A DNA stretch of 64,000 nucleotides. Origin: an uncultured Gemmatimonadota bacterium (GTDB taxonomy: Bacteria; JAAXHH01). This document shows positions 1-64,000 of the stretch, piece after piece. The stretch covers positions 2,880,001 to 2,944,000 of the forward strand of contig OX638340.1 of NCBI GenBank assembly GCA_951812955.1, written 5' to 3'. The notes under the pieces are model-generated. The model did not search any database. It saw only the letters and a program-made list of their open reading frames with translations, and was not told the origin of the DNA. The position numbers were made by a program, and so were the translations under genes. The first letter of the stretch is position 1. Each line of letters opens with the position of its first letter.

Positions 1-2
1 AT

Positions 3-593
3 GTGCCCGTGATTGTCGACGCCGCCTCGGAATGCCCACCGGTATCCACGCTCACCCGGTTCACGGAGGCCGGCGCCGACCTGGTCATATTCAGCGGTGG
101 AAAGAGCCTCCAGGGTCCGCAGTCTACTGGCCTCATTATCGGGCGGAAGGAGCTGATCAGCGCCTGCGCGGTGAACGGGACGCCCTTCGCCACGGTAGGC
201 CGGCCGATGAAGGTCAGCCGGGAGGAGATCCTCGCGTTCATCAAGGCCCTCGAAATCTACCTGAACCGCGATCACGAAGCGGACGCGGCGCGCTGGGAAG
301 AAAAAGTGCGCTATATCGAGGGGAAACTGGCCGGCATTTCCTACGTGTCCATCAGCAGGATCGATCCCGAAGAGACCTACGCCGTTCCCCAGCTCAGGGT
401 CACCATCGACCCGGAAGCTGGTTTAACCGGGGACGACGCGGTGAAAAGCCTGCTCGACGGCAGTCCTCGGATCGTCGTGCAGGAAAGGGGCGAGGAAGGA
501 TTCTCGATCAATCCCCACAACTTGCAGGACGGCCAGGAGCGGATCGTGGCGGAACGGTGCCGGGAGGTGCTTGTGGGCGGTAGGTCGGGGTAG
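3..593 (+). CDS. SelA-family PLP-dependent enzyme, C-terminal part (5' end outside window)
   Basis: Open frame from the window edge. The motif SGGKSLQGPQSTGLIIGRKELI matches the SelA/DgaE-type PLP-lysine region FSGDKLLGGPQAGII. Confidence 0.5.
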   Translation: MPVIVDAASECPPVSTLTRFTEAGADLVIFSGGKSLQGPQSTGLIIGRKELISACAVNGTPFATVGRPMKVSREEILAFIKALEIYLNRDHEADAARWEEKVRYIEGKLAGISYVSISRIDPEETYAVPQLRVTIDPEAGLTGDDAVKSLLDGSPRIVVQERGEEGFSINPHNLQDGQERIVAERCREVLVGGRSG

Positions 594-856
594 CGCCTGT
601 TCTGAATAAGCGAGACGCTTCGAAACGATATTGCAAAGGTGGTAACCGTTCAAATAACCGTCGGGCTACTACTGTAGTTGTATCCCTTGACGTTTTGCGT
701 ATCTCGCAATAGGTTTGCACCTACACGCAACCACGACGGAACCAGGAAGCAACCGCGACGCAAACTAGTTAGAACCGCCGTCACGTGATGATCACGAATC
801 ACCCTACCCTGGTATGTTAAAATGGATGACACGGGGAAGGGCAACTTCGACTACAC

Positions 857-1798
857 ATGGCAACAGAACAGATCTGGATCGTACCAGATCCACATACGTT
901 GTGTGACGTCCGCCTGGACGATGAGACCGTGGCCGTGCTGCGCAGGCATGGAAATCCGGAAGGCCCGCGCCTCGTCCTGAGCCACGGCAACGGACTCGCC
1001 ATCGACCTTTATTATCCCTTCTGGTCCCTCCTCGTCGACGACTATGATCTGATCATTTACGACCAGCGAAATCATGGTTGGAATACCGTCGGCGATCAGC
1101 AGAAACACGATGTGCCGACACTGATCCACGACCAGCGCCTGATTCTCGAGGCCATCGACAGTGAATTCGGCCACAAGCCGAAAGTCGGCGTCTACCATTC
1201 CGTCTCGGCATTGATTACGTTGCTGTCCATATCGACCTTCAAGGATCTGATTTCATCGGGACCCGCGGTTGATTTCGCCGGGCTGGTCCTGTTCGATCCG
1301 CCCCTCTGCAAGCCGGGGATCAGCCAGGCCGAATTCGATGCAGCCGCGGAACAGGTCGCGGCGGCCACGAGACGCCGCGGTCATCTGTTTCAGACGGAAG
1401 AGGATTTCGTGGAGCTCCTCAGTTTCTCGCCCAGTTTTGTCCGTGTCGTACCGGGGGGCAGGGAGCTCATGGCGAAGACGACGCTGCGAAAGACCGATAA
1501 GGGGGACGGTTTTGAATTGCGATGTCCACGGGAATACGAGGCCCAGATCATCGATTATTCGCGTAGCTATTCGGTGCTCGTGGATTTCGATGAACTCGAA
1601 TGCCCGACAAAAGTCATCGGGGCGGACCCCACCCTTCCTTATTCCTACCTGCCGACCCTGGACCTGCGCGACATGGTGACGGTCGACTACGACTTCCTGC
1701 CCGAGACGACCCATTTCTTCCCCCTGGAACAGCCGGAGGAATGCGTATCGTTGCTCCGGGGTTTCCTCGAAAGCAACGGGCTGGCGCATACGGTGTGA
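857..1798 (+). CDS. alpha/beta-fold hydrolase
   Basis: 313-aa ORF. It has an HGNG oxyanion-hole-like motif and a VYHSVSAL nucleophile-elbow-like motif. The family call is by general resemblance only. Confidence 0.45.
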   Translation: MATEQIWIVPDPHTLCDVRLDDETVAVLRRHGNPEGPRLVLSHGNGLAIDLYYPFWSLLVDDYDLIIYDQRNHGWNTVGDQQKHDVPTLIHDQRLILEAIDSEFGHKPKVGVYHSVSALITLLSISTFKDLISSGPAVDFAGLVLFDPPLCKPGISQAEFDAAAEQVAAATRRRGHLFQTEEDFVELLSFSPSFVRVVPGGRELMAKTTLRKTDKGDGFELRCPREYEAQIIDYSRSYSVLVDFDELECPTKVIGADPTLPYSYLPTLDLRDMVTVDYDFLPETTHFFPLEQPEECVSLLRGFLESNGLAHTV

Positions 1799-2098
1799 AA
1801 AGGCCGGAGCGCGTCAATCGGCAGGACCTGCCGCTGAGCGCGTACAGGCAGGACGCCGCGTCAGTAGGCCGGGTCGATTCCAGTACCAGCATCCGGTATT
1901 CGTCGTTGCTGATGCCGGTGTATACGCCTGTACGGCTGCCCTTCAGACTATCCGGGTCGATCCCGGCATCCTCAAGGGCCTGCCAGCTCGTTTCCACGGT
2001 TTTTTCCCCCGGAACGATTAAGCGGGTTTATGACAGTTCGCGAATGCAAGTCTGACGACATGCTCGTGCCCTTCCATCAGCTGGATATTACGCTCGGT

Positions 2099-3460
2099 TC
2101 AGTCGCTTTTGCCGAATACGGATTCCGGCGCTTCCGCCAACTGCCTGATCCGCTGCAGGAACCGGGCGGCGGGCGCGCCGTCCACGATCCGGTGGTCGAA
2201 GGTCAGGCTGAGCGACATGATCCTGCGTATGCCGGTGGTACCGTCCGCCTCGTCGATTACGACCACCCTTGGCGCCGCCTGCCCCAATCCGAGGATGGCA
2301 CACTGGGGACTATGAATGATCGGGGTGAAGGTATCGATGTTGTACATGCCCAGGTTGGTCAGTGTGAAGGTCCCGCCCTCGATCTGGTCGAGCGTCAATT
2401 TGGTTTCCTGCGCGGTCTGGATCAGCCGCTTCGATGTGGCAGAGATATCCTTGAGCGACTTGCCTGGGACGTCCCGGATCACGGGTGCGATCACCCCGGC
2501 GGCGGTGTCTACCGCGATTCCGATGTGTATCCCGTCGTTCAACGCTACGCCGTCACGCCAGGATGCGTTCATGACGGGATGTTCGGCGAGGGCAATGGCG
2601 GCGATCTTCAACATCAGATCGTACCAGGACGGCCGATTTGCGCCTTCGAACATCGACGAAAGTACCGTGACGTCCGCCTCGGTGTGCAGGGTGACCGGCG
2701 CGGTTGTCCGGTGCGCTTCGGCCATCCGACGGGCGATGACCTTGCGCAGATCGACCTGGCCGCCCCGTGCCGCGGTGGCCTTCCCGTCCGGTCCATCCAT
2801 CGCGGATTCGTGCCGCCTCGAGGCTTCGAGTACGTCCCGTTCCACGATCCGGCCCGATCTTCCGCTCCCCTTCAGCGACCGCCAGTCGATACCCCCGGAC
2901 TGTGCCGCGCGCCGGGCCCTGGGACTGATGGCGGGTGTGTCCTGTTCCGGCAGGACCCCCGTGGCGGGTGCGTCCTGTTCACGCGGCGATCCTGTCGCGA
3001 TTCCGGCGGTTCCCACGGCCGGTTCGGTCGATTCAGTCGTTCGTGACCGTTCCCGTTCCCGTTCGTAATCGGTCGGTTTGCGACCGGGTTCAGTCCTGTC
3101 CTCCGCCCCGGCCACAACAGGTTCGGATGCGATCCCTTGTGCAGGACCGGCCTCCACGCGTTCGCCCGATCCATCGTCTACGGGAACCTGGTTCGGATCG
3201 AAGGTCTCGAGTTCGGCTTCGGCTACGACGTAACCCAGCAGGGTGCCTACCGGCACGGTCTGTCCGGGCTGCGGCGAGGCGTCGGGGATCTTCAGGATTC
3301 CGGATTCAAAGGACTCGACGTCCGTCGCGGCCTTGTCGCCCTCGATAGTGCACACCATCTCGCCCTGGCTTACCTTCTCGCCATCCTGTTTGAGCCATTC
3401 GACCAGTGTGCCTTCTTCCATGTTCCAGCCCAGCCGGGGCATGGCGATTTCGTAGGGCAT
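2099..3460 (-). CDS. 2-oxo-acid dehydrogenase complex E2 (dihydrolipoamide acyltransferase)
   Basis: N-terminal lipoyl domain (CTIEGDKAATDVES), a Pro/Ala/Glu-rich linker, and a C-terminal catalytic domain with the DHRIVDG active-site motif. Confidence 0.85.
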   Translation of the reverse strand: MPYEIAMPRLGWNMEEGTLVEWLKQDGEKVSQGEMVCTIEGDKAATDVESFESGILKIPDASPQPGQTVPVGTLLGYVVAEAELETFDPNQVPVDDGSGERVEAGPAQGIASEPVVAGAEDRTEPGRKPTDYERERERSRTTESTEPAVGTAGIATGSPREQDAPATGVLPEQDTPAISPRARRAAQSGGIDWRSLKGSGRSGRIVERDVLEASRRHESAMDGPDGKATAARGGQVDLRKVIARRMAEAHRTTAPVTLHTEADVTVLSSMFEGANRPSWYDLMLKIAAIALAEHPVMNASWRDGVALNDGIHIGIAVDTAAGVIAPVIRDVPGKSLKDISATSKRLIQTAQETKLTLDQIEGGTFTLTNLGMYNIDTFTPIIHSPQCAILGLGQAAPRVVVIDEADGTTGIRRIMSLSLTFDHRIVDGAPAARFLQRIRQLAEAPESVFGKSD

Positions 3461-3469
3461 GGCCCGTTC

Positions 3470-4447
3470 CTATTCCGCCAGCAGGCCGCGGACGGCTCTG
3501 GCGAGGGCGGCCCGGTCCGGCACGATGGCCTGCTCGAGCGCCGGACTGTACGGCGTGGGCACGTGGGCGCCGTTCAGCCGCATGATCGGCGCATCGAGCT
3601 CGTCGAATCCGTGCTCCGTAACATGGGCCGAAATCTCGGCGCCGATCCCGCAGGGCATGAAGGTCTCGTCCACGATGAGCAGCCTGCCGGTCTTCCGCAC
3701 GGACTCCAGGATGGTTTCCATGTCCAGCGGCGCCACGGTGCGTGGATCGATGACCTCCAGGGAAACCCCTTCGCCGGACAGCTCCTCGGCGACCTGCAGG
3801 GCATGGTGGACCATGACGGTCAGGGCCACGATTGTGGCATCGGTCCCCTCGCGTACCACCGCGGCCTGTCCAAAGGGCACCCGGTGCTCACCATCCGGTA
3901 CCGGCCCCTTCAGACTCAGCAACTGCCGGTGCTCCATGAAGAAAACGGGGTCGTCGCTTTGCAGCGCAGTGGCAAAAAGTCCCTTCGCGTCCGCGGGATT
4001 GGAGGGGAGCGCGACGCGGAATCCGGGGATATGGGCGAAAAGGGGATAGTAACTGCCGGAGTGATGGGTAGCGGCCGAATGGCCAATGCCGATGCATCCC
4101 CTAAGCACCATGGGCATCTTCAGCCGTCCGTTGCTCATGTACTGCATCTTCGAGGTCTGGTTGATTAACTCGCCCAGTCCGTCGAGGATGAAATCCGTGA
4201 ACATGAAATCAACGACGGGCCGGGTCCCGGTCATGGCCGCACCGGTGCACATGCCGATGAACCCACGCTCGCAGATGGGCGTGTCGCAGAGGCGCACGGG
4301 ACCGTGTTTCTCGTAAAGCCCCAGGGTGGTCTCGAAGTTACCGCCCCGTTCGCCCGCGCCTTCACCCACCACGAATATGGTGGGATCCGCGTCCATGGCG
4401 TCGGTCAGCGCTTCGCGCGCGGCTTCCGTGAAGGTTTTCTCGGTCAT
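3470..4447 (-). CDS. 2-oxo-acid dehydrogenase E1 beta subunit (transketolase-like)
   Basis: MTEKTF start overlaps the E1alpha stop as ATGA. Conserved E1beta blocks are present (FVVGEGAG, GFIGMCTGAAMTGTRPVV). Confidence 0.88.
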   Translation of the reverse strand: MTEKTFTEAAREALTDAMDADPTIFVVGEGAGERGGNFETTLGLYEKHGPVRLCDTPICERGFIGMCTGAAMTGTRPVVDFMFTDFILDGLGELINQTSKMQYMSNGRLKMPMVLRGCIGIGHSAATHHSGSYYPLFAHIPGFRVALPSNPADAKGLFATALQSDDPVFFMEHRQLLSLKGPVPDGEHRVPFGQAAVVREGTDATIVALTVMVHHALQVAEELSGEGVSLEVIDPRTVAPLDMETILESVRKTGRLLIVDETFMPCGIGAEISAHVTEHGFDELDAPIMRLNGAHVPTPYSPALEQAIVPDRAALARAVRGLLAE

Positions 4448-5430
4448 GGCGCTTCCCGGTACGCGTGTCGGGCGGCCGTCCCGCGATCGGGCCACGGTGC
4501 GGCGGCGGCTTCCTGCTCCGCTTCGTCCACCTCGGATTTTATGTCGGATTCCATGCGATCCAGGTCGGATTCCGTCATCGTTTCATCGGACAGGATGCGG
4601 CTTCGAAACATCTTGATGGGGTCCTTCTCCCGCCATGCCGCGACTTCCTCCTCGGTGCGATACACACCGGTGAGACCCATGCCCTCGGCGTGGGGCCGCG
4701 TGCGGTAGGTCCTGGCCTCGATGAGGGTCGGACCTCCGCCGTCCCTGGCGCGTCGAATGGCCCGGGAGGCCGCCTCGTGCACGGCCAGCACGTCGTTGCC
4801 GTCCACTGTCACACCCGGGATACCGTAGTTTTCCGCGCGCGGTGCGACCTCAGGATTCCTGGACGCGTGGGAAAAGGGAACCTCGGTCGCGTAAAGGTTG
4901 TTCTCGCAGACGAACAGCGCGGGCAGATCGTAGATGGCGGCCAGGTTGAGGCCTTCGTGAAAGGCGCCGTTCCCCACGGCCCCGTCGCCGAAGAAGGCGA
5001 CCCCGACACTGCCGTTCCCCAGTAACTTGGCGCTGTACCCGGCGCCGGCGGCCTGCAGGATGCAGGGACCTACGATGCCGCTGGTCCCCATGAGGCCGAT
5101 CTCCGGGGCGAAAAGATGCATGCTCCCGCCACGGCCATGGGATACGCCAGTTTCCCGGCCATACAACTCCGCGATGAGCGCGACGGGGGAGACCCCTTTG
5201 GCCAGCGCGTGGCCGTGGCCCCGGTGGGTGCTGAAGACCGCGTCATCCTCGGATAGCGAGGCGCAAACCCCGGCGGCGACGGCTTCCTCGCCGACATAGG
5301 TATGGCACGCGCCATGAATGAGTCCCGCCATGAAAGACCGCGCCAGCCGTTCTTCCACGGTCCGTATCGTGAACATGGTCCGGTACAGCCATCGGTGAAG
5401 CTCGAATCGCTCCCCTGCATCGCTTTGCAT
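4444..5430 (-). CDS. 2-oxo-acid dehydrogenase E1 alpha subunit (TPP-binding)
   Basis: TPP motif GDGAVGNGAFHEGLNLAA...ENN and typical E1alpha blocks (HRGHGH). It is followed immediately by E1beta and E2 on the same strand. Confidence 0.88.
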   Translation of the reverse strand: MQSDAGERFELHRWLYRTMFTIRTVEERLARSFMAGLIHGACHTYVGEEAVAAGVCASLSEDDAVFSTHRGHGHALAKGVSPVALIAELYGRETGVSHGRGGSMHLFAPEIGLMGTSGIVGPCILQAAGAGYSAKLLGNGSVGVAFFGDGAVGNGAFHEGLNLAAIYDLPALFVCENNLYATEVPFSHASRNPEVAPRAENYGIPGVTVDGNDVLAVHEAASRAIRRARDGGGPTLIEARTYRTRPHAEGMGLTGVYRTEEEVAAWREKDPIKMFRSRILSDETMTESDLDRMESDIKSEVDEAEQEAAAAPWPDRGTAARHAYREAP

Positions 5431-5584
5431 AACCTGCTCCGGCTAAAAAACTTGCCTGTTGTACAGGCGCCTTTAAATTGGGTCGAGAGTATTCCAAAAT
5501 ACAGACAGATCTTCATAGCTGGCAAGGGTGATTTTCCCAAACCAGGAAGGCGTGTCCCGGCTCGGTGCTGAAGGGAGATTTATC

Positions 5585-6370
5585 ATGTCTGCGGCACAAT
5601 CGGAAGCCCATCGTGGACTGACCATCGAAGCGGTCGGAGCGTTCCAGGACCAGGGGTTCCTGGTAGCCGGAAAATTGCTAGAGGACGATCACGTGGAAGT
5701 ACTGCGTGCGGAGTACGACCGCTTATTCGAAACGGCGCGTGAGAGCGGCCGTTACCGCAACCTTTCCATCGACGATACGGAAGACAAGAACCGGAAGAAC
5801 AGAGCCCGGACGCAGATGCTTCAGATCATGCAGATGTGCGAACGCAGCATCGAGTTCAGAAGACTGTTGTATCATGAACCCATCCTGGACATCGTCGAAT
5901 CACTGCTGGGACCCAATATCCAACTTTTCCACGACCAGGCGCTATACAAGCCGCCTCGTCAGGGCGGTCCCGTCTTCTGGCACCAGGACAACGGTTACTG
6001 GCAGTGCTCGCCAGCCAATCTGGTCAGCTGCTGGCTCACGCTGGATGACGTGGACGTGTCGAACGGGGCCATGCACCTGATTCCCGGGTCGCACCGGCAC
6101 CTGGTCTCCCATGAACGATCGGCCGAAACCAGCGCCCTGCTCGACCTCGGCGACCAGGCGGCTACGCAAAAGGCGACCGTGGTCGACCTGCCCGCGGGCG
6201 GCGCCATGTTCCACCACTGCCAGACCATGCACCACACCCCGGAAAACGTCACCGACCGGCCGCGCAGGGCTTTCGCCATCCATTACATGACGCCCGGCAC
6301 CAAATCGATCAGGACCGGGGACTACCTGGACGTATCGTTCTCCCGTCCTATGTTGCGGATGAGGGTGTGA
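5585..6370 (+). CDS. phytanoyl-CoA dioxygenase (PhyH) family Fe(II)/2OG oxygenase
   Basis: HQDNGYW motif and a downstream His with other PhyH-like blocks. RBS AGGGAG lies 7 nt before the ATG at 5585; the ORF track's upstream start at 5528 is probably not used. Confidence 0.7.
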   Translation: MSAAQSEAHRGLTIEAVGAFQDQGFLVAGKLLEDDHVEVLRAEYDRLFETARESGRYRNLSIDDTEDKNRKNRARTQMLQIMQMCERSIEFRRLLYHEPILDIVESLLGPNIQLFHDQALYKPPRQGGPVFWHQDNGYWQCSPANLVSCWLTLDDVDVSNGAMHLIPGSHRHLVSHERSAETSALLDLGDQAATQKATVVDLPAGGAMFHHCQTMHHTPENVTDRPRRAFAIHYMTPGTKSIRTGDYLDVSFSRPMLRMRV

Positions 6371-6395
6371 GGAAACGCGTTACAGGGAGATTTTC

Positions 6396-7238
6396 ATGAC
6401 GGAGAAACACCGGTGGGAACCCCTCGCCCCGGACCTGGAATCCATCCTGGCCGCCGAAAGCGATCCGCTCCTGGCCCTTTCGGAGGGCCGTATCCCCGCG
6501 ATCATATGCCGGCAGGCCTATGCGCCCGCTCACTGCCAGGCGTTGATCAAGCGGTTCATCGATCGCGGGCTGATGCGGGACCCCGACGATCCGGAGGCCG
6601 CGGCAACAGATAACCGCACGAGGATAGACATCGGGACCAGCCTGGCGAACCGGGGTTCGGACAAAGAGGCTTTTCTTAATCACGCAGTCGGCACGCGCCT
6701 TCTGTACGAGACCCTGTTCGATGGCTATGACGATCCGGTGAAGCTGCTGTACGGGGTGCTGGACACGCTCGCGGGCGAAAAGCGCGCTATGACCGCGCGG
6801 GAGCCGGACGGCCGCAAGTATGGTCCGGCCATCTTCCGAATCCACTACGGCGGACATACCTACAAACCCCACATCGACCACGTCACGCTCCGCGAGAAGC
6901 GGTTCGACTACGACGTGACCCGGTTCGGCCACCAGTTCGCCGGGGTCCTCTGCTTCCAGAATGCACTGCACGAGGGACGCAGCACCCAGGCCATCCTGCA
7001 CCGGTGCATGTGGACGCCCGAGGTGGAGGAATCCATCGAGACCGATACCTTCCCCGACTACGCCCGGCGCAACGGCGTCAGCAGCTACACGGTCGACCTC
7101 GAGCAGGGTGACCTCTACTTCTTCAACACCCGCCTCATCCACGAGGTGCCGGCCGTGGAGGGCGATCAGCCGCGCATCGTCCTCGCCACTTTCATCGGCT
7201 ATTCCCCCGACGACCCTGAAGTCTACGTCTGGTCGTGA
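6396..7238 (+). CDS. putative Fe(II)/2-oxoglutarate-dependent oxygenase
   Basis: HxD...H...R arrangement (PHIDHV ... LIHEV ... PRIVLAT) in a ~280-aa protein. RBS AGGGAGA precedes the ATG. Family assignment is tentative. Confidence 0.4.
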   Translation: MTEKHRWEPLAPDLESILAAESDPLLALSEGRIPAIICRQAYAPAHCQALIKRFIDRGLMRDPDDPEAAATDNRTRIDIGTSLANRGSDKEAFLNHAVGTRLLYETLFDGYDDPVKLLYGVLDTLAGEKRAMTAREPDGRKYGPAIFRIHYGGHTYKPHIDHVTLREKRFDYDVTRFGHQFAGVLCFQNALHEGRSTQAILHRCMWTPEVEESIETDTFPDYARRNGVSSYTVDLEQGDLYFFNTRLIHEVPAVEGDQPRIVLATFIGYSPDDPEVYVWS

Positions 7239-7240
7239 AC

Positions 7241-7804
7241 CTACAGCCTGCTATCCCACAGCGGCTCGTCCACCCCCCGTTCCTTGTTTTCGTATCGTGA
7301 CATGACGAAGAGCAGGTCGGACAGCCGGTTCAGGTAGGCCAGTACGAATCCGCCGATCGCCTCTTCGCGGGACAGGGCCGAAACCTCCCGTTCCGCCCGC
7401 CGGCAGACGGTACGCGCCAGGTGGAGGAACGCAGCCCCCGGAGATCCGCCGGGCAGGATGAAGTTCTCCAGCGGTCCGACGACGGGATTCAGTTCATCGA
7501 TAATCACTTCGAGATGCTTGACGTGGCGAGCTTCGATCAGCGGTATCTGGTACTTCGCTTTGTCCTCCTCGGTGAAGCACAGGTCTGATCCGAGGTGAAA
7601 GAGCTCGTTCTGGATGACGGGCAGCACTTCTGCGAGTCGCGTAGCCAATCCGTGGGCGAGGGCGATGCCGATGACGGAATTTAGTTCGTCCACGGTGCCG
7701 TAGCTCGCCACCCGGGGCGAATCCTTGGGTACGCGCTGCCGGCTGCCGAGCGCGGTCGTACCGTCGTCGCCTTTGCGGGTGTATATCTTCGTCAACCTGG
7801 GCAT
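7241..7804 (-). CDS. PduO-type ATP:cob(I)alamin adenosyltransferase
   Basis: N-terminus [17 protein letters not shown] is the PduO/MMAB-type signature. GGAGG RBS precedes the ATG at 7804. It is the last gene of the riboswitch-controlled operon. Confidence 0.85.
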
Positions 7805-7856
7805 GAGACCTCCTTGATTCAGATGCGGCGTTTTCGATTGACGCGCCGCCGCCGGT

Positions 7857-8873
7857 TCAGACCCGGCGTTGCCGGTGCAGCAGGTACAGGAAAAATGGCG
7901 CACCGAGTAACGTAGTCAGTATCCCAATGGGCAATTCGGCCGGCGCCATGGCCGTCCGGGCGACCAGGTCGGCCAGGACCAGCAACAGCGCGCCTGCCAG
8001 CGCGGCCATGGGCGTCAGGATGCGGTAGTCGGGTCCCACGATCAGCCGGACCATGTGCGGCGCCAGGAGCCCGACGAAACCGATGATGCCACTCACCGAA
8101 ACCGCGGCCGCGGCGAGGCCGGCCGCCGCCGCCAGCAGAACCAGTTTGACCCGTTCGACGTGCACGCCCAGCTGGGACGCCTGTTCGTCCCCCAGGAGCA
8201 GTACGTTCAGTTCCCGCGCGTACACGAGGACGATGGTCAGCCCCACCGCCGCGTAGGGCAATAGCATCCATACGTGATCCCATCTCCGGGCGGACAGGCT
8301 GCCCATGAGCCAGAAGAGCATCTGGCGCTGGTTCTCGCCGCCCATCACGAGCATGTAGGACGTGAAGGAGGTCGCCATGGCGCCGATGGCGATGCCCGTG
8401 AGGAGCAGGGTGGTCGACGCGACGCGGCCACCACGACGCGAGAAAGCGTATACCGCCATGGTTACGGCGAGGGCGCACATGAAAGCCAGAACGGATACCG
8501 CGTTCAGCCCGAACATCCAGAATTCCAGTTCCAGGGCGACCGCGGTCGTGGCGCCGAGTGCGGCGCCGGCCGATATGCCCATGATGTAGGGATCGGCCAT
8601 GGGATTCTGGAAGAAGCCCTGCATCACCCCGCCCGAACTGGCCAGGGCGGCCCCGACCAGCACGGCGAGGAGCGTTCTCGGCAGCCGGATCTCCCATACG
8701 ATCGTATTGGTCGCGGAATGTGCCGTCTCGATCACCCCGCCCGGCCAAAGGTTATCCGCCAGTACCTGCAGCACGGTTCCGGCCGGGATATACACCGCGC
8801 CTACGCCCATGGAAAGCACACAGGCGGCGAAGAGGATCGCGGCGGTCAATGCCAGGACAATGGATCTGTTCAT
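7857..8873 (-). CDS. FecCD-family ABC permease (BtuC-like corrinoid/iron-siderophore importer)
   Basis: 338-aa polytopic membrane protein with FecCD/BtuC-type conserved blocks ([13 protein letters not shown] ... [18 protein letters not shown]). Confidence 0.85.
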
Positions 8874-8888
8874 CGCCTCTCCAGTCCG

Positions 8889-9674
8889 TCAGTCGCCCGG
8901 CTTCAGGATGATCTGGGGCGAACCCGAATAGGGGCTTTTTATGACGGTCACGTCGGTCTCGAAGACCGCTTTGATGTGCCCGTGGGTGAGGATGTCCTCC
9001 GGCGGCCCGTCGGCGTAGGTGCGTCCGTCTTTCAGCATGAGGAGCCGGTGGCAGTATTCCGAAGACAGGTTCAGGTCGTGGGACACGCACAGGACCGCGA
9101 GTCCGTCGCTTGCGCATACGTGGCGCAGCAGATCGAAAACCTCTACCTGGTGGTTCAGATCCAGGAAGGAGGTCGGTTCGTCCAGCAACAGGATCGAGGG
9201 CTGTTGCGCCAGCGCCCGGGCGATGATAACCCGCTGCCTTTCTCCACCGGACAGTTCGTGGATAGGCCGGTCCCGGAACAGGAAGCAGTCGGTCCGGCGC
9301 ATGGCTTCGAGGGCGATTTCCCGGTCTTCCGGACCTTCTTTTCGGAAGCGCTTCAGGTGCGGCGTCCTCCCCATCATGACGAGTTCGAGCGACGAGAAGG
9401 CAAAAGTCGCGGGCGTCAGCTGGGGGATGACGGCGATCTGCCGGGCGATTTCGCGGACGGTGTAAAGTTGAAGCGGCCTGCCATACAGCTCGATTTGTCC
9501 ATGGCTCAGTGGTAGAATGCGCGTGAGCGCCCGGATCAGCGTGCTCTTGCCGGAGCCGTTCGGTCCGATCACGCCCAGCATCTCGCCCTGGTGCAGGTCG
9601 AAGGTCAGGCCTTCCAGTACCGGGCGCCGATCGTACCCGCAGGACAGGTTCTCGACTTTAATGGCCGTATCCAA
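8889..9674 (-). CDS. ABC transporter ATP-binding protein (BtuD/FecE-like)
   Basis: Walker A GPNGSGKST, signature LSGGERQRV, Walker B ILLLDEPTS. TTG start lies 26 nt downstream of the riboswitch terminator with a GGGGTG RBS. Confidence 0.85.
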   Translation of the reverse strand: MDTAIKVENLSCGYDRRPVLEGLTFDLHQGEMLGVIGPNGSGKSTLIRALTRILPLSHGQIELYGRPLQLYTVREIARQIAVIPQLTPATFAFSSLELVMMGRTPHLKRFRKEGPEDREIALEAMRRTDCFLFRDRPIHELSGGERQRVIIARALAQQPSILLLDEPTSFLDLNHQVEVFDLLRHVCASDGLAVLCVSHDLNLSSEYCHRLLMLKDGRTYADGPPEDILTHGHIKAVFETDVTVIKSPYSGSPQIILKPGD

Positions 9675-9699
9675 GCTGTATCACCCCGAGATTTGGCAC

Positions 9700-9733
9700 A
9701 AAAAAACCAGCCGCTCCATGTTGGAAGGGCTGG
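9700..9733 (-). terminator. intrinsic terminator of the cobalamin riboswitch expression platform
   Basis: On the minus strand: CCAGCCCUUCCAACAUGGAGCGGCUGG hairpin followed by U7. It sits between the aptamer and the ATPase start. Confidence 0.75.
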
Positions 9734-9794
9734 GTCGGGACGGCAGGCATGCGCATCCGGGCTCGGCCTCTCTGCTCACGGAGAAGCGTTCGCA

Positions 9795-9979
9795 CAGCCT
9801 GCAGGCAGGTCTCCTGACTGACGGATCGTCCTACTCCTCAAGTCTTCCCGCCGGCCATTTGGCTTAGCCTAACCGGCAGTGACGAGTTTGAGTTTCGTCC
9901 CCGAACACAGTGGCGGGACCGTGATGGATTCGCACCATCTTCCCTTTTCAGCGTTCTAGCTAACCGCCACCTGCGGCTG
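9795..9979 (-). ncRNA. cobalamin (AdoCbl) riboswitch aptamer
   Basis: Minus strand reads ...AAAAGGGAAGAUGGUGCGAAUCCAUCACGGUCCCGCCACUGUG... and later the B12 box AGUCAGGAGACCUGCC. The P1 stem is CAGCCGCAGG / CCUGCAGGCUG. Confidence 0.85.
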
Positions 9980-10078
9980 TATTCGATTGTCCTTTCAATT
10001 TACAGGATAGCGGAAATACCGCAATGCAAATTCTCCTTCGGACCTCGAGTCGTACGATGTATGAGGATAGAACGATAG

Positions 10079-10107
10079 TTGAATTGCACGGCTGGAACGG
10101 TTATAAT
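10079..10107 (+). promoter_or_regulatory. sigma70-like promoter for cbiZ-cbiB (TTGAAT-N17-TATAAT)
   Basis: Seen directly in the AT-rich divergent region. A transcript start would lie about 60 nt upstream of the cbiZ start. Confidence 0.4.
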
Positions 10108-10173
10108 CTAACCTTACACGAATGGTTGGCGGCAATGATCGTCGAGTTATGATCCACGCGTCCAGAGTTGAAG

Positions 10174-11298
10174 ATGAAAGCGTTACTTGATCGCCACGAG
10201 CATTACGTGCTTGAAAGAGATGGCCGTTTTCTCGTCGCGGCATTGCAGTCGCCCCACCAGGTGCTGAGTACCTCGGTCTGCGGCGGCGGAATGACCGACC
10301 GGGTCCGGTTTATCGTGAATCACCAGAGCTGCGAGGGCCAGGGCCACGGTGATCGGTTCGAATGGATGAATGAACTCGGCGAGCCCGGATACCATCGGCA
10401 CGTATGCAATGAACTCGGACTGGAACCCGAGGCCGTCGCGATGATGGGCACGGCCGCCAACATGAACTATGCCGCCCGGATCGTGGAGACCTTTGCGGAA
10501 TTGCGCGTATGCGCCGTCGTTACCGCCGGAGTCGAGGGCAACGCCGGCTGCGCGGGCGATCCCGCGAACTGGCATGAGACCGAATCCGGCCAGATGGAAA
10601 GACACCCCCACGACGGTACGATAAACACGATGCTGCTCATCAACTGGCCGCTTACGCCCGGCGCCATGGCGCGAGCGGCCGTCACCATGACCGAAGGCAA
10701 ATCGGCCGCCCTCCAGGAGCTTGCCGTTTCAAGCCTGTACTCCCAGGACCTGGCGACCGGGACGGGCACGGACCAGTACTGTATCGCCGCTCCGATGGAC
10801 GAAGCGAAACGGCCCAAGGCCCGGGCGGGACATCACGCAAAACTGGGCGAACTGATCGGCAGGTCCGTCCGCAGGGCGACCCTGGAAGCGCTTCGGTGGC
10901 AGAACGGACTGGAGGCGTCGAGCACCCGGAGCCTGTATCATGCGCTGAAACGGTACGGAATCAAGGCGGACCTGTTTCTGTCCGCCATGGAAAGCCGCCT
11001 GGAAGCGGACGAGTTAGCCTTTTTTGACAAAAACATCCGATCGGTCATCCACGATCCGGGCGTTTCGGCCGCCGCCTACGCCTTCGCGGCAGTATGGGAC
11101 CGACTCAGGCACGGAACGCTCTCCCCAACGCTGGCCGCACCGTTATTGCGACAGCAGGCCGCGGTGCTGGCGTCCTCGCTGGCTGCGAAACCCGAAACCT
11201 GGCCGACCTGTTACGAACAACTCGTCGTCCATGAAGACGCATTGCTGGATACCGTCTACGACGCGATAGCATTGGGATGGCGTCTCAAATGGACCTGA
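10174..11298 (+). CDS. cbiZ: adenosylcobinamide amidohydrolase CbiZ-like, with C-terminal extension
   Basis: CbiZ-family resemblance over the N-terminal ~250 aa, plus a ~120-aa C-terminal extension. It is adjacent to cbiB. The start could be the TTG at 10168 or the ATG at 10174. Confidence 0.6.
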   Translation: MKALLDRHEHYVLERDGRFLVAALQSPHQVLSTSVCGGGMTDRVRFIVNHQSCEGQGHGDRFEWMNELGEPGYHRHVCNELGLEPEAVAMMGTAANMNYAARIVETFAELRVCAVVTAGVEGNAGCAGDPANWHETESGQMERHPHDGTINTMLLINWPLTPGAMARAAVTMTEGKSAALQELAVSSLYSQDLATGTGTDQYCIAAPMDEAKRPKARAGHHAKLGELIGRSVRRATLEALRWQNGLEASSTRSLYHALKRYGIKADLFLSAMESRLEADELAFFDKNIRSVIHDPGVSAAAYAFAAVWDRLRHGTLSPTLAAPLLRQQAAVLASSLAAKPETWPTCYEQLVVHEDALLDTVYDAIALGWRLKWT

Positions 11299-12254
11299 CG
11301 GTACTCGCACCGGATCCCGTGCTGATAATTTGCGCGGTCGTGCTCGACGGCATCCTGGGCGATCCGGTTTACCGGTGGCATCCGGTACGCCTCATGGGCC
11401 ATACGCTCACCGTGCTGGAGCGCGTGCTCCGGCGGATAGGACTGGATGGGTACGCCGGCGGATGCATGCTGTTCCTGGTGCTCTCCGTGTTCTGGGTAGG
11501 CGTCAGCGCGGCATTGGCCCTCGGATTACACGATCAGCATCCCGCCCTGAACGGGATCTACCAGATTTTCGTGATTTACAGCATGGTGGCGCTCAGGGAC
11601 CTCTGCCGCCACGGCCTGGCCATCGATCGCGCCGGAGACCTCAAAGGCGCGCGGCGGGCCGTGTCCATGCTGGTCGGTCGGGATACCTCCACCATGGACG
11701 CCGCGGCCTGCGGGCGCGCGGGCATGGAAAGCCTGAGCGAGAACGCGGTGGACGGCTTCATTGCGCCACTGTTCTGGTATGCCCTGCTGGGATTGCCGGG
11801 CATCGTGCTTTTCAAGGTGATCAGCACGATGGATTCCATGGTGGGATACCGGACGCCCCGGTATGCGGCCTTCGGCTGGTGCGGCGCGCGGCTGGACGAC
11901 CTGTTCAATCTCATCCCCGCCCGGCTCACCTATCTGCTGATGGCGGTGATCGCGTTTCTTCTGCCTGGATATTCAGGCCGCAAGGCCCTGTTTGTGGGTT
12001 GGCGGCAGCACGCGCAGATTCCGGGTCCGAACTCCGGTTGGAGCGAAGCATCGGCGGCCGGCGCTGTGCAGCGGCGGCTGGTCGGACCGGTCCTGCAGGA
12101 CGGGGAGCTGGTTACCGAGGTCTGGATCGGCGACGCAGGCGACCCGGAAGGCGGCCAGGCCGGCGATCTGCGCCGCATGTGCCTGTTCGTGGTGGTTACC
12201 TGTTCGCTGACCACCGCACTCGCTGTTCTGGTCCTGGTCGTGCTGGCGAATTAA
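11277..12254 (+). CDS. cbiB: adenosylcobinamide-phosphate synthase CbiB/CobD
   Basis: Membrane protein with CbiB/CobD blocks (HPVRLMG, FWYALLG, PGIVLFKVISTMDSMVGY). It overlaps the cbiZ end. Confidence 0.85.
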   Translation: MASQMDLTVLAPDPVLIICAVVLDGILGDPVYRWHPVRLMGHTLTVLERVLRRIGLDGYAGGCMLFLVLSVFWVGVSAALALGLHDQHPALNGIYQIFVIYSMVALRDLCRHGLAIDRAGDLKGARRAVSMLVGRDTSTMDAAACGRAGMESLSENAVDGFIAPLFWYALLGLPGIVLFKVISTMDSMVGYRTPRYAAFGWCGARLDDLFNLIPARLTYLLMAVIAFLLPGYSGRKALFVGWRQHAQIPGPNSGWSEASAAGAVQRRLVGPVLQDGELVTEVWIGDAGDPEGGQAGDLRRMCLFVVVTCSLTTALAVLVLVVLAN

Positions 12255-12288
12255 ACGCCGTGCCAGGAAGTTCGCGGTTTCCGGGCCC

Positions 12289-13301
12289 TTACCTGACCAC
12301 CCCATAGAACCGCGCCAGGAATCTTGCCGGAACAAACAGGGAAAAAAGCAGCCGCAGGAGCCAGGTCAGCAACAGCGTGCGAACCGGCCCACGGCGTTCC
12401 CAGCGCCGTGCGGAAGTAAGCACGGGTTCGTCGATCCAGTCCAGTCCGCCGGCCTTCTTCAGCCGGTCGGCGAATCGGGCGTCTTCAAAGACCGGGATCC
12501 CTGGAAATCCGCCCACTGTCTCGAAGGCCTCCCGGGTGGTATAAATCGCCTGATCGCCGTAGGTAATACCCAGGAAGCGCGAGCGGAAATTGGTTCCCCC
12601 CGCGATCCACCGGTATATCCGGCTTGCATGGGCAATGTCGAAACGAAACCTTCCCCCCGCCTTGCCGCGTCCGAAGATCGATTCAGCTACCAGCTCCCGC
12701 CAACGGTTCGGAAGCCGGGTGTCTGCGTGAAGGAAAAGCAGCACGTCTCCGGACGAGGCCGCGGCACCCTCGTTCATCTGGACCGCACGGCCCGGTTTGC
12801 CCAGCTCGACCAAGCCTACCTCGGAACGTGACCGGACGATTCCCGCCGTTCCGTCGTCGCTTCCGCCGTCCACGACGATAATCTCCAGTCCATCTGAAAC
12901 GTCCGGCAGGCCACTGCGGCCCAGTCCGCCCGATCCGCCCGATTCGCCCAGAGCGCCTCGCAGGCCCGATCCGCTCGATCCGCCCGATTCGCCCATCACG
13001 CCTCGCAGGCCCGATCCGCCCGATCCGCCCGATCCGCCCGATCCGCCCAAACCGCCTGATTCGCCCTGTCCGCAATCGAACTGGTCCAGGCAGTCTCCGA
13101 TGGTCGTGGCTTCGTTGAGCGTGGGGATGATGATGCTGACGCGGAGGGGCTTGGCCAATCGTGCTTTCGCGCGTCTCGAGGTCACGTGATCGGAGGATGC
13201 GTTCCCGCGTCCGGACTTATCGAGCGGCGTCTGAGATGTTGAAGGCGATGCGCGCGACTTACCCGAGGGTTCGTTCCAATGCCCGGATGAAGGCTTCATT
13301 T
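12289..13301 (-). CDS. family-2 glycosyltransferase (TIGR04283-like) carrying an internal Gly/Ser-rich repeat insertion
   Basis: IIIPTLNE and EIIVVDGGSDDGT motifs are split by an insertion of about 60 aa of GGSGG/LRG repeats. Start placed at the ATG after a GAGAGAAG RBS. The longer ORF upstream overlaps the aminotransferase and is unlikely to be coding. Confidence 0.65.
12921..13063. repeat. in-frame 9-bp tandem repeat tract (CCCGATCCG x4 perfect plus degenerate copies) inside the GT2 gene
   Basis: Direct reading of the DNA. It encodes GSGGSGG/LRG repeats on the minus strand. Confidence 0.8.
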
Positions 13302-14602
13302 TCTTCTCTCGAACCCGTCGAAACCCGGATGTGGTTCGGTGACGCCCACTGGCCGGCGCCCGCGCGGACCATGACCCGCCTGGACCATAACGAACGCACG
13401 ATGCGCTGCGTCTCCCGCCCGAAATCGGCCCAGAGAAAGCACGCGTGGCTGGGCACGACCCGGGCGCCCAGTCGCTCCAACTCGGCCGTGAGGTAATCGT
13501 TGCCTTCCCATACGGCCTGCAGGGACCGCTTGACGTGTTCATCGTCACCGAGGGCCGCTGCGGCCGCGTGGACGGACAGGACGTTCCGGCCGAGGAGTCC
13601 CATGGAGAAAGGCGCCAGCCTGTAGATCACGTCCCGATGCGCGATGGCATAGCCCACGCGGATGCCGCCGAGTCCGTACACCTTGGAGAACGTCCGGAGC
13701 ACGATCACGTTTTCCCGTTCCTTGGCGACTTCGATGAAATCCCGATATTCCGGGTCACGGACAAAGTGAACGTAGACCTCGTCAATGGCCACGAGGACAT
13801 GCGGCGGCACCCGGTCGATGAAGTCCAGGATCCGATCATGGGGCAGCAGCGCTCCGGTGGGGTTGTGGGGGTTGCAAATGATGACCAGGCCTGTGCTTTC
13901 GCCGATCCGCTTCCCCATGTCTTCGAGATCGTGGTTTCCGTCCGGCAACACGGGCGACCGTTGCGACTGCACCCCGTGGCCGGCGTCGCGGAGTTCGTCG
14001 CCGACGCGGGTAACCTGGCCGTAGGAAGGGAATGCTTCCACGACTTCGCCGTGTTTCATCAGGGCCTGCAGGGCCAGGATCTGGAGTAGTTCGGTCGTTC
14101 CCACACCAAGCATCAGGCCGTGGCGCTCGCCTGTCGCCTTGAAATCGAAGCCCGACGGGCGGGGAATGTCCAGGCCGTGGTGCCGGATGATCGCGTTTTG
14201 CAGGGTGGTCGTGTAATCATACCGGTTCATCCAGTCCTGGTGGCGCAGCACGGCTTCTATGGCCGCCGGGGACGCGCCCAGGGGGTTTTCGTTGAAGGCG
14301 AGCCGGACGCGGCCCGGTTCGACTCCCACGCCCTTTACATCCGTGGGTTGACGCCCGGAGAGCTGGGCAGCTACCGATTCGGGTGCATGCGGTCCGCCCA
14401 GTCCCGCCACCAGCGCTGCCGCGCCTGTCAGTCCACCCCGGAGGAAATCTCTCCGTGATACGGGCTCGTCCGGCGGGTATCCGTCCGGCAGGAATCCGAA
14501 TGAATGGACGGACTCGTCTAGTCTTTCTGGGGAAGGCACAGGGTAGATCCATCGGTATGGGTGAATGCGCGGCAACCAGGTTCTAAGCGGACAGCGCGTC
14601 AC
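13259..14602 (-). CDS. class I/II PLP aminotransferase (HisC-like) with twin-arginine signal
   Basis: SRRDFLRGGLTGAAALVAGLGG Tat motif. LAFNENPLG, NPHNPTG and SKVYGLGGIRVGY blocks are typical of HisC-type aminotransferases. GTG start lies 10 nt after the relA stop; the exact start is uncertain. Confidence 0.7.
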   Translation of the reverse strand: MTRCPLRTWLPRIHPYRWIYPVPSPERLDESVHSFGFLPDGYPPDEPVSRRDFLRGGLTGAAALVAGLGGPHAPESVAAQLSGRQPTDVKGVGVEPGRVRLAFNENPLGASPAAIEAVLRHQDWMNRYDYTTTLQNAIIRHHGLDIPRPSGFDFKATGERHGLMLGVGTTELLQILALQALMKHGEVVEAFPSYGQVTRVGDELRDAGHGVQSQRSPVLPDGNHDLEDMGKRIGESTGLVIICNPHNPTGALLPHDRILDFIDRVPPHVLVAIDEVYVHFVRDPEYRDFIEVAKERENVIVLRTFSKVYGLGGIRVGYAIAHRDVIYRLAPFSMGLLGRNVLSVHAAAAALGDDEHVKRSLQAVWEGNDYLTAELERLGARVVPSHACFLWADFGRETQRIVRSLWSRRVMVRAGAGQWASPNHIRVSTGSREENEAFIRALERTLG

Positions 14603-14611
14603 AGACTGGAG

Positions 14612-16927
14612 TCAGCTGCCGGGATTCTGGCCGAGATGATCGAAGACGTCTTCCGATACGCCACCGGGTTTCACGCCGGTTTCCCGTTCCACCCGGTCCA
14701 CGCCCTTTAACCTGTTGATGCGGACGATCAGGCGTTCCAGCTGGCTGAGATGTTCCACCTCGATGGTGAAATTTCCGTCCGCCAACCCGTCTGTGGAGTC
14801 CATCGCGGCGTGGGTGATGTTGATGCCGGCCTCCGTAATCGTCCTGGAAATCCCGTTGAGCAGACCGGGCCGGTCGTTTCCGTAGATACGCAGGCCGACG
14901 ACGAAGAACTGGTCCTTCTCCACGTCCCAGTGTACCTCGAGGCGCCGTTCCAGATCGTCCACGATATTCGAGCATTCCTTGTTGTGCACCGTCACGCCCC
15001 GTCCGCGGGTGATGAAGCCGATGATGGGATCTCCCGGAACCGGCTGGCAGCACTGGGCGAAACGGATCATCAGATTGTCTATGCCCGTGACCTTGACTCC
15101 GCCCCGAGAACGGCGCACCCTGTCCACGAACCGGGTCAGTACCGACGCTTTTGCCGGATCCTTTTCGGCATCGGGCTCTTCGGGAAGCAGCCTCTGGGCG
15201 ACCTGGGCCGCGGAATATTCGCCCCGGCCGATCGCGGCGTAGAGTCGACTCGCGTCAGTCAGCCCGAATTCCTTCGCTAAAGCCTCCAGCTCATCGGATA
15301 CCTTGCGCTTTACCTTCAGCCGCTTCAGTTCCCGGCCCAGCAGGTCTTCGCCCAGCCTGATGCTCTGTTCCAGCGTGGCCTTCCTGAACCACGACCTGAT
15401 CTTGGAGGAGGCCTTGGTCGTCTTGACGATATCGAGCCAGTACGAACTCGGGGTCTGGTGCGGTGAAGTGAATATGGTGACCGTGTCGCCATTGTTCAAC
15501 TTCCCGGCCAGCGGCGCGATGTTGCCGTTCACCTTCGCTCCGCTGCATTGGAGCCCGATGTCGGTGTGAATGGCGAAGGCGAAGTCCAGCACGCTGGCGC
15601 CCTGCGGCAGTTCCTTGAGATCCCCGCGCGGGGTGAATACGAAGATGGCGTCGTCGTAAAGGTCCATGCGCAGGTAACTCATGAATTCCTTCGGATCGGT
15701 CATGTCCGTCTGCCAGTCCAGCGCCTGGCTGAGCCAGTCTTCTCGACCCTCGCCGTCCGTGACCTCCTCCTTCCCTTCCTTGTAGAGCCAGTGGGCGGCG
15801 ATCCCCACTTCCGCGACCCGGTCCATCTCCCGCGTGCGGATCTGGATTTCGGCCGTTTCGCCGTTGGACGCGATGATCGTGGTGTGCAGGGACTGGTACA
15901 TGTTCATCTTGGGGCGGGAGACGTAGTCTTTGAAGCGGTCGAAAATCGGGGTGTAGAGGGTATGGATGATCCCCAGCGCGTGGTAGCAGTTGGGCACCGT
16001 GTCGGTCACGACGCGAAGCGCATGGAGGTCGTAGATCTCCTCGAAAGGACGTTGGCGGCGCTGCATTTTCGTGTAGATACTATGGAAATGCTTCGCGCGG
16101 CCGTTCACCGTGGCGTCGATACCCGCGTCCTTCAGCGCTTTGACGATAGGCTGCCGGATCTCGTCGATCAGTTTTTCCCGCTCCTCCCGTTTCTGGTCCA
16201 GCTTGCTCGCGAGGTCCCGGTACACATCGGGAGACAGGTATTTCAGGCAGAGGTCTTCCAGTTCGGACTTGATCTTGGCCATGCCGAACCGGTGGGCGAG
16301 GGGGGCGTAGATCTCCCGGGTTTCGAGGGAGATGCGCTGCTGCTTCTCCTCTACCAGGAAGGACAGCGTCCGCATGTTGTGAAGCCGGTCCGCGAGTTTG
16401 ATGAGGATGATCCGTACGTCCTTGGCCATGGAAACGAGCATCTTGCGGAAATACTCGGCCTGCAGCTCCTCCTGGCTTCGGAAGGACAGCCCGGTGATCT
16501 TGGTGACGCCGTTTACCAGGACGGCCACTTCCTCGCCGAACTCCGCTGCCAATTGCTCGATGGTAACGTCTTCCACGTCTTCCACGACGTCGTGCAACAG
16601 TCCCGCCGCTATGGTCACGGCGTCCAGTTGCAGACCGATCAGCGTAAGCACCACCTGCGTACAGTGCACCATGAAGGGTTCGCCGGACTTGCGGACCTGG
16701 CCGGCGTGATGCAGCATGCTGAAGTGATAGGCCCGTTCGATGAGGTCAAGCTGGATTTCCAGCGCTTCGTCGGAGTCGATCTCCGGATGTGAAATGGCGT
16801 ATTGTTCCAGCAAGACCTGGACCGGAACGATCGCGGAGTTCGAAATGGCGCTTTCAACCGTGGCAGTCATCTGGATACTCGCCCGGGCAGGTCCGACTGC
16901 CCGCTTGGAGTCGTTTAACAGGGACAC
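14612..16927 (-). CDS. bifunctional (p)ppGpp synthetase/hydrolase RelA/SpoT
   Basis: 771 aa. HD hydrolase motif (HDVVEDV), a RelA/SpoT synthetase domain, and TGS and ACT regions. Confidence 0.9.
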   Translation of the reverse strand: MSLLNDSKRAVGPARASIQMTATVESAISNSAIVPVQVLLEQYAISHPEIDSDEALEIQLDLIERAYHFSMLHHAGQVRKSGEPFMVHCTQVVLTLIGLQLDAVTIAAGLLHDVVEDVEDVTIEQLAAEFGEEVAVLVNGVTKITGLSFRSQEELQAEYFRKMLVSMAKDVRIILIKLADRLHNMRTLSFLVEEKQQRISLETREIYAPLAHRFGMAKIKSELEDLCLKYLSPDVYRDLASKLDQKREEREKLIDEIRQPIVKALKDAGIDATVNGRAKHFHSIYTKMQRRQRPFEEIYDLHALRVVTDTVPNCYHALGIIHTLYTPIFDRFKDYVSRPKMNMYQSLHTTIIASNGETAEIQIRTREMDRVAEVGIAAHWLYKEGKEEVTDGEGREDWLSQALDWQTDMTDPKEFMSYLRMDLYDDAIFVFTPRGDLKELPQGASVLDFAFAIHTDIGLQCSGAKVNGNIAPLAGKLNNGDTVTIFTSPHQTPSSYWLDIVKTTKASSKIRSWFRKATLEQSIRLGEDLLGRELKRLKVKRKVSDELEALAKEFGLTDASRLYAAIGRGEYSAAQVAQRLLPEEPDAEKDPAKASVLTRFVDRVRRSRGGVKVTGIDNLMIRFAQCCQPVPGDPIIGFITRGRGVTVHNKECSNIVDDLERRLEVHWDVEKDQFFVVGLRIYGNDRPGLLNGISRTITEAGINITHAAMDSTDGLADGNFTIEVEHLSQLERLIVRINRLKGVDRVERETGVKPGGVSEDVFDHLGQNPGS

Positions 16928-17048
16928 GGGGCAACCGACACTGCTTCATGACCCGCGCATTCACCTGGAATAGCAAGCGAGTGTAACATCGCTTATTTAC
17001 AATAGGTTACCTTATATCATTATAGATAATGGACGTAAAGGTCCGATG

Positions 17049-18227
17049 TCAAGCCGGTTTTGGCCGGCCGGGAAACAGGAAAGCCGATACATCGTGGACG
17101 AAACGGTCGAAGGCGGATCTGTACGCCGGGCTGATGTGGTGGGCGTTCCGGACGTTCCTGATCATGGTGCGGGTCGCCGCCCCGCGCCGGTCGTAGACAG
17201 TGGGTAGCGGATCGCCCGTGGTAAAGGGAAACTCGTGTACGCCCAGGTCCAGACGCAGCACGTGCGCCGGATGCAGGTTCCATGCCGCCCTTTCGGCCGA
17301 TATGACCCGGTCGGCGGGGTTGACGACCAGCAGCAACCGGTCTCGCAGGATCTCCATGCGGTCTTTCAGCCCTTCGCCATGAATCAGTACCTCCGCAAGC
17401 CAGCGGGCAGGCGCCTCGACCAGTTTCCGGTGTCGGTCATCGACCGCATCGAGCAGAAAAGACCGTCCCTGAAGGTATGCCGATAGCCGATTCGCGGCCG
17501 CATCATCCATGATAAACAGACTTCCTGGCCGGATGCCGTCGAGGGGAGCGCCTGAGGCGAAGAGCGCTGCGCGGCCATTGGAAAACCGGCCGCCGGGATC
17601 GTCGAGCAACAGAATCAGGGCAAGGTAGCCGCCGGCCGAGTATCCCAGGAAACGCGCGCTTGCACCCGCTTTGCAGCCTTCGTGATCGCCCGCTTCGATC
17701 CGGTCCGCCAGGTCCACTGCGTCGAAATAGGACTGCAGTCCACCGAGCACGTAGCGTTCAGGCGCTCGGCTCAACCGTTCGCTAATGCGGCCATTGAAGG
17801 GACTTGTCTGTCCGTTCGCGGCCAGGGCGGCGCGCTGGGTGGCGATCCGGGTCTGGTCCTGCGAACTCCAGAGTTTCGACCGCCTTCCGACGTGGAAGGA
17901 CAGGGGGAAGAGTATGACGGGAATCCCGAGCCGCAGGGCGAAACTGGCGGCCCAGGGCAGCATTCTGGCGTAACTGCCCTCGTTCAGGCCGTGGAATATG
18001 ACCAGGACTTCATCGGCGCCTCCGGCGGGCAGGTCGACCGGCTCCACCATGAGGTAGTTGAATCCGCGATTCTCCGCGACATCCCGGTCTACCGGCACCA
18101 GCAGTCCGTTCCAACGGGATTCGAATCGCGGCCGGCGCAACCGGTAGCGTCCGTCGTCCACGGAGTCGCCGCCGGCCCGGTACAGCCTGTACAGCCTATC
18201 GGGCTCGTATACATTCCCGGGCATCAA
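17049..18227 (-). CDS. alpha/beta hydrolase (GYSAGG nucleophile motif)
   Basis: 392-aa ORF with a GxSxG motif (LGYSAGGY) and hydrolase-fold-like blocks. Confidence 0.5.
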   Translation of the reverse strand: MMPGNVYEPDRLYRLYRAGGDSVDDGRYRLRRPRFESRWNGLLVPVDRDVAENRGFNYLMVEPVDLPAGGADEVLVIFHGLNEGSYARMLPWAASFALRLGIPVILFPLSFHVGRRSKLWSSQDQTRIATQRAALAANGQTSPFNGRISERLSRAPERYVLGGLQSYFDAVDLADRIEAGDHEGCKAGASARFLGYSAGGYLALILLLDDPGGRFSNGRAALFASGAPLDGIRPGSLFIMDDAAANRLSAYLQGRSFLLDAVDDRHRKLVEAPARWLAEVLIHGEGLKDRMEILRDRLLLVVNPADRVISAERAAWNLHPAHVLRLDLGVHEFPFTTGDPLPTVYDRRGAATRTMIRNVRNAHHISPAYRSAFDRFVHDVSAFLFPGRPKPA

Positions 18228-18582
18228 TCCTTCTCCTTGAGGCGCCGCCTACCGGTCGGATCCGGCGAATCCAAACGGGGCCGACGTGCATATCCAGGAT
18301 CTCCCGGGGCCGACGTGCACATACAAGACCACCGGCGCGTGACCCTCCGCTCGATCCTGGCCGGTAACGTCCTGTCCGTTTTCATCAACTTCACGAGCTA
18401 TTTCATCGAGGTGATCACCACTCCGTACTATTTTGCTTCACCCGAAAATCAATGGAAAGCGATTTTCTTCCAGCCGGTTCCCGGGGCAGGGACATCGGAT
18501 CCATGGCTGGTAGCGGTTCAGGTCGGCCATTTCACGTGGCTTGTGAGGGTATGGGAAATGTTACGACCCGTGACGAATAGAA

Positions 18583-18612
18583 TTGACATTCGGGTATCTA
18601 AACCCATATAAT
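18583..18612 (+). promoter_or_regulatory. sigma70-like promoter for korAB (TTGACA-N18-TATAAT)
   Basis: Perfect hexamers in the AT-rich region about 50 nt upstream of korA. Confidence 0.45.
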
Positions 18613-18662
18613 CAAATGATTTTGCGGATTTAATCCGACCTGGCGGTCGAGAAGGGTATTTC

Positions 18663-20399
18663 ATGGATCAACTGGACCTTACCATTCGCATAGCCGGAGA
18701 GAACGGTGAAGGCGTGCTTACCGTGGGCGACGTGCTGGCAGAAGCGCTGGCCCGGTCGGGTCTGCACATCTACACTTTCAAGAATCTCCCGGCCGAGATC
18801 AAAGGCGGCGCATCCATGACGCAGGTCAGGGTGCAGGATACCCCCGTCCGCTCGCCGGGCGACGCCCTCGATATCCTGATGGTCTGGAACCAGGAGAACT
18901 ACGACATCCACGTGGGCGAGGTGAAGCCCAGCGGCGTCGTGATATTCGATCCAGATGAATGCGAGGCGGACGAAAGCCTGGCGCTTACCCAGATCGCCGT
19001 CCCGCTTCAGAAGATCACGAAAACCGTCATCAAGACGATGAAGTCCAAGAATGTGCTGGCCTTCGGGATCCTGACCACGTTCCTGGGCATTCCCGTCGAA
19101 GCCGCGAAGCAGATGGTGGCCGAGAGTCGTTGGGGCCGGCGCAAAGAGTTCCTCGAGTCAAACATCAACGCCCTGAAGCAGGCCTACATCTACGTCGCCG
19201 ACAACGATATCGATCTGGGGCTCAGCGTCCCGGTAAACCAGAGGAACGGCCACGCCCAGCTGATCATGACGGGGAACGACGCGCTCTGCATGGGCGCCCT
19301 GGCCGCCGGTTGCCGGTACTACGCCGGATACCCCATTACACCCGCCAGCGACGTGATGGAGACACTTGCGAAAGCGATGCCCAGGGTGGGCGGCGTCCTG
19401 ATGCAGACCGAAGACGAGATCGCGGCCATCACCGCGTCCATCGGGGCTTCCTTCACCGGCGCGAAGGTAATGACCGCCACCGCGGGACCGGGTCTGTCCC
19501 TCATGGTCGAGGCCCTTGGCCTGGCGACCATGGAGGAGATCCCCATGGTTGTCGTGGACGTCCAGCGCGGCGGACCGAGCACCGGCATGCCCACCAAGAC
19601 CGAACAGTCGGACCTGAATCTGGCCATATACGGAGCCCACGGCGAAGCGCCGCGCATCGTGATCGCGGCGACCAATACCGAGGACTGTTTCTACACGGCG
19701 GTCAAGGCTTTCAATCTCGCCGAAAAATACCAGACGCCGGTCATCATGCTCAGCGACCAGCATCTCTCGCAGCGTGCGCAGGTCATGTCTCGTCCCGATC
19801 TCAGCCGGATCGAGATCGTCGAGCGGAAACAGCCCGAAGTAAACGGCAGTGTTTCTCCCCAGGAATTCGACCGGTACGAGATGACCGACGACTACGTTTC
19901 CCCCATGCCGTTGCCGGGCCGCCACGGACAGCACTACGTGGCGACGGGCCTGGAGCACGACGAGCACGCCCATATCGACTACTCGCCGGAAGCCCATATC
20001 CGGATGACTGAAAAACGGCATCAGAAAATCGAATCCGCGGTGAACGAGCCCGGGTTCGTACAGCGGTACGGCGCGGAGGACGCCCAACTCGGGCTGATCG
20101 GCTGGGGATCGTCGGAAGGCCCCATACTGGAAGCGCTGGACCGGACCCTGGCGAAGGGGTACAAGGTCGCCGCTCTGATATTCAAGATGTTGCAACCCCT
20201 GCCGGAAAAAGAAGCACGCGCCTTCATCGAATCCATTCCGGTAGTCTCGGTAGTCGAGCTGAACGCCAGCGGGCAGTTCGCAAACTACCTGCAGGGACGC
20301 CTGGCCGTTTCCCTGAAGCGGTTCAACATCATTACGGGACTGCCCTTCAAGGCGGGCGACATCGAGGAATACATCGAAGGAGTGCTGCAGTATGGCTGA
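18663..20399 (+). CDS. korA: 2-oxoacid:ferredoxin oxidoreductase, fused gamma-alpha subunit
   Basis: N-terminal gamma-type domain (IRIAGENGEGVLTVGDVL) followed by the alpha (KorA) domain. Confidence 0.85.
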   Translation: MDQLDLTIRIAGENGEGVLTVGDVLAEALARSGLHIYTFKNLPAEIKGGASMTQVRVQDTPVRSPGDALDILMVWNQENYDIHVGEVKPSGVVIFDPDECEADESLALTQIAVPLQKITKTVIKTMKSKNVLAFGILTTFLGIPVEAAKQMVAESRWGRRKEFLESNINALKQAYIYVADNDIDLGLSVPVNQRNGHAQLIMTGNDALCMGALAAGCRYYAGYPITPASDVMETLAKAMPRVGGVLMQTEDEIAAITASIGASFTGAKVMTATAGPGLSLMVEALGLATMEEIPMVVVDVQRGGPSTGMPTKTEQSDLNLAIYGAHGEAPRIVIAATNTEDCFYTAVKAFNLAEKYQTPVIMLSDQHLSQRAQVMSRPDLSRIEIVERKQPEVNGSVSPQEFDRYEMTDDYVSPMPLPGRHGQHYVATGLEHDEHAHIDYSPEAHIRMTEKRHQKIESAVNEPGFVQRYGAEDAQLGLIGWGSSEGPILEALDRTLAKGYKVAALIFKMLQPLPEKEARAFIESIPVVSVVELNASGQFANYLQGRLAVSLKRFNIITGLPFKAGDIEEYIEGVLQYG

Positions 20400-21339
20400 A
20401 GTCCGTACGGCCGACGCCGAAAAAACCGGGACGACGGAACGGTCCGGTGATGAAGGCCGGGTAGTCAAGCGTAAGCTCAAAGACTACAGGAGCGAAGTAA
20501 AGCCCACATGGTGCCCCGGCTGCGGAGATTTCGGTGTGCTAGCTGCTCTGCAGCGCGCGCTCGCTGAACGGGACCTGGATCCGAAGGACGTGGTCATCGT
20601 ATCCGGGATCGGCTGTTCCGGCCGTCTCCCCGAATTCGTCAACGCCTACGGTCTGCACGTGGTGCACGGGCGGGCGCTGCCCGCCGCCCAGGGCGTCAAG
20701 GCGGCCAATCCCGATTTGACGGTCATCGCCGTTGGCGGCGACGGCGACGGGTTTGCCATCGGCGGCGGTCACGTGCCCCATGCCGTGCGCCGCAACCAGG
20801 ACATCACCTACATCGTCATGGACAACCAGGTTTACGGACTGACCAAGGGCCAGCCGTCACCGAGCACGCCCACGGGGATGCAGGCGTTGCGCCGCAGCGT
20901 TTCCATGCCCAAGATGGCGCCTTACGAAGGGGTGCTGGAAGGCCAGTTGAACATCCTGGCCATGGTGATCGTCTACGGCTGCAGTTTCGTCGCGCGCACC
21001 TTCTCGAGCCAGGCGACGGAAATGGCGAAAACCATCGGCCGTGGACTCGACCACCCCGGATTCGCCTTCGTCCACGCGATGAGTCCCTGCCCCACCTTCT
21101 ACAACACCTACGATCCCTGGAAGGAGTCCTTCATGCCTTTGCCGGAAGGCTGGGACACCGGCGACCGGATCAAGGCGATCGACATGGCCATGGAAGAGGT
21201 GGGCGACGGAGTTTTCCACAGCGGCGTGTTCTTCCAGGAAGAGTACCGCACCTATACCGACAAGTTGCAGGACGTATACACCAAGGCTTATGGGGACGAG
21301 CAGGCGACCATAGACGCCTTGATGGACCAGTACGCCTGA
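20392..21339 (+). CDS. korB: 2-oxoacid:ferredoxin oxidoreductase beta subunit (TPP-binding)
   Basis: WCPGCGDFGVL and GGDGDGFAIGG TPP motifs. Start overlaps the korA stop. Confidence 0.85.
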   Translation: MAEVRTADAEKTGTTERSGDEGRVVKRKLKDYRSEVKPTWCPGCGDFGVLAALQRALAERDLDPKDVVIVSGIGCSGRLPEFVNAYGLHVVHGRALPAAQGVKAANPDLTVIAVGGDGDGFAIGGGHVPHAVRRNQDITYIVMDNQVYGLTKGQPSPSTPTGMQALRRSVSMPKMAPYEGVLEGQLNILAMVIVYGCSFVARTFSSQATEMAKTIGRGLDHPGFAFVHAMSPCPTFYNTYDPWKESFMPLPEGWDTGDRIKAIDMAMEEVGDGVFHSGVFFQEEYRTYTDKLQDVYTKAYGDEQATIDALMDQYA

Positions 21340-21456
21340 GTCAGCAGGTCCGTCCCGTTTTCCCGTTCCGCCCGTTCCGCCCGGTCCTTCCCGATCTTCC
21401 CGTATTCTCGGCGACGCCCGTTCCACCCGGTACGGGCAGCTTTTACTCCCAAATCC

Positions 21457-22314
21457 TTACCGAAACACGACGGTACGGCGTCCGTTGATCAATACGCGCC
21501 GCTGGATATGGTAGTGTACGGCCCGCGCCAGGACGATCCGTTCGATATCGTGTCCAACCGCCGTCAGTTCCGCCGGCGACATGCGATGGGTCACGGCTTC
21601 CACATCCTGCTCGATGATCGGCCCCTCATCGAGATCGGCCGTCACGTAGTGGGCGGTCGCGCCGATCAGCTTTACGCCGCGCCGGTGAGCCTGGTGGTAG
21701 GGCCGGGCGCCCTTGAAACCGGGCAGGAACGAATGGTGAATGTTGATGATGCGCCCCACCATCCTGTCGCACACCTCGGGACCGATTATCCGCATGTATC
21801 TGGCCAGCACGACGAAATCGATGTTGTTCTCCTCGATCTCGTCGATCAACCGCTCCTCCTGCTCCGCCTTGTTCTCGGGCGAAATCGGCAGGTGCAGAAA
21901 GTCGATGCCCGATTCCTTCGCCAGTTGCCCGGCGTCGGTATGGTTGGAGATGATCAGGGGGATATCCAGCTGAAGCTTGTCCATGCGCGTGCGGTTCAGC
22001 AGGTCCAGCAGGCAGTGCAGATCCCGCGACACCATGATCAGGGCCCGGGGCCGCGTGTCGTCGGCCGTCAGGTCCCACTGCATTTCCAGTTCCTCCGCCA
22101 GTGGAGCGAAGGTCCTCCACAGGGAACCCAGGGTTACCTTGCCGCCGAAATGCACGCGCATGAAGAACCGCTCGCTGTACGGGTCGATGTACGTATCGCT
22201 TTCGATAACGTGACATCCCTGTTCCGAAAGCCAGCGGGTCACGGTGTAGATCAATCCGGTTCGCTTGGGACAGGACAGGGCCAGCAGGAAGTTCTTTACG
22301 GTGCGTGCCTTCAT
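21457..22314 (-). CDS. purU: formyltetrahydrofolate deformylase
   Basis: N-terminal ACT domain followed by a formyltransferase domain (HHSFLPGFKGARPYHQA). Confidence 0.85.
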   Translation of the reverse strand: MKARTVKNFLLALSCPKRTGLIYTVTRWLSEQGCHVIESDTYIDPYSERFFMRVHFGGKVTLGSLWRTFAPLAEELEMQWDLTADDTRPRALIMVSRDLHCLLDLLNRTRMDKLQLDIPLIISNHTDAGQLAKESGIDFLHLPISPENKAEQEERLIDEIEENNIDFVVLARYMRIIGPEVCDRMVGRIINIHHSFLPGFKGARPYHQAHRRGVKLIGATAHYVTADLDEGPIIEQDVEAVTHRMSPAELTAVGHDIERIVLARAVHYHIQRRVLINGRRTVVFR

Positions 22315-22494
22315 GTATGGAGACCGTTACCGTGGGTATATGTAATGTTTACGTGCCGCGTTTCCTCTTCGGAGGGAATCGATCAATGATGAAGAGGACA
22401 TGAAGGCGAACCCTCCCGCCGGGTCCGGTTGCCGTGGATCGGCGGGCGAGAGACTGGCCGGGCGTCGACGAGCGTCACGCCCGGTGCGTTTCCG

Positions 22495-22740
22495 TCAGTC
22501 GTCCTGGAAGAAGTCCGCGTTGATCTGGATATAGTTCTGCCAATCATCCGGGGTATCTTCTTCGGCAAAAATGGCCTCAACAGGACATTCCGGCTCGCAG
22601 GCGCCGCAGTCTATGCACTCTTCAGGATCGATGTACAGCATGCGTTCGCCGTCCTTGGTGTGAATGCAATCCACCGGGCATACATCGACACAGCCCTTGT
22701 CCATTACGTCAATGCATGGCTCTGCGATTATGTAGGTCAT
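22495..22740 (-). CDS. 7Fe ferredoxin (FdxA-type)
   Basis: MTYIIAEPCIDVMDKGCVDVCPVDCIH...CIDCGACEPECP. GAGGAG RBS precedes the ATG at 22740; the ORF track's longer 5' extension is probably not used. Confidence 0.8.
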   Translation of the reverse strand: MTYIIAEPCIDVMDKGCVDVCPVDCIHTKDGERMLYIDPEECIDCGACEPECPVEAIFAEEDTPDDWQNYIQINADFFQDD

Positions 22741-22935
22741 ACGAGACTCCTCGCTAAACACGGCTTTCTGAAACAATTCGGCTTCGCGGATGCGTCGCAT
22801 CAAGTGTCGGCAGGACAGAAAACCGGTCAATGGTTCCGCCGCCAAAAATACCGTTATATTATAGCCGGACCGGCGTGGCGTGTCAAGCCTGAAATCGATT
22901 GACCGCCGGGCTGTTCTTCGTTAAGTTCAAAGGCC

Positions 22936-23619
22936 ATGCCACCGTCCGCCGTACCCGCCGACTTGGCCCGCCGTTACGACGTCTGTTTCAAGTCCATAGC
23001 CATTGGAAAGTGGGTGACTCTGGACATTCTGGCGGTACGCGATCCGGACGTGCTCATAGACGAAATCGACCCGGAATGCTACGATGAGGATGAACGCCTG
23101 CCCTACTGGGCGGAGATCTGGCCCTCGGCGATCGGTCTCGGCCGCCACCTGTTCGAGTATCCCGCTCCCCCCGGTTCAAAGATCCTGGAACTGGGCTGCG
23201 GCATCGGAGTGGCCGGTATCGCGGCGGCCGCGGCCGGACTGGTGGTCACCGCGTGCGACTACGAAGAGGACGCCCTGGCCTTCGCCCGGCACAATGCCCG
23301 GTTGAATGCCCTGAACGCGCGCGTATCCTTCCGCTTCCTGGACTGGAGAAACCCGGATCTCGACCGCAAGTACGCCATCATTATCGGTTCGGACATTCTT
23401 TACGAACGGCCAAATCACGAACCGATCCAGCGCTTGCTCAACGACACGCTGGAACCGGGCGGCATGTTTCTCGCGAGCGATCCCGGCCGCCGTGCGGCCA
23501 CCCCATTTGTCGAATCCATGATAGCCCGGGGATACCGACACAGCGCGCAGCCTCGAAGGATAAAGTTCGAAACGAATGACAACCGGATCATCGTTCACCG
23601 GTTTATGAAAGAGGCCTGA
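22936..23619 (+). CDS. class I SAM-dependent methyltransferase (METTL21/Methyltransf_16-like)
   Basis: ILELGCGIGVAGIAAA motif I and the overall architecture. Confidence 0.55.
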   Translation: MPPSAVPADLARRYDVCFKSIAIGKWVTLDILAVRDPDVLIDEIDPECYDEDERLPYWAEIWPSAIGLGRHLFEYPAPPGSKILELGCGIGVAGIAAAAAGLVVTACDYEEDALAFARHNARLNALNARVSFRFLDWRNPDLDRKYAIIIGSDILYERPNHEPIQRLLNDTLEPGGMFLASDPGRRAATPFVESMIARGYRHSAQPRRIKFETNDNRIIVHRFMKEA

Positions 23620-23645
23620 ATACGCAACCCCTGATTGGACCGGTC

Positions 23646-24920
23646 ATGAAAGAAGCCATCGCCCAACTTCCGGCGGGAATCCGGGATCGGCTGAGCCAGG
23701 CAGGTCGCCTGGCCGATGAGTCGGGACTGGACCTGTACCTGGTCGGCGGGACCGTGCGGGACATGCTGCTGGGATGGTCCAGGACGGACATAGACCTGGT
23801 GGTAGAGGGGGATGGGATGGGGTTCGGCGGCCGGCTTGCCCGGGCCGCGGGAGGCCGTTGCACGCCGCATCCCCGTTTTCTGACGACCACCGTGGATCTG
23901 CCTGAAGGTATAAACATGGACGTGGCGACCGCCCGCAGCGAGACCTACGAGCGCCCTGGTGCGCTTCCCCGGGTGGCGTCCGCGCCGATGGACGTGGACC
24001 TGGCGCGGCGCGATTTCACGATCAATGCCATGGCGGTCTCGTTGAACGAGCGACGCTTCGGCGACCTGGTCGATCCTTTCAACGGCCGGGCCGACCTGCA
24101 AAAGAAACGGGTCCGCATCCTCCACAACGGGAGCTTTATCGACGACCCCACCCGCCTCTTCCGGGCCGTCCGGTTTGAACAGCGCCTGCGGTTCAGGCTC
24201 GAGCGCGGGACGGAACGGAGATTTCGGGAAGCCGTCGCCGGGGGTATGGTCGGGAACCTTTCGGGTCCCCGGTTGCTCGAACAATTGAGGCTGATCTGCG
24301 TCGAATCAGATCCCTGGCCGATATTCGAACGGCTGGAACGACTCGGTGCGCTCTCGGCCATCCACCCAGCCCTGGCTTCCGACGAAGGCCTGGAAACGCT
24401 TGTCCGGGAGATCAGCCGGACCGGCGGTCCGGCGCCTTCCACCTACGACGGGTGGTGGATCCTGTACTTGGTCGCGCTGTTCCGGCCGCGCAGAGAGGAG
24501 ACCCTTCAGAGCGTCGTGGACCGGCTGAAGCCCAACAGGCGCCTTCGGAGAGCCATCGAGGACATGTCCCGGTGGTCCCGCGTGGAGCAGGCCGTCGAAT
24601 CGGGTGCAATCGAAACACCGGCGGACTTCTGCCGCGCGGTGCGCACGATTTCGGAGGACACCATGTTGTTCGTCACCCTGACCCATCCGGACGAAGGCAT
24701 GCGGAGGCGCTGCGAATCCTACTACCACAAACACAGGCACATGCGCCTTTCGATCGACGGAGGGACGCTAAAGGATCTGGGCATCCCGGTGGGACCGGAA
24801 TACGGCCGGATCCTGGACGAGGTACTGTCGATGAAGATTAACGGCGAAATCGGGACCGCGGACGAGGAACGCCGCGCCGCGCGGGATCTCTGGTTGCGCC
24901 TTCACCGCCCCACGCACTGA
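23646..24920 (+). CDS. CCA tRNA nucleotidyltransferase / poly(A) polymerase family protein
   Basis: Polymerase-beta head domain (LYLVGGTVRDMLLG...DIDLVV) followed by a probe-binding and HD-like C-terminal region. Confidence 0.7.
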   Translation: MKEAIAQLPAGIRDRLSQAGRLADESGLDLYLVGGTVRDMLLGWSRTDIDLVVEGDGMGFGGRLARAAGGRCTPHPRFLTTTVDLPEGINMDVATARSETYERPGALPRVASAPMDVDLARRDFTINAMAVSLNERRFGDLVDPFNGRADLQKKRVRILHNGSFIDDPTRLFRAVRFEQRLRFRLERGTERRFREAVAGGMVGNLSGPRLLEQLRLICVESDPWPIFERLERLGALSAIHPALASDEGLETLVREISRTGGPAPSTYDGWWILYLVALFRPRREETLQSVVDRLKPNRRLRRAIEDMSRWSRVEQAVESGAIETPADFCRAVRTISEDTMLFVTLTHPDEGMRRRCESYYHKHRHMRLSIDGGTLKDLGIPVGPEYGRILDEVLSMKINGEIGTADEERRAARDLWLRLHRPTH

Positions 24921-24951
24921 AACGTTCCGCAACCGCGGCAAAGGAGTATTC

Positions 24952-25602
24952 ATGCCCTTCGATTTTACCATCCTGTTCATCGCCATGCCCGCGATCCTCT
25001 TCGCCCTGACCTTTCACGAATACGCCCATGCCTGGGCGGCGTGGAAACTGGGCGATCCCACGGCGCGCAGCATGGGTCGGCTTTCGTTGAACCCCCTGGT
25101 GCATCTCGACCCGGCCGGGACGATCATGCTGGTCATCACCGTCATGAGCGGGTTCGGTATCGGCTGGGCGAAGCCCGTGCCGGTGGATCCCCGCTATCTG
25201 CGGAACCCCCGAAAGGACATGCTCTGGATCGCCCTGGCGGGACCGGTATCCAATATCATCCTCGCTTTCATCCTGGTGGGCGTATTCACCCACATGCCCT
25301 CCGGGGGCGCCCTGACCGATACCTTGCGCCAGATGGTCCGGTACGGCATTGTCATCAACCTGGCGCTGGCATTCTTCAACATGCTGCCGATCCCCCCGCT
25401 GGACGGGTCGCGGGTCCTGAAGGGACTGCTGCCGGCACAGCAGGCTCAGCGGTACGGCCAGCTCGAAATGTACGGCCCCATCCTGCTGATCGGGATTATC
25501 GTGGCGGACCAGATGTTGCGGCTGGGCATCATCCGGACCTGGATCATGGTTCCTGCCCAGATCAGCCTGCGCGTGATGAGTGAGATTTACGGCAGCTTCT
25601 AA
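24952..25602 (+). CDS. site-2 protease family (M50) zinc metalloprotease
   Basis: HEYAHAWAA HExxH motif in a small polytopic membrane protein. Confidence 0.75.
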   Translation: MPFDFTILFIAMPAILFALTFHEYAHAWAAWKLGDPTARSMGRLSLNPLVHLDPAGTIMLVITVMSGFGIGWAKPVPVDPRYLRNPRKDMLWIALAGPVSNIILAFILVGVFTHMPSGGALTDTLRQMVRYGIVINLALAFFNMLPIPPLDGSRVLKGLLPAQQAQRYGQLEMYGPILLIGIIVADQMLRLGIIRTWIMVPAQISLRVMSEIYGSF

Positions 25603-25613
25603 GCGGGGGCATT

Positions 25614-26627
25614 ATGCGGCTAAGCGCCGACACGGTCCGTCTGGACCTCATCCATCCCTTTCGCATTGCCCGCGAGGTCAGCGATCACAAGAACAACGTG
25701 CTCGTGCGTATCTCCGACGCAGGACTGACCGGCATCGGCGAAGCAGCGCCATCAGGTTACTACGGAGAAGACGCAGCGTCTGTGCTGCGGGCGCTTAAAG
25801 GAGCGCCGGCGATGCTGGGCGGAGATCCCTTAGGACTCGAGGCGACGCTGGATCGCCTTTCTTCCGGGCTTCCCGGCGATCCATCGGCGCGCGCGGCGGT
25901 GGATATCGCGCTTCACGACCTGGCCGCGCAACGGCTTGGCGTACCCCTTTACCGATGGCTCGGTCTCGATTCGGGGGAAACGCCCGTCACTTCGTTCACC
26001 ATCGGTATCGACGAACCGGAAGCCATACGCCGCAAGGTGCGCGCAGCCGCCGGATACCCGGCGTTGAAGGTCAAGCTCGGTTCGGTAAACGACCTTGAAA
26101 TCATGCGTACGATCCGCGGTGAAACGGATGCGCGTATCCGCATCGACGCCAACGCGGGATGGACGGTGGATCAGGCCGTGGAAATGGTCGACCGGCTGTC
26201 CGATTACGACGTGGAGCTCGTCGAGCAGCCTCTTTCCCCCGGTTCGCCGGAAGACTGGCGCAGGGTGCGCGAGGCTGCGTCCATGCCCATCTTCGCCGAC
26301 GAAAGCGTGCTGGTCTCCCAGGACGTGCCTGCCATGGCCGGCCTGGTGGACGGCGTCAACGTAAAACTGATGAAGAGCGGCGGAATCCGCGAAGCGCTCC
26401 GGCTCATCCATACCGCCCGTGCCCACAGGATGGGTGTCATGATCGGTTGCATGATAGAAACCTCCGTCGCCATCACCGCAGCGGCCCACCTCTCCCCCCT
26501 GGCCGATTACGCCGACCTGGACGGCAACCTTTTGATTTCAAACGATCCCTTCAGCGGGGCAACCGTGCGGCAGGGGCGCCTGATCCTGCCGGAGGGTCCC
26601 GGAATCGGGGTAACGCCCAGGGCATAG
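25614..26627 (+). CDS. dipeptide epimerase (L-Ala-D/L-Glu epimerase-like), enolase superfamily
   Basis: KxK motif (ALKVKLG) and metal ligands (IRIDANAGW, ELVEQP, FADES) typical of the MLE subgroup. Confidence 0.8.
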   Translation: MRLSADTVRLDLIHPFRIAREVSDHKNNVLVRISDAGLTGIGEAAPSGYYGEDAASVLRALKGAPAMLGGDPLGLEATLDRLSSGLPGDPSARAAVDIALHDLAAQRLGVPLYRWLGLDSGETPVTSFTIGIDEPEAIRRKVRAAAGYPALKVKLGSVNDLEIMRTIRGETDARIRIDANAGWTVDQAVEMVDRLSDYDVELVEQPLSPGSPEDWRRVREAASMPIFADESVLVSQDVPAMAGLVDGVNVKLMKSGGIREALRLIHTARAHRMGVMIGCMIETSVAITAAAHLSPLADYADLDGNLLISNDPFSGATVRQGRLILPEGPGIGVTPRA

Positions 26628-26699
26628 GCGTCTTAAGCGCCGGCCACGTCTCATGGTTCTCCCCAAGCCATATAATACACCTGAATAAATAAGAATAGT

Positions 26700-27087
26700 G
26701 GTATTATATCCGATTGCCTTCGCGCCGGTCGCGCCCTGATCAAACCTAACCAACCTGCGCTTTGACCGAGGCCCCGGGATTTCCGTCCCGCAATTTTGGC
26801 CTGGCCCCGCTCTTTCAATCAAAACACAAAAAAGTGTTGACTACAACGAAACTAAGATTAGATTAATAAAAATAAAGAGTTACTAAGATACGTTTAATTT
26901 AATCAAACTAAAGTGCGATGAGCGGAGTTACATCGAGTCAACATCAGTCTTCAGGCAATCTCTGACAGGTAAGCGACTGTCCATCTCGTAATACGCACAG
27001 GACGGGAAAGGAGGCCATATAGATCCGTGCCTTTACGCAGCAGCAATTTTACAGCAAAGAGTAACATTCGATAAACGGGAGACAAAG
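26700..27087. other. AT-rich non-coding island upstream of the collagen-like gene
   Basis: About 390 bp, markedly AT-rich against the 65% GC background, with no ORF above 60 aa. Confidence 0.6.
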
Positions 27088-28512
27088 ATGCATTATCTCA
27101 TATTGTTTGTGATTGCGTTCGCGCTATCCATGATGGGATGCGAAGGCAAGACAGGCCCCGCCGGCCCTACTGGTCAGCAGGGCGTGGCTGGTCCGCAGGG
27201 TGTTGCCGGGTCTACGGGATCTCAGGGATCTGCCGGTCCCCAGGGTCCTGAAGGTCCTCAAGGTCCCCAGGGCGATACCGGTCCCGCCGGTCCCCAGGGT
27301 CCTGAAGGTCCGCAGGGTTCCCAGGGCGATACCGGTCCCGCCGGCCCAGAGGGTCCCGCCGGTCCTCAGGGCGATACCGGTCCCGCCGGTCCAGAGGGTC
27401 CTGAAGGTCCGCAGGGCTCCCAGGGCGATACCGGTCCCGCCGGTCCTCAGGGACCTCCGGGCGAGGGCATAGACGCAGGTCAGGTGATCGACAGCGGCGT
27501 GCTGTCCGCCATTCATCACATCAAGTTGACCCAGGATGGAAACGCCAAGATGGTCGCCGTGTTCGACGCGCCTGATTTCGCGCTCAGAGCCGATCCGGGC
27601 AACAATCTGGATCTGACTATGGCCGTCGGTGAAACGACCACCATTGTCGCAAAGGCCGCCAGTCAGGACGGTGCGGTACTGGCCGTCGGTTTCGAATGGG
27701 AAACCAACTCTCAGGCCATTACGGTCGACGGCGGCACGATTACGGCAGTGGAACCGACCGCGGACGCCAAGATTACCCTCACGGCTGTTGGCAGGGGGGT
27801 GGAGATCGAGCTGGACGTCACGGTGCTCGACCTGATAAAGCGGATCGAGATCGCCATGCCGCACGCTTACGTTCTTCCAGTCGACGGTTCGGTCACGTTG
27901 TCGGCTACGGCCTACGATGCGACAAAGGGCGGAGATGAAATCGAAGGCGCCCAGATCATGTTCCTGAGTTCCGACACCAACGTGGTCAGCGTTGACGGCA
28001 ATACAATTACCGCCGAAGACGTGGGCACGGCCGAGGTCGTTGCCACGGGTGGCGGCGTCGACTCCAAGGATAAAGTCAAGATCACCGTCACCGGTACCGG
28101 CACGCTTCTGTATGCGATGCGATATACCAATATAGAAGCCGCCGCCCGTACCAGGGAACTGACAAAAGCCGATCCCGATGCCGTCGATGATGAGGGCAAT
28201 GCAGCTCCGATAACCCGGGAGGTGGATCCTGATACGAACATCGTTTTTCGAGTCCAGGTATTCGACATCGAGGCTGACGGTTCTCTGTCACTTACTTCTG
28301 ATACTCCGAATGTGACGGTCCGCAGCCAGCAGCCTGAGGTGGTAGCGATTCCCACTGACCAGAACTCGTTTGCTGTAGCCAATGGCATAGCGACAATTGC
28401 CATCCAGACCGGTGATACTTGGATCCTGGAACACGGGACGGCTTACCTGGTCGTTTCGTTGGACGGCGCCGAGGACATCGCTCTGCCCGGCATTATGATC
28501 GACGCACCCTGA
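27088..28512 (+). CDS. collagen-like (Gly-X-Y) repeat lipoprotein with bacterial Ig-like (Big_2-type) domains
   Basis: Signal peptide with lipobox (LSMMGC). About 36 uninterrupted GXY triplets ([16 protein letters not shown]...), then beta-rich repeats resembling Big_2 domains. Confidence 0.8.
27142..27468 (+). repeat. coding tandem repeat (collagen GXY tract with about 45-bp higher-order periodicity)
   Basis: Repeated ggtcccgccggtcc(c/a)cagggtcctgaaggtccgcagggttcccagggcgatacc units. Confidence 0.8.
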
Positions 28513-28761
28513 AAAGCTCCAGGTCGTTCTCACGGTTCGGGATAATCCGGGCCCGTAGCCAGGGTGCAGACAGAGTCCTGGAAGTACAGTAGAAGTTCCG
28601 GGGTGTCGCCTGGGATTATCCAAAATGAGGTCAGGATCCTCTTCACCGGGGATCAGCCTTCGCGGAAGCCTCATGCATTTGTATCAGGCACCTTGGGACA
28701 CCTTCCCGTTCGCCTTGAGTAGGAGCCACGGCCACTGAAAGGGGCGAGCGGCCGAACGAAC

Positions 28762-28795
28762 GGAAGCCCCGGCGCTCGAGTGCGCCGGGGCTTCC
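28762..28795. terminator. perfect 14-bp-stem hairpin between convergent genes (no U-tract)
   Basis: GGAAGCCCCGGCGC-tcgagt-GCGCCGGGGCTTCC. It may act bidirectionally. Confidence 0.4.
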
Positions 28796-28832
28796 GGTTC
28801 TACGGACTACCCTTGCATACCTCGCCTTCCGG

Positions 28833-29588
28833 TTATTTCGTCCTGGACTCCTTCCCCTCGTTCCCGTACTTCTCCAGACTCATCTCACCTTCGCGCAACA
28901 CGCCATATGTACCGTGCTGGATCCAGTCGCCCAGATTGATGTATACCTTCTCGCCCTTACAATCGAGCGTCGGACAGTGGTTGTGCCCGAACACTACCAT
29001 GTCGTAGCCTTCGTCGAGCAGTGAGAAAGCCAGGTCCTGGTAGGCTTGACGCGGATTCCACGAGGCGGGTTTTCTGTGGCGCCTGCTCAGCCGCGATGCC
29101 AGGCGGCCGATCGTGAAACCCCAATCCGGATGGATCATCTGAAACAGTCGGATGCTTATCGCGCTGTGCATGATCTTCGAAAGCGCGCGGTACCCGCGAT
29201 CGCTGGTAATCATGCCGTGGCCATGGGCGACATAGATCCTCCGTCCGTGGTGGGTCACGGTCAGCGGACCTTCCGCCGTTTCCACCCCGACCTGTTCGTC
29301 CAGAAAGGTTCCCAGCCAGAAATCGTGATTGCCCGGAAGGTATACGACCCGCGTGCCGTGCTCCACCAGCGAGCTCAGTGCGTGCAGCACCGTGTAGTGC
29401 TGGCGAGGCACGACGCTTCGGTATTCGAACCAGAAATCGAATAGATCACCGACGATGTACAATTGCCGGGCATCGCCCCTGAGGCTATGCAGGAAGGCCA
29501 GCAGACGCGCTCTTCTGCCTTCTTCTGCCGCATAATCTTCGATCCCCAGGTGGGCATCGGAAATGAAGTAGACGGGACCTTCCATCAT
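28833..29588 (-). CDS. LpxH-like metallophosphoesterase (UDP-2,3-diacylglucosamine hydrolase family)
   Basis: ISDAHLG, IVGDLFDFW, LPGNHD, HGHGM and FGHNH blocks match the LpxH pattern. The start is at MMEGPVYF, not the longer ORF. Confidence 0.7.
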   Translation of the reverse strand: MMEGPVYFISDAHLGIEDYAAEEGRRARLLAFLHSLRGDARQLYIVGDLFDFWFEYRSVVPRQHYTVLHALSSLVEHGTRVVYLPGNHDFWLGTFLDEQVGVETAEGPLTVTHHGRRIYVAHGHGMITSDRGYRALSKIMHSAISIRLFQMIHPDWGFTIGRLASRLSRRHRKPASWNPRQAYQDLAFSLLDEGYDMVVFGHNHCPTLDCKGEKVYINLGDWIQHGTYGVLREGEMSLEKYGNEGKESRTK

Positions 29589-29656
29589 GGACGATATAAG
29601 ACCCGAATAATGCCGGGATCCGGAGGGTTTCCCGGGCATCCAGTTGAGACAACTTT

Positions 29657-29688
29657 GAATTGACAATTCGCCTTTAGCACGTTAATTA
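29657..29688 (+). promoter_or_regulatory. candidate blaI promoter (TTGACA-N17-TAATTA) overlapping a perfect 6-1-6 palindrome GAATTGaCAATTC (putative BlaI-family operator)
   Basis: Seen directly in the AT-rich divergent region between the LpxH-like gene and blaI. Confidence 0.35.
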
Positions 29689-29757
29689 AGATACATTGGG
29701 CCATATATTTAACTACCAAAAACTTAGACATGCCTCCCGCAGATTCGACGCGCGGGC

Positions 29758-30177
29758 ATGGTGAATTCGGAGATGGACCGGATGGCCAGGAAGAAGCTGT
29801 CTTCGTTGACGGACCTGGAAATCGACATCATGAATGTCGTCTGGCGGCTGGGACGGGCGACGGTGCGCCAGATCGTCGATTCGCTTCGGGATCAGCGTCC
29901 CCTGGCGTACACGACAGTGCAGACGGTCCTGTCAATACTCACTCAGAAGGGCGTGGTTCAGTATACCCGCGAAGGCCGGGCCTATGTCTACACCGCCATC
30001 GTAAAGCCGGAAGGCGTGCGCAAGGAGACCGTCAGGGCCGTCGTGGACAAGTTGTTCGCCGGATCGCCGCAGTCCCTCGTGCTTCACCTGATCGAATCGG
30101 ACGCGTTAACCGCGGAGGAAGCCGAAAGCCTGCGCAAGCTGCTGGACCGGATGGCCTCGGAGGCGTCTGATGATTGA
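29758..30177 (+). CDS. BlaI/MecI/CopY-family transcriptional repressor
   Basis: Winged-helix N-terminus (LEIDIMNVVWRLGRATVRQIVD...YTTVQTVLSILTQKGVV) and a dimerisation C-terminus. The start could be at 29773 or 29782. Confidence 0.8.
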   Translation: MVNSEMDRMARKKLSSLTDLEIDIMNVVWRLGRATVRQIVDSLRDQRPLAYTTVQTVLSILTQKGVVQYTREGRAYVYTAIVKPEGVRKETVRAVVDKLFAGSPQSLVLHLIESDALTAEEAESLRKLLDRMASEASDD

Positions 30178-32056
30178 CCCGGGGTACGCGATAAACCTCT
30201 TCGAGCGGTTCGGCCGGCAGGTCGTGGACCTTCTGTGGCTGCCGAGCCTGGAAGCGTTGCTTCTGGGCGTTCTGGTCTGGGTCCTGCTTTTCGTAAACCG
30301 GGGATGTTCGCCCGGGATCAGGCATTTCCTCTGGTTGCTGGTGCTGGCAAAACCGCTGCTCACCCTTGTGTTGCCCTGGCAGGGACCTTTCGAGATCCCG
30401 TTGGCGTCGATAGCAGGATATGGAGATCCCGCCGCGGGCAATCATATCTTCCTGGCTTCCAGCATTTACGCCGCCGCGGGCTTGATCTGGATGGTCTTCG
30501 CAGGTTTCGGCCTGTACCGCATCGGTTCCTCGGTCATCACGATGACCCGCAGAAAGCGCAGGGCCGTTCCGGTCGCCGTCCCCCGGATACGCGCCTTGTT
30601 CGACGAATGTCTGGCCGAATTGGGACTGAAGCGCGGCGTGGCCTTGCGGGTCTCGGACGAGTTCGAAGGCCCCGCGTTGATCGCCGTGGGGCGGCCCGTA
30701 ATCGTGATCCCCTCCTGGTGCATCCTGGAGCTTTCCAACTCGGAACTCAAGCAGGTTCTGCTCCATGAACTGACGCATTATGCCCGGCGGGACCACCTCA
30801 CGGTAGTGCTGGTAGAATTCACCAGGATCTTCTTCTTCTTCCATCCGGCGGTCTGGTATGCCGCGCGCCGAGTAGGGATTGAGGCCGAACGGGCCTGCGA
30901 CGTGGCCGTCGTCCGTGTTTCCAAACATCCGGAACGCTATGCTTCTATCCTGCTCAAGGTTGCCGGAAGCAAGGTCAGGACGCACTGGCAGGCGGTCCTC
31001 GAACTGGCCAGGTCGGCCTCCGTCGTTGCCATACGTATCCGGGGCGTGCTCGGTTCGGCGGTGAACCGGAAGGGCAGCACCTTCTTCTCGTTGCTGGCCG
31101 CCGGTATATGCACGGTGTTCGCGGTCACGCCCATTTTGCGGCCGACGGTCCATGCCCCCGCCGACATGCCCGTGCCGGCGTGGACTAGCACACCCGACGA
31201 ACAGTCGATCCCCGGCCGGATCGATACGACTCCGGTCAGGCCGAGCCATGACGCCGTGGTAACCGGCGGGTCGAAATCGCTGGTCGAGCACGATCCGGCC
31301 CCGTCCGTCCGTGAAGAGACTCCCAGGATCATGGTCGATGGCCGGCCTTTGCAGCGTAGATCCATGGCCGACCTGATGGTTGATCGTAGCGTCCGGTATG
31401 CAGGCGTGGCCTACGCACCTGTGGGTAGCCAGAGAATAAACCCCGCCGTGCTCGGTCATTCAGCCGCCGCGAGGCTGCCGGACAGATCCCCAGCGCTGGG
31501 GAGCAAGCTCGGACCTGGACGTATCGAGGTGCAGGGTGTGGGTCAGACCGGGAACGCGTTGTTCGATCCGACCACGGTCTCCCTGAGCGCCGGTTATTTC
31601 CTTACATCCACCCACCAGTTCGGCGGCGTGTTTTCCATCCGGCGGCCGAACGATGCCGAATCGCTTGACGACACCTCGCGGTCCCCGGTTTCTTCGTATG
31701 ACGGCACCCCGCTTCGAGCCCGGAAACTGGCCGGGTACGGGACCACGGCGGTGCACGGGACGGTGCTTGAAACCCAGGAGGAAGAGCAGGCCGACCGGAT
31801 AACCCGGATCGGAGCCTTCTATCGGTACAACCCACTCGTTCCGGGTGGTTCCTTCACGCCTTTCTTCGGCTGGGGCACCGGACTGGAGATCAGGCCTCAG
31901 AACCGGTATATGGCCATGATCGACGCCGGGGTTGGACTGCGTTACTTCTGGGAACGGCACGTCGCCGTGATCGTGCAGGCTTCCTACCGAAAGGAGCTCG
32001 ATGTCACCTCGCGACCTTTCCCGGAGATGACGCTGGGCTTCTCAGCGATCTTCTAG
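30170..32056 (+). CDS. BlaR1/MecR1-family M56 peptidase sensor with a non-PBP beta-rich C-terminal domain
   Basis: Four N-terminal TM segments plus the HELTHYARRDH zinc motif. The C-terminal ~300 aa lack transpeptidase/SxxK motifs, are rich in alternating beta-strand patterns and end in ...LGFSAIF. Start overlaps the blaI stop. Confidence 0.7.
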   Translation: MIDPGYAINLFERFGRQVVDLLWLPSLEALLLGVLVWVLLFVNRGCSPGIRHFLWLLVLAKPLLTLVLPWQGPFEIPLASIAGYGDPAAGNHIFLASSIYAAAGLIWMVFAGFGLYRIGSSVITMTRRKRRAVPVAVPRIRALFDECLAELGLKRGVALRVSDEFEGPALIAVGRPVIVIPSWCILELSNSELKQVLLHELTHYARRDHLTVVLVEFTRIFFFFHPAVWYAARRVGIEAERACDVAVVRVSKHPERYASILLKVAGSKVRTHWQAVLELARSASVVAIRIRGVLGSAVNRKGSTFFSLLAAGICTVFAVTPILRPTVHAPADMPVPAWTSTPDEQSIPGRIDTTPVRPSHDAVVTGGSKSLVEHDPAPSVREETPRIMVDGRPLQRRSMADLMVDRSVRYAGVAYAPVGSQRINPAVLGHSAAARLPDRSPALGSKLGPGRIEVQGVGQTGNALFDPTTVSLSAGYFLTSTHQFGGVFSIRRPNDAESLDDTSRSPVSSYDGTPLRARKLAGYGTTAVHGTVLETQEEEQADRITRIGAFYRYNPLVPGGSFTPFFGWGTGLEIRPQNRYMAMIDAGVGLRYFWERHVAVIVQASYRKELDVTSRPFPEMTLGFSAIF

Positions 32057-32096
32057 CTACTCCCTTCGTCCACATGACTATCTGAATCTAAAGCAA

Positions 32097-33548
32097 ATGG
32101 ATCACCATATGAACAGAGCGGCCTCGGCGCTGATTATCGCCGGCGGCGCGGGCGTGCGCCTTCAAACGGTAACCGGCCAGGTTCCCAAACCCTTGATGAA
32201 GCTTTGCGGCGTGCCACTGATCAAGCGGATCATTTTGACAGCGGCCAGGGCCGGCATTTCGCGTTTCGTGATCGTAACGGGGTACCAGGCGGACCTCTTT
32301 CACGAGGTCCTTTCGGACGATCCCGGCCTGGACGGCTGCCGGATCGAGTGGGTGCATAACGAGCGGTGGCACCTGCCCAACGGGGTTTCCGCCCTGGCCG
32401 CCCGTTCCCGCCTGGCGGAACCGTTCGCGCTGCTCATGGCGGATCACCTCTTCGAGCAAAGTACGTTGGAGCGTCTGCTCGAGGAACCGGTCGCCGATGG
32501 GGAATGTCTGCTCGCCGTCGACCGGAAAATCGATAGCGTGTACGACCTGGACGACGCCACCAAGGTCGAGGTGCGCGGGGACGAAGTTGTTCGCATCGAT
32601 AAAGCGCTGCAGGAGTTCAATGCGGTAGACACGGGCATGTTCCTTTGTACGCCGGCACTGTTCGATGCCCTCGATGCCGTGGACGGACCGGAGGGGTGCG
32701 CGTTGAGCGACGGCGTCCGGGCGCTGGCGGAAGACGGGAGGATACACGCCTTCGACGTCGGCGATGGATTCTGGCAGGACGTGGATACGCCCGAAATGCT
32801 GGCGCACGGCGAAAAGAACCTCCTGGAGCGCCTAGTAAAGCCCACGGATGGCTGGATCGCCCGGTACTTGAACCGGCCGGTTTCGACCCGTCTCAGCCGA
32901 TGGCTGGTCCGGACGCCGATCACCCCCAACATGGTGACCCTGGTCACCTTCCTGACCGGCCTGGCCGGAGCGTGGTTCGTGATGGGCGGCACGTACTGGA
33001 CGGTACTTCTTGGCGCCTTTCTTTTCCAGGTTTCGTCCATCCTCGATGGATGCGACGGGGAGGTGGCGGTCCTGACCTTCCGCGAGTCGAAATACGGTTC
33101 ATGGCTCGACACGATCACGGACAACCTGACCTACCTGGCGTTTTTCTCCGCCGTTGTCTGGGCCTATGCGGGCGGTTCCGACGTAACGGCAATCCGGTAC
33201 CTCGGCCTGGTATCCGTCGCCGTGGTGACCGCGTCGATTCTCGCGATGTACTACTACCTGATGCAGACCGGGGGAAGCGGAAGTCTCGTAAGGTTCAACC
33301 GCGCCTTCGAAAGACACGCCGTCGGGCGGCGCCGCAACCTCTCCGCCAGGCTGCTCAATCTGTTTCGGATGATGTGCAAAAGGGATTTCTTTACCTTGTT
33401 GTTGCTGGTTTTTGCCGCAATCGGACTCCTGAACTGGATGTTCTGGACCGTAACGGCCGGCGGCCTGGCCATGGGTCTGGCCATATTCATTTCGACGGGG
33501 CGGCTGTTGGCGCGGGACCGGGCGGTTGAGCAGATGGAGCGCTCATGA
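32097..33548 (+). CDS. bifunctional nucleotidyltransferase / CDP-alcohol phosphotransferase (IPCT/DIPPS-like)
   Basis: N-terminal sugar/polyol-phosphate nucleotidyltransferase motif (IIAGGAGVRL...PKPLMKL). C-terminal CDP-OH P-transferase motif DGCDGEVAVLTFRESKYGSWLDTITDNLT in a polytopic membrane domain. Confidence 0.7.
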   Translation: MDHHMNRAASALIIAGGAGVRLQTVTGQVPKPLMKLCGVPLIKRIILTAARAGISRFVIVTGYQADLFHEVLSDDPGLDGCRIEWVHNERWHLPNGVSALAARSRLAEPFALLMADHLFEQSTLERLLEEPVADGECLLAVDRKIDSVYDLDDATKVEVRGDEVVRIDKALQEFNAVDTGMFLCTPALFDALDAVDGPEGCALSDGVRALAEDGRIHAFDVGDGFWQDVDTPEMLAHGEKNLLERLVKPTDGWIARYLNRPVSTRLSRWLVRTPITPNMVTLVTFLTGLAGAWFVMGGTYWTVLLGAFLFQVSSILDGCDGEVAVLTFRESKYGSWLDTITDNLTYLAFFSAVVWAYAGGSDVTAIRYLGLVSVAVVTASILAMYYYLMQTGGSGSLVRFNRAFERHAVGRRRNLSARLLNLFRMMCKRDFFTLLLLVFAAIGLLNWMFWTVTAGGLAMGLAIFISTGRLLARDRAVEQMERS

Positions 33549-34318
33549 GCGGATTACTGTACCATGTACGGGGACTTTTTACCCTCCGGATCAGGAAGGA
33601 TCTCAACTTCCGCAGGGTCCAGGAAACGGTCCCGGCGCTGCGCTGGCTGAAGCCGCGCAGGGGCGAGCGGATTCTCGATATAGGCTGCGGAGAAGGGACC
33701 TATGATTACCGGGTCGCCATGCGAGGCGCCGAGGTATTCGGTTTAGATTTGAACCGGCACCAATTGCGGCGTGCCGCGTCCTATCACAAGACCCCTTCGA
33801 CGGGATTCTTCTGTGCCGATGCGGGCGCGTTCCCCGTTCGCTCGGGACAGTTCGACACGGTCATGAGCCTGTGCGTCTTCGAGCACCTGCCGGACGACCG
33901 ACAGACGCTGAGGGAGATGTGGCGCGTATTGCGGCCCGGGGGACGCATCCTGTTGACGCTGGACAGTCTGAGCCTCGGGGGGATCGGCGAGGCGTGGCGC
34001 GACGAGCACCGGGAACGTCACAGCGTCCTTCAATTCTATTCGCATCCGTCGGTCGGCTCGTTGCTGGAGGCGTGTGGGTTCAGACTGATAAGACACCGCT
34101 ACCTGCTTCGTTCGAAGCTGGACCTGGCGCTGATCCGGTTGAGCTATGCTACCGAGCGCATGCACGCGATCCCGGCGGCGCTGGTCCGATTGGGGCTGGT
34201 ATCGATCGGCCGGGCAGTGTCTGCGGTTTTTAACCTGTTCACGAAAAACCACGGGGGATGGACGCTGTTGATCGAAGCAGACAGGAAGACCCCCCGTCCG
34301 GCGAATTCCCCACCATGA
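33545..34318 (+). CDS. class I SAM-dependent methyltransferase
   Basis: ILDIGCGEGTY motif I and LRPGGRILLT. ATGA overlap with the upstream gene. Confidence 0.7.
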   Translation: MSGLLYHVRGLFTLRIRKDLNFRRVQETVPALRWLKPRRGERILDIGCGEGTYDYRVAMRGAEVFGLDLNRHQLRRAASYHKTPSTGFFCADAGAFPVRSGQFDTVMSLCVFEHLPDDRQTLREMWRVLRPGGRILLTLDSLSLGGIGEAWRDEHRERHSVLQFYSHPSVGSLLEACGFRLIRHRYLLRSKLDLALIRLSYATERMHAIPAALVRLGLVSIGRAVSAVFNLFTKNHGGWTLLIEADRKTPRPANSPP

Positions 34319-35868
34319 AGCGTACCCTTGAGCAAACGGTTCCGGACCGGTCCGACACCGACGCATCGGCGATCGCCCGGGGCGCGGCCGTCAATTTCAT
34401 CGGAACGGTGGCGCGGCTTACCAAGTCCGTGTCGTTCATCGTCCTTACGCGGCTGTTCGGCGCCGAGATTTTCGGCCTGTACATGCTCGGATGGACCATC
34501 GTGGATCTCGTGGGAAAGGTGGCCCAGTTCTCGTTGGACAAGGGCTTGATCAATTTCATCCCGCGTATGCGCGAGGACGGGAAGAAGGACGCCATCCACC
34601 GAATCATCGCGCAGGCCCTGGGCGTGGGCCTGCTGCTGAGCGTTGGGGTCGGCGCCGCGCTATATGTCGGCGCGCCCGCGCTGGCCGAAGGGCTGCTCGA
34701 AAAGCCACGGCTCACCGGCATGCTGCGGTTGTTGGCGATCGGACTGCCGCTAATCGCCCTGACCCACATCATTTTGGGCGTCACCCGGGCTCACAAAGTC
34801 ATGAAGTACGACGCCATGGTCCGGGGCGCGGTCGAGCCGCTGGTGCTATTCGGGGCGGCCTGCGCCTTGTTCTACTGGGGCTGGCGCACCTACGGCATCG
34901 CCGCGGCCCACCTGGCCGCGCTGACCGGCGGCCTGCTGTTCGCCGTTTACGTGTTCACCAGGTTCTATTCCTGGCGTGCCTGTCTCGTCCACCTGCGCGA
35001 ACTGCGTTTCGTCACTCCGCTGACCCGATTCTCGCTGCCGGTAATGGGCTATGAACTGGTCTACATGGCCATGATACGTCTTGACGTGCTCATGGTCGGC
35101 TACTTCCTGCCGGCGGCGCAGGTGGGCATCTACGTGATCGCGGTCGAAATCGCCTTGCTGACCAAGAAGGTCCGCCAGTGGTTCGACCCGATTTTCAGTC
35201 CCATCGTCGCCGAACTGAATCACCGCAACGACCTGCCGCGGCTGGAGCGCAACCTCAGGCTGGTCACCCGGTGGGTCCTGACCATCGGCGTGGGGTTCCT
35301 CTGCGTCATAGCACTGATCGGCAATGAATTGCTGGGGCTGTTCGGTCCGGCATTCGTCACCGGGTTCATGGCGATGGTCGTCCTGGCCATGAGCCAGGTC
35401 GTATATGCCGCCATGGGTTCTGGCGATACCGTGCTCATCATGTCGGGCCGGCCCTATCTGAATCTCATCAACACGGTCGTGGTCGTAGCAGTGAATTTCG
35501 CCCTGAACCTGTGGCTGATACCATCCCTGGGCATCCTGGGCGCCGCCCTGGGAACGCTGGTATCCTTCGGCCTGCTGACACTAACGCGCCTGGTCGAGGT
35601 ATACCACCTGTTCCGGATCCATCCCCTGGACTGGCGCATTTTGAAGCCCTGCGCCGCAGCGGTCGTCGCCTTCGCATGCGCGTACATGGCGGGGGCCTAC
35701 GCGCCTGATGCCCCGTGGTTGCGCATGGCCGCGCTGCCTCTGATTTTCCTGGCCCCCTATCTCGGTGTGCTGTTCCTGATGGGTTTGGAAGAGGATGACC
35801 GGATCGTGCTCCGGCGCCTGCGGGGGCGGTGGGCACGAAGACGTGGGCACCGAGCTTCAGCGCCATGA
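34315..35868 (+). CDS. MOP-superfamily flippase (Wzx/polysaccharide-biosynthesis-protein type)
   Basis: About 500-aa protein with 12-14 predicted TM helices and Wzx-like N-terminal blocks. Start MKRTLEQ overlaps the upstream stop. Confidence 0.6.
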   Translation: MKRTLEQTVPDRSDTDASAIARGAAVNFIGTVARLTKSVSFIVLTRLFGAEIFGLYMLGWTIVDLVGKVAQFSLDKGLINFIPRMREDGKKDAIHRIIAQALGVGLLLSVGVGAALYVGAPALAEGLLEKPRLTGMLRLLAIGLPLIALTHIILGVTRAHKVMKYDAMVRGAVEPLVLFGAACALFYWGWRTYGIAAAHLAALTGGLLFAVYVFTRFYSWRACLVHLRELRFVTPLTRFSLPVMGYELVYMAMIRLDVLMVGYFLPAAQVGIYVIAVEIALLTKKVRQWFDPIFSPIVAELNHRNDLPRLERNLRLVTRWVLTIGVGFLCVIALIGNELLGLFGPAFVTGFMAMVVLAMSQVVYAAMGSGDTVLIMSGRPYLNLINTVVVVAVNFALNLWLIPSLGILGAALGTLVSFGLLTLTRLVEVYHLFRIHPLDWRILKPCAAAVVAFACAYMAGAYAPDAPWLRMAALPLIFLAPYLGVLFLMGLEEDDRIVLRRLRGRWARRRGHRASAP

Positions 35869-35940
35869 CGTTAGTGGTCCGGCGCCTGCGGGGCCTGTGC
35901 GGCCCGCCGCCTCTACCCGGTAAGAGGCCAAGCGCAAGCC

Positions 35941-37284
35941 GTGGGATGGAGGGGAGCGCGTACTTGGGACATCTGTCGACGGGGAGACTTGGTTATTTTG
36001 AATTACAGCGTGGTATTGTTCGCCGATACGGATGACATCACAGCCGGCGCCGGTCGATCGGTTTACGGCATTTCTCTGTTGGAACGGCACCTTCGGGTCT
36101 TTGCTTCCCTGGGGGCCCGGCGGGTAACCGTGGTCGGACCTGCACCCGGCCGGGGTTCGAAGGTCCGAGTCGACGGATTCGACGAACGCTGGTTCGCTGA
36201 GCTGCGCGCCGTCGACTGCGTGGGGGCCGAAGAAAGCCCTGCCCGCTGGCTGCCCGGGAAGGACGAAGTGGCCCTGGTGCTGGACGCCCACCACCTGTAT
36301 GACCCGCGTGTCCTGCGGGCCATGGTCGAAGGCGGCCCGAACCGTAAAGCCGCGGACTCGGCAGTCAGGGAATCCTGCAGGCTGCTGGTGGCCGACGCAG
36401 ACCTGCTCGCAAGCCTCACAGCGTGCTGGAACGGCTCCGAATCACTATGGTCATCGCTGGACTCGGCGCGGGAATCGACCTGCCCGGTATTCGATCTCCG
36501 CGAAATGGACCCCTATATCGTGGATCTGCGCCGAAGCCTGCCCCCCTGGTGGGTGGTCCTGGGTTCGGACCGGAAAGCGCGCCGGGCGGAGGCGCTTCTG
36601 ATCAATGCCGCACAGAAGGGAACGCTGGATTTTCCGGCGGAATTCATACATCCACCCCTGGAGAACCTGCTTACAAAGTGGATCTCGGCCGGAACCGTGA
36701 CGCCTAACCAGGTAACCACCCTCACCATATTGCTGGCCTTCCTGACCACCGGCCTGCTGGCCGTGGGGCAATCGGGCCCGGGTTACACGGCCGCCGGACT
36801 GATCATCGCCTTCATCGTCGGAGTACTGGACGGGGTCGACGGCAAGTTGGCCCGTGTTACGGTGCGATGCACGCGGTTCGGGGACCGATTTGAACACATC
36901 CTGGACGTGATCTGGGAGCTGACCTGGTACTGGGCCCTGGGGTGGATGCTCGGCGGCAGTGGCGATGTGGCGGGGCCTTTCGTGCTCGCTTCGGTAATCA
37001 CGCTCTTTTATCTGCTTGACAAGACGGCCACGGGGATGTTCAAGTCACGGCAGGGAATCGAACTGTTTGACTACGAGCCCATGGATCGCTTTTTTCGCCG
37101 TATCGGCGCCCGGCGCAACACGAACGTCCTGCTGCTGCTGGGTGGTACGGCGGCAGGTATGCTGGAGGAAGCGTTTACATGCGTGGCCATCTGGACGGTG
37201 ATTACGGCGGCGTTTCACTGGACGCGGGCGATCTGGGTGCTGTCGAAGCCGACATCGGCCGGCGATGTGAAACGGCTTCCTTAA
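35941..37284 (+). CDS. second CDP-alcohol phosphotransferase with divergent N-terminal nucleotidyltransferase-like domain
   Basis: DGVDGKLARVTVRCTRFGDRFEHILD motif in the membrane domain. The N-terminal ~230 aa resemble an NTP-transferase fold (LFADTDDITAGAGRS) but lack the canonical G-x-G-x-R...K residues. Confidence 0.6.
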   Translation: MGWRGARTWDICRRGDLVILNYSVVLFADTDDITAGAGRSVYGISLLERHLRVFASLGARRVTVVGPAPGRGSKVRVDGFDERWFAELRAVDCVGAEESPARWLPGKDEVALVLDAHHLYDPRVLRAMVEGGPNRKAADSAVRESCRLLVADADLLASLTACWNGSESLWSSLDSARESTCPVFDLREMDPYIVDLRRSLPPWWVVLGSDRKARRAEALLINAAQKGTLDFPAEFIHPPLENLLTKWISAGTVTPNQVTTLTILLAFLTTGLLAVGQSGPGYTAAGLIIAFIVGVLDGVDGKLARVTVRCTRFGDRFEHILDVIWELTWYWALGWMLGGSGDVAGPFVLASVITLFYLLDKTATGMFKSRQGIELFDYEPMDRFFRRIGARRNTNVLLLLGGTAAGMLEEAFTCVAIWTVITAAFHWTRAIWVLSKPTSAGDVKRLP

Positions 37285-37426
37285 CGCCAGCCACGATTTC
37301 TCCCGGGCATGGGCCGGCCCATGCCCGTTAATTTGGATCAAAAAGTGGAATTGTGCGTCTAATATGCTTGATAATGAGCGAGTCGGCCATGGCTGTGCGT
37401 CGACGCTTGTGCTAAGCGGAGGCATC

Positions 37427-38803
37427 GTGTTTCGTTTCCTGGTCCACATCCTGGCGGTATCTCTGATCACGGGGCCGGCGGTCGCACAGGGATCGGACCG
37501 TCCCGTACAGGCCGTCCAATCCGTCCGGATGACGCTGGAGCAGTGCGTGGACAGGGCGTTGACGGTCAGTCCTGATATCGAGCAGGCGGCCCTTGCCGTC
37601 GAAGGCCTGGAAGCCAGGTTGAGCGAAGCGAAATTTGCGGGCATCGCACCCCGGTTGCAGTGGACCAACATCTTCGGTCCGGCGCCCGGCATAAAAGGCG
37701 ATACAGAACGGGTCGAGACCATCCGGAGCGACCTGTCCGACCTGGGCGTTTTTTCCCGCACGCAGATCGAATTGGTCCAGCCGCTGTATACCTTCGGGAA
37801 GCTCAGCAATGCGAAGAAGGCGGCCGGATACGGTCTCGAGGCGGGCGAGGCCGCCGTGGAATCCAGGAAGCACGACGTGGCCTTCCAGGTTAAGAAACTG
37901 TTCTACGGACTCGTGTTGGCCCGTGAACTCAGGGAAATCATTCTGGAAAGCGAAGAAAGCGTACGTGAAGCCCGGGAGCGCGTCAACGAGATGATCGAGG
38001 AGGATTCGGAAGATGTCGGCCAGAACGACCTGTTGAAAATCGATGTCTTCGAGTATGAAGTGCAACAGAGCCGGGCGCGGGCCGAGAAGTCGATCGAAAT
38101 AGGGAAGGCGGCGCTGAAATCGGTGCTTGAAATCGATCGCTCCAGCGATTTCGATATCGTCGACACGACCGCGGAACCCAGTACGGCAGACCTCGACGGA
38201 CTGGAATTCTACATCGAACAGGCGAAGAACCGGCGGTACGACATCCGGCAGCTCAGGGCCGGCGTGCTGGCCCGCCGCGCGCTGCTGAAGGTAGCCCGGA
38301 GCGACTACTACCCCCAGATCGCCCTTGCGGGGTCCATCCAGTGGGGTATCGCGCCCCACCGGCCGGAACTCGACAATCCGTTCCTCAGGGACGAGTTCAA
38401 TTTCCTGCGGGGGGGCGCGGTGATTACCTTGCGGCAGAACTTCAATTTCGGCCTGACCCGCGCGAAGTACCAGGCCAGGAAAGTGGAGCTGGAAGCGCTG
38501 GTGACCAGGGAATCACAGGCGATGAACGCGATCGAACTGCAGGTGGAATCGACCTACCGGGACGTGATCGAGGCCCGTACCAACGTCGTCAACAGCGACC
38601 GGGCGCTTCGCTCCGCCAGGGCATGGCTGACATCGGCAAAGCTGGGCTTCGACATCACGGGAGACAGTTCGGAATTGCTGGACGCCTTCACCGCGCACGC
38701 GAAAATGCAACATGCACACCGGCAGTCGCTTTTCCAGTACCGGGTTTCGCTGGCCGAACTCGATCACGTAACCGGTAACGGGATTTCAAATGTGCGGCGC
38801 TGA
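37427..38803 (+). CDS. TolC-like outer-membrane efflux protein (OMF family)
   Basis: Signal peptide after a GTG start (GGAGG-N5-GTG). Paired coiled-coil/beta-barrel repeats typical of OMF proteins. Confidence 0.7.
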   Translation: MFRFLVHILAVSLITGPAVAQGSDRPVQAVQSVRMTLEQCVDRALTVSPDIEQAALAVEGLEARLSEAKFAGIAPRLQWTNIFGPAPGIKGDTERVETIRSDLSDLGVFSRTQIELVQPLYTFGKLSNAKKAAGYGLEAGEAAVESRKHDVAFQVKKLFYGLVLARELREIILESEESVREARERVNEMIEEDSEDVGQNDLLKIDVFEYEVQQSRARAEKSIEIGKAALKSVLEIDRSSDFDIVDTTAEPSTADLDGLEFYIEQAKNRRYDIRQLRAGVLARRALLKVARSDYYPQIALAGSIQWGIAPHRPELDNPFLRDEFNFLRGGAVITLRQNFNFGLTRAKYQARKVELEALVTRESQAMNAIELQVESTYRDVIEARTNVVNSDRALRSARAWLTSAKLGFDITGDSSELLDAFTAHAKMQHAHRQSLFQYRVSLAELDHVTGNGISNVRR

Positions 38804-38824
38804 CACACGGAACGGAGGATGGTC

Positions 38825-39655
38825 ATGAAGAATCGACGTGCGGGGGCGGGCAGGACGCTCAGTCTGGTGGCTGGCACCGTCCTGTTGCTCATTGCCACGT
38901 TCATCGATCCGTCTTCCGTCCTTCGCACGGACTCAGCGGATAAAGGAACGCCGCCCCGATTTTCCGTGCTGGGGATCGACTCTTTTGTTCCGGCAGCCGC
39001 GCGGGCGGATCATCCTCAACGCCGCGATGATCGTCGTGCGTCCGTCCTCATCGATGGCTTCGACAGTTCGGCCCCGGGCAGCTTCCCCCTGACCTGGAAG
39101 GCCTGGCGGGGAGACGATGACCTGGCTCGAAAAACGTATACGATCCGGGAGGAAAACGGAAACCGGTATCTCCACGCCGCCGACGACGGCTCATCCATCA
39201 TCATTCGCAAGCAGCTTAGCGAATGGGATGCGAACGAATACCCGGTGCTGTCATGGCGCTGGAGGGCGAAGGTCCTGCCCGAAGACGGAGATGAACGCAT
39301 CGGTTCCAGGAACGACAGTTCAGTGGCCGTGTACGTGGTCCTGGATCAGAACTTCATCGGCGTGCCCAAAACCCTGAAGTACGTCTGGAGTACCACCCTG
39401 CCGGTCGGCACCCATCACCGCCGCGACGGTATTGGCCGTCCCCACGTGATCGTGCTCGAAAGCGGTACGGAGAAGCTCGGGGAATGGGTCAAGGAGTCGG
39501 TCGACGTGTATGCGGACTATGTCCGGATCTTCGGGAAAAAGCCGCCCCGGAAAGCCGTAGGGATCGGTATTCTTACGGATGGCAACGCGACGGGAACGGA
39601 CTCGAAGGGGGATTACGACGACTTCATGGTTCATCGCCGGAACACCGGGTCCTGA
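38825..39655 (+). CDS. DUF3047-family protein (secreted)
   Basis: Signal peptide plus DUF3047-like blocks (WKAWRGD...YLHA...SSVAVYVV). Confidence 0.5.
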   Translation: MKNRRAGAGRTLSLVAGTVLLLIATFIDPSSVLRTDSADKGTPPRFSVLGIDSFVPAAARADHPQRRDDRRASVLIDGFDSSAPGSFPLTWKAWRGDDDLARKTYTIREENGNRYLHAADDGSSIIIRKQLSEWDANEYPVLSWRWRAKVLPEDGDERIGSRNDSSVAVYVVLDQNFIGVPKTLKYVWSTTLPVGTHHRRDGIGRPHVIVLESGTEKLGEWVKESVDVYADYVRIFGKKPPRKAVGIGILTDGNATGTDSKGDYDDFMVHRRNTGS

Positions 39656-39690
39656 CCCGTCAATTCCGGCCGGAAGGTAGGAGGAAGAAA

Positions 39691-40290
39691 ATGCATGCTA
39701 TTTGCCGCGCACTCCGCCCCTTGGGACCACTTGTCGCCTGGGCGGCGGTGTCGTTGATCGCTTTCGGGAGTAACGCGCAGGAATACTCGCCCATCGAGAC
39801 CCTGAAACAGCGGGACGCCGCGTTACTCGGCCTGGATGGAGCCACCACCGAAGCGGCACGGGACAGTCTCGTGCGCCGGGCCGTCGTCGAGGGGTTCGAT
39901 TTCGTACGACACAGCCGTATCTCGCTCGGCAGGCACTGGCGGGAGAGGACGGACGCGGAACAAGAAGAATTCGTTTCGGTCCTGCGTAAGTGGACGGAAA
40001 ACCGGGCCCTCGACAAGTTGCGCAAGCGGTCGGACAGGACGACTTATGACGGAGAGGAGACCCGGGGCAGCAGGTCGCTGGTGAGAACCACGGTATGGTA
40101 CAAGGGTACCAAAACACTCGTCGACTACAAGATGGAGTTGCAGGAAGGGCACTGGCTCATTTACGACATGGTCATCGACGGGGCGAGCGTCGCGCTGGCC
40201 AACCGGGACGCATTCTACAAGAAGATCAGCAGGACCTCCTACGACGAATTGCTCGATACCCTACTCGCAAAAACCCTTGAAATAGAGTAG
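39691..40290 (+). CDS. MlaC/Ttg2D-family periplasmic phospholipid-binding protein
   Basis: Block-by-block match to MlaC (FDFVRHSRISLGRHWRERTDAEQEEF ... VDYKMELQEGHWLIYDMVIDGASVALANRDAF). GGAGGA RBS precedes the ATG at 39691. Confidence 0.8.
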   Translation: MHAICRALRPLGPLVAWAAVSLIAFGSNAQEYSPIETLKQRDAALLGLDGATTEAARDSLVRRAVVEGFDFVRHSRISLGRHWRERTDAEQEEFVSVLRKWTENRALDKLRKRSDRTTYDGEETRGSRSLVRTTVWYKGTKTLVDYKMELQEGHWLIYDMVIDGASVALANRDAFYKKISRTSYDELLDTLLAKTLEIE

Positions 40291-40370
40291 TATTTCTTGT
40301 ATATTTCCGGGTCTGTGAGATATACTCGTTTCAAGCGGTATATTCATGTCCTAAGTTTTTAGGAGACAGA

Positions 40371-41813
40371 ATGGCGAAGACGGTATACGACCGGTGTATC
40401 TTTTTCCTCGTCGACGGCGCCCGCGAAGACGTCATGCGGGAAATGACCGAGGCGGGCGAACTGCCTGCCCTGCGGCGCTACGTGCTGGACAGGGGAGACT
40501 ACCGAAAGGCGGTGACTTCGTTTCCGTCCACGACCGGTCCGGCCCATGTGCCCTTTCTGACCGGTTGTACGCCCGGTTCGTGCAATCTCCCCGGAATCCG
40601 CTGGTTCGACCGGTCCCAGCCCAATGGTCTCACCCATTTCCGCCAGGCGCGCAGTTACGTGGGTCCGGGAGGCCTGTATATCGACCAGGACCTCAAGGAT
40701 GAAGTCCACACCATCTTCGAGTACTTCGAGCGCCCGGCGGGGGTCTTCAGTTTTGTGAACAGGGGATTGGGCATATTCGAAAACCGGACGCTGCTGACCA
40801 GGGGCTGGTACTGGCTATACGCCCATTACTCCGGCCAGTGGCAGGCCGTGGACGACGCGGCCTGGCGGTACATCGACCGGGCCGTTGACCAGGGCGCCGA
40901 TTTCCTGTCGGTCGTATTCCCCGCGGTGGACGAATACTCGCATTACACCGATCCATTTTCGGACGCCACGTTGAACGCGTACCGGGAATTCGACCGGGGG
41001 CTCGGCAGGTTGGCGGAGCGGCTTCAACGGCAGGACAGACTGGACAGTACGCTTTTCGTGATCTCCAGCGATCATGGCCTGACCTCTACGCACACGCACT
41101 TCGAACTTTGGTCGTTTTTTGACGAATTGGGATTCAACACGCTGTATTATCCCCGGATCCTGCGCAACGGATGCGACGCGGCAACTATGGTCTCGGGCAA
41201 CGGCATGGCGCATATCTACCTCAAGAAAGGCGACTCCTGGGAAGAAAGGCCTTCCTACGAGGAGATCCGCACGCTGGGGGAAACGGACCCGATCGAAGCC
41301 CTGCTGGGGCAGGAGGCGATCGACCTTGTGGCGGCGGTCCAGGATGACTCGGTCATCGTCTGCGGGCGCCGGGGGATCAGTGAAATTAGGGAGACGCCCG
41401 AAGGCATCGCGTACCGGGTTATTGAGGGCCAGGATCCGTTCGGCTATGGAGGCATCCCGGCTGAAGCGTCCGATGAGCAATTGCTCTCCGCCACGTTCGA
41501 CACGGACTATCCCGACGCGCCTTACCAATTGCTGCGTGTCCTCGGTTCTCCGCGGTCGGGCGATTTGATCGTCAGTGCGCGAAAAGGCTACGATCTGAGA
41601 TACCGGTACGAGCATCCTGAGCACAAGTCGACCCATGGTTCACTGCATCGCGACCATATGCACGTTCCCTTGATGATGAATACGGAGATTGCGGCGGACC
41701 ACGTGCGCACCGTGGACCTCTTCCCCGCCATGCTGAACCTGACGGGGCGTTTGGTCGAAGGAACTATTGACGGCAGAGATTCTGTCACCGCCGCTTCGCG
41801 TGCGGTGGCGTAG
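40371..41813 (+). CDS. type I phosphodiesterase / nucleotide pyrophosphatase (NPP, alkaline-phosphatase superfamily)
   Basis: FPSTTGPAHVPFLTG metal/nucleophile-Thr motif and further NPP-like blocks (SSDHG). AGGAGA RBS. Confidence 0.7.
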   Translation: MAKTVYDRCIFFLVDGAREDVMREMTEAGELPALRRYVLDRGDYRKAVTSFPSTTGPAHVPFLTGCTPGSCNLPGIRWFDRSQPNGLTHFRQARSYVGPGGLYIDQDLKDEVHTIFEYFERPAGVFSFVNRGLGIFENRTLLTRGWYWLYAHYSGQWQAVDDAAWRYIDRAVDQGADFLSVVFPAVDEYSHYTDPFSDATLNAYREFDRGLGRLAERLQRQDRLDSTLFVISSDHGLTSTHTHFELWSFFDELGFNTLYYPRILRNGCDAATMVSGNGMAHIYLKKGDSWEERPSYEEIRTLGETDPIEALLGQEAIDLVAAVQDDSVIVCGRRGISEIRETPEGIAYRVIEGQDPFGYGGIPAEASDEQLLSATFDTDYPDAPYQLLRVLGSPRSGDLIVSARKGYDLRYRYEHPEHKSTHGSLHRDHMHVPLMMNTEIAADHVRTVDLFPAMLNLTGRLVEGTIDGRDSVTAASRAVA

Positions 41814-41822
41814 GAGTAATCC

Positions 41823-42914
41823 ATGTCCGAGCAGGTCCAGATTGCCCCGGCGCCGGAACCTGTCCCGCCGTCTCCCGCGCTGCCCGTACTGCAACCGGAC
41901 TCGGGCTATCTCGGGTACGACCGGGCGCTGTTGCGGCCCATGTCCCTCGGCACTAAGCTCCGAGCCTTGTTCAAGTACCTCTGGGTACGATTGAAGGGCG
42001 GACCGATGGCGGTGAACATGGAGGTGACCTATCTGTGCAACGCCACCTGCGATTTCTGTGATTACTGGAAGACGAAACGTTCAGGCAAGCTGGGCGATTA
42101 CGACTACATGGAGGCGCTCAGGAAGCTGAACCCCCTGACGGTCACGCTGACCGGCGGGGAACCCATGATCAACAAGCGACTGCCCGAGGCGGTCAGACGC
42201 ATCAAGGATGGCCTGGGATTCGTTTATATCGGCATGGTCACCCACGGATCTCTGCTGACCGTAGAAAAGGCCATGGCCCTGTGGGATGCCGGCGTGGACC
42301 ACATTTCGATCTCGTTGAACTATATCGGCCGCGAACATGACGAGGAACGGGGTATCGCGGGTTTGTACGAGCATATCTCCACGCTCGTTCCCCAGCTGAC
42401 GGCCCGAGGGGTCAACGTGATCTTCAACACGGTGATCATGCGTGAGAACCTGGACCACGTCGTACCCATCGCGCACCTGGCGCGTTCTATGGGCGCGAAG
42501 GTTTCCTACAGTTGCTACAGCGACTACAAGAATGGGAACGAAACCCACCTTGTGGATCCCGGTCACGAGGAGCAGTTGGAATCCGTGATCGAGGATCTGA
42601 TCTACCAGAAATCCCGATTGGGAAACATCGTCAATTCCGCCTGGTACTTGCGCCGGATCCCCGATTACTTCCAGGATGCGCTTCCAAGGTCCTGCACGGC
42701 AGCGGGCAAGTGGCTGGTGCAACTGACTCCCGACGGCAACGTAAAACCCTGTGCGGAACTGCCCGTAATGTCCGGGTATGCCGATTTCAAGCGGGTTTCA
42801 ACGAAGATCGACTGCAACCGGTGCTGGTACAGTTGCCGGGGTGAGACCGAATCTTCGTTGAAGCTTGTAAGGGTGCTGGAAGGCCTGGGCAGGGCCTGGC
42901 GCAGTAGCGCTTAA
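41823..42914 (+). CDS. radical SAM enzyme with C-terminal SPASM/twitch-like Cys cluster
   Basis: CNATCDFCDYW (CxxxCxxC) plus C-terminal Cys-rich CAELPV...CNRCWYSCRGE. AGGAG RBS. Confidence 0.75.
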   Translation: MSEQVQIAPAPEPVPPSPALPVLQPDSGYLGYDRALLRPMSLGTKLRALFKYLWVRLKGGPMAVNMEVTYLCNATCDFCDYWKTKRSGKLGDYDYMEALRKLNPLTVTLTGGEPMINKRLPEAVRRIKDGLGFVYIGMVTHGSLLTVEKAMALWDAGVDHISISLNYIGREHDEERGIAGLYEHISTLVPQLTARGVNVIFNTVIMRENLDHVVPIAHLARSMGAKVSYSCYSDYKNGNETHLVDPGHEEQLESVIEDLIYQKSRLGNIVNSAWYLRRIPDYFQDALPRSCTAAGKWLVQLTPDGNVKPCAELPVMSGYADFKRVSTKIDCNRCWYSCRGETESSLKLVRVLEGLGRAWRSSA

Positions 42915-45900
42915 ACTACTACCGGCGCCAGTTCCCGGGCGAGGATCTTCCCGGTATGGGACAACAGGGACGCTGCGATATCCTCGGGCGTACCCGCGGC
43001 AACCACGTGACCGCCCCGGTCACCGCCTTCCGGACCTAGATCGACGATCCAGTCGGCCGTCTTGATGACGTCCAGGTTGTGTTCGATGACGAGCACGGTG
43101 TTCCCCTTGTCCACCAGCCTGTTGAGGACGTTCAGCAACTTGCGGATGTCGTCGAAGTGCAGCCCGGTGGTCGGCTCGTCCAGCAGGTAGACGGTCTTGC
43201 CGGTACCCGGCCGCGAGAGCTCCTTCGCCAGCTTGACGCGTTGCGCCTCGCCTCCCGAGAGCGTAATGGCCGACTGGCCGAGCTTGATGTAGTCGAGTCC
43301 CACGTCGTAAAGCGTCTGCAACATACGCCGGATGCGGGGCACGTTCTCGAAGTGCTCCAGGGCTTCGGCCACGGTCATCTCCAGCGTATCCGCGATCGTC
43401 TTACCCTTGTAGGTCACTTCCAGCGTCTCCTTCATGTAGCGCTTGCCGTCGCACACTTCGCAGGTCATCCACACGTCCGCCAGGAAATGCATCTCGATCT
43501 TGCGCACGCCGAGTCCCTGGCAGGCCTCGCACCGTCCAGCGGGCACGTTGAAGCTGAACCGTCGGGGTTCGTAGCCCCGCATCCGAGCCTCCACGGTCCG
43601 GGAGAAGAGCGACCGGATCGGCGCGAAGAGCCCGACGTAGGTGGATGGATCCGACCTGGGGGAATGGCCGATCGGGGTCTGGTCGATGTTTATGACCTTG
43701 TCCACGAACCGCAACCCCTTGATTTCATCGTGGGGTCCAGGGTTTACCTGGGCGCGGTGCAGGGTGGAGGCCAGCACAGGATGAAGGATGTCGTTGACGA
43801 GCGAGCTCTTTCCCGAACCGGACACCCCTGTGACGCAGATGAAAACGCCAAGGGGCAACGTCACGTCGATGTTCTTCAGGTTGTTCTGGCGCGCCCCGAG
43901 GATGCTAAGCCTGTTCCGGCCCGGCTTGCGGCGGTCCCGCGGCACTTCGATGCGAAGCCTGTTTCCCAGGTAACTGCCGGTGAGTGAAGTCTCGAGTTCC
44001 CTGAGGGCGGCGGGGGTGCCTTCGCCCACGATCCGGCCTCCGAACACCCCCGCTCCCGGTCCGAAATCCACCAGGTTGTCGGCATGCTCCAGCGTGTCGC
44101 GGTCGTGTTCGACCATGATCAGCGTATTGCCGAGATCGCGCAGGTTCTCCAGGGCATGGATCAGCCTGAGGTTGTCCCGCGGGTGAAGCCCGATCGTGGG
44201 TTCGTCCAGCACGTAGAGCACGCCGGTCAGCCCCGATCCGATCTGGCTGGCCAAACGGATTCGCTGTGCTTCGCCGCCCGATAGCGAGGGCGCCCGGCGG
44301 TCGAGGGTCAGGTATTCCAGCCCCACGTCGAGGAGGAAGCGCATGCGGTTTCTGATTTCCTTCATCACCTCGCCCACGACTTCCCGCTGCGGCGCCGAGA
44401 GTTTCAGGCCTTCGATGAAGTCCAGGGCACGGTCGGTGGACATGGCGCATAGCGCCGCAATGGACACGCCGTCGATCAGCACGGAAAGGCTTTCGGATCG
44501 GAGCCGTCCGCCTTCACATGCCGAGCAGGGCGTCGGCTGCAGGAGGCGGGCCAGTTCGGGAAAGCGGTTCGCGTAGCGGGCGACCAGTTCCACGGCCGGG
44601 AAGATGCCCCGGAACTGGAAGGACAGGCCGGGGACCCGTTGGTCCTCTATCCACCGGTCGCTGCCATAGAGCAACACCTGGAGCTGTTCTGCCGACAGCG
44701 CTTCAACGGGCGTCTCCAGGTTGAATCCCTGGGTGGACGCCACCAGTTCAAGCAGGTCGAGTATGGACCGTTCGCCCACCGTGCCTTCCTCCCAGATCGC
44801 AGCCGCGGCGTCCCTTATGGATTTCGAACGATCGGGAATCAACAGGTCGAGATCGATGCCGGGCTGGGTTCCGAGTCCCTCGCAATCGGGGCACATGCCC
44901 GCCCGGTGGTTGAATGAGAAGCTCTGGGGCGAGAGTTCGTCGTAACTGACTCCGCAGGCGGGACACGAATAGTACCGGCTGAAGCGGATATCGTGTGGAC
45001 CGGCGGAATCCGGTTCCTGCACCTCGGCGATCAGCAATCCCCCCGATAGGTCCAATGCCGTCTCCACCGAATCGGCCAGGCGCTGTCGGACGTCGCCCTG
45101 CATGACGATCCGGTCTACCACCACGCACAGTTCGTGGCGCCGCCGCCGGTCGATCTGAATGTCCTCTTCGAGCCGCCGCAACACGCCATCGATGCGTACC
45201 CGGATGAACCCGTTCCGGCGGGCCCTGTCCAGAAGGGCATCGTATCCCTCGGCGCCTTCGGGTTCCAGCGGCGCATGCAGCGTGGCGCGGGTCTGCTCCG
45301 GGAGGGTCATGATGCGGTCCACGATCTGGCTGGGCGTCTGCGCGCCGATGGGAACGCGGCAGGCGGGGCAGTGGGGCGCGCCGACCAGGGCGTAGAGTGC
45401 GCGCAGGTACTCGTAGATCTCCGTAATGGTGCCCACCGTGGAGCGTGGGTTCCGGCCCGGCGCCTTCTGTTCGATGGATATGGCCGGGGAAAGGCCGACG
45501 ATATGGTCCACCTTCGGCTTCTGCATCTGCTGGAGGAACTGGCGCGCGTAGGCTGAAAGGGATTCCACGTACCGTCTCTGGCCTTCCGCGTAGATCGTAT
45601 CGAGGGCCAGGGAAGTTTTCCCGGAGCCGGAAACGCCCGTGAACACGGTCATCCGGTCCCGGGGGACAGCCACGGTGAGGTCACGCAGGTTGTGCTCCCG
45701 CGCGCCGCGCACGGTGATCTCCCGTATGTGGCCGTCTCCTGCTGCGTCCTGCCTGACCGGTTTAGGAGCCACGGGGAGCGCCCGGGGCCGAAGCGCCTTC
45801 TCCAGGATCCGGCCCGTGGACGATCCGTCGACGCCCGCCACGGTCTCCGGCGTTCCCTCCGCGATGACGCGGCCGCCCGCGTCGCCGCCCTCCGGGCCCA

Positions 45901-48613
45901 GGTCGATGATCCAGTCGGCCGTCTTGATCACGTCGATGTTATGTTCGATGACAACGACGGTGTTGCCCTTGTCCACGAAGGCGTTCAGCACGGCGAGCAG
46001 ATGGGTGATGTCTTCGAAATGCAGGCCGGTCGTCGGTTCGTCCAGCACGTACATGGTCCGTCCCGTGCTTCGCTTGCACAGTTCACGGCCCAGCTTGATG
46101 CGCTGCGCCTCGCCCCCCGACAGCGTGGGCGCGGGCTGGCCCAGCTTGATATACCCCAGGCCTACGTCGTAGAGCGTCCTCAGCACCCGTGCGATGGACG
46201 GAACGTGCTCGAACAGTTCAAGCGCCTCCTGCACGTCCAGGTCGAGCACGTCGGCAATGGAGCGTCCCTTGTATTTCACCTCCAGGGTTTCCCGGTCGAA
46301 GCGCCTGCCTTCGCAAACGGGACAGGAGACCCACATATCCGCCAGGAAGTCCATCTCCACCCGCGTAGCCCCGTTGCCCTGGCAGGCTTCGCACCGGCCG
46401 CCCCGCACGTTGAAGCTGAACCGTCCCGGCCGGTAACCGCGCAACCTGGCTTCGGGGGTTTCGGCGAAGAGGGAGCGGATCGCGTCGAAGACCTTCGTGT
46501 AGGTTGCCGGATTCGATCTGGGCGTGCGGCCGATGGGGGCCTGGTCGATGTTGATCACCTTGTCCAGGTGCCCGACGCCCTTGAGGCCGTCATGTTCGCC
46601 CGGGTCCGTGCCGGCCTTGTTCAGCAGACGGGCCAGAGCCGCGTACAGGATGTCGTTGATCAGCGAGCTTTTACCGGAACCGGACACGCCCGTTACGCAC
46701 GTAAACCGTCCCACGGGCAGGCGCACGTCCAGGTTCTTGAGGTTGTTCTGACGGGCGCCCTGGATCATCAGCCACTTATCGGCCTCGCCGCGGCGCAAGG
46801 CCGGAATCGGGATCGTCTTCTTCCCGCACAGATACTGCCCGGTCAACGAAGCGGCGCTGGCTGCCACTATGCCGGGGCGGCCTTCGGCCACGATCTCGCC
46901 GCCGTTGACGCCGGCGCCCGGACCAAAATCCACGATGTGGTCGGAAGCCCACATGGTTTCTTCATCGTGCTCGACAATGATGACCGTATTGCCCTGGTCC
47001 CGCAACTGGCCCAGGGTATCCAAAAGCCGCCGGTTGTCCCTGGGATGCAGTCCGATACTCGGTTCGTCGAGCACGTACATCACGCCGACGAGCCCGCGGC
47101 CGATCTGGCTCGCGAGACGTATGCGCTGCGCCTCTCCGCCTGATAGCGTCGGCGCCGTGCGTTCCAGCGAAAGGTATTCGAGGCCCACGTTGAGGAGGAA
47201 GTCGAGCCGGGCGACTATTTCCTTGAGCGCTTCGTCGCCGATCTGGCGTTCGGCATCCGAAAGGGTCAGCTTCCGAAAGAAAGCGCGGATATCCAGTATC
47301 GGCAACCGGCACAGCGCGGCGATGGAGAGGCCGCCCAGGGTGACGGAAAGCGCTTCTGGCTTGAGGCGTTCTCCGCCGCAGCGATCGCATTGGCCTATGG
47401 CCATGTACCGTTCGATCTCGGTCTTGTGCCTGGGGGACTTGAGCGTATGGTACCGTTTTTCTAGGTCGGGAACGACCCCGTTGAACCGGTCCTTGTGCGA
47501 CCACTCGCCGCCCTTCCCGTTGTGGAAGGTGAAGGTGATTCGCTTGTATCCCAGGCCGTACAGCACCACCTTCCGCGCCTCTTCGTCCAACCGTTCCCAT
47601 GGCGTGTCCAGGCTGAAACCCACGTGTTGGGCTATCCCCTCGAAAAAGTGCCGTTTCCACTGGTTGGCGATGGTGCCGAGGGGTTCGATCGCCCCTTCGT
47701 TAATGGACTTCGCCGGATCGGGAATGATGAGCCTGGGTTCGATCCGCATCATGGTGCCCAGGCCGTGACAGTTCGGGCACATGCCCTGGGGGCTGTTGAA
47801 GGAGAACAGTTGCGGCGTGGGCTCCTCGTAACTCAGGTCACACGCGTTGCAGGCGTACCGCGTGCTGAAGAGCAGATCAGAAGTCCGGCCGTCCCCCTCC
47901 ATCTGGACCAACACGGAACCCTGGCTCAGGTGCAACGCGCCTTCCACCGCCTCGACCAGGCGGGTGCGGATGTCCTCCCGCACGACGAGCCTATCCGTCA
48001 CCACTTCGATCGTGTGCCGCATGTTTCGGTCCAGATCCGGATCCTCGGAGAGGTTGACGACGTCGCCGTTCACCCGGGCGCGCAGGTAGCCCTGCCGGCG
48101 CAGGTCCTCGAAGAGGTCCCGGTATTCGCCGCGGCGCCCCTGGATGACCGGCGCCAGTACGAGCAGCCGCGTTCCTTCGGGAAGCGCCAGGATCCGCGCG
48201 ACGATCTGTTCGAGGGTCTGCGCCCCTATCGACCCACCGCATTTCATGCAGTGAGGCGCCCCTACCCGGGCATACAGCACGCGCAGGAAGTCGTAGATCT
48301 CCGTGATCGTCCCGACGGTGGAACGGGGGTTCAGCCCGGCGGTTTTCTGTTCGATGGAGATGGCGGGCGCCAGTCCCGTGATCCGGTCGACGTCGGGTTT
48401 CTGCATCTGGCCGAGGAACTGTCTCGCGTAGGCCGATAGGGATTCGACGTAGCGCCGCTGGCCCTCCGCGTAAAGGGTATCGAAAGCCAGCGAAGACTTG
48501 CCGGATCCGGATACGCCGGTGAAGCAGATCAGTGCGTCTTTCGGCAGATCCAGGCTCACGTTCTTCAGGTTGTGAACGCGGGCCCCTTTGATTTGTATGG
48601 ATGTTGCGGCCAT
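42911..48613 (-). CDS. uvrA: tandem-duplicated UvrA (UvrA-UvrA fusion, about 1900 aa)
   Basis: Two complete UvrA units in one frame. Each has N- and C-terminal ABC modules (GVSGSGKS twice), three Zn-finger Cys pairs and a UvrB-binding-like insert. The units are joined by a ~20-aa Pro-rich linker. Start MAATSIQIKGARVHNL aligns with the canonical UvrA N-terminus. Confidence 0.85.
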   Translation of the reverse strand: MAATSIQIKGARVHNLKNVSLDLPKDALICFTGVSGSGKSSLAFDTLYAEGQRRYVESLSAYARQFLGQMQKPDVDRITGLAPAISIEQKTAGLNPRSTVGTITEIYDFLRVLYARVGAPHCMKCGGSIGAQTLEQIVARILALPEGTRLLVLAPVIQGRRGEYRDLFEDLRRQGYLRARVNGDVVNLSEDPDLDRNMRHTIEVVTDRLVVREDIRTRLVEAVEGALHLSQGSVLVQMEGDGRTSDLLFSTRYACNACDLSYEEPTPQLFSFNSPQGMCPNCHGLGTMMRIEPRLIIPDPAKSINEGAIEPLGTIANQWKRHFFEGIAQHVGFSLDTPWERLDEEARKVVLYGLGYKRITFTFHNGKGGEWSHKDRFNGVVPDLEKRYHTLKSPRHKTEIERYMAIGQCDRCGGERLKPEALSVTLGGLSIAALCRLPILDIRAFFRKLTLSDAERQIGDEALKEIVARLDFLLNVGLEYLSLERTAPTLSGGEAQRIRLASQIGRGLVGVMYVLDEPSIGLHPRDNRRLLDTLGQLRDQGNTVIIVEHDEETMWASDHIVDFGPGAGVNGGEIVAEGRPGIVAASAASLTGQYLCGKKTIPIPALRRGEADKWLMIQGARQNNLKNLDVRLPVGRFTCVTGVSGSGKSSLINDILYAALARLLNKAGTDPGEHDGLKGVGHLDKVINIDQAPIGRTPRSNPATYTKVFDAIRSLFAETPEARLRGYRPGRFSFNVRGGRCEACQGNGATRVEMDFLADMWVSCPVCEGRRFDRETLEVKYKGRSIADVLDLDVQEALELFEHVPSIARVLRTLYDVGLGYIKLGQPAPTLSGGEAQRIKLGRELCKRSTGRTMYVLDEPTTGLHFEDITHLLAVLNAFVDKGNTVVVIEHNIDVIKTADWIIDLGPEGGDAGGRVIAEGTPETVAGVDGSSTGRILEKALRPRALPVAPKPVRQDAAGDGHIREITVRGAREHNLRDLTVAVPRDRMTVFTGVSGSGKTSLALDTIYAEGQRRYVESLSAYARQFLQQMQKPKVDHIVGLSPAISIEQKAPGRNPRSTVGTITEIYEYLRALYALVGAPHCPACRVPIGAQTPSQIVDRIMTLPEQTRATLHAPLEPEGAEGYDALLDRARRNGFIRVRIDGVLRRLEEDIQIDRRRRHELCVVVDRIVMQGDVRQRLADSVETALDLSGGLLIAEVQEPDSAGPHDIRFSRYYSCPACGVSYDELSPQSFSFNHRAGMCPDCEGLGTQPGIDLDLLIPDRSKSIRDAAAAIWEEGTVGERSILDLLELVASTQGFNLETPVEALSAEQLQVLLYGSDRWIEDQRVPGLSFQFRGIFPAVELVARYANRFPELARLLQPTPCSACEGGRLRSESLSVLIDGVSIAALCAMSTDRALDFIEGLKLSAPQREVVGEVMKEIRNRMRFLLDVGLEYLTLDRRAPSLSGGEAQRIRLASQIGSGLTGVLYVLDEPTIGLHPRDNLRLIHALENLRDLGNTLIMVEHDRDTLEHADNLVDFGPGAGVFGGRIVGEGTPAALRELETSLTGSYLGNRLRIEVPRDRRKPGRNRLSILGARQNNLKNIDVTLPLGVFICVTGVSGSGKSSLVNDILHPVLASTLHRAQVNPGPHDEIKGLRFVDKVINIDQTPIGHSPRSDPSTYVGLFAPIRSLFSRTVEARMRGYEPRRFSFNVPAGRCEACQGLGVRKIEMHFLADVWMTCEVCDGKRYMKETLEVTYKGKTIADTLEMTVAEALEHFENVPRIRRMLQTLYDVGLDYIKLGQSAITLSGGEAQRVKLAKELSRPGTGKTVYLLDEPTTGLHFDDIRKLLNVLNRLVDKGNTVLVIEHNLDVIKTADWIVDLGPEGGDRGGHVVAAGTPEDIAASLLSHTGKILARELAPVVV

Positions 48614-48844
48614 GGGAATCAAGCCGGATTCAGCGGGTCGTTGGATCAGGGCGAACGGCGGCGGCACAGCAAGCGAAAGATGCTATACGGGTGTTTAGAA
48701 ATCAAGGTATTTTCAAGGTGGACCGTGAATGGCGGAAAAGACGCTTGTTCTATGCCGTTACCGGAGTTAACGTGGTGTCGGCCGGTCCATCAGAATGCGG
48801 CGCGCCGGCCCGCCGCAGCCGATGTCGGAAACGGGACGATCATC

Positions 48845-49570
48845 ATGTCGAACGACTGGTATATCGAATACTTCGACGAAGACTACTACCATTTCGACCA
48901 CCACGAGGATACGGATCTCGAAGTGGACGGACTCGCGCGCCTGTTGGACCGCCGCGAGAGGAAAAGGATACTGGACATTGGCTGCGGCTACGGACGGGTC
49001 AGCACACCGTTGCGGAAACGCGGCTATCGGGTCGTGGGCTACGACCTGTCCCCCGCCCTGCTGAAACGGGCCCGTGAAGGGGATCCCGGGGGAATCTGGG
49101 TCAGGGGAGACATGCGTGAACTGCCCTTTGCCGGAGCATTCGACACGGCCATCAGCCTGTTTAATGCCTTCGGGTACTTCGAAGAAGAAGAAGAAAACTT
49201 CAGGGTCCTGAAGTCTGTTTCGGAGGCATTGCACCCCGGCGGGCTGTTCGTATGCCAACTCGTCAACCGGGACTACCTTGTCCGCCGGTTCGCCGCCCAG
49301 GAAGTCCACCGCCGGGGAGACCTGGTCATACTGGAAGAGCGCGATTTCGATGCGATCGCGAACAGGGTGCTAACCAGGACGACCGTGATCAGTGGCGCGG
49401 ACAGACGGGAGTACGCGTCTTCCATCCGTGTCTACACCGTGACCGAGCTGGACCTGCTCCTGGCCGCTGCCGGCATGACGATACGGGAAGTCCACGGCGG
49501 ACTCGATTTCAGACCCTACGACTGGGATACGAACCAGTTGGTCATCATCGCCGAAAGAACCGATCGGTAG
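48845..49570 (+). CDS. class I SAM-dependent methyltransferase
   Basis: ILDIGCGYGRV motif I and an acidic motif II. The longer 5' ORF overlaps uvrA and is unlikely to be coding. Confidence 0.65.
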   Translation: MSNDWYIEYFDEDYYHFDHHEDTDLEVDGLARLLDRRERKRILDIGCGYGRVSTPLRKRGYRVVGYDLSPALLKRAREGDPGGIWVRGDMRELPFAGAFDTAISLFNAFGYFEEEEENFRVLKSVSEALHPGGLFVCQLVNRDYLVRRFAAQEVHRRGDLVILEERDFDAIANRVLTRTTVISGADRREYASSIRVYTVTELDLLLAAAGMTIREVHGGLDFRPYDWDTNQLVIIAERTDR

Positions 49571-49680
49571 AGGATCCCGGGTGGCTCCGGTTTCCAATAA
49601 GCTTGACAAGACCCTGGTCCAATCTTAGGATTCAATGTCATTTCATTCTGTCTGAATACGGGAAAAACAAAGGATTCTAC

Positions 49681-50724
49681 ATGGCATCGGATCTGTTGCG
49701 CGTTGGCGTGATCGGATTGGGGTTCGGTCAATATCACATCCGTGGTTACCAGGCCTGTAACGGTGTGACGGTTGAGACGATCTGCAGCCGGACAACGGAA
49801 ACCGCGCAACGCGTGGCGAAGGACTACGGGATAGCCGAGACCCAGACGGATTACCGGGCGGTACTGGATCGCAAGGATATCGATGCCGTCAGTATCTGCA
49901 CGCCGGTGAACCTGCACAAGCAGATGGTCATCGAGGCCCTGGAATCCGGTAAACACGTCCTGTGCGAGAAACCGCTCGGGTTGAATACCGCGGAAGCCGG
50001 GGAAATGCTTGAAAGCGCGCGCCGGAGCGGCATGGTGCACATGACCAACTTCGGCTGGCGGTTCAATGGACCGGCCTTTCGCATGAAATCCCTGCTGGAC
50101 GAGGGTTACATCGGCAAGACCTACCATCTCAATGCCCGGTACATGATGGGTTACCGGGCAAGCCCCCGGAAGGAGCACAGCTGGCGTGAGCGGCGCATGG
50201 CGGCGGGACTCGGCGCCATGGGCGATCTCGGTGTACACCTGATCGATATGACACGGTGGTGGATCGGAGAATTCGAACGGGTATGTTCGCTGATGCACAC
50301 GCTCATCCCGGAACGTCCCGCGCCGGACTCATCCACCATGCGGGAGTCTGAACTGGAGGACGCCTGCGCTTTTATCTCACAGATGCAGGACGGGGTCCAG
50401 GCCGTTTTCCACGTGAGCCGTTGCGCCCTGAGCACGGACTACATCCACATAGATATCCACGGCAGCAATGGAGCCCTGCAGTTCCAGTTCCTGCGTGACA
50501 CCATGCAGGCCAGTCTGAAAGGCGGACAGGGCCTGCGAGGAAACATCCAGCCCCTGTCCGTGCCCGCCCGGAAGGGCGCGTTGTCTCCACAGCGACACTT
50601 TATCGACGCGATACGCTCCGGTGGGGAAGCCAATCCGAGTTTTCACGAAGGCTTCTGCGTGCAGCAGGTCGCTGACGCCATCACCGCTTCCGAGGAGAAA
50701 CAGGCATGGGTATCCCTCTTATGA
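49681..50724 (+). CDS. Gfo/Idh/MocA-family NAD(P)-dependent oxidoreductase
   Basis: LRVGVIGLGFGQ Rossmann start and the EKP motif (VLCEKPLG). Confidence 0.75.
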   Translation: MASDLLRVGVIGLGFGQYHIRGYQACNGVTVETICSRTTETAQRVAKDYGIAETQTDYRAVLDRKDIDAVSICTPVNLHKQMVIEALESGKHVLCEKPLGLNTAEAGEMLESARRSGMVHMTNFGWRFNGPAFRMKSLLDEGYIGKTYHLNARYMMGYRASPRKEHSWRERRMAAGLGAMGDLGVHLIDMTRWWIGEFERVCSLMHTLIPERPAPDSSTMRESELEDACAFISQMQDGVQAVFHVSRCALSTDYIHIDIHGSNGALQFQFLRDTMQASLKGGQGLRGNIQPLSVPARKGALSPQRHFIDAIRSGGEANPSFHEGFCVQQVADAITASEEKQAWVSLL

Positions 50725-51626
50725 CATCGCGCTGGACAGCATTTAGGCGTTTTTCATTACTGCCGGTCCTTCTGGTCCTGTGCTGGATCCCTGGCTGTGC
50801 CGATCCCGATTCGGATACGGATTCCGCCGGCGCGGCCCGGGATGAAGCGCGCGTGATTGCGGAAGAGGTGATGGAGGCCATGGGTGGATTGGACAGCTGG
50901 CATGCCACCCGGTATATAGGGTTTTCCTTTTTCGGGTTTCGCACCCACTACTGGGATAAGGACACCGGCCGGTACCGCGTATCCTGGACCGACCGGGAAA
51001 GCGGCCAGTCTCACATCATCCTGATGAACCTGCAAACGGGCGATGGGAGCGTGTACGTGGACGGGGCGGAAGTCACCGACCCCGGGGAGCGGAATGGGTT
51101 TCTGGAGCGCGCACGGGGCGCGTGGATCAACGATACGTACTGGCTGCTGATGCCGTACAAGCTGCAGGATCCGGGCGTGGACCTGGCCTACGCGGGCGAG
51201 GAAGTCGTCGACGGGATAGTCTATGATACGTTACATCTCAGGTTCGATGAGGTGGGTAATACGCCCGGCGACGAATACTGGGCCTATATCAACCGGGACA
51301 CGCGCCTGATGGACAGATGGGTCTATCTCCTGCAGTTGCGGGAGGGACAGGACGAGCGAAGTCGCGGCGAATGGAAGTGGAACGACTGGCGCAAGTACGG
51401 CAAAATCCTGCTGTCCGCCGAGCGCGAAAGGATGGACGGCCAGAAACGCTCCCACGAAGACGTGGCCGTGTACGAACATGTGGCGGATCGGGTATTCACG
51501 TCTCCGGATCCGGTCACTCCTGATATGGTACTGGAACGAACCGATCCGGGCGATCCGGGCGCTTCTGAAGCCTCAGGTGCTTCAGGAGATACCGCCGACA
51601 CCCGGCCCGCCGGACGGTCAGAATGA
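50706..51626 (+). CDS. hypothetical secreted protein / putative lipoprotein
   Basis: Signal peptide with a Cys (LLVLCWIPGC). No recognisable family. Acidic C-terminal tail. Confidence 0.35.
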   Translation: MGIPLMTSRWTAFRRFSLLPVLLVLCWIPGCADPDSDTDSAGAARDEARVIAEEVMEAMGGLDSWHATRYIGFSFFGFRTHYWDKDTGRYRVSWTDRESGQSHIILMNLQTGDGSVYVDGAEVTDPGERNGFLERARGAWINDTYWLLMPYKLQDPGVDLAYAGEEVVDGIVYDTLHLRFDEVGNTPGDEYWAYINRDTRLMDRWVYLLQLREGQDERSRGEWKWNDWRKYGKILLSAERERMDGQKRSHEDVAVYEHVADRVFTSPDPVTPDMVLERTDPGDPGASEASGASGDTADTRPAGRSE

Positions 51627-51635
51627 TGGAGCCTT

Positions 51636-51981
51636 CATGTCCACTGTCCCTCCCGCGCCCGAACACGTGGCCCTCGACCATCCGGAGAAGGGCGCACTGA
51701 CCGTCTTCTGGAATGACGGCAGCGCGAGACAGTATGCGCTGGCCGATCTTCGAAAAGCCTGTCCCTGCGCCACCTGCCGAGATCTGCGCGATCAGTTGTC
51801 CTCCACTGGCGGGTTGACCCTGCTCGCCAACGAATCCCTGGATCCGAGCGTCGAGGTGATCGACATGAGTACCGTGGGCCGGTATGCGCTTCAGTTCACC
51901 TGGAAGGACGGTCACAATACCGGTATCTATACCTACGAGTTTCTCTATGGCGAAGGGCAGGATCTCGAAGCGCCGAGTTGA
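51636..51981 (+). CDS. DUF971-family small protein
   Basis: About 115 aa. Conserved CxCAxC motif (CPCATCRD) plus W/Y-rich blocks typical of DUF971. Confidence 0.45.
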
Positions 51982-52051
51982 TGCCATGGATATGGATCCT
52001 TCCGTGTCTTGAAGCGCACGGAGGTCTATGGTCCGTGAAAGGTGGGATGTC

Positions 52052-53140
52052 ATGAAGGTCAAGGTTGGATTCCTGGGCGTTACCCATCCCCACTCCGGCC
52101 CCCATTTTCGCACCCTGGAGTTGTTGGACGGCGTGTCGGGAATCGTGGCATGGGACGAGGACGAAAATGCCCTGGGTACGTTGAAAAGCGAGGATCATGC
52201 CAAGCTGGAATCCACGGCGGCCACGTTCGATCAGATTATGGAACGGGAAGACATCCCCGTCGTCGTCTCGCTGGCGGCGAACGACCGTAATCCCGACTGG
52301 ATAATCCGGGCGGCAAGGGCGGGAAAGCACATACTTACCGAGAAACCGGTGGCGGCGAGCAGCCGTGACATGGCGCCAGCGCTCGATGCGGTGCGCAGCG
52401 CCGGCGTACACCTGGGGGTATACTACACCTGGCGGTCCAATCCCATTGTAAACGATATCCGTACGTTGATCGATGAGGGCGTTATTGGAAAGCTGATATC
52501 GGTCGAAGGGCGGATGGTCACTTCCCAGGTCCGATTCCGCGATCCCTCGCACTGGCTTTTCAAAAAAGGGATTTCGGGCGGCGGCATCCTGAGCTGGCTG
52601 GCCTGTCACTGGATCGACGCGATCCGGTACATTACCCGGAACGAAGTAGCGGCAGTCTCCGCCATGGTCGATACATTGAACGGACAGGCCATCGACGTCG
52701 AGGACACGGCCGGGATGATTATGCGTCTGGAAGGCGGCGCGATTGCCACGCTTCACGCGGGGTACCTCCTGCCGATCAGCACAGCCGGATACCTGTCCGG
52801 CAGCTACGACACCTACCTGAGTTTCAGGGGTCTCGAGGGCAATGTAACCTGGTATCCCACAGAGGAGGATCGACCGGTCGTCGTCGAGAGTACTTCGGGT
52901 GCCTGGAAAACGACCCCCCGCCGGGAGTTCAAGTACGTCATCGCGGAGACGGGCGCATACGGCGGCCAGTACGGACAGGATTTTGTCGACCGGTTCATCT
53001 CATCGGCCACTGGGGGAGATCCCCCGTCCGATGATGGGGAGAACGCCCTGCGCGTACTGCGGATCATAGAAGCCGCTTACCGGTCCAGCGAAACAGGACG
53101 CATGGTTTCCCTGGACCAGGACCGGTCCGGGGAGGATTAA
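52052..53140 (+). CDS. Gfo/Idh/MocA-family oxidoreductase
   Basis: MKVKVGFLGV Rossmann N-terminus and EKP motif (ILTEKPVA). Confidence 0.75.
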   Translation: MKVKVGFLGVTHPHSGPHFRTLELLDGVSGIVAWDEDENALGTLKSEDHAKLESTAATFDQIMEREDIPVVVSLAANDRNPDWIIRAARAGKHILTEKPVAASSRDMAPALDAVRSAGVHLGVYYTWRSNPIVNDIRTLIDEGVIGKLISVEGRMVTSQVRFRDPSHWLFKKGISGGGILSWLACHWIDAIRYITRNEVAAVSAMVDTLNGQAIDVEDTAGMIMRLEGGAIATLHAGYLLPISTAGYLSGSYDTYLSFRGLEGNVTWYPTEEDRPVVVESTSGAWKTTPRREFKYVIAETGAYGGQYGQDFVDRFISSATGGDPPSDDGENALRVLRIIEAAYRSSETGRMVSLDQDRSGED

Positions 53141-53146
53141 GCGCCC

Positions 53147-53974
53147 ATGGATTCAATGAGTGGCAAGATCGTGGTGGTTACCGGCGCATCGACCGGTATC
53201 GGGCAGGCGGCGGCCGAGGCCTTTGCCCGCGATGGCGCAACGGTCGTCCTTGCGGCCCGTTCCGAAGGGAGGCTGGTCCGGATCGCCGCGGATATAGAGA
53301 ATGCGGGTGGGCGGGCGGTTCCCATGGCCGTGGACGTCACGGATCGGACCGCCGTGTTCGAAAAGATGAAAGAGGTCGCGGAAACCCTCGGAAGTATAGA
53401 CGTGCTGGTCAATAATGCGGGAATCGGCCTGCTGAGCCCGGTGGAGGGTATGGATCCGGAGGAACTGAAACGAATCTTCGAGGTGAATTTCTTCGGCCTG
53501 ATCTGGTGCACGCAGGCGGCGCTGCCCTACATGATCAGGCAGAAACGCGGCAGGATCGTCAACATCTCATCCGTCGCGGGCAAGCGGGCGCTGCCCCACA
53601 TATCTGCCTACTGTGCCAGTAAATTCGCCCTGCAGGCTTTCTCGGACAGCCTGCGCATGGAAACGGCCGAACATGGGATCACCGTTACGGTCGTGTGCCC
53701 GCCCCGGGTCGACACGACCTTCCACGACACGCCCCTGATGAGACAGAAGGGACAGCGGATGAGCGCTCCCTCGATCTCCGCCGAATATGTGGCGGCGGAG
53801 ATTGTACGTGCTACCCGCAAAGGAAGCCGGGAAGTCGTGGTATCCTTCTACGGCAAGTTCTTCGTATTCTTCCACTGGCTTTCGCCCCGCCTGCTGGACT
53901 TCATCATGAAACGTCTCTGGATGCGGCTTGCCATGAAAAAGACCAAAAAGGCGGGTACGGAAGACCAGGGATGA
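53147..53974 (+). CDS. SDR-family short-chain dehydrogenase/reductase
   Basis: TGASTGIG cofactor motif, NNAG, and the catalytic YxxxK (YCASK). Confidence 0.85.
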   Translation: MDSMSGKIVVVTGASTGIGQAAAEAFARDGATVVLAARSEGRLVRIAADIENAGGRAVPMAVDVTDRTAVFEKMKEVAETLGSIDVLVNNAGIGLLSPVEGMDPEELKRIFEVNFFGLIWCTQAALPYMIRQKRGRIVNISSVAGKRALPHISAYCASKFALQAFSDSLRMETAEHGITVTVVCPPRVDTTFHDTPLMRQKGQRMSAPSISAEYVAAEIVRATRKGSREVVVSFYGKFFVFFHWLSPRLLDFIMKRLWMRLAMKKTKKAGTEDQG

Positions 53975-53986
53975 AGCCTGTTCCGG

Positions 53987-55408
53987 CTACCCGTTCACCG
54001 ATTTTGATATCTCCGCGACTGCGCCGAGGATCTTGTCCACCTCGGCCGCCGTGACCATGATATGCATCGAGGCGCGGTTGGCGTCCCAGTTTACCGCCAT
54101 GTGGGTCACGCTGCGGATGTAGATATTGTAATCTTCCCACAGTTTCGTATTCAGGTCCCGCGTGGGCACGCCCTTGATCCGGAAGGGAACCAGTCCCGCG
54201 TGCAGCCTCGGATCCTCGGAAGCGAATACCTCGACCCCGTCGATATTGCGGAGCCCGTTGGCCAGTTTGGTGGCCAGGTAGCGGATACGGGCCTCGATCC
54301 CCTCGGGGGTCAGGTGGTTGTGGAAGTCGAGCGCCGCGTTTACGGACACCCATTTCGGATAGCTGCTCGAACCCCGGCGTGTATACTTGCCCGCCGAAGC
54401 CATCCGCTCGAGAAAGCGCTCGTTCGTGGAGAGATCATTTCCGTACATGTCCTTGCCTGCGTAAGGCGTGGTCGAGATGACCGGCTCGATCCGGTCGAAC
54501 ATGTCCTCTTTAACGTAGAAGAAGCCGGACTGCATGGAGGCCAGCATCCACTTGTGCGACGGACCGGCGTACATGTCGCATCCCAGGTCGTGCATGTCGA
54601 GCTTGACCATGCCCGGCGGCTGCGCGCCGTCGACCAGCGTGATGACTCCCCTGGACCTGGCCATCTCGCAGATCTCCTTGACCGGCATGAACAACCCGTC
54701 CGTGTAATTCGTGTGGCAGAAGCTGAGCAATTTGGTCTTCGGCGTGATCGCGGCTTCGAAGGCCTTCAGAAGCTCGTCCGGAGAGTCCGGCGGATGAAGC
54801 TTCGGGTCCGACAGGTCGATGATCCCAACGTTCAGCTTGTCCCGGTGCGCGCGATTCAGCACGGGATTGGTTCCCGCGCCATGGTCGTGGTTGGTGTAGA
54901 GAATCTCGTCGCCGGGTTCGAGGACGGGGCCGAAAGTACCCGTGATCATTCCGTCCGTCGTGTTGTTCGCCAGGGCGAGTTCGTTGGGATTGCATCCAAC
55001 GTAATTTGCGAACTTGGCATAGAATGCGTCGGCGAATTCCTCGGTATAGAAATCCCTTCTGAAACTCACGTAATCATTGTTTATGCGGTTCAGCGCGTCG
55101 ATCTGCGCCATGTGTACGCTGCGTGGAGATGGTCCCCGGGTCCCGGTGTTCATGTACGCGATATCGGGGCGGATCAGGAACTGCTTGGTCACCAGTTTCC
55201 AGAATTTCTCGTCATCCGGTGCGGCGGCAGCGCCCATGTCGTTCATGGCTTCCGCGCCATGGGCCGGTTTCGTACCCAGCGAAAGAAGGGCGGAACCTGC
55301 CAGCGCACCGCCGAGAAAGCGTCCCAGAAAACCTCTGCGGCTTAGTGCCGCCAGTTCCTTGGGATTTTCGAATCTTGGATCGAAGTTGAAATCGGGCGAG
55401 GAGTACAT
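53987..55408 (-). CDS. class V PLP aminotransferase-fold enzyme with twin-arginine signal
   Basis: SRRGFLGRFLGGALAGSALLSLG Tat motif. Class-V fold blocks (TLVDGAQ, SHKWM). GGAGGT RBS precedes MYSSPDF. Confidence 0.7.
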   Translation of the reverse strand: MYSSPDFNFDPRFENPKELAALSRRGFLGRFLGGALAGSALLSLGTKPAHGAEAMNDMGAAAAPDDEKFWKLVTKQFLIRPDIAYMNTGTRGPSPRSVHMAQIDALNRINNDYVSFRRDFYTEEFADAFYAKFANYVGCNPNELALANNTTDGMITGTFGPVLEPGDEILYTNHDHGAGTNPVLNRAHRDKLNVGIIDLSDPKLHPPDSPDELLKAFEAAITPKTKLLSFCHTNYTDGLFMPVKEICEMARSRGVITLVDGAQPPGMVKLDMHDLGCDMYAGPSHKWMLASMQSGFFYVKEDMFDRIEPVISTTPYAGKDMYGNDLSTNERFLERMASAGKYTRRGSSSYPKWVSVNAALDFHNHLTPEGIEARIRYLATKLANGLRNIDGVEVFASEDPRLHAGLVPFRIKGVPTRDLNTKLWEDYNIYIRSVTHMAVNWDANRASMHIMVTAAEVDKILGAVAEISKSVNG

Positions 55409-55579
55409 GGGAGTACCTCCGGTTCGGCAGCCTGTCACCGGGCAAGTGTACCACGGCACAGGTCGTGTGACCGCATCCGGTCGAAGTGGCTGTGATGCGA
55501 TGGGGAATGGTTACTTGAAAATATGTGCCATTGGGCGATTCGGGTCAACCTGTATTTAGCCAGAAGCCCAAGAATTCAC

Positions 55580-55608
55580 TTGACAAACCACCCCTTTTCC
55601 GTATATTT
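55580..55608 (+). promoter_or_regulatory. sigma70-like promoter of cspA (TTGACA-N16/17-TATATT); predicts a 5'UTR of about 140 nt
   Basis: Hexamers seen directly in the sequence. A long 5'UTR is typical of cold-shock genes. Confidence 0.4.
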
Positions 55609-55754
55609 GCCACGAAGGTCCATATCTCTTCAATCTCTCCCCGACAATCCATGCGCAACCGCGAACCAGAGTATCTCGCCGACTTTGTCGGTGCCGTGTA
55701 TTCATTTGGATCGTCAGGGAAACCATTTCTTCCTAGAAGGGTAGGAGTGTCAGT

Positions 55755-55961
55755 ATGGAACGCGGCACGGTAAAGTGGTTTAACGAACGCAAGGGGTTCG
55801 GATTCATCGCGCGCGACGACGGAGACGACGTGTTCGTCCACTACTCGGCGATTGTCGCTCAGGGATTCAAGACGCTGAACGAAGGCGATGAAGTCACCTT
55901 CGAGATCACGGAAGGTCCCAAGGGACTCCAGGCCGCAAATGTAACCAAGGTGTCCAGTTAG
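55755..55961 (+). CDS. cspA: cold-shock protein (CspA family)
   Basis: [18 protein letters not shown]...[11 protein letters not shown] motifs; 68 aa. Confidence 0.9.
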
Positions 55962-55992
55962 AGGACACCTTCCATAGTGCAGAACAGATCAG

Positions 55993-56038
55993 ATAGCCCG
56001 TGGGCCGATTGACACCGTCTCACGGGCTATTTTGTTTC
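55993..56038 (+). terminator. intrinsic terminator (10-bp stem ATAGCCCGTG/CACGGGCTAT plus UUUUGUUU)
   Basis: Located immediately downstream of cspA. Confidence 0.65.
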
Positions 56039-56129
56039 AAATACCGCAACCGCGACTGCAGACATCAGCATCCCGTCCGCGGCAGGCATCAGGAGCCGCC
56101 CGAATGTCGGGTGATAAGGAGTTCATCAA

Positions 56130-57032
56130 ATGCCCGGCGAAATCACGCCCTTACCGTTGACCGGTTTCTCTACGTCCTGCTTCGAGTTCCACTTCCCCCG
56201 CCTCAGCATTGGCATTGCCGAATACGACGAAGGCCCAACGGGATGTACGGTATTCATTTTCGACCAGGGCGCCGTCACCGCCGTCGACATACGGGGAGGC
56301 ATGCCCGGTGTCGTCGAATCTGAGTACCGGTTCCACCACGCCATTTGTTTCGCTGGCGGGTCGTTGCACGGACTTGAAGCTGTTTCCGGTGTGCGGTCCG
56401 TCCTGACCGCCAAAGAAACCCCCAGTAATCCACCACCGCTGCCCCTGGTCGCTGGCGCGATCATTTTCGACTGGTTTAAACGAAAGGGCTTCATCTACCC
56501 GGACAAGGCGCTCGGCGCGGCCGCTGCGGAAGCGGCGTCCAAGGGTCGTTTCTACAATGGCCGTCGCGGCGCGGGACGCTGGGCGGGCGTGGGGCAGGGC
56601 GGCGCATACAGGGAGATCGGACCGACGAAGATTGCCGTTTTCACCGTGGTGAACGCTCTGGGCGATATCGTCGACCGAGATGGCCGGGTGCGTACACGGG
56701 ATCACATCCATCCCTGTGAAAAACTCGAGGCCCGTCTCGCCAGGGGAGGGAGGTCATCAGCCGACCAGGTGGGACAACACACTACCCTGACGCTCGTCGT
56801 GACCAACCAGAAATGGGATCACGGCGAACTGAGCCAGATCGGAAGACAGGTTCACGCCTCCATGGCCCGCGCGATCCAACCCTTCCACACGATGCGGGAC
56901 GGGGACGTACTCTTTACGGCTACGACCGGCGAAGTGGAGAACAAGCGACTCAAGAGCTCGATGGACTTCGGGATGATCGCCTCGGAACTGGCGTGGGATG
57001 CCGTGCTAAACAGCCTGGGGGAAGAGGACTGA
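56130..57032 (+). CDS. P1-family peptidase (DmpA/S58-like aminopeptidase/amidase)
   Basis: About 300 aa with DmpA-like blocks (GCTVFIFD, GGSLHGLEAVSG, TLTLVVTNQ). Confidence 0.65.
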   Translation: MPGEITPLPLTGFSTSCFEFHFPRLSIGIAEYDEGPTGCTVFIFDQGAVTAVDIRGGMPGVVESEYRFHHAICFAGGSLHGLEAVSGVRSVLTAKETPSNPPPLPLVAGAIIFDWFKRKGFIYPDKALGAAAAEAASKGRFYNGRRGAGRWAGVGQGGAYREIGPTKIAVFTVVNALGDIVDRDGRVRTRDHIHPCEKLEARLARGGRSSADQVGQHTTLTLVVTNQKWDHGELSQIGRQVHASMARAIQPFHTMRDGDVLFTATTGEVENKRLKSSMDFGMIASELAWDAVLNSLGEED

Positions 57033-57075
57033 AGGGACGAGGGCGCCGGGATTGAAGATCAGGTCAAGCCGCTTT

Positions 57076-57165
57076 GGAGCGGACGCCGCTGGCACGGATC
57101 GAATCGGAGCGGACGCCGTTGACAAGGCTCCAATCGGGGCGACCGCCGCTGACAAGGCTCGAAAT
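57076..57165. repeat. three contiguous ~30-bp imperfect direct repeats (GGAGCGGACGCCGyTGrCAmGGmTCsAATc)
   Basis: Seen directly in the intergenic region between convergent genes. No spacers are present. Confidence 0.6.
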
Positions 57166-57179
57166 TGACAACGCCTGGA

Positions 57180-59717
57180 TTACCGCGCGAGGTTTTCGTA
57201 GACCGCTTGCGCTTCACGGAACTGGCCGATCACGTGGTCTATCTCTTCCTGTGAGCGCCAGCCCGGGTGCGCTTCGGCCATTTCGATGAGCCGGTCGATC
57301 CACCGGACGAAATACCCGGCGGATTCCCGGTTGCGGATCGGATCATCTCCCACGTAGATCCGTATGGGTTGTGTCGTGGCCAGCGGAAAACGGTCGTCGA
57401 TGGGGTGGGTCCAGGGGGCACCTTCTGCCTGGAAGGTGTACCATCCGCTCTCACGAACCGTCCACTCTTCCTCGAAGACCGCACGCTTTCCGTCTTCGGC
57501 CAGGGGTATTTCCTTCACAATCTGCCCATTCCTGTAGACCAATACCTTCTCGAGCGGGACGATGCTGTGCATTTCGCCGGCGAGCGAGATCGCACCGCCC
57601 TCTTCAGGTAGATGGATGGTCTCGCCGGGTCCCATGCCGTTGATGGTAAACCCCAGGAGCGGTCCGTTGGTGGCAAAAGTCCGACCGGCCTTCAGTCCCG
57701 CCAGCCAGGCGTCCCAGGACAGGGATTCGTCGCCCAGGTGGACATAGGACCGGACCTGTCCCACGATTGCGGTCCGGTACATGCTGCTGATCGAATCCTC
57801 ACCGCCGGTCAGGACGATGTTGAAGTCGTTGTTGAGCAAATGGTGCCATACGCTGAGGACGGCATGGCCGGCCCCGGAGATCTCGAGTGCTTCCACGGTT
57901 CCCAGTGCCGCGTCGACGGGAAAAGCCTTGGCGCCGCCCAGCGTCGGGTTGTCTCCCCCCAGCGGATCCGCATCGCCGAAAAAGGGATGGACGTATCCGC
58001 GGAAGGCGCCCTGTTCTCCGGCCAGCCGCAACATGTCCGTGTTCGATGGGTAGAGGCTGTGTATTGCGGTTCCCTCGTAGCCGGACGCAAAGGGCGACAG
58101 CAGAAAGTCCGAAAGGTCGATGAAGTAGACGTGACCGTGAAAGGCCGGCCGGTATTCCTCGCCCACGTGCAGGATGCGGTCCGGCGTGGACAGGGCGTCC
58201 GGCCTGCCCGTGAAAAACTGGTAGTCCAGCACGCGGTTGTCCTTGTTTGCCACGAGTTCGTTGACCACGGCCTGATCTTCCGCGTCCGACATGTGCATCA
58301 GGTTCTCCAGGGTGTTATGCAGGTCGCCTGCGTAGTTCATATGCACGTGGGTGCTGCCGCTGTACCAGCCCCTGGAGGGCATGTCCACCATGCGTGAGAG
58401 CGTAAGGGCAACAGCGGTGGTCTTGCCTTCCTCGATCTCTACTGTAGTGCTCACGGGATGATATTCAAAGCCCCGCATGGCTTCCACCGTCAAGGGTCCG
58501 GACGGAACATCGAGGACGAACGAACCGGCACCATGAAAGAAATGCTCGCGGAGACGGCCGACGCGGTGGTAGGCGCCCTCCGGGGCATAGGATTTCCCGT
58601 CTTCGGCTTTTACATAGACACGGGCCGCGGTCGGCTTTCCCGTTTCACCGTCCAGCACGGTGACCGCAGCGCGACCGTGGGAACCGCGCCAGCGCTTTTC
58701 GTTGATCTTGACGTCAGTCAGTCTGCCTCCGACGGTTTCCATGACTCGCATCACGGGCAAACCGGGTTGATTTGAGATAAAGGCGATTTTGGAACCGTCC
58801 GGCGACCAGCGGGGGTAGAAGTCGTCCCATTCGCCGAAGGTGATTTTATATGGGTGCCCCCCGTCTGCCGGCAGGAGGTAGAGTTTCGTGTACTGGCCGC
58901 CGCTGTGGGAGGCATAGACAAAGCGTGAGCCGTCCGGAGACCAGTGCGGACGCGTCCGGTACAGGGTCTGTTCTTCGTGGACGATCCAAGCTTTGTCGAT
59001 ACCGTCCGGTTCGACCGGCATGCGCCATACGGCACCCGATCCAAGTGGGATGCCCCGGTTGCTGACGAACATGAGTTCCTTGCCGTCGGGCGACCAGTGC
59101 GGTTCGATGTGCAGGTCGTACGCGCCGAAATACAGGCGGCGCTTACCGTAGTCATTGTCCCGCGTCAGCTGAATCGGATCTCCGGAGGCGAGGCCGTCTT
59201 TCATGTCCTGAACGAAGATGTTGAAATAGCCGCCGGGTTCCGTGGACACGTAGGCCAGCCTGGAGCCATCGGGCGACCACGCAGGGTCGAGATACAGGTG
59301 GTCTCCGGTAGTCAGCGGCGTGGATGCTCCCGTTTCCACGTCCAGGACCATGAGATCGATCGTCCTGTTGTCGGTTTCAGCCGTGTATACGATCCACCTG
59401 CCGTTGGGCGACCAGGCCGGCGAGGAATCGTAGGTTTCGTTATCGGTAAGTTCGTATGCGATGTTTTCGCCCAGCCCGATACGCCATATGGAACCGTGCA
59501 GGCCAAAGGCCAGTTCGTTTCCTTCGGGCGACCACGCCGGCCGCCGGGGCGTAGTCGTCGAGGGCGGCGGCAGGTAGAAGTTGTGCATGTAGTTGCCGCC
59601 GGTCAGGGCGGCCTGGTACGCCGTGGGAGGGGGTTGCTGGGACACCGAGCGATCTGTCGCCGCCAGGCAGCAGAAGGCCAGCACCAGTCGCAGGGAACCG
59701 GGTAGTCTCGTCATCAT
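57180..59717 (-). CDS. secreted PD40/TolB-like beta-propeller fused to a metal-dependent hydrolase domain
   Basis: Signal peptide. Multiple PD40 repeats (SPAWSPDGSRLAYVS ...). The C-terminal half has a GSTHVHMNYAGD metal-binding start resembling amidohydrolase/PHP-type hydrolases. Confidence 0.55.
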   Translation of the reverse strand: MMTRLPGSLRLVLAFCCLAATDRSVSQQPPPTAYQAALTGGNYMHNFYLPPPSTTTPRRPAWSPEGNELAFGLHGSIWRIGLGENIAYELTDNETYDSSPAWSPNGRWIVYTAETDNRTIDLMVLDVETGASTPLTTGDHLYLDPAWSPDGSRLAYVSTEPGGYFNIFVQDMKDGLASGDPIQLTRDNDYGKRRLYFGAYDLHIEPHWSPDGKELMFVSNRGIPLGSGAVWRMPVEPDGIDKAWIVHEEQTLYRTRPHWSPDGSRFVYASHSGGQYTKLYLLPADGGHPYKITFGEWDDFYPRWSPDGSKIAFISNQPGLPVMRVMETVGGRLTDVKINEKRWRGSHGRAAVTVLDGETGKPTAARVYVKAEDGKSYAPEGAYHRVGRLREHFFHGAGSFVLDVPSGPLTVEAMRGFEYHPVSTTVEIEEGKTTAVALTLSRMVDMPSRGWYSGSTHVHMNYAGDLHNTLENLMHMSDAEDQAVVNELVANKDNRVLDYQFFTGRPDALSTPDRILHVGEEYRPAFHGHVYFIDLSDFLLSPFASGYEGTAIHSLYPSNTDMLRLAGEQGAFRGYVHPFFGDADPLGGDNPTLGGAKAFPVDAALGTVEALEISGAGHAVLSVWHHLLNNDFNIVLTGGEDSISSMYRTAIVGQVRSYVHLGDESLSWDAWLAGLKAGRTFATNGPLLGFTINGMGPGETIHLPEEGGAISLAGEMHSIVPLEKVLVYRNGQIVKEIPLAEDGKRAVFEEEWTVRESGWYTFQAEGAPWTHPIDDRFPLATTQPIRIYVGDDPIRNRESAGYFVRWIDRLIEMAEAHPGWRSQEEIDHVIGQFREAQAVYENLAR

Positions 59718-59854
59718 GTCACTCCGCGGTTATGTAGATGGCTTTCCATTCAAGTCCGCTCTTATGGGATGGGCAGCGAACGGTGGAATATTGAGGCTTT
59801 CGTACGCGAACCGCGTATCCATGTTGGACTTGCGGGTGGGACCTACGCCACGAA

Positions 59855-60664
59855 TCAGTTCCGTTCCAACGCTTTTTCGACTTCGGAATCCCAGGTGCCG
59901 TCCACGCGTATCCCATATTCGGCTACGCCCCCAGTGGCCCGTGGTCCGGTGATATAGGGCCGGTAGTCGCGGCCGTCCTCAATGAGGCGGTCCGGCGCGT
60001 AGTCCGCGCGGAGGAAGTGGAAGGCGATGCCGGCCCGGGCCTTATTCGTACTGTTATGACCCGTGCAGTGCGCGGTGCCATAGCAGAAGAACAGCGCGCC
60101 GCCTGCCTTCAGCTCGATGATATCCGCTTGTTCCTCCGGCGGGTAGCAGCGTATGTGGTGGTCGCTGTACTGGTCCCGGCTATGCTCGTAGGCTGTCCGG
60201 TAGCTGTCCGGGATCACCTGCATGGTGCCGTTTTCGACGTTCGCGTCGTGCACGGCAATCCAGACGGCCGTTCCCATAAGGGGATCGCTGATCTTGAAAT
60301 AGGCGTTGTCCTGGTGCCAGTGGGTGCCCATGCCGTCTCCGCCCGGTTTGAGGAAGACCTGGTCCAGTTGGAGAATATAGGGGTCTCCGATCAACTGGGA
60401 GATGGCGGCGATCACGTCGGGCTGGAACGGAAGGGCCCTGAACAGGTCGCTGTGGCTGAACATAGGGCACAACTGCAGGTTGCGCCGCGTCGTGGACTTC
60501 GTCTCTCCATCGCCCTCCGTGGCCACGTTGCGCAAGGCGCCTTCTTCCATGAGACGATCGATTTCGGCCTGAAGCGCCCGGGTATCCTCGTCGGAGAAGA
60601 ACCCGGGTTTAGCCACGTAGCCATGAGATTTGAAATGGTCGACTTCTTCCTTTGTCAATACCAT
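59855..60664 (-). CDS. phytanoyl-CoA dioxygenase (PhyH) family protein
   Basis: HWHQDNAYF ... H motifs at PhyH-like positions. Confidence 0.7.
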   Translation of the reverse strand: MVLTKEEVDHFKSHGYVAKPGFFSDEDTRALQAEIDRLMEEGALRNVATEGDGETKSTTRRNLQLCPMFSHSDLFRALPFQPDVIAAISQLIGDPYILQLDQVFLKPGGDGMGTHWHQDNAYFKISDPLMGTAVWIAVHDANVENGTMQVIPDSYRTAYEHSRDQYSDHHIRCYPPEEQADIIELKAGGALFFCYGTAHCTGHNSTNKARAGIAFHFLRADYAPDRLIEDGRDYRPYITGPRATGGVAEYGIRVDGTWDSEVEKALERN

Positions 60665-60796
60665 CGTCCTTCGTCCTTTGCCCGGTCCGGCCGGCCGGAA
60701 TGCCCAGGTTCATCCTGCACAAGGTCCGGCGTGGACCTGTTCATGCGCAGAGCCAGCCCATGGTGTCGGCGCCCGGCTCAACACGGTGCCGTCGTG

Positions 60797-63700
60797 TCAG
60801 AAGCTCATGCGAGCCAGCAGGCCGATTCGGTGATCGGACGCGCTGCCATGCCGCTCGAGTCGCATACCGGAGAGTTCCAGGGATGCGCCGCTGGCGCGAG
60901 AACCCGATTGGGAGAGTCTGGCGCCCAGCCGCATCCGCCGCCGGTCGTCTCCGAGGAGATACATTTCGCCGAAAGGCGTCATCAACATGCCAATGGACGG
61001 ATACGCGAGCCCGTAACCGACCTCGGCCTTGAACGCACGGGTGTTGTCCCGGCCGTTCACGGATGTACCGGCAAGCGGTCTGTCACGCCACATCATGCCC
61101 GAGTCTCCCGTACCGGCGCCAATACGCGGCGCGATGGACATGGATAGACCGGTCCCGCCCGCACCGGGATTGAGGTAGGCGGCAACGGAGAACCCGTTTT
61201 CGCTGTATCCATCGGCGGTGTGCACCGCCAGGAACCTGCCCTGCGCGTTTACGCCCACCCGGCCGCCTGACAGGCGCAAGCCTCCCGAGACCTCCAGACC
61301 CTGGCCCGTCTGGCCGGTGCCGCCGTCATAACGTCCGGCAACCTGGGCATAGGGCGTGATCGTGGTTCCGCCGGCAAGCGTCGACGTACGTGACCCTTCC
61401 AGGCCGATCCGGACCCGCTGCACGTCGCTTTCGATGTCGCTCAACGACGGGGATTCGCTGTCGGCGGTCGAAAGACGCAACAGGCCGGCGTCCCCGATTA
61501 CATCGAGACCCGTGCCGCCCGTCCCCGCCACCCGCATGCGCGTGCCCACCATGGCCATGCGCATGGAGAGATCGCTCGCAGCATCCTCCACATCGACTTC
61601 GCCGGTGCCGAGACCCACAATCGACCACACTTCCGTAAGACAGGTGCTGCTTGCCCATCGCAGGTATGGCAGCACACTGGTAAGGCGCGATTCCAGGCTG
61701 CCGCTCGCGACCGTTACGTCGTAATCGGACTGGCCCGCCGCGTGCGAAAGGGCAATACCCGCCATCCAGTTGCGCTCCGTGGCCACATCAAAACCGACGT
61801 AAGCCGTCTTCATGTCGCCATCGTAGCTGGTATTCACGTCGGGTTCGCCCTGGAAGTTCTGCAAATCGCCGGCGCCCCAGACAGACCATCGGAGACCTCC
61901 GTTGGCCGTGCCATCCTCCAGCGCGTACGAGAACGAACTCGTGCTCAACAGGTATCCGCTGTTAACGTAGCGCCGGTTTTCGCCGTCGTTCAACAGCGCC
62001 AGGTGTTTCGCCGAAACCTGGCGTCCGTGGCCGGTAAGTCTGGCCAGGGCCGCCACACTGGACGCGAATCCGTCTATCCTGCGACCTCCCACGGTGAATC
62101 CCTGTCCGCCCGTTCCATCGGAGAAGCGGCCGCCGATCGTTGAGGAGACGCTGGACAGCATGTTCCGGCCCATGGCGCTCAGGATGTTCTCGTAGACCAT
62201 CCGTTCCGCCGCGATGGCCGTAACCGTCACGCCGACGGTAAGGCTGGCCTCGCCGGCCGCGTTCCGGGCGGTGACCGTCACTGTGGCGGAACCCTTGCGA
62301 ACGCCTGTTACGGTCAGCGTGGCCGCCGACATAACGGCCGTTGCCACGCTGTTATCGGATGTGGACGCGGTTAAACTCAGATCTGTACCGCTGAACAGCG
62401 CACCCGCGTTGATTGTCTCGCTTTCACCCGAGTCCAGTGATACCGAAGGCGGACTGCCCACGATTGCCGGGGCATCGTAGGAGTCGGTTATTGTGACCGT
62501 CGCGGAATCCAGGTCCTGGCCATCGTAACTCGCCGTGACGATGATCGTCTCTCCTCCGGACTCGTACACATCGTCGTTGATGACCGTGATGGCAAGCTCG
62601 GAAGAACCTTCCGTGGCCTCGCCTGGAATCGTAATACTCAGGTTGCCACGGACGCTGTAGTCATCGCTGCTGGCCGTACCGGATAGCGCAAGCGGGATTA
62701 CCGTCGTGATCGGTATGGCCCCGCTCGTCTGCGTCGCCGTCACGTTCACGGTCTGCGTACCGCCGTCTTCGGACACAGCCTCGGGGGTAACAGAAAGCGT
62801 AATCTCCGGGACGTAGCCGGTCAGATCGAAATAGAATCCTGACCCGATTACGAGTTCCGTCCCGTCGACCATGACGGTTTCCGTGTAACTCACCTTGGGC
62901 GAGCCCGTATCTTCGTCGCCGTCCACAGCCGGGTTGTCGAAGTAATACTCTACATAACCTCCCCCGGCCTGCGCTGCCGCGATAAGCTCACGAGTGTAAT
63001 AGACCCCATTCAGGTCCTGGTCATCGAAAATGTTCATGTTCTCGATCGATGGGTTGGCACCGTTGAAAACGAGCAGGCCGTCTGTTTGCAGGAAAAAAAT
63101 GTAGATCTCACCCAGCCGCCAGTTTCCGTCCTCGACCCGGAAGGCCTCGACGACGTCACTGTGAAGATCGAATCCCACTTCATCGATGGCGCCTTTGTAG
63201 GCTGCTTTGGCCGCCTGGACAAATGACCTGAGGCTTGCCCGGTCCATCACGTCCGCCGCGGTTACGTCTCCAACAGGAAGAGGAGGTACGAGAACGTCCA
63301 GCACCGTGATCGTCGACGACCCGATATCCTCTCCCTCGTAAGTGGCCTTAACCACGATGGTCTCGCCGTCTTCCTCGGCTACGTCGTCGATCACATCGAA
63401 GGTAAGCGTCGTGGAAGCCGACGTGGCATCCCTTGGAATGATGATTTCGAGCGTTCCGTCCGAGGTATAGTCATCGCTTGTGGCCGTACCCTCGAGTGTC
63501 AGGTCGATGATCGTAGCCACCGGCACCGGGTCGTCGGTGAGCGTGGCCGTCACGGTCACCTCCTGGCCGTCTTCGCCTTCGACGAGGGTTTCACGGTCCA
63601 CCTCCAATGTGATCGCCGGGACGTCGTCCACGGGTCTTCGGTAAAAACCGGCGCCCACGACGAAGGTCTGGCCGGGATAAAAATCCGGATATTCAATAGT

Positions 63701-64000
63701 CTCAGCGTAACTCACCTTGGGCGAACCGAGCTCTTCGTCTCCCATGACCGACGGGTCGTCATAGTGGTACTCGACAAATCCACCGCCCCCAATCGCGACG
63801 TTGATGAGGTCTTCAATGAAGCGCTTGCCGTTCAAGTCTTCCAGGTCGATCCGAATGGCGCCTTCCTGCGTTATGTCCGCCCCGTGGAAGAACACGAACC
63901 CTTGCGTTGTCAGGACGAACAGGTAGATGGCGCCTTCCCTGAACGGTCCTCCTTCTTCCCTCAATGCGGCTTTCAGCCTCCCGACCTCCACGCCGCGCGT
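60797..64000 (-). CDS. large surface protein (N-terminus outside window): tandem [Cache-like sensor + Calx-beta-like] modules on an autotransporter-like C-terminal beta-barrel
   Basis: The frame is open to the window edge. Two Cache-like blocks (…GGGFVEYHYDDP…KVSYAETIE…VVGAGFY and …GGGYVEYYFDNP…KVSYTETV…VIGSGFY). Each is followed by a Calx-beta-like segment (TLTFDVIDDVAEEDGETIVV). The C-terminal ~450 aa are beta-rich and end in ...MSF. Confidence 0.55.
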   Translation of the reverse strand, partial: TRGVEVGRLKAALREEGGPFREGAIYLFVLTTQGFVFFHGADITQEGAIRIDLEDLNGKRFIEDLINVAIGGGGFVEYHYDDPSVMGDEELGSPKVSYAETIEYPDFYPGQTFVVGAGFYRRPVDDVPAITLEVDRETLVEGEDGQEVTVTATLTDDPVPVATIIDLTLEGTATSDDYTSDGTLEIIIPRDATSASTTLTFDVIDDVAEEDGETIVVKATYEGEDIGSSTITVLDVLVPPLPVGDVTAADVMDRASLRSFVQAAKAAYKGAIDEVGFDLHSDVVEAFRVEDGNWRLGEIYIFFLQTDGLLVFNGANPSIENMNIFDDQDLNGVYYTRELIAAAQAGGGYVEYYFDNPAVDGDEDTGSPKVSYTETVMVDGTELVIGSGFYFDLTGYVPEITLSVTPEAVSEDGGTQTVNVTATQTSGAIPITTVIPLALSGTASSDDYSVRGNLSITIPGEATEGSSELAITVINDDVYESGGETIIVTASYDGQDLDSATVTITDSYDAPAIVGSPPSVSLDSGESETINAGALFSGTDLSLTASTSDNSVATAVMSAATLTVTGVRKGSATVTVTARNAAGEASLTVGVTVTAIAAERMVYENILSAMGRNMLSSVSSTIGGRFSDGTGGQGFTVGGRRIDGFASSVAALARLTGHGRQVSAKHLALLNDGENRRYVNSGYLLSTSSFSYALEDGTANGGLRWSVWGAGDLQNFQGEPDVNTSYDGDMKTAYVGFDVATERNWMAGIALSHAAGQSDYDVTVASGSLESRLTSVLPYLRWASSTCLTEVWSIVGLGTGEVDVEDAASDLSMRMAMVGTRMRVAGTGGTGLDVIGDAGLLRLSTADSESPSLSDIESDVQRVRIGLEGSRTSTLAGGTTITPYAQVAGRYDGGTGQTGQGLEVSGGLRLSGGRVGVNAQGRFLAVHTADGYSENGFSVAAYLNPGAGGTGLSMSIAPRIGAGTGDSGMMWRDRPLAGTSVNGRDNTRAFKAEVGYGLAYPSIGMLMTPFGEMYLLGDDRRRMRLGARLSQSGSRASGASLELSGMRLERHGSASDHRIGLLARMSF

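Follow-up and report, generated by a model that had tools for sequence, protein, structure and literature searches.

Introduction

What governs a probable corrinoid importer operon that consists of an ATPase, a permease, and an adenosyltransferase gene and that holds no gene for a binding protein, and what would be the share of the divergently encoded CbiZ, with its C-terminal extension, in the handling of the imported corrinoid? These questions are raised by a locus of the window, that is, the whole 64-kb stretch of DNA analyzed here. The window is 99% identical to the chromosome-level MAG OY762445.1 and groups with MAGs labelled Candidatus Latescibacterota and with one labelled Gemmatimonadota. 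A search with the CbiZ protein led to 16 genomic loci. A riboswitch adjoins cbiZ-cbiB in 15 of these 16 related loci (L001 was not scanned), which belong to Latescibacterota, Entotheonella, and Fibrobacteria, and the genes btuD-btuC-pduO adjoin cbiZ-cbiB in nine related loci.

The Cobalamin Riboswitch Aptamer

The original prediction placed an AdoCbl aptamer on the minus strand and proposed an Infernal/Rfam scan for RF00174 as a check. The scan of the window with Rfam 15 gave a full-length match to RF00174 at 9786..9989 (minus strand), covering model positions 1-189 of 189 with 117.1 bits and an E-value of 1.1e-28, far above the gathering threshold of 31.5 bits, and the motifs quoted for the aptamer are located at this very place. 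The element has the long peripheral extension of the AdoCbl type as well as the B12 box AGUCAGGAGACCUGCC; in the RF00174 alignment, this box and the core junction AAAAGGGAAG...GCCACUG occupy the consensus positions with high posterior probability. The partner of an L5-L13 kissing loop was not identified in the aptamer. The match is the only one at the gathering threshold of any Rfam family in the 64-kb window, and the same scan gave no second riboswitch for cbiZ-cbiB. Among the close relatives, the Rfam scan covered the seven loci L002-L008, the orthologous aptamers of which are full-length RF00174 matches with 107-123 bits; the leaders of L001 and L016 align with that of the window. Judged by its sequence, the aptamer is a class-I (AdoCbl-type) cobalamin riboswitch, the ligand of which would be AdoCbl.

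Expression Platform and Mode of Switching

Three hairpins follow the aptamer. The first one (9766..9787, minus strand), which is predicted by folding, has a stem of 7 bp (GCUUCUC/GAGAGGC) enclosing CGUGAGCA; all 7 of its 7 pairs are invariant in 10 loci and, thus, covariation speaks neither for nor against it. In the second hairpin (9738..9758, minus strand; GGAUG.CGC...GCG.CGUCC), 95% of the cells are paired, one pair varies between U-A and U-G, and mismatches occur in two sequences; the 3′ strand of P1 is an alternative pairing partner of its 3′ half. The third is part of an intrinsic-terminator-like element (9700..9733, minus strand), composed of the hairpin CCAGCC-C-UUCCA/ACA/UGGAG-C-GGCUGG at 9733..9707, which folds at -16.5 kcal/mol (ViennaRNA), and of a U7 run at 9706..9700; on both strands together, the 64 kb contain just one further T7 run. 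Such a GC-rich hairpin with a U-run directly after it, placed ahead of the regulated ORF, is characteristic of intrinsic terminators. Hairpin and U-run are kept in 10 of 10 related loci, with folding energies from -13.6 to -18.7 kcal/mol, which supports the strong hairpin with U7 and, with it, the terminator-type expression platform that had been predicted. A simple terminator scan missed the hairpin at 9733..9707; its stem is interrupted, which the stem-loop rule of that scan probably does not allow.

Conservation of the leader is high throughout. Its 290 nt, including all three platform hairpins and the U-run, are 89-97% identical across the relatives, in which the flanking genes show a synonymous divergence of 0.4-0.8 substitutions per site. 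The proposed platform pairs are maintained to 95% across the loci with zero double (compensatory) changes; since the relatives are too close, covariation is uninformative either way. The isolated 131-nt platform folds no better than shuffled sequence (z = -0.43).

The start region of the ATPase gene (9672..9687, minus strand) comprises the Shine-Dalgarno-like GGGGUGA at 9687..9681 and the TTG start codon at 9674..9672. An in-frame TGA at 9683..9681, three codons upstream of the TTG, rules out an earlier start, and relatives carry GTG at the equivalent codon. The predicted TTG start, therefore, stands, and its distance from the U-run is to be corrected from 26 to 25 nt (start at 9674).

The best explanation overall, to which a probability of roughly 0.8 is assigned, is that an AdoCbl-type riboswitch with a terminator platform controls btuD-btuC-pduO, with termination as the presumed mode of switching. 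At plentiful AdoCbl, the aptamer would close its P1 helix, the hairpin with U7 would work as intrinsic terminator, and transcription would halt 25 nt before the start codon. At scarce AdoCbl, read-through would occur, and the inner-membrane importer and the corrinoid-adenosylating enzyme would be made. An AdoCbl-responsive transcriptional OFF switch is, thus, the reading with the most support; its weak point is the antiterminator. In folds of truncated leaders, no convincing one came up; instead of the terminator, it is the second platform hairpin, with its 3′ half, that provides the best partner for the P1 3′ strand. Manual inspection gave no more than 5-6 bp of direct pairing between this strand and the 5′ strand of the terminator. 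Switching could proceed by a relay via the second hairpin or kinetically, and it may include a component at the level of translation.

The switch might also act mainly on translation, or on both levels, if the P1 3′ strand or sequence next to it formed pairs with the ribosome-binding site or the region of the start codon; the hairpin with U7 would, in this case, attenuate constitutively or mark a pause site. When the platform is folded in isolation, AGGCUGU, from the 3′ strand of P1, indeed pairs with ACAGCUU, overlapping the TTG start, and both the start codon just 25 nt past the U-run and the lack of a clear antiterminator in the folds would suit such a mechanism. However, this pairing is weakened in the relatives, the start region of which reads GGCAGCGUGG, and the Shine-Dalgarno sequence GGGGUGA stays free when the full leader is folded. 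Considering, in addition, that a GC-rich hairpin directly followed by U7 and conserved in all 10 loci is the standard signature of a terminator, control mainly at translation is deemed unlikely, and the transcriptional OFF switch is preferred.

The Importer-Adenosyltransferase Operon

The predicted gene order of ATPase, permease, and PduO-type adenosyltransferase was confirmed by Pfam and NCBIfam. The btuD-like ABC ATPase of 261 amino acids (8889..9674, minus strand) matches PF00005 with 111.5 bits; the btuC-like FecCD-family permease of 338 amino acids (7857..8873, minus strand) matches PF01032 with 329 bits; the PduO-type ATP:cob(I)alamin adenosyltransferase of 187 amino acids (7241..7804, minus strand, from the ATG at 7804) matches TIGR00636 with 199.8 bits (cutoff 108.45) and PF01923 with 197.4 bits (cutoff 24). 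The extension of the pduO ORF to 7903 is upstream read-through; the proteins of relatives align from M1. The gene after pduO is that of a convergent WelO5-like 2OG oxygenase (6396..7238, plus strand), and the operon consists of three genes and ends inside the window. The dN/dS values of btuD (0.07-0.12) and btuC (0.10-0.17), and the overall range of 0.07-0.17 for btuD, btuC, pduO, and both halves of cbiZ, are those of purifying selection, and these genes are, therefore, functional.

A FecCD-family permease encoded together with an ABC ATPase is the composition of a BtuCD-F type-II importer. Equivalog-level matches to the BtuC or BtuD models of NCBIfam are not reached. The permease has its best NCBIfam match in the BtuC model NF007081 with 338 bits, under the cutoff of 461, and stays below both BtuC cutoffs; the ATPase scores 262.9 bits with the heme ATPase model (cutoff 261), 254.8 bits with the corrinoid ATPase model NF007082 (cutoff 537), and 131 bits with the BtuD model NF002981 (cutoff 281). 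Because the permease is under the BtuC cutoffs and the ATPase just passes the heme model, the substrate has to be assigned by context. A corrinoid is suggested by the riboswitch, by pduO in the same transcript, and by the neighbouring cbiZ-cbiB pair, and the homologous riboswitch-led operons of Entotheonella and Fibrobacteria, holding a TonB-dependent receptor together with btuF, btuC, and btuD, count in the same direction. The model scores of the ATPase and the permease could be taken to mean that heme or an iron chelate is carried instead of a corrinoid; given a cobalamin riboswitch in front of the operon, a corrinoid adenosyltransferase in the same transcript, cbiZ-cbiB alongside, and BtuC as the best match of the permease, transport of heme or iron chelates is highly improbable, and a corrinoid remains the favoured substrate. 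Automatic naming would probably label this ATPase a heme transporter.

Absence of btuF from the Locus and Its History

That the operon has no binding-protein gene, as had been predicted, holds for the whole window, in which neither Pfam nor tblastn or phmmer gave a BtuF-type gene. Among the approximately 47 genes of the window, Pfam detected neither a Peripla_BP_2 (BtuF-type) domain nor a TonB-dependent receptor, and tblastn and phmmer searches of the window with two BtuF sequences and with BtuB sequences from related loci were equally blank. A btuF gene immediately beyond the window in the same operon, which would have spoken against the prediction, is excluded; the operon ends inside the window against the convergent gene at 6396..7238 (plus strand) and, therefore, no btuF can lie further along it. 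An ORF at 6348..7142 (minus strand), considered as a hidden binding-protein gene, has no family match and is, according to its GC content by codon position, a shadow frame of 6396..7238 (plus strand). In nine related genomes, neither a Peripla_BP_2 domain nor a TonB-dependent receptor is encoded at a distance of up to 10 kb from the locus. In the relatives, a btuF might have been hidden between pduO and the WelO5-like gene; the intervening stretches hold variable Vsr, toxin-antitoxin, and HTH genes, and tblastn and phmmer found no btuF there. Finally, none of the best 120 homologues listed for a BtuF of a sister lineage, which reach down to 54% identity, could be assigned to chromosomes of this clade.

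The more distant loci are organized differently. In Entotheonella, the riboswitch leads genes for a TonB-dependent receptor, btuF, btuC, and btuD; in Fibrobacteria, it leads those for a TonB-dependent receptor, an unknown gene, btuF, btuC, and btuD. Locus L020, with a CbiZ of 61% identity, comprises a TonB-dependent receptor, an FlgD_ig-domain gene, pduO, btuF, btuC, btuD, a further btuF, cbiZ, and cbiB. In L022 (CbiZ 71% identical), the riboswitch leads btuF and a TonB-dependent receptor gene, cbiZ-cbiB adjoin, and btuD-btuC are found a few kb off. Since the outgroups keep btuF and btuB at the locus, their absence from it is the derived state of the window's clade. Within the clade, the segment consisting of leader, btuDC, and pduO is inverted in L006 and L016, so that a single riboswitch leader heads btuD-btuC-pduO-cbiZ-cbiB and pduO is separated from cbiZ by 4 nt.

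The transporter genes being under purifying selection, the gene of the binding protein probably lies at another place in the genome. The periplasmic binding protein of the type-II ABC importer, and any outer-membrane receptor, would then act from a distant locus, as is familiar from E. coli, where the btuCED operon is without btuF and btuF is unlinked; unlinked btuF genes are normal. Alternatively, the clade might have lost both a BtuF-type protein and an outer-membrane receptor, and the BtuCD-like pair might manage with no BtuF of its own or employ another binding protein. The blank searches of the 64-kb window and of the 10-kb flanks of nine relatives would fit such a loss, as would the outgroups with 52-71% identical CbiZ, which keep btuF and a TonB-dependent receptor beside cbiZ; the chromosomes of the clade, moreover, measure about 3.3-3.9 Mb, compared with 5-8 Mb in the outgroups, and none of the best 120 listed BtuF homologues (at least 54% identity) could be traced to the clade. 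However, this evidence covers the locus and its flanks, and the list of homologues extends down to 54% identity only. No type-II ABC importer is known to operate in the absence of a binding protein; an unlinked btuF is, as mentioned, nothing unusual, E. coli being an example. A genuine loss is, therefore, regarded as quite unlikely, and an unlinked binding protein is preferred.

The Divergent cbiZ-cbiB Pair

Divergently to the operon lie cbiZ and cbiB, both of which were confirmed by Pfam and NCBIfam as predicted. The catalytic domain of CbiZ, an adenosylcobinamide amidohydrolase (10174..10890, plus strand), matches PF01955 with 193.5 bits (gathering score 27) over residues 26-238 of the 376-amino acid ORF, which is 374 amino acids from the ATG. 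The adenosylcobinamide-phosphate synthase gene cbiB (11277..12254, plus strand; PF03186, 273.7 bits; TIGR00380, 206.6 bits with a cutoff of 165.9) overlaps the end of cbiZ by 22 nt. CbiZ would hydrolyze adenosylated cobinamide, or unwanted cobamides, to adenosylcobyric acid, from which adenosylcobinamide phosphate would be rebuilt with CbiB; in this way, the divergent pair would process the imported corrinoid. Genes for the assembly of the nucleotide loop were not detected in the window. An aminotransferase encoded at 13259..14602 (minus strand), considered as CobD, is HisC-like (TIGR01140, 139.6 bits versus a cutoff of 290). The compact salvage and remodelling island of the original prediction is, hence, real in all its elements and extends over five genes only, nucleotide-loop assembly not being included.

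The C-Terminal Domain of CbiZ

The C-terminal extension of CbiZ is an all-helical domain without family annotation (10891..11298, plus strand, stop codon included); its length is about 135 amino acids rather than the predicted 120 or so. The domain search that had been proposed for it was carried out, and the domain alone has no match in Pfam or NCBIfam. Its predicted structure has a pLDDT of 90.8, the invariant residues are WQNGLE, S, T, R, N, P, R, R, and GW..KW, and its dN/dS of 0.10-0.15 is equal to that of the catalytic domain. The 374-amino acid form of CbiZ is common; more than 100 database clusters share 54-97% identity with it across about 100% of the length. When the C-terminal 138 residues were used as query in an exhaustive search, 162 representative clusters resulted, in which the domain is seen only fused to CbiZ; in full-length matches it is situated at residues ~240-380 of proteins of ~375-400 amino acids, and 6 of 6 matches that were checked carry Pfam CbiZ upstream of it. 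Five short matches were checked as candidate stand-alone copies, and these are three truncated CbiZ fragments, one chimera with a peptidase fragment, and one degenerate sequence. In a few of the proteins with this domain, a CN-hydrolase domain is present in addition, and in one the domain is followed by CbiB. The domain is absent from plasmid-encoded CbiZ proteins of cultured bacteria, namely of Paracoccus (198 amino acids), Dehalococcoides, Leptospira, and Cytobacillus, the last three of which align to residues 12-241 only. The extension is, thus, not peculiar to this genome and, on the sequence evidence, defines a bacterial long-form CbiZ subfamily.

Concerning the function of the domain, archaea provide a lead. 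In archaea, CobZ resembles PgpA, and CbiS represents a fusion of CbiZ and CobZ. The domain could, accordingly, be a very divergent YutG/PgpA/CobZ-type phosphatase, and the whole protein a bacterial counterpart of CbiS, in which adenosylcobinamide amidohydrolase would be combined with α-ribazole-5′-phosphate phosphatase. The sole structural resemblance of the domain is a weak one to YutG/PgpA-type phosphatases, and the CbiS model NF038002 is the only NCBIfam match of the whole CbiZ, with an alignment that runs into the C-terminal domain. On the other hand, the Foldseek E-values are non-significant (at least 0.7), and the 69.7 bits obtained with the CbiS model are far below its cutoff of 250. 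The attempts to place the domain in a known family with Pfam, NCBIfam, PDB sequences, and hhalign against PgpA all remained blank; the domain profile found no YutG or LtrC chain among the PDB sequences, hhalign gave probabilities of 0.4% with PgpA of E. coli and 0.1% with a PgpA profile of 120 sequences, and the PGTxGS-type motif of PgpA is absent. Furthermore, two assignments on which the comparison leans, CobZ as a member of the PgpA family and 1rfz as a YutG-type protein, are our assumptions. A plasmid-encoded "PgpA" of Halogeometricum, considered as a bridge to archaeal CobZ, is a bacterial-type PgpA without B12 context. Because every sequence-level test was negative, a CbiS-like bifunctional enzyme is treated as a speculative lead and not as a finding; the phosphatase assignment is doubtful, for the domain as well as for the combination of the two activities.

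Relevance of the Locus

As regards riboswitch and operon, there is nothing new in principle; B12-riboswitch-led genes for transport and adenosylation and the linkage of cbiZ to transporters are well described. Links of cbiZ to corrinoid transporters and the coupling of CbiZ activity to uptake have already been discussed (PMC7733943; PMC4285132), and the linkage is in the literature together with regulation by corrinoid supply (PMC4285132; PMC7733943; PMC3541065). Two features are of minor interest: btuF and btuB were lost from the locus in this clade specifically, and a helical domain without annotation is confined to CbiZ. The locus gives a clean annotation for an uncultured group, which is Latescibacterota-like and, going by contig names, has Entotheonella among its relatives, and shows how a B12 salvage locus is rearranged in one clade, where btuF and btuB left and where, in some members, an inversion led to a five-gene operon.

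Two bolder readings would carry more weight, namely that the C-terminal domain is a cryptic YutG/PgpA/CobZ-like phosphatase or a nucleotide-loop-binding module, and that the clade has dispensed with BtuF and BtuB; the chance that either or both are correct is small. If the former were true, bacterial CbiS analogues would couple amide hydrolysis to the handling of α-ribazole phosphate in cobamide remodelling; if the latter were true, corrinoids would be imported via a BtuCD-like pair using a different binding protein or none. The role of the C-terminal domain, be it substrate selection, phosphatase activity, or docking to the importer, would, once learned, be a modest but real gain, because cobamide remodelling shapes which forms of B12 circulate in microbial communities.

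Comparison with Known Systems

Compared with class-I members of RF00174, such as the leaders of btuB and cob of E. coli and Salmonella and the btuF-linked riboswitch of Thermoanaerobacter, the element described here shows no categorical difference; common to all are the full-length model match, the B12 box, the long peripheral extension, and the position in the leader of B12-transport genes. The expression platform is of the terminator type here, whereas that of the E. coli btuB riboswitch is of the RBS-sequestering type. With btuCED of E. coli, the operon shares the organization as importer operon without a binding-protein gene; unlike it, the operon is preceded by a riboswitch and contains an adenosyltransferase gene in the place of btuE.

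The N-terminal 240 residues of CbiZ are like those of the CbiZ proteins (PF01955) of archaea and Rhodobacter sphaeroides, and cbiB follows the gene here; the protein differs in adding the conserved helical domain of 135 amino acids. With CbiS of Methanopyrus kandleri (NF038002), the sole NCBIfam model matched, it would have in common the succession of CbiZ and a helical domain of about 135 amino acids, albeit with a score of 69.7 versus 250 and with a C-terminal domain in which similarity to the PgpA family was not detected.

The closest parallels to the locus as a whole are the BtuFCD importer loci under B12 riboswitches with cbiZ nearby, as known from archaea, Dehalococcoides, Dehalobacter, and Rhodobacter, where, as here, a FecCD-type permease and an ABC ATPase are linked to cbiZ and regulated, here putatively, by corrinoids (PMC4285132, PMC7733943). 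In contrast to these, the operon of the window's clade is without btuF and without a TonB-dependent receptor gene, and has pduO instead.

Arrangement of the B12 locus in relatives

In two related genomes (L006, 7248-12015; L016, 7225-10243), the segment comprising the riboswitch, btuD, btuC, and pduO lies in the opposite orientation to that found in the window (7241-12254). The genes btuD, btuC, pduO, cbiZ, and cbiB are there colinear behind a single riboswitch, and pduO and cbiZ are spaced by only 4 nt. In three relatives, L007 (about 9468-9500), L006 (about 7570-7603), and L016 (about 7540-7590), the initial btuD codons with the GTG start (AGCGTGGAAACCGCCATC) occur in two to four tandem copies; in the window, they are present in one copy. 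The ATPase under riboswitch control (window 8889-9674, minus strand) matches the NCBIfam heme ABC ATPase equivalog with 262.9 bits at a cutoff of 261, so that an automatic pipeline would probably label it as a heme transporter.

In L022, the closest outgroup locus, whose CbiZ is 71% identical to that of the window, a cobalamin riboswitch (1676-1846, plus strand) heads btuF and a TonB-dependent receptor rather than btuD-btuC; at btuD-btuC of that locus, no riboswitch was detected.

Among the long-form CbiZ proteins of the domain search (P0166, P0190, and P0146), some carry an extra C-terminal carbon-nitrogen hydrolase domain of the nitrilase type and are 712-730 amino acids long; in one protein, the helical domain is followed by CbiB.

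Other ORFs of the window

The 1923-amino acid ORF at 42911-48682 (minus strand) is a tandem-fused double UvrA; its two complete UvrA-like units account for two UvrA_inter domains, two UvrA DNA-binding domains, and several ABC ATPase modules. An ORF with collagen triple-helix (G-X-Y) repeats (26992-28512, plus strand) is overlapped by a long antisense ORF, and its GC3 signal is weaker than that of the neighbouring genes. For the arsenosugar-type glycosyltransferase ORF (12289-13548, minus strand), the TIGR04283 match is confined to the C-terminal 200 residues, the pattern of GC by codon position is atypical, and 290 nt overlap with the next gene, a HisC-like aminotransferase (13259-14602, minus strand) with a weak TAT-signal-like match at its N-terminus. 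Together, these three features of the glycosyltransferase ORF suggest a mis-set start or the presence of two genes.

Genes adjoining pduO

The site at which pduO meets the convergent WelO5-like gene is a hotspot for insertions. In the window, both genes directly abut (7238-7241), while in relatives islets of 0.7-5.5 kb are found at this position (L001, 5578-7105; L004, 3590-7014; L005, 1269-6747), encoding a Vsr endonuclease, HicB/XRE antitoxins, RelE- and PIN-type toxins, and an ImmA/IrrE-like HTH peptidase. The WelO5-like gene is one of two neighbouring 2OG/Fe(II) oxygenase genes (window 5528-7238, plus strand), the other being PhyH-like, and all Latescibacterota-like relatives conserve this pair beside their B12 locus. 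The WelO5 family, which one of the two oxygenases resembles, comprises carrier-protein-independent halogenases.

Follow-up and report, generated by a model that had tools for sequence, protein, structure and literature searches.

A conserved two-module gene array and its candidate role in inositol-phosphate lipid synthesis and export

The nine plus-strand genes g1-g9 at 32097-42914 of the 64-kb window (the whole stretch of DNA that was analysed, from an uncultured Gemmatimonadota bacterium) are best explained as a real, conserved envelope-lipid locus composed of two modules. With a probability of roughly 55%, we read this locus as directing the CDP-inositol-dependent synthesis of an inositol-phosphate lipid, its flipping and its export to the outer membrane. 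Most likely it represents a so far uncharacterised form of a lipid pathway that is rare in bacteria, that of the bacterial dialkylether glycerophosphoinositol synthase BEPIS (PMC4587543; PMC9246714).

Organisation and conservation of the array

The features of the locus are as follows.

28833-29666, minus strand: LpxH-like calcineurin-type metallophosphoesterase (Pfam Metallophos), divergent neighbour
29758-30177, plus strand: BlaI/CopY-family winged-helix repressor (NCBIfam CopY/TcrY 80 bits, BlaI 70 bits, both below cut-off)
30170-32056, plus strand: BlaR1-like M56 membrane metalloprotease sensor (Pfam Peptidase_M56, E=3.5e-34, residues 23-275 only)
32097-33548, plus strand: g1, NTP_transferase/NTP_transf_3 and CDP-OH_P_transf (Pfam)
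33545-34318, plus strand: g2, class I SAM-dependent methyltransferase (Pfam Methyltransf_11, E=8e-22)
34315-35868, plus strand: g3, MOP/Wzx-type flippase (Pfam Polysacc_synt, E=7e-19, also Polysacc_synt_3)
35998-37284, plus strand: g4, CDP-OH_P_transf (Pfam), probable start TTG 35998
37304-37327, plus strand: GC-rich hairpin directly 3' of g4, 10-bp stem, 4-nt loop, weak T tail
37333-37363, plus strand: conserved non-coding element TTGGATCAAnAGGTGnAC...GCGTCTAAT 5' of g5, invariant alignment blocks
37364-38803, plus strand: g5, TolC-like outer-membrane factor (Pfam OEP, E=2e-39)
38819-39655, plus strand: g6, DUF3047 (Pfam)
39691-40290, plus strand: g7, MlaC-family lipid-binding protein (Pfam MlaC, E=6e-28)
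40371-41813, plus strand: g8, alkaline-phosphatase-superfamily protein of NPP type (Pfam Phosphodiest, E=5e-29)
41823-42914, plus strand: g9, radical SAM enzyme (Pfam Radical_SAM, E=1e-18)

The ORF list and the Pfam domains bore out the nine co-directional genes and the domain names proposed in the sequence-only reading, as well as the 4-bp overlaps that it gave for the first two gene pairs: g1/g2 and g2/g3 both share ATGA, suggesting translational coupling, while the remaining junctions have gaps of 9-132 bp. The longest ORFs are too long for g3, g4 and g7; since g4 homologues measure 424-428 aa, g4 probably starts at TTG 35998, and the true start of g5 may lie slightly downstream of 37364. 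The hairpin was found by a terminator-like scan in the g4-g5 intergenic region, which folds at -30.9 kcal/mol, and is a possible terminator or attenuator; its sequence is not kept in relatives, where other GC-rich structures occupy the same site. The element behind it occurs once only in the window; when the window was aligned with L007, L008, L009 and L026, its blocks proved invariant between diverging flanks, making it a likely internal promoter or operator for the g5 side. Given the hairpin and the conserved element, the array is probably not a single operon, and probably falls into two modules or units of transcription, one comprising g1-g4 and the other g5-g9.

The whole 12-gene arrangement, including the three upstream genes, recurs in those same four genomes (84-90% g1 identity), and the metagenome contig L089 carries most of it before ending within g8. 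The gene families of the array also re-associate in other orders in distant phyla, and the grouping is not due to chance. One could suppose instead that g1-g4 and g5-g9 are functionally independent neighbours, the latter being for example a general lipid or efflux system. The hairpin and promoter-like element between g4 and g5 would fit this, as would the two extra genes inserted at that junction in some relatives, the limitation of g8 to close relatives, and the existence of OEP-DUF3047-MlaC-MMPL operons, found on contigs L087 and L088 with no g1 gene visible there. Against it stand distant lineages in which families of the array join g1 or g4 in other orders: OEP-MlaC-DUF3047-g1-MlaC-MMPL in L013, OEP-MlaC-g1-g4-MOP-MMPL-DUF3047 in L031, a further re-association in L045 and g4-OEP-MMPL-MlaC-rSAM-g1 in L135. 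In addition, g9-type radical SAM genes directly follow g1 homologues in L027, L028 and L033 (42-46% identity to g9), amid housekeeping genes, the orthologue in L135 being 39% identical. We therefore consider functional independence of the two modules improbable.

Upstream, the BlaI-like and BlaR1-like genes overlap by 8 bp, and the latter stops 40 bp 5' of g1. The BlaR1-like protein has about six TM-like segments and no recognisable beta-lactam-binding domain. Its gene adjoins g1 homologues in L001, L007-L009, L026, L089 and L092, and the LpxH-like gene, whose match to NCBIfam UDP-2,3-diacylglucosamine diphosphatase reaches 95 bits (cut-off 134), keeps its position in L001, L007-L009, L026 and L089. 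The BlaI/BlaR1 and divergent LpxH-like context described earlier is thus present in full, but the linkage extends only down to about 63% g1 identity. Since upstream synteny is long in those lineages, it may reflect shared ancestry, and whether the LpxH-like gene belongs to the g1-g9 system is uncertain.

The fusion enzyme g1 and its paralogue g4

The best NCBIfam match of g1 is IPCT/DIPPS (237 bits; cut-off 580), and its sequence matches PDB 4mnd at E=4e-48. With a family profile, the solved IPCT/DIPPS and IPCT structures 4mnd, 2xme and 4jd0 were recovered at E=2.6e-76, 3.8e-41 and 7.7e-35, the next nucleotidyltransferases following at 3e-14 or worse. From these matches, g1 is predicted to be bifunctional, joining an inositol-1-phosphate cytidylyltransferase-like domain to a 6-TM CDP-alcohol phosphotransferase domain.

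A simple neighbour-joining tree of 83 family members, built without support values, splits cleanly into clade A (35 members, including the window) and clade B (48 members). Clade B proteins have 435-460 aa; MIPS lies next door in 20 of the 48, and envelope genes in none. In clade A, 32 of the 34 members outside the window have an envelope-type gene (OEP, MlaC, HpnN/BstA-like MMPL, DUF3047, MOP, g4, methyltransferase or radical SAM) within 6 kb, whereas MIPS is adjacent in only 1/35; the clade A locus L003 reads MIPS, PIP-synthase-like, g1-like, MMPL. L005 has the order OEP-g1-MlaC-MMPL, its OEP ORF extending into the start of g1, and at least 13 Latescibacterota/Gemmatimonadota loci show this order. 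Across the 83 neighbourhoods, then, g1 does not fall into a solute pathway with MIPS, and the envelope linkage proposed at the outset held: clade A is tied across phyla to flippase, MlaC, outer-membrane factor and lipid-type RND exporters. Within the 64-kb window itself, neither a MIPS gene nor an RND/MMPL gene was found, which counts against our reading.

The two clades share 75 conserved positions, of which about 50 fall in the nucleotidyltransferase domain, and inositol is our best guess for the activated alcohol. Three arginines conserved in clade B are lost in clade A: that of 'AR', the one following catalytic D4 and the second of RDxR, with the clade-specific switches R325->V, R343->N and R432->F in g1. 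The first Arg of RDxR is kept, which counts against a lipid acceptor. PIP synthases bind the phosphate of their inositol-phosphate acceptor through an RxxR motif and conserved arginines (PMC4634129). The same work associates a six-TM architecture with soluble acceptors, eukaryotic lipid-acceptor enzymes having 3-4 more helices (PMC4634129), and the membrane domain of g1, with about six TM helices only, counts against a lipid acceptor.

The six helices would suit an ordinary IPCT/DIPPS making di-myo-inositol phosphate or a related phosphodiester, with g8 as the DIPP phosphatase and the envelope genes unrelated. Such a role would also agree with the top NCBIfam (IPCT/DIPPS equivalog) and PDB (4mnd) matches and with a phosphatase-type enzyme within the array. 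We nevertheless rejected g1 as a solute-pathway DIP synthase: it scores far below the cut-off, belongs to a clade distinct from the MIPS-linked enzymes, and has lost three conserved arginines, among them the second Arg of the acceptor motif. Its conserved, close packing with lipid-transport genes across several phyla, the lack of MIPS in the window and the provenance of the relatives, found in sponge, marine and soil metagenomes and not in hyperthermophiles, likewise make a solute pathway very unlikely.

The sequence-only reading took g4 for a second fusion. It is indeed a CDP-alcohol phosphotransferase fused to a nucleotidyltransferase-like domain, but not a second bifunctional enzyme. The g4 and g1 families align over their whole length (hhalign probability 99.9%, E=1.7e-32), and LDGVDGKLAR...G...(D/E)xxxD is conserved; in the N-terminal half, Pfam gave no match and the GxGxR...PKPL signature is gone. 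An AF2 model of g4 (pLDDT 85) has 4mnd and AF2299 as its top Foldseek matches, and its N-domain matches RmlA-type nucleotidyltransferases. Thus g4 is a full-length paralogue of g1 whose degenerate nucleotidyltransferase domain is predicted to be non-catalytic. In soil metagenomes, the g4 family (539 diverse representatives) clusters with inositol-phosphate synthase, free-standing cytidylyltransferase, radical SAM, flippase and ArnT-like glycosyltransferase genes. Among 35 metagenome loci 10 kb or longer, a g3-type flippase accompanies g4-like genes in 20, and MIPS lies within about 8 kb in 8, all of which also hold a free-standing cytidylyltransferase resembling the g1 N-domain.

Flipping, transport and tailoring

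The g3 protein has about 12 or more TM-like segments. MOP/Wzx flippases are classically flippases of polyprenyl-PP-glycans and not of phospholipids, and the Wzx-type identity of g3 counts against flipping of a phospholipid. The methyltransferase gene g2 accompanies g1/g3/g4 in L010, L011, L092, L094 and L099.

On the periplasmic side, g5 has a signal peptide with an N-terminal hydrophobic segment, and OEP genes flank clade A g1 homologues in L005, L012-L024, L031 and L045. An N-terminal membrane anchor precedes the predicted periplasmic remainder of g6, which models as a concanavalin-like beta-sandwich, a lectin/glycan-binding fold; DUF3047 is naturally fused to MlaC in some proteins. A signal peptide is also present in g7, which is weakly HpnM-like (NCBIfam 54 bits, under the cut-off) and shares 39% identity with the MlaC encoded in the L005 operon OEP-g1-MlaC-MMPL.

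Neither a TM segment nor a signal peptide was detected in g8, which is therefore predicted to be cytoplasmic. Its PDB matches are weak, and it occurs only in window-like arrays (L007-L009, L026, L089, L091 and L094), down to about 65% g1 identity. A trimming of the product by this phosphodiesterase, as first proposed, was not borne out by its cytoplasmic location and narrow distribution and would be conjecture; g8 may act as a phosphodiesterase or a phosphatase. For g9, the radical SAM assignment stood, with a CxxxCxxC motif (Cys at 72/76/79) and PqqE as best PDB match (E=7e-16). The SPASM part stood less firmly: a C-terminal auxiliary Cys cluster is present (residues 291, 310, 331, 334 and 338), but Pfam called no SPASM domain.

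From these assignments we infer the following order of steps and direction of transport. The cytoplasmic N-domain of g1 would convert CTP and inositol-1-phosphate, whose synthase would necessarily be encoded beyond the window, to CDP-inositol. The 6-TM domain would then transfer phospho-inositol not to inositol-1-phosphate but to a non-phosphorylated, membrane-embedded alcohol, most likely a diacylglycerol-type lipid, alternatively an ether lipid, a ceramide or the head group of a lipid already present. Supplied with CDP-inositol in trans, g4 may perform a second or alternative phospho-alcohol transfer, and g2 may methylate the product. The Wzx-like g3 would flip it to the periplasmic leaflet, from where the MlaC-type shuttle g7, the lectin-like g6 and the TolC-like g5 would take it to the outer membrane. 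The phosphodiesterase or phosphatase g8 and the radical SAM enzyme g9 may be cytoplasmic tailoring enzymes, and BlaI/BlaR1 probably make the locus respond to an envelope signal. Our best reading of the product is an inositol-phosphate lipid or glycoconjugate.

A glycoconjugate could arise if g1 and g4 loaded phospho-inositol on undecaprenol or undecaprenyl phosphate, g3 flipped polyprenyl-P(P)-inositol, and a periplasmic ArnT/PMT_2-like GT-C moved inositol(-phosphate) to LPS, lipid A or another outer-membrane glycoconjugate, with g5-g7 handling the product. Such a carrier-lipid route is consistent with the Polysacc_synt/Wzx type of g3 and the divergent LpxH-like gene, and is hinted at by relatives: L001, L091 and L094 (52-65% g1 identity) carry between g4 and g5 two additional genes that are missing from the array here, one for a radical SAM/SPASM enzyme and one for a PMT_2/ArnT-like GT-C. 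The latter, 'unk536', is 45-48% identical to PMT_2-matching soil proteins, of which L118:4309-5823 matches PMT_2 at E=1.8e-11. Moreover, the soil cluster L164 combines g4-like, radical SAM, PMT_2 GT-C, GT9 heptosyltransferase-like, MOP, GT2 and free-standing nucleotidyltransferase genes. On the other hand, no GT-C gene was found in the 64-kb window or in its closest relatives (L007-L009, L026, L089 and L090), and the commonest clade A context has neither flippase nor GT-C but MlaC and an HpnN-like RND protein, which handle free lipids. Furthermore, no CDP-alcohol phosphotransferase is known to use a polyprenyl acceptor. A carrier-lipid route thus seems possible but rather unlikely, and we prefer the export of a free inositol-phosphate lipid.

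Comparison with known systems

The sequence-only reading knew of no described pathway of this composition, which holds for the gene content but not for the core chemistry. In the IPCT/BEPIS operon of Rhodothermus marinus, CDP-inositol is the head-group donor to the lipid, and an alternative CDP-inositol 'Kennedy-like' cluster has been proposed for Bacteroides vulgatus/Prevotella (PMC4587543; PMC9246714). Likened by description, these systems share the proposed logic that inositol, not the lipid, is CDP-activated and that phospho-inositol passes to a lipid alcohol. There, separate genes share an operon with MIPS, and in Bacteroides also with a HAD hydrolase, whereas here the activities are fused with no MIPS nearby, and the window adds the pseudo-nucleotidyltransferase paralogue, flippase, MlaC, DUF3047, OEP, methyltransferase, NPP and radical SAM enzymes.

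The Archaeoglobus fulgidus IPCT/DIPPS (4mnd), which serves synthesis of the compatible solute di-myo-inositol-phosphate, has the two-domain architecture of g1, and the cytidylyltransferase residues and DxxDGxxA...GxxxDxxxD core are conserved in both. In contrast to 4mnd, g1 belongs to the other clade with a sub-equivalog score, is not MIPS-linked, has the three arginines replaced, lies in lipid-transport/flippase operons and, judged from its sequence, is longer by about 40 residues in the stretch that links TM helices four and five. The architecture of g4 is that of A. fulgidus AF2299 (4o6m), which has a non-catalytic cytidylyltransferase-like domain, is among the best structural matches of the g4 model (E about 4e-13, target-normalised TM-score 0.74-0.79) and whose physiological reaction is unknown (PMC4634129). 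Identity is about 15%, RRNxN in g4 replaces RDFR, and a Glu replaces the third Asp of the motif.

The HpnN/HpnM (hopanoid), BstA (sterol) and Mla systems traffic lipids from the inner to the outer membrane. As a member of the MlaC/HpnM family, g7 resembles their components, and relatives of the locus pair MlaC with an HpnN/BstA-like HAE3 RND protein; the array itself lacks RND, MlaFEDB and MlaA, in whose place it has DUF3047, a TolC-like protein and the Wzx-like flippase. Finally, the fuller soil versions are similar to the mycobacterial PI/PIM/LM/LAM pathway in having an inositol-lipid anchor made on the cytoplasmic side, flipping and periplasmic GT-C glycosyltransferases. Mycobacteria use CDP-DAG and inositol-1-phosphate, via a PIP synthase, and the version in the window differs from their pathway in having no glycosyltransferases.

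Organization and surroundings of the nine-gene array

ORF calling and Pfam confirmed the nine co-directional genes and the domains assigned to them by the sequence-only reading, as well as the 4-bp overlaps at the first two junctions (g1/g2 and g2/g3); the remaining intergenic gaps are 9-132 bp. Judged by the names of its close homologues, the source belongs to Gemmatimonadota. The genes are referred to as g1-g9 in gene order.

Genes of the array (window coordinates, strand, Pfam domain) and the insertion found in relative loci
g1: 32097-33548, +, NTP_transferase + CDP-OH_P_transf
g2: 33545-34318, +, SAM methyltransferase
g3: 34315-35868, +, Polysacc_synt (MOP/Wzx)
g4: about 35998-37284, +, CDP-OH_P_transf
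g5: 37364-38803, +, OEP
g6: 38819-39655, +, DUF3047
g7: 39691-40290, +, MlaC
g8: 40371-41813, +, Phosphodiest
g9: 41823-42914, +, Radical_SAM
Relatives, between g4 and g5: L001:14543-17162 and L094:5300-8790, radical SAM/SPASM + multi-pass protein

The order LpxH-like gene, BlaI, BlaR1 and g1-g9 is repeated in four relative loci (L007, L008, L009 and L026; 84-90% g1 identity) and mostly kept in L089, a contig cut within g8. The more distant L091 and L094 (52-65% g1 identity) and the Zixibacteria locus L001 carry radical SAM/SPASM and GT-C-like genes between g4 and g5, the multi-pass protein of this interval ("unk536", 520-540 aa) having no direct Pfam match and being homologous to PMT_2 proteins. 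This pair is absent from the window and its closest relatives; the g4/g5 interval of the window instead holds a hairpin with a 10-bp stem and a 31-nt element, which alignments of four close relatives show to be kept between diverging flanks. The hairpin was the sole stand-out of a promoter and terminator scan with counts at chance level, and an Rfam search found no RNA family in or near the array. Given the hairpin and the conserved element, we take the array to be composed of two modules, and probably of two transcription units. That these modules are merely juxtaposed would agree with the boundary between g4 and g5, yet we consider it improbable.

Upstream, the BlaI-like gene and the BlaR1-like M56 gene of the proposed switch are present, and the LpxH-like gene is divergent as claimed but scores below the LpxH cut-off. 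Whereas BlaR1 has a penicillin-binding sensor domain, the window protein carries the M56 domain alone (residues 23-275 of 628, Pfam) with no recognisable penicillin-binding domain, and it reaches 88 bits against the NCBIfam blaR1_generic cut-off of 400. By domain content it is a BlaR1-like signal protease. The BlaI/CopY operator TACAnnTGTA was not enriched, and none lies in the relevant intergenic regions. The linkage to BlaI/BlaR1 and the LpxH-like gene is kept down to about 63% g1 identity, and since synteny of the upstream region with contig L001 of Zixibacteria extends over ~9 kb (Methyltransf_16, PolyA_pol, M50, MR_MLE, Metallophos, BlaI, BlaR1), shared ancestry may explain it. The sole break in this synteny holds a gene (27088-28512, +) whose 474-aa product has collagen triple-helix repeats.

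Downstream, a 1918-aa ORF (42911-48667, -) is convergent with g9, the two overlapping by 4 bp, and encodes a tandem-duplicated UvrA with two complete units (UvrA_inter and UvrA_DNA-bind domains are both present twice). Farther along lie a methyltransferase 29% identical to g2 (48572-49570, +) and two GFO/IDH/MocA oxidoreductases (49252-50724 and 52028-53140, +); this family includes inositol dehydrogenases, and its genes are also found close to three related loci (L001, L005 and L088). Elsewhere, the window holds a cobalamin riboswitch (9786-9989, -; 117 bits against a gathering score of 31.5) adjoining a divergent gene for CbiZ, an adenosylcobinamide amidohydrolase (10168-11298, +), and a gene for a 1064-aa protein with Cache and Big_2 domains and a weak autotransporter beta-domain match (60797-63991, -), an ORF that may run past the window end.

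Identity, clade and putative acceptor site of g1

The first gene matched the structure of the bifunctional di-myo-inositol-phosphate enzyme (IPCT/DIPPS) of A. fulgidus (4mnd) with E=4e-48, or 2.6e-76 with the family profile. The same profile matched the stand-alone IPCT structures 2xme (E=4e-41) and 4jd0 (E=8e-35), and all other nucleotidyltransferase structures scored 3e-14 or worse. Because the IPCT structures are ahead by >20 orders of magnitude, a glycerol-, choline- or sugar-phosphate specificity is less likely for g1. Against the NCBIfam IPCT/DIPPS equivalog NF041135, g1 scored 237 bits, below the cut-off of 580; weak matches of g1 and g2 to the NCBIfam DVU_1551/DVU_1556 families were far under their cut-offs.

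Relatives were collected by a scan with one genome per species, and their loci were searched with the array proteins and with inositol-1-phosphate synthase (MIPS), MMPL and other neighbours from relatives. A neighbour-joining tree of 83 complete family members resolved two clades, A (35 members including the window; 470-540 aa) and B (48 members; 435-460 aa). MIPS lies within 6 kb of 20 of the 48 clade B members and of 1 of the 35 in clade A, and the clade A locus L003 carries it. Envelope-type neighbours (OEP, MlaC, RND, DUF3047, MOP flippase, g4-like, g2-like methyltransferase or radical SAM) occur within this distance for none of clade B and for 32/34 clade A members outside the window, so that the first fusion has the conserved linkage to flippase, MlaC or outer-membrane channel genes that the sequence-only reading anticipated. 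The most frequent clade A setting is OEP-g1-MlaC-MMPL, in at least 13 Latescibacterota/Gemmatimonadota loci; its RND protein resembles the hopanoid/sterol exporters HpnN and BstA, and in L005 the OEP ORF overlaps the g1 start. The sequence-only reading had set against itself a solute pathway built on such a fusion with an adjacent MIPS, as in clade B. Although g1 shares its IPCT domain with that pathway, it falls outside the MIPS-linked clade, and tblastn of the 64-kb window with relatives' MIPS, MMPL, PIP-synthase-like and "unk536" proteins gave no matches, MIPS thus being absent from it; we regard a solute pathway as very improbable.

The IPCT signature of g1 is intact (AGGAGVRL...PKPL, of GxGxR...K type), and G17, G19, R21, K31, D116 and D178-T179-G180 are conserved in both clades. 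Altogether 75 conserved positions are common to clades A and B. About 50 of them fall in the cytidylyltransferase domain, and every Asp (four) and Gly (two) of the phosphotransferase motif is in the set; both clades therefore probably activate one and the same alcohol, inositol-1-phosphate. The phosphotransferase motif D1xxD2GxxAR...GxxxD3xxxD4 is incomplete in g1 (DGCDGEVAV...GSWLDTITD), with all four Asp and both Gly kept, and clade A replaces three arginines that clade B conserves. The Arg of "AR", found in at least 85% of clade B, is Lys in most of clade A and Val in g1; the Arg after the catalytic D4 is Asn in g1 (D342-N343; DR in AfDIPPS); and the second Arg of RDxR, a motif on the penultimate TM helix, is Phe (KRDFF in g1, KRDERIF in AfDIPPS, TRDFRLL in the A. 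fulgidus CDP-alcohol phosphotransferase AF2299), [KR]RDFF being found in most clade A members. PIP synthases bind the phosphate of their inositol-phosphate acceptor through an RxxR motif and conserved arginines, and in CEPT1 this motif determines which acceptor is chosen (PMC4634129). The corresponding residues of g1 are assigned to acceptor binding by analogy with these enzymes and not from a DIPPS complex; on this assignment, losing the arginine charges would agree with a change to an acceptor without charge. Together with the lipid-transporter linkage, the loss gives indirect support to a lipid alcohol as the possible acceptor of the CDP-alcohol phosphotransferase domain of g1. As a caveat, g1 keeps the six-TM architecture associated with soluble acceptors (PMC4634129). 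A hydropathy scan found no extra TM helices for a lipid acceptor, and the added length of g1 reads as a loop that separates TM helices four and five.

The paralogue g4 and the putative tailoring and periplasmic genes

Pfam detected the C-terminal domain of g4 alone, whereas a whole-length hhalign of the g4 and g1 families gave a probability of 99.9% (E=1.7e-32). The AlphaFold model of g4 (pLDDT 85) was most similar in Foldseek to 4mnd (6e-14) and AF2299 (4e-13), its N-domain matching RmlA-type nucleotidyltransferases. The GxGxR...PKPL signature is missing from g4, and LDGVDGKLAR...G...(D/E)xxxD is invariant or nearly so in its family. Hence g4 is a paralogue of g1 whose cytidylyltransferase domain is dead and whose transferase domain is probably active; of the second fusion originally proposed, the CDP-alcohol phosphotransferase stands and an active nucleotidyltransferase does not.

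The g4 family comprises 539 representatives (50% identity clusters, E<=1e-30), and a metagenome scan anchored on g4 yielded 80 loci. A radical SAM gene of the type of the Zixibacteria relative, unlike g9, adjoins g4 in 50/80 of these, and a MOP flippase is present in 28/80. A g1-like gene, mostly the free-standing N-domain alone, occurs in 21/80, and MIPS in 9/80, including 8/35 of those of at least 10 kb. The "unk536" protein, whose soil homologues match PMT_2 (ArnT-like GT-C glycosyltransferases), was found in 27/80. The soil metagenome locus L164:2595-19812 reads MIPS, OEP, OEP, HlyD, MacB-type permease, ABC ATPase, g4-like, radical SAM, PMT_2, GT9 (heptosyltransferase-like), MOP, GT2, SDR and a free-standing cytidylyltransferase; similar clusters recur in soil (L121, L126, L129, L143 and L144) and look like a glycosylated inositol-lipid or LPS-decoration pathway. 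These neighbourhoods link g4-type proteins with inositol and with a donor predicted to be made in trans, and they include fuller, putatively glycosylating versions of the system. A polyprenyl-carrier route supplying an ArnT-like transferase could be read from the PMT_2-type genes; with these absent from the window, we hold it to be rather unlikely.

Signal or anchor sequences were found in g5, g6 and g7 and none in g8 and g9. The g7 protein matched Pfam MlaC (E=6e-28), has a signal-peptide-like N-terminus, and scored 54 bits against NCBIfam HpnM, under the cut-off. No MlaFEDB or HpnN-type RND partner is encoded among the nine genes, nor MMPL/RND in the window; an HpnN/BstA-like RND partner occurs in relatives' loci. 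Natural MlaC-DUF3047 fusions exist (P0327 and P0329), as do OEP-DUF3047-MlaC-MMPL operons (L087, L088 and L013). Such operons and OEP-DUF3047 operons at L087:1146-5481 and L088:3661-6376 have no g1 visible on their contigs. DUF3047 would be a head-group-recognising partner of the lipid shuttle. A sequence search of solved structures with g6 gave no match. For DUF3047 we rejected an LptA- or LolA-like lipid carrier, the predicted fold being a concanavalin-like beta-sandwich. Among solved structures, g8 best matched NPP (E=1.5e-4) and g9 PqqE (7e-16), neither match informing on substrate. Gene g8 was found in window-like arrays only. A g9-type radical SAM gene directly follows g1 in L027 (Myxococcota MAG), L028 (unclassified bacterial MAG) and L033 (Methylomirabilota MAG), and since the pairs of L027 and L028 are flanked by housekeeping genes, g1 plus radical SAM looks like a minimal unit.

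Proposed pathway and comparison with known systems

We favour, with a probability of roughly 0.55, the synthesis of an inositol-phosphate lipid, its flipping and its export to the outer membrane by g1-g9. The N-domain of g1 would make CDP-inositol, and the membrane domains of g1 and g4 would pass phospho-inositol to a membrane-embedded, unphosphorylated alcohol; the product would be tailored by g2 and g9, and possibly g8, flipped by g3 and taken to the outer membrane by g7, g6 and g5. The analysis established the identity of the domains, the paralogy, the split into clades, the linkage of the genes and the folds of predicted models; from these we infer which substrate and acceptor are used, how the steps are ordered and which way transport runs.

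Among bacteria, inositol lipids count as rare. Tentatively, and with clearly less confidence than for the array itself, several largely uncultured Gram-negative lineages (among them Gemmatimonadota, Latescibacterota, Zixibacteria, KSB1 and unidentified soil bacteria) may make a previously unrecognised class of outer-membrane inositol-phosphate (glyco)lipid with a dedicated enzyme pair and delivery route. The DIPPS-derived pair of g1 and the pseudo-nucleotidyltransferase g4 would add a single phospho-inositol unit or two of them, which could yield, for instance, a head group of di-inositol phosphate or a polyprenyl-P-inositol on which an ArnT-like transferase draws. The product would then reach the outer membrane by its own route, of MlaC/DUF3047/TolC-like (or HpnN-like) type. 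If true, bacteria would have an equivalent of the PIM- or GIPC-type inositol glycolipids.

In several little-studied phyla the enzymes are encoded in tight clusters together with genes for lipid export to the outer membrane, and g4 itself is a putative example of a dead-domain paralogue beside an active sibling. The loci suggest a function for the whole of clade A, whose members are now annotated merely as "NTP transferase domain-containing protein" or DIP synthase, and may help explain how non-LPS lipids are delivered to the outer membrane. DUF3047, found in literature searches in one ecogenomic survey only, gains a candidate partner in MlaC through the natural fusions, and a predicted lectin-like fold.

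The sequence-only reading knew of no described pathway of this kind. For gene composition this holds within the searchable literature, where we found no description of the fused clade A enzyme, its pseudo-enzyme paralogue, the DUF3047-MlaC partnership or the overall composition. The core chemistry does have precedents in the operon of IPCT and the dialkylether glycerophosphoinositol synthase BEPIS of Rhodothermus marinus, the one biochemically shown example of the CDP-inositol route, and in the alternative cluster proposed for Bacteroides vulgatus/Prevotella (PMC4587543, PMC9246714). However, IPCT and BEPIS systems form an operon with MIPS, unlike the present locus. With bifunctional IPCT/DIPPS, g1 shares the IPCT domain but not the complete phosphotransferase signature, the cut-off score, the MIPS linkage or the Arg-rich acceptor site. 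AF2299 shares with g4 a non-catalytic cytidylyltransferase-like domain fused to a six-TM CDP-alcohol phosphotransferase domain (PMC4634129), and HpnN/HpnM, BstA and Mla provide precedents for the transport logic of the locus.

What the first reader, a model, noticed from the sequence alone, without database searches (positions are those of the whole stretch)
35941..37284. Paralogous CDP-alcohol phosphotransferase whose N-terminal nucleotidyltransferase-like domain looks catalytically degenerate
The C-terminal membrane domain keeps the full D-G-x2-A-R...G-x3-D-x3-D motif. The N-terminal ~230 aa retain an NTP-transferase-like glycine-rich stretch (AGAGRS) but lack the canonical Lys/PK residues of the activation site. 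This is compatible with a regulatory or substrate-delivery domain, as proposed for the cytoplasmic domain of archaeal AF2299-type enzymes. Two such fusions in one cluster imply two sequential phosphoalcohol transfers or two acceptor specificities.
Basis: partly seen in the sequence, partly recalled or inferred. Interest (0 to 1): 0.5.

Follow-up and report, generated by a model that had tools for sequence, protein, structure and literature searches.

The report
Membrane phosphotransferase with dead nucleotidyltransferase domain
A Gemmatimonadota membrane enzyme that attaches phospho-head groups carries a burnt-out copy of the domain that normally makes its activated substrate and apparently relies on a neighbouring paralogue for that step. 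The feature is real and widespread, but it is a variant of enzymes already known.

Summary
The ORF is real. Its likely true start is TTG 35998, giving 428 aa. It has more than 200 homologues and is under purifying selection.

**C-terminal half.** This is a six-helix CDP-alcohol phosphotransferase (CDP-AP). The signature is not "full": D3 is Glu318, followed by a near-invariant His319. That gives G-D-x-x-E-H-x-x-D, which resembles the eukaryotic CHPT1/CEPT1 extended motif.

- the GxGxR loop, through an 8-aa deletion;
- the catalytic Lys, now Gly36;
- both Mg-binding Asp positions;
- a ~30-aa lid.

**Family and context.** The degeneracy holds in every relative examined, across many phyla. An intact nucleotidyltransferase gene lies within 10 kb in 43 of 54 well-flanked loci. 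Two natural fusions join an active nucleotidyltransferase to the pseudo-domain protein. The closest characterised relative is Caulobacter CpgA. CpgA is proposed to take CDP-glycerate from the IPCT-like CpgD and transfer it to a ceramide lipid.

**Verdict.** This is a pseudo-nucleotidyltransferase cap on a probably active, Kennedy-type head-group transferase. Its donor is probably supplied in trans by the neighbouring paralogue. It is a new variant of a known kind, of moderate interest.

The parts
35998..37284 (+). Most likely true coding sequence of the target (TTG start, 428 aa plus stop): pseudo-nucleotidyltransferase domain followed by a CDP-alcohol phosphotransferase domain.
   Evidence: Homologues are 424-428 aa and start at the equivalent residue. 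GGGGAG lies at 35981-35986. The TTGA start/stop overlap is preserved relative to L003. dN/dS against L003 is 0.07-0.27.
35941..35997 (+). Upstream extension of the mechanical ORF (GTG 35941), probably not translated.
   Evidence: It is absent from nearly all homologues. Mean pLDDT of its 10-residue blocks is 39 and 60.
35998..36585 (+). Pseudo-nucleotidyltransferase domain (aa 20-215 of the long ORF): IPCT-type fold without catalytic motifs.
36010..36060 (+). Strand beta-1 (VVLFAD), the site of the 8-aa deletion that removes the GxGxR loop, and 'AGAGRS', which occupies the PKPL position (catalytic Lys replaced by Gly36).
   Evidence: Alignments. Column counts.
36283..36309 (+). DAHHLYDPR. The first Mg-binding Asp position is His117. 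Asp121 (96/96) and Arg123 (93/96) are family-specific conserved residues.
36505..36543 (+). Family-specific 13-aa insertion MDPYIVDLRRSLP, carrying Arg197 (93/96). It is also conserved in the Caulobacter CpgA-like protein as YNSALRKREPP.
36547..36564 (+). WWVVLG, the position of the second Mg-binding Asp motif (WQDVDT in the paralogue). The Asp is lost.
36586..36696 (+). Linker and juxtamembrane helix, including the conserved QKGTLD (Lys226 and Asp230, each 94/96). This is the most constrained segment (dN/dS 0.07).
36697..37281 (+). Six-helix membrane CDP-alcohol phosphotransferase domain.
36829..36906 (+). Catalytic signature DGVDGKLARVTVRCTRFGDRFEHILD: D1, D2, G1, A, R, G2 and D4 are present. 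D3 is Glu318. Asp315 and His319 form a CHPT1-like acid/His pair.
   Evidence: CHPT1 motif from PMC10182977.
37066..37119 (+). Conserved Arg-rich segment FDYEPMDRFFRRIGARRN (D382, R386, R391, R392, N393), lying between model helices 345-371 and 392-404. It is a candidate site for binding an anionic acceptor.
   Evidence: Conservation. Helix positions. The role is inferred by analogy with the PIPS arginines (PMC4634129).
32097..33548 (+). Paralogue: intact IPCT-like nucleotidyltransferase (G-loop 32139-32162, PKPL 32184-32195) fused to an AF2299/DIPPS-like phosphotransferase (motif 33045-33122, with AR changed to AV). It is the likely source of the CDP-activated donor.
   Evidence: Pfam and NCBIfam. 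PDB matches: 4mnd E 4e-48, T. maritima IPCT 4jd0 E 3e-26. Motif survey.
33545..34318 (+). SAM-dependent methyltransferase in the same co-directional gene string.
   Evidence: Conserved next to relatives in L003, L007, L013 and L016.
34315..35868 (+). MOP-family (Polysacc_synt) flippase. ORF as listed is 34258-35868; the likely start at 34315 overlaps the methyltransferase stop.
   Evidence: Pfam. A flippase homologue is found in 23 of 89 relatives' loci. Tail frameshift relative to L003.
37364..42914 (+). Downstream co-directional genes: TolC-like OEP (37364-38803), DUF3047 (38819-39655), MlaC (within 39484-40290), AlkP-superfamily phosphodiesterase (40371-41813), radical SAM (41823-42914).
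   Evidence: Pfam. Same order in L003 and L013.
29758..32056 (+). BlaI-like repressor (29758-30177) and BlaR1-like M56 sensor-protease (30170-32056), heading the gene string.
   Evidence: Pfam. Conserved in the Zixibacteria locus L001 and in L003.

Best explanation
The gene encodes an inner-membrane CDP-alcohol phosphotransferase of a widespread, largely uncharacterised bacterial family. The family signature is D[G/T/S]VDGKLAR...G(D/E)xx(E/D)HxxD, and the family includes the synteny-inferred Caulobacter CpgA orthologues.

Shown:
- Its first ~200 residues are a pseudo-enzyme. They form an IPCT-type nucleotidyltransferase fold.
- That fold has lost the GxGxR loop, the catalytic Lys, both Mg-binding Asp positions and the ~30-aa substrate lid. 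It has gained a conserved 13-aa insertion.
- The domain is still under purifying selection.
- The membrane domain keeps seven of the eight signature residues, has a carboxylate (Glu) at D3, and carries a CHPT1-like acid/His pair.

Inferred:
- The dead domain cannot make a CDP-alcohol. It is kept as a cytoplasmic cap or docking module on the transferase, as in AF2299.
- The CDP-activated head group is made in trans by the intact IPCT-like domain of the paralogue at 32097-33548.
- The target transfers the phospho-head group to a hydroxyl of a membrane lipid or lipid-linked acceptor, in a Kennedy-type reaction with His319 helping to activate the acceptor.
- The paralogue's own AF2299-like transferase domain performs a second, different transfer.
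- The product is modified (methyltransferase, radical SAM), flipped (MOP flippase) and moved to the outer membrane (MlaC, TolC-like protein, DUF3047).
- The head group is unknown. It is inositol-derived in several relatives and phosphoglycerate in Caulobacter.
For: Fold and homology of the N-domain:
- The AlphaFold model has pLDDT 92.9.
- HHalign of the N-domain profile against the active-nucleotidyltransferase profile gives 99.4%, E 2e-21. The alignment shows the loop deletion, Lys to Gly36, Asp to His117, the lid deletion and the loss of the second Asp. The PDB profile alignment agrees.

Family-wide pattern:
- 84 of 85 relatives' ORFs match the degenerate-domain profile without a GxGxR or PK motif. 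The exception, L016, is a read-through fusion whose motifs belong to its upstream active domain.
- dN/dS is 0.27 for the pseudo-domain and 0.11 for the paralogue's active domain.
- Signature conservation over 96 sequences: D297, D300, G301, A304, R305 and G314 in 96/96; position 318 is E in 60 and D in 36; H319 in 90/96.
- The CHPT1 extended motif G2ExxD3HxxD4 has an essential Glu/His pair (PMC10182977).

Donor supplied in trans:
- A canonical nucleotidyltransferase gene lies within 10 kb in 43 of 54 well-flanked loci.
- L016 has a 934-aa ORF reading NT-CAPT-pseudoNT-CAPT. P0249 reads NT-pseudoNT-CAPT.
- The Caulobacter relative sits in a cpgD...cpgA-cpgB-cpgC-spt layout and is 35% identical to the target, E 8e-36.
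- CpgA is required to add a second phosphoglycerate to a ceramide lipid (PMC9393093). CDP-glycerate from the IPCT-like CpgD is proposed, not yet shown, to be its donor (PMC12275187).

Context:
- The cluster is conserved in Gemmatimonadota, Zixibacteria and Latescibacterota.
- Relatives' clusters include flippase, MprF-like, MMPL and serine palmitoyltransferase genes.
Against: - No biochemical data exist for this protein or for any close relative. The CpgA evidence is genetic only, and the link to the Caulobacter homologue rests on synteny.
- Six-helix CDP-APs have been associated with soluble acceptors, while lipid-acceptor enzymes usually have extra helices (PMC4634129).
- The effect of D3 changing to Glu is untested.
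- The head group is unknown. No inositol-phosphate synthase lies in the 64-kb window.
- Similarity to IPCT does not fix substrate specificity, since CpgD uses phosphoglycerate.
- The role of the pseudo-domain as a cap or docking module comes from architecture and conservation, not from a test.
- Conserved Arg49, Asp121, Arg123 and Arg197 could equally well mark a ligand site.
Confidence: 0.58

Rival explanations
1. The degenerate domain is an allosteric sensor. It would still bind a nucleotide, a CDP-alcohol or a pathway product and gate the transferase. Known pseudo-nucleotidyltransferase subunits behave this way, such as GMPPA acting on GMPPB and the large subunits of ADP-glucose pyrophosphorylase.
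For: - The domain is under purifying selection, with dN/dS 0.27.
- It keeps near-invariant charged residues that are not catalytic residues of active nucleotidyltransferases: Arg49, Asp121, Arg123 and Arg197.
- The domain is retained even when an active nucleotidyltransferase is fused in front of it, as in P0249.
Against: - The deletions remove the phosphate-binding loop and the ~30-aa lid. In active nucleotidyltransferases these elements contribute much of the nucleotide and substrate pocket (general knowledge of the fold, not tested here).
- No ligand-binding evidence exists.
- In Caulobacter-type relatives only the C-terminal part of the domain remains detectable. That fits a structural role better than a conserved pocket.
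Confidence: 0.2
2. The membrane domain is a PIP-synthase or PgsA-like enzyme. It would use lipid-bound CDP-diacylglycerol, or another CDP-lipid, as donor and a soluble phosphorylated alcohol such as inositol-1-phosphate as acceptor. The neighbouring nucleotidyltransferase would serve a different step.
For: - The six-helix architecture is typical of enzymes with soluble acceptors (PMC4634129).
- An Arg-rich cytoplasmic motif could bind a phosphorylated acceptor.
- NCBIfam gives weak hits to archaetidylinositol-phosphate synthase (40.7 bits) and PIP synthases.
- Inositol-phosphate synthase is adjacent in 17 of 89 relatives' loci.
Against: - The NCBIfam scores are far below the cut-offs (40.7 against 180).
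- The closest solved structures, DIPPS and AF2299, use soluble CDP-alcohol donors.
- There is a strong linkage to a soluble-substrate nucleotidyltransferase and there are direct fusions to one.
- For the closest characterised relative, CpgA, the proposed donor is soluble CDP-glycerate.
- The His next to D3 is typical of CHPT1/CEPT1, which take a soluble CDP-donor and a lipid acceptor.
Confidence: 0.12
3. The target is a catalytically dead transferase as well, because of D3 changing to Glu. It would serve only as a scaffold or heterodimer partner for the active paralogue.
For: - D3 is one of eight residues described as absolutely conserved (PMC4634129), and here it is Glu.
- CDP-APs work as dimers, and residues of both monomers contribute to ligand binding (PMC8633023).
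- A natural tandem fusion of the two paralogues exists.
Against: - All other signature residues are invariant in 96 of 96 sequences, including the last Asp of the motif (D4).
- Glu and Asp alternate at D3 within the family, 60 against 36, so a carboxylate is always present.
- His319 is conserved in 90 of 96 sequences.
- dN/dS of the membrane domain is 0.19.
- In several clusters the family member is the only such transferase detected, for example L060.
- The Caulobacter relative has Asp-His at these positions and its inferred orthologue has a genetic phenotype.
Confidence: 0.05
4. The N-domain is still an active nucleotidyltransferase that uses non-canonical residues.
For: - The fold is retained.
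- Some relatives keep an Asp at the first Mg position, 36 of 96.
Against: - The GxGxR loop is deleted. Lys is replaced by Gly. The lid carrying the DTG motif is deleted. The second Asp is lost.
- No Pfam or NCBIfam nucleotidyltransferase hit is found.
- A canonical nucleotidyltransferase is almost always encoded nearby or fused.
Confidence: 0.03

Closest known systems
CpgA (CCNA_01217) of Caulobacter crescentus, acting with the cytidylyltransferase CpgD (CCNA_01210) in ceramide diphosphoglycerate synthesis
   Same: - It belongs to the same sequence family. The Caulobacter sp. homologue lies in a cpgD...cpgA-cpgB-cpgC-spt layout. It is 35% identical to the target over 239 aa, E 8e-36.
- That alignment covers the Y..LR(R/K)..PP insertion, the D-x-VDGKLAR...(E/D)H..D signature and the FRxIxARRN motif.
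- It depends on a separately encoded IPCT-like nucleotidyltransferase for its proposed donor, CDP-glycerate (PMC12275187), and acts on a lipid acceptor (PMC9393093).
   Different: - In the Caulobacter protein only the C-terminal part of the pseudo-domain is detectable, and D3 is Asp.
- Its context is sphingolipid synthesis (ceramide kinase, serine palmitoyltransferase), which is absent from this window.
- Here the partner nucleotidyltransferase is fused to a second transferase, and the cluster adds a MOP flippase, a methyltransferase and a radical SAM enzyme.
- CpgA's biochemistry is still unproven.
AF2299 of Archaeoglobus fulgidus (PDB 4o6m, 4o6n, 4q7c)
   Same: [quoted passage not shown]
- Both domains superpose, with Foldseek E 2e-12 and TM-score normalised to the target of 0.74-0.81.
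- The motif GLTLRER in AF2299 matches the family consensus GlsLlER.
   Different: - It is archaeal.
- Its N-domain is shorter, leaving about 13 native residues before the GLTLRER helix.
- Its transferase signature is DGCDGEIAR...GAWLDGVLD, without the acid/His pair.
- In sequence AF2299 is much closer to the paralogue (E 1e-26) than to the target (E 3e-5). The loss of nucleotidyltransferase function therefore looks independent in the two lineages.
Bifunctional IPCT-DIPPS (A. fulgidus AF0263, PDB 4mnd)
   Same: - The family profile aligns with it along the full length, E 1e-20.
- Domain order and linker are the same.
   Different: - IPCT-DIPPS has a working nucleotidyltransferase domain with the GxGxRL, PK and GDH motifs. 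The target lacks all of them.
- The NCBIfam equivalog score is 50.8 against a cut-off of 580.
- The neighbouring paralogue, not the target, is the IPCT-DIPPS-like protein, at 237 bits.
Eukaryotic choline/ethanolamine phosphotransferases CHPT1 and CEPT1 (Kennedy pathway)
   Same: - The target family carries an acid immediately after G2 and a His immediately after D3: G-D-R-F-E-H-I-L-D against G-E-L-F-D-H-G-C-D. This pair was proposed as a catalytic dyad and reported to be absent from most bacterial CDP-APs (PMC10182977).
- The family profile hits CHPT1 and CEPT1 at E about 1e-9.
- The inferred logic is the same: a soluble CDP-head-group donor and a lipid acceptor.
   Different: - The eukaryotic enzymes have ten helices and no nucleotidyltransferase-like domain.
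- Their D3 is Asp.
- The resemblance is limited to the catalytic helices.
Non-catalytic nucleotidyltransferase-fold proteins (GMPPA, eIF2B gamma/epsilon)
   Different: They are soluble proteins in unrelated pathways, and there is no specific sequence relationship.

Membership tests
CDP-alcohol phosphotransferase superfamily (Pfam PF01066) | Profile score above the curated cut-off | tested here: met
   38.4 bits against a cut-off of 22, at aa 253-337.
CDP-alcohol phosphotransferase superfamily (Pfam PF01066) | Signature residues D1, D2, G1, A, R, G2 and D4 | tested here: met
   D297, D300, G301, A304, R305, G314 and D322 are all present. The first six are invariant in 96 of 96 relatives and D322 occurs in 90 of 96.
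CDP-alcohol phosphotransferase superfamily (Pfam PF01066) | D3 is aspartate | tested here: inconclusive
   Here it is Glu318. The family has E in 60 and D in 36 sequences at this column, so a carboxylate is always kept. The functional effect of Asp to Glu is untested.
CDP-alcohol phosphotransferase superfamily (Pfam PF01066) | Six-helix membrane fold superposable on solved members | tested here: met
   [not shown]
CDP-alcohol phosphotransferase superfamily (Pfam PF01066) | Metal-dependent phospho-alcohol transfer from a CDP-linked donor | not testable with these tools
   This requires an enzyme assay.
Sugar/alcohol-phosphate nucleotidyltransferases (PF00483, PF12804) | Nucleotidyltransferase (Rossmann-like alpha/beta) fold | tested here: met
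   [not shown]
Sugar/alcohol-phosphate nucleotidyltransferases (PF00483, PF12804) | GxGxR(L) phosphate-binding loop after strand 1 | tested here: not met
   An 8-residue deletion follows VVLFAD. No G.G.R motif is found in 84 of 85 relatives; in the exception, L016, the motif belongs to the fused upstream domain.
Sugar/alcohol-phosphate nucleotidyltransferases (PF00483, PF12804) | Catalytic Lys (the PK motif) and two Mg-binding Asp residues | tested here: not met
   Lys is replaced by Gly36. The first Asp position is His117. The second Asp motif WQDVDT reads WWVVLG.
Sugar/alcohol-phosphate nucleotidyltransferases (PF00483, PF12804) | Profile match | tested here: not met
   No Pfam family is found at E of 0.01 or better for the N-domain alone or in the full protein.
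Bifunctional IPCT/DIPPS (NCBIfam NF041135) | Equivalog score and an active cytidylyltransferase half | tested here: not met
   50.8 bits against a cut-off of 580, matching only aa 204-423. The nucleotidyltransferase motifs are absent.
AF2299-type CDP-AP with a non-catalytic cytidylyltransferase-like domain | Two-domain architecture superposable on AF2299 | tested here: met
   Foldseek gives E 2e-12 to 7e-12, 420-433 aligned columns and TM-score normalised to the target of 0.74-0.81.
AF2299-type CDP-AP with a non-catalytic cytidylyltransferase-like domain | Same sequence subfamily as AF2299 | tested here: not met
   phmmer gives E 3e-5 and matches the membrane part only. AF2299 matches the paralogue far better, at E 1e-26. 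The signatures differ: DGCDGEIAR against DGVDGKLAR.
CpgA-like family (Caulobacter CCNA_01217) | Significant similarity to the Caulobacter homologue identified by its cpg synteny, including the family motifs | tested here: met
   35% identity over 239 aa, E 8e-36. The L087 gene order is NT...CAPT-DAGK kinase-unknown-Spt. The shared signature is shown.
CpgA-like family (Caulobacter CCNA_01217) | Sphingolipid gene context (ceramide kinase, CpgC, serine palmitoyltransferase) | tested here: not met
   None is found in the 64-kb window. The aminotransferase at 13259-14602 is HisC-like.
CpgA-like family (Caulobacter CCNA_01217) | Identity of the L087 protein with CCNA_01217 itself, and CDP-glycerate:lipid transferase activity | not testable with these tools
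CpgA's activity is genetic and hypothetical in the literature.
Eukaryotic CHPT1/CEPT1 type | Extended signature G2-E-x-x-D3-H-x-x-D4 | tested here: inconclusive
   The target reads G-D-R-F-E-H-I-L-D. The acid and His are present, but with Asp for Glu and Glu for Asp.
Eukaryotic CHPT1/CEPT1 type | Ten-helix architecture | tested here: not met
   The model shows six long membrane helices between residues 255 and 435, plus one short helix at 380-388, with none after residue 435.

The most novel reading that the evidence does not exclude
The two paralogues form an obligate hetero-oligomer with divided labour. One protomer would contribute the only working cytidylyltransferase plus an AF2299-like transferase. 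The other would contribute a pseudo-cytidylyltransferase that docks or channels the CDP-intermediate to a transferase with a eukaryote-type acid/His catalytic pair. Together they would build an as yet undescribed tandem or branched phospho-polyol (possibly inositol-derived) outer-membrane lipid in Gemmatimonadota, Zixibacteria and Latescibacterota. That would be a bacterial Kennedy-type pathway with its own flippase and export machinery.
Probability: 0.17. Interest if true: 0.65.

Novelty: new variant of a known kind. Interest (0 to 1): 0.4.

Why it matters
**What is new.** The finding defines a large bacterial family of head-group transferases that carry a fossil nucleotidyltransferase domain. 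More than 588 genomic relatives turned up in one scan, across at least ten phyla. The fossil domain has not been described for this family; the Caulobacter papers read here mention only a "PgsA domain" in CpgA.

**What it predicts.** The donor should be made in trans by a linked IPCT-like enzyme. The family also has a conserved acid/His pair that was previously considered eukaryotic. These points give concrete hypotheses for the still unknown biochemistry of CpgA.

**What it flags.** It highlights a conserved, uncharacterised envelope-lipid gene cluster in poorly studied phyla. The cluster holds two transferases, a methyltransferase, a flippase, a radical SAM enzyme, MlaC, a TolC-like protein and DUF3047.

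**Evolutionary point.** It also offers a tidy series for how bifunctional enzymes decay into pseudo-enzyme fusions:
1. an intact nucleotidyltransferase fused to the transferase (P0087);
2. a full-length dead domain (this gene);
3. a barely detectable remnant (Caulobacter type, and AF2299 in parallel).

Tried and rejected
1. **AGAGRS as a remnant glycine loop.** Rejected. It aligns to PKPL and is not conserved.
2. **Reciprocal degeneration.** The idea was that the paralogue's transferase is dead because AR is AV. This stays inconclusive.
   - The position is K, R, V, T, S or M across 118 relatives.
   - R133A is fully active in Candida Cho1, although R to M or A cripples Cpt1 and AfDIPPS (PMC8727905).
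3. **An inositol-phosphate synthase in the window.** None was found by tblastn. The inositol assignment therefore rests only on relatives' loci.
4. **Sphingolipid genes in the window.** None. The class I/II aminotransferase at 13259-14602 is HisC-like.
6. **phmmer with the N-domain alone against 1.84 billion representatives.** Only 30 hits, consisting of same-architecture proteins, fragments of them, one NT-pseudoNT-CAPT fusion (P0249) and a few repetitive long proteins matching short stretches. No clearly different domain context emerged.
7. **Resources that were unavailable.**
   - The AF2299 structure paper (Sciara 2014) and the IPCT-DIPPS paper (Nogly 2014) could not be read.
   - The afdb50 fold library was not available.
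   - Model coordinates could not be inspected, so the location of the conserved N-domain residues relative to the membrane domain was not determined.
Full report
**Observation.** The ORF at 35941-37284 (+) exists and encodes 447 aa from a GTG. The window comes from a Gemmatimonadota-like genome, since the best homologues (80-95% identity) are from Gemmatimonadetes MAGs.

The real start is probably TTG 35998, giving 428 aa. The reasons are:
- Homologues are 424-428 aa and begin at the equivalent MxYSVVLFAD.
- GGGGAG lies at 35981-35986.
- Residues 1-8 of the long ORF have pLDDT below 50, and the 10-residue blocks 1-10 and 11-20 average 39 and 60.
- In the 85%-identical relative L003 the upstream flippase stop overlaps this start. 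The TTGA overlap is still present in the window.

Pfam detects only CDP-OH_P_transf, at aa 253-337 (38.4 bits against a cut-off of 22). Nothing is detected in the first ~230 residues, even when they are scanned alone. A second fusion protein at 32097-33548 has an intact NTP_transferase domain plus CDP-OH_P_transf.

**The membrane half.** The signature reads D297-xx-D300-G301-xx-A304-R305-x8-G314-D-R-F-E318-H319-I-L-D322.

In a 96-sequence family alignment:
- D297, D300, G301, A304, R305 and G314 are invariant.
- Position 318 is Glu in 60 sequences and Asp in 36.
- His319 is present in 90 of 96.
- D322 is present in 90 of 96.

A carboxylate at D3 is therefore always kept, and the domain looks functional. 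Its dN/dS against L003 is 0.19.

The acid after G2 and the His after D3 reproduce the extended signature G2ExxD3HxxD4 proposed for eukaryotic CHPT1/CEPT1. [quoted passage not shown] The paralogue (GSWLDTITD), AF2299 and DIPPS all lack this pair.

**The N-terminal half.** An AlphaFold model built on the 96-sequence alignment is confident, with pLDDT 92.9 and pTM 0.90.
- Foldseek against the PDB puts AF2299 first (E 2e-12, 420-433 aligned columns, TM-score normalised to the target 0.74-0.81). IPCT-DIPPS 4mnd follows, then RmlA and MurU.
- A profile-profile comparison of the family's N-domain with the paralogue family's active domain gives probability 99.4%, E 2e-21.
- The family profile aligns with 4mnd along its whole length, E 1e-20.

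The fold and the homology are therefore established.

The alignments also show what has been lost:
- An 8-residue deletion after strand 1 (VVLFAD) removes the GxGxRL loop.
- The first Mg-binding Asp (ADH) is His117.
- A ~30-residue lid carrying the DTG motif is deleted.
- The second Asp motif (WQDVDT) reads WWVVLG.

There is also a gain: a 13-residue insertion, MDPYIVDLRRSLP, with Arg197 conserved in 93 of 96 sequences.

Other conserved N-domain residues are Arg49, Gly58, Asp121 (96/96) and Arg123. The dN/dS of this domain is 0.27, against 0.11 for the paralogue's active domain. Selection is relaxed, but the domain is clearly constrained.

**How general this is.** The 80 loci kept come from Gemmatimonadota, Latescibacterota, Verrucomicrobiota, Binatia, Myxococcota, Desulfobacterota, Chloroflexi, Sphingomonadales, Caulobacter, Dongia and Entotheonella.
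- In 84 of 85 extended ORFs the degenerate-domain profile matches and no GxGxR or PK motif is present. The exception, L016, is a read-through fusion whose motifs belong to the upstream active domain.
- Caulobacter- and Dongia-type members keep only the C-terminal part of the domain.
- An archaeal member (P0087) with the same transferase signature still has an intact nucleotidyltransferase.

The family thus shows a series running from live domain to dead domain to remnant. AF2299 is described as having a cytidylyltransferase-like N-domain (PMC4634129). It is far closer in sequence to the paralogue (E 1e-26) than to the target (E 3e-5), so its degeneration is probably a parallel event.

**Where the donor comes from.**
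- Among loci with at least 8 kb of flank on both sides, 43 of 54 contain a canonical nucleotidyltransferase gene within 10 kb (61 of 89 overall). It is fused to a second transferase in Gemmatimonadota, Zixibacteria, Latescibacterota and a Cytophagia MAG, and stands alone elsewhere.
- Two natural fusions tie the partners together. A 934-aa ORF in a Latescibacterota genome reads NT-CAPT-pseudoNT-CAPT (L016). A 666-aa protein reads active NT-pseudoNT-CAPT (P0249).

The second fusion shows that the dead domain is retained even when a live one is attached. It therefore has a role of its own.

**Characterised relatives.** In Caulobacter sp. (L087) the family member is followed by a DAGK-type kinase, a domain-less ORF and a serine-palmitoyltransferase-like gene. 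A nucleotidyltransferase lies 7 kb upstream. This matches the published cpgD...cpgA-cpgB-cpgC-spt arrangement.
- CpgA (CCNA_01217, "PgsA domain") is required to add the second phosphoglycerate to ceramide phosphoglycerate (PMC9393093).
- CpgD is an IPCT-like enzyme that makes CDP-glycerate, the proposed donor for CpgA (PMC12275187).
- The target is 35% identical to the Caulobacter protein over 239 residues, E 8e-36. The aligned region includes the insertion motif and the Arg-rich FRxIxARRN segment.

This is the best functional analogue: a soluble CDP-activated head group made in trans and transferred to a lipid.

Other relatives' contexts are:
- Some sit beside inositol-phosphate synthase plus a stand-alone nucleotidyltransferase (Sphingomonadales L004 and L008).
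- One lies in a contiguous Desulfobacterales operon reading MIPS-HAD-NT-unknown ORF-aminotransferase-GFO/IDH oxidoreductase-CAPT-MprF-like-OEP-MMPL-radical SAM (L060).
- One lies beside serine palmitoyltransferase, an SDR and MMPL (L005).

The putative alternative CDP-inositol route to inositol lipids in Bacteroidetes follows the same logic (PMC9246714). The head group clearly varies within the family. IPCT-likeness does not fix it, because CpgD uses phosphoglycerate.

**The local cluster.** The genes from 29758 to 42914 are co-directional with short gaps or overlaps:
- BlaI-like repressor and BlaR1-like sensor;
- NT-CAPT paralogue;
- methyltransferase;
- MOP flippase;
- the target;
- TolC-like protein;
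- DUF3047;
- MlaC;
- alkaline-phosphatase-superfamily phosphodiesterase;
- radical SAM enzyme.

The same order recurs in other Gemmatimonadota. A shorter version occurs in Zixibacteria. No inositol-phosphate synthase or sphingolipid gene lies in the 64-kb window.

**Interpretation.** The best-supported reading is a pseudo-nucleotidyltransferase cap on a probably active, Kennedy-type head-group transferase.
- The donor is made by the neighbour's live nucleotidyltransferase domain.
- The neighbour's AF2299-like transferase performs a second, different transfer.
- The product is a modified envelope lipid that is flipped and exported.

Shown: the fold, the homology, the loss of catalytic elements, the conservation, the synteny and the fusions. 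Inferred: donor and acceptor identity, the His-assisted mechanism, the structural role of the dead domain and the export route.

Rivals are:
- a ligand-sensing role for the dead domain;
- a PIP-synthase-like reaction with a CDP-lipid donor;
- a dead scaffold;
- residual nucleotidyltransferase activity.

The paralogue's AR-to-AV change in this clade is noted. Its meaning is unclear, because the Arg is dispensable in Cho1 but important in Cpt1 and AfDIPPS.

**Verdict.** The finding is real and its core interpretation is correct, with two factual corrections. It is a new variant of a known kind, with precedents in AF2299, IPCT-DIPPS and CpgA. Interest is moderate. It defines a widespread pseudo-enzyme fusion family, gives testable predictions for CpgA-type enzymes, and points to an uncharacterised envelope-lipid pathway.

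Noticed in passing
L016:8399-11203 (Latescibacterota MAG, 5.77-Mb contig): A single 934-aa ORF reads active NT - CAPT - pseudo-NT - CAPT, which is a natural tandem fusion of the two paralogue types. A methyltransferase and a radical SAM gene follow it. The fusion could be real, or it could reflect a lost stop codon in a long-read assembly.
   Followed up: partly
P0249 (666 aa, from the representative-protein search): A three-domain protein: an active nucleotidyltransferase (GDGSRL...GKPK), then the pseudo-nucleotidyltransferase, then the CAPT domain (DGVDGKLAR...GHIEHSFD). The dead domain is kept even though a live one is fused in front of it.
   Followed up: partly
window 33045-33122 (paralogue CAPT motif): The normally conserved Arg of the 'AR' dipeptide is Val (DGCDGEVAV) in all 28 Gemmatimonadota-clade orthologues. 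It is Lys in the Zixibacteria and Latescibacterota orthologues, and K, R, T, S or M elsewhere. Whether this transferase domain is fully active is unclear.
   Followed up: partly
window 35800-35997: Compared with L003, the low-complexity C-terminal tail of the MOP flippase is out of frame in the window. The ORF stops at 35868 rather than at the TGA overlapping the target's TTG start. This is either a real indel in a dispensable tail or a sequencing error.
   Followed up: partly
window 42911-48667 (-): A 1918-aa ORF consists of two complete UvrA units in tandem (a double UvrA). It is conserved as 1923 aa in relative L003.
   Followed up: no
window 27088-28512 (+): A protein with a hydrophobic N-terminus and long collagen-like G-x-y triple-helix repeats (Pfam Collagen), followed by a non-repetitive C-terminal part.
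   Followed up: no
L060:3890-17718 (Desulfobacterales MAG): A contiguous same-strand operon: inositol-phosphate synthase, HAD phosphatase, nucleotidyltransferase, an unknown 282-aa-type protein, a class III aminotransferase, a GFO/IDH/MocA oxidoreductase, the family CAPT, an MprF-like TM protein, OEP, MMPL and radical SAM. The set suggests an amino-cyclitol phosphate lipid head group.
   Followed up: no
L005:1465-15133 (MAG GCA_947258975.1): Two pseudo-NT CAPT paralogues, a MOP flippase, two radical SAM genes and an Asp/Arg hydroxylase lie directly after a serine-palmitoyltransferase-like gene (553 bits to NF047600), an SDR, an unknown 355-aa ORF and MMPL. This looks like a sphingolipid head-group cluster.
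   Followed up: partly
window 5528-7238 (+) and 59855-60664 (-): Two PhyH-family dioxygenases and a WelO5-like Fe/2-oxoglutarate halogenase homologue. The pair at 5528-6370 and 6396-7238 is adjacent.
   Followed up: no
window 60797-63991 (-): A 1064-aa protein combining Cache sensor domains, a Big_2 domain and an autotransporter beta-domain. This is an unusual combination.
   Followed up: no
window 49252-53140 (+): Two GFO/IDH/MocA oxidoreductases with sub-threshold similarity to inositol 2-dehydrogenase IolG (131 and 102 bits against a cut-off of 355). They lie about 7-10 kb beyond the cluster, on the far side of the UvrA gene. No link to the cluster was shown.
   Followed up: no
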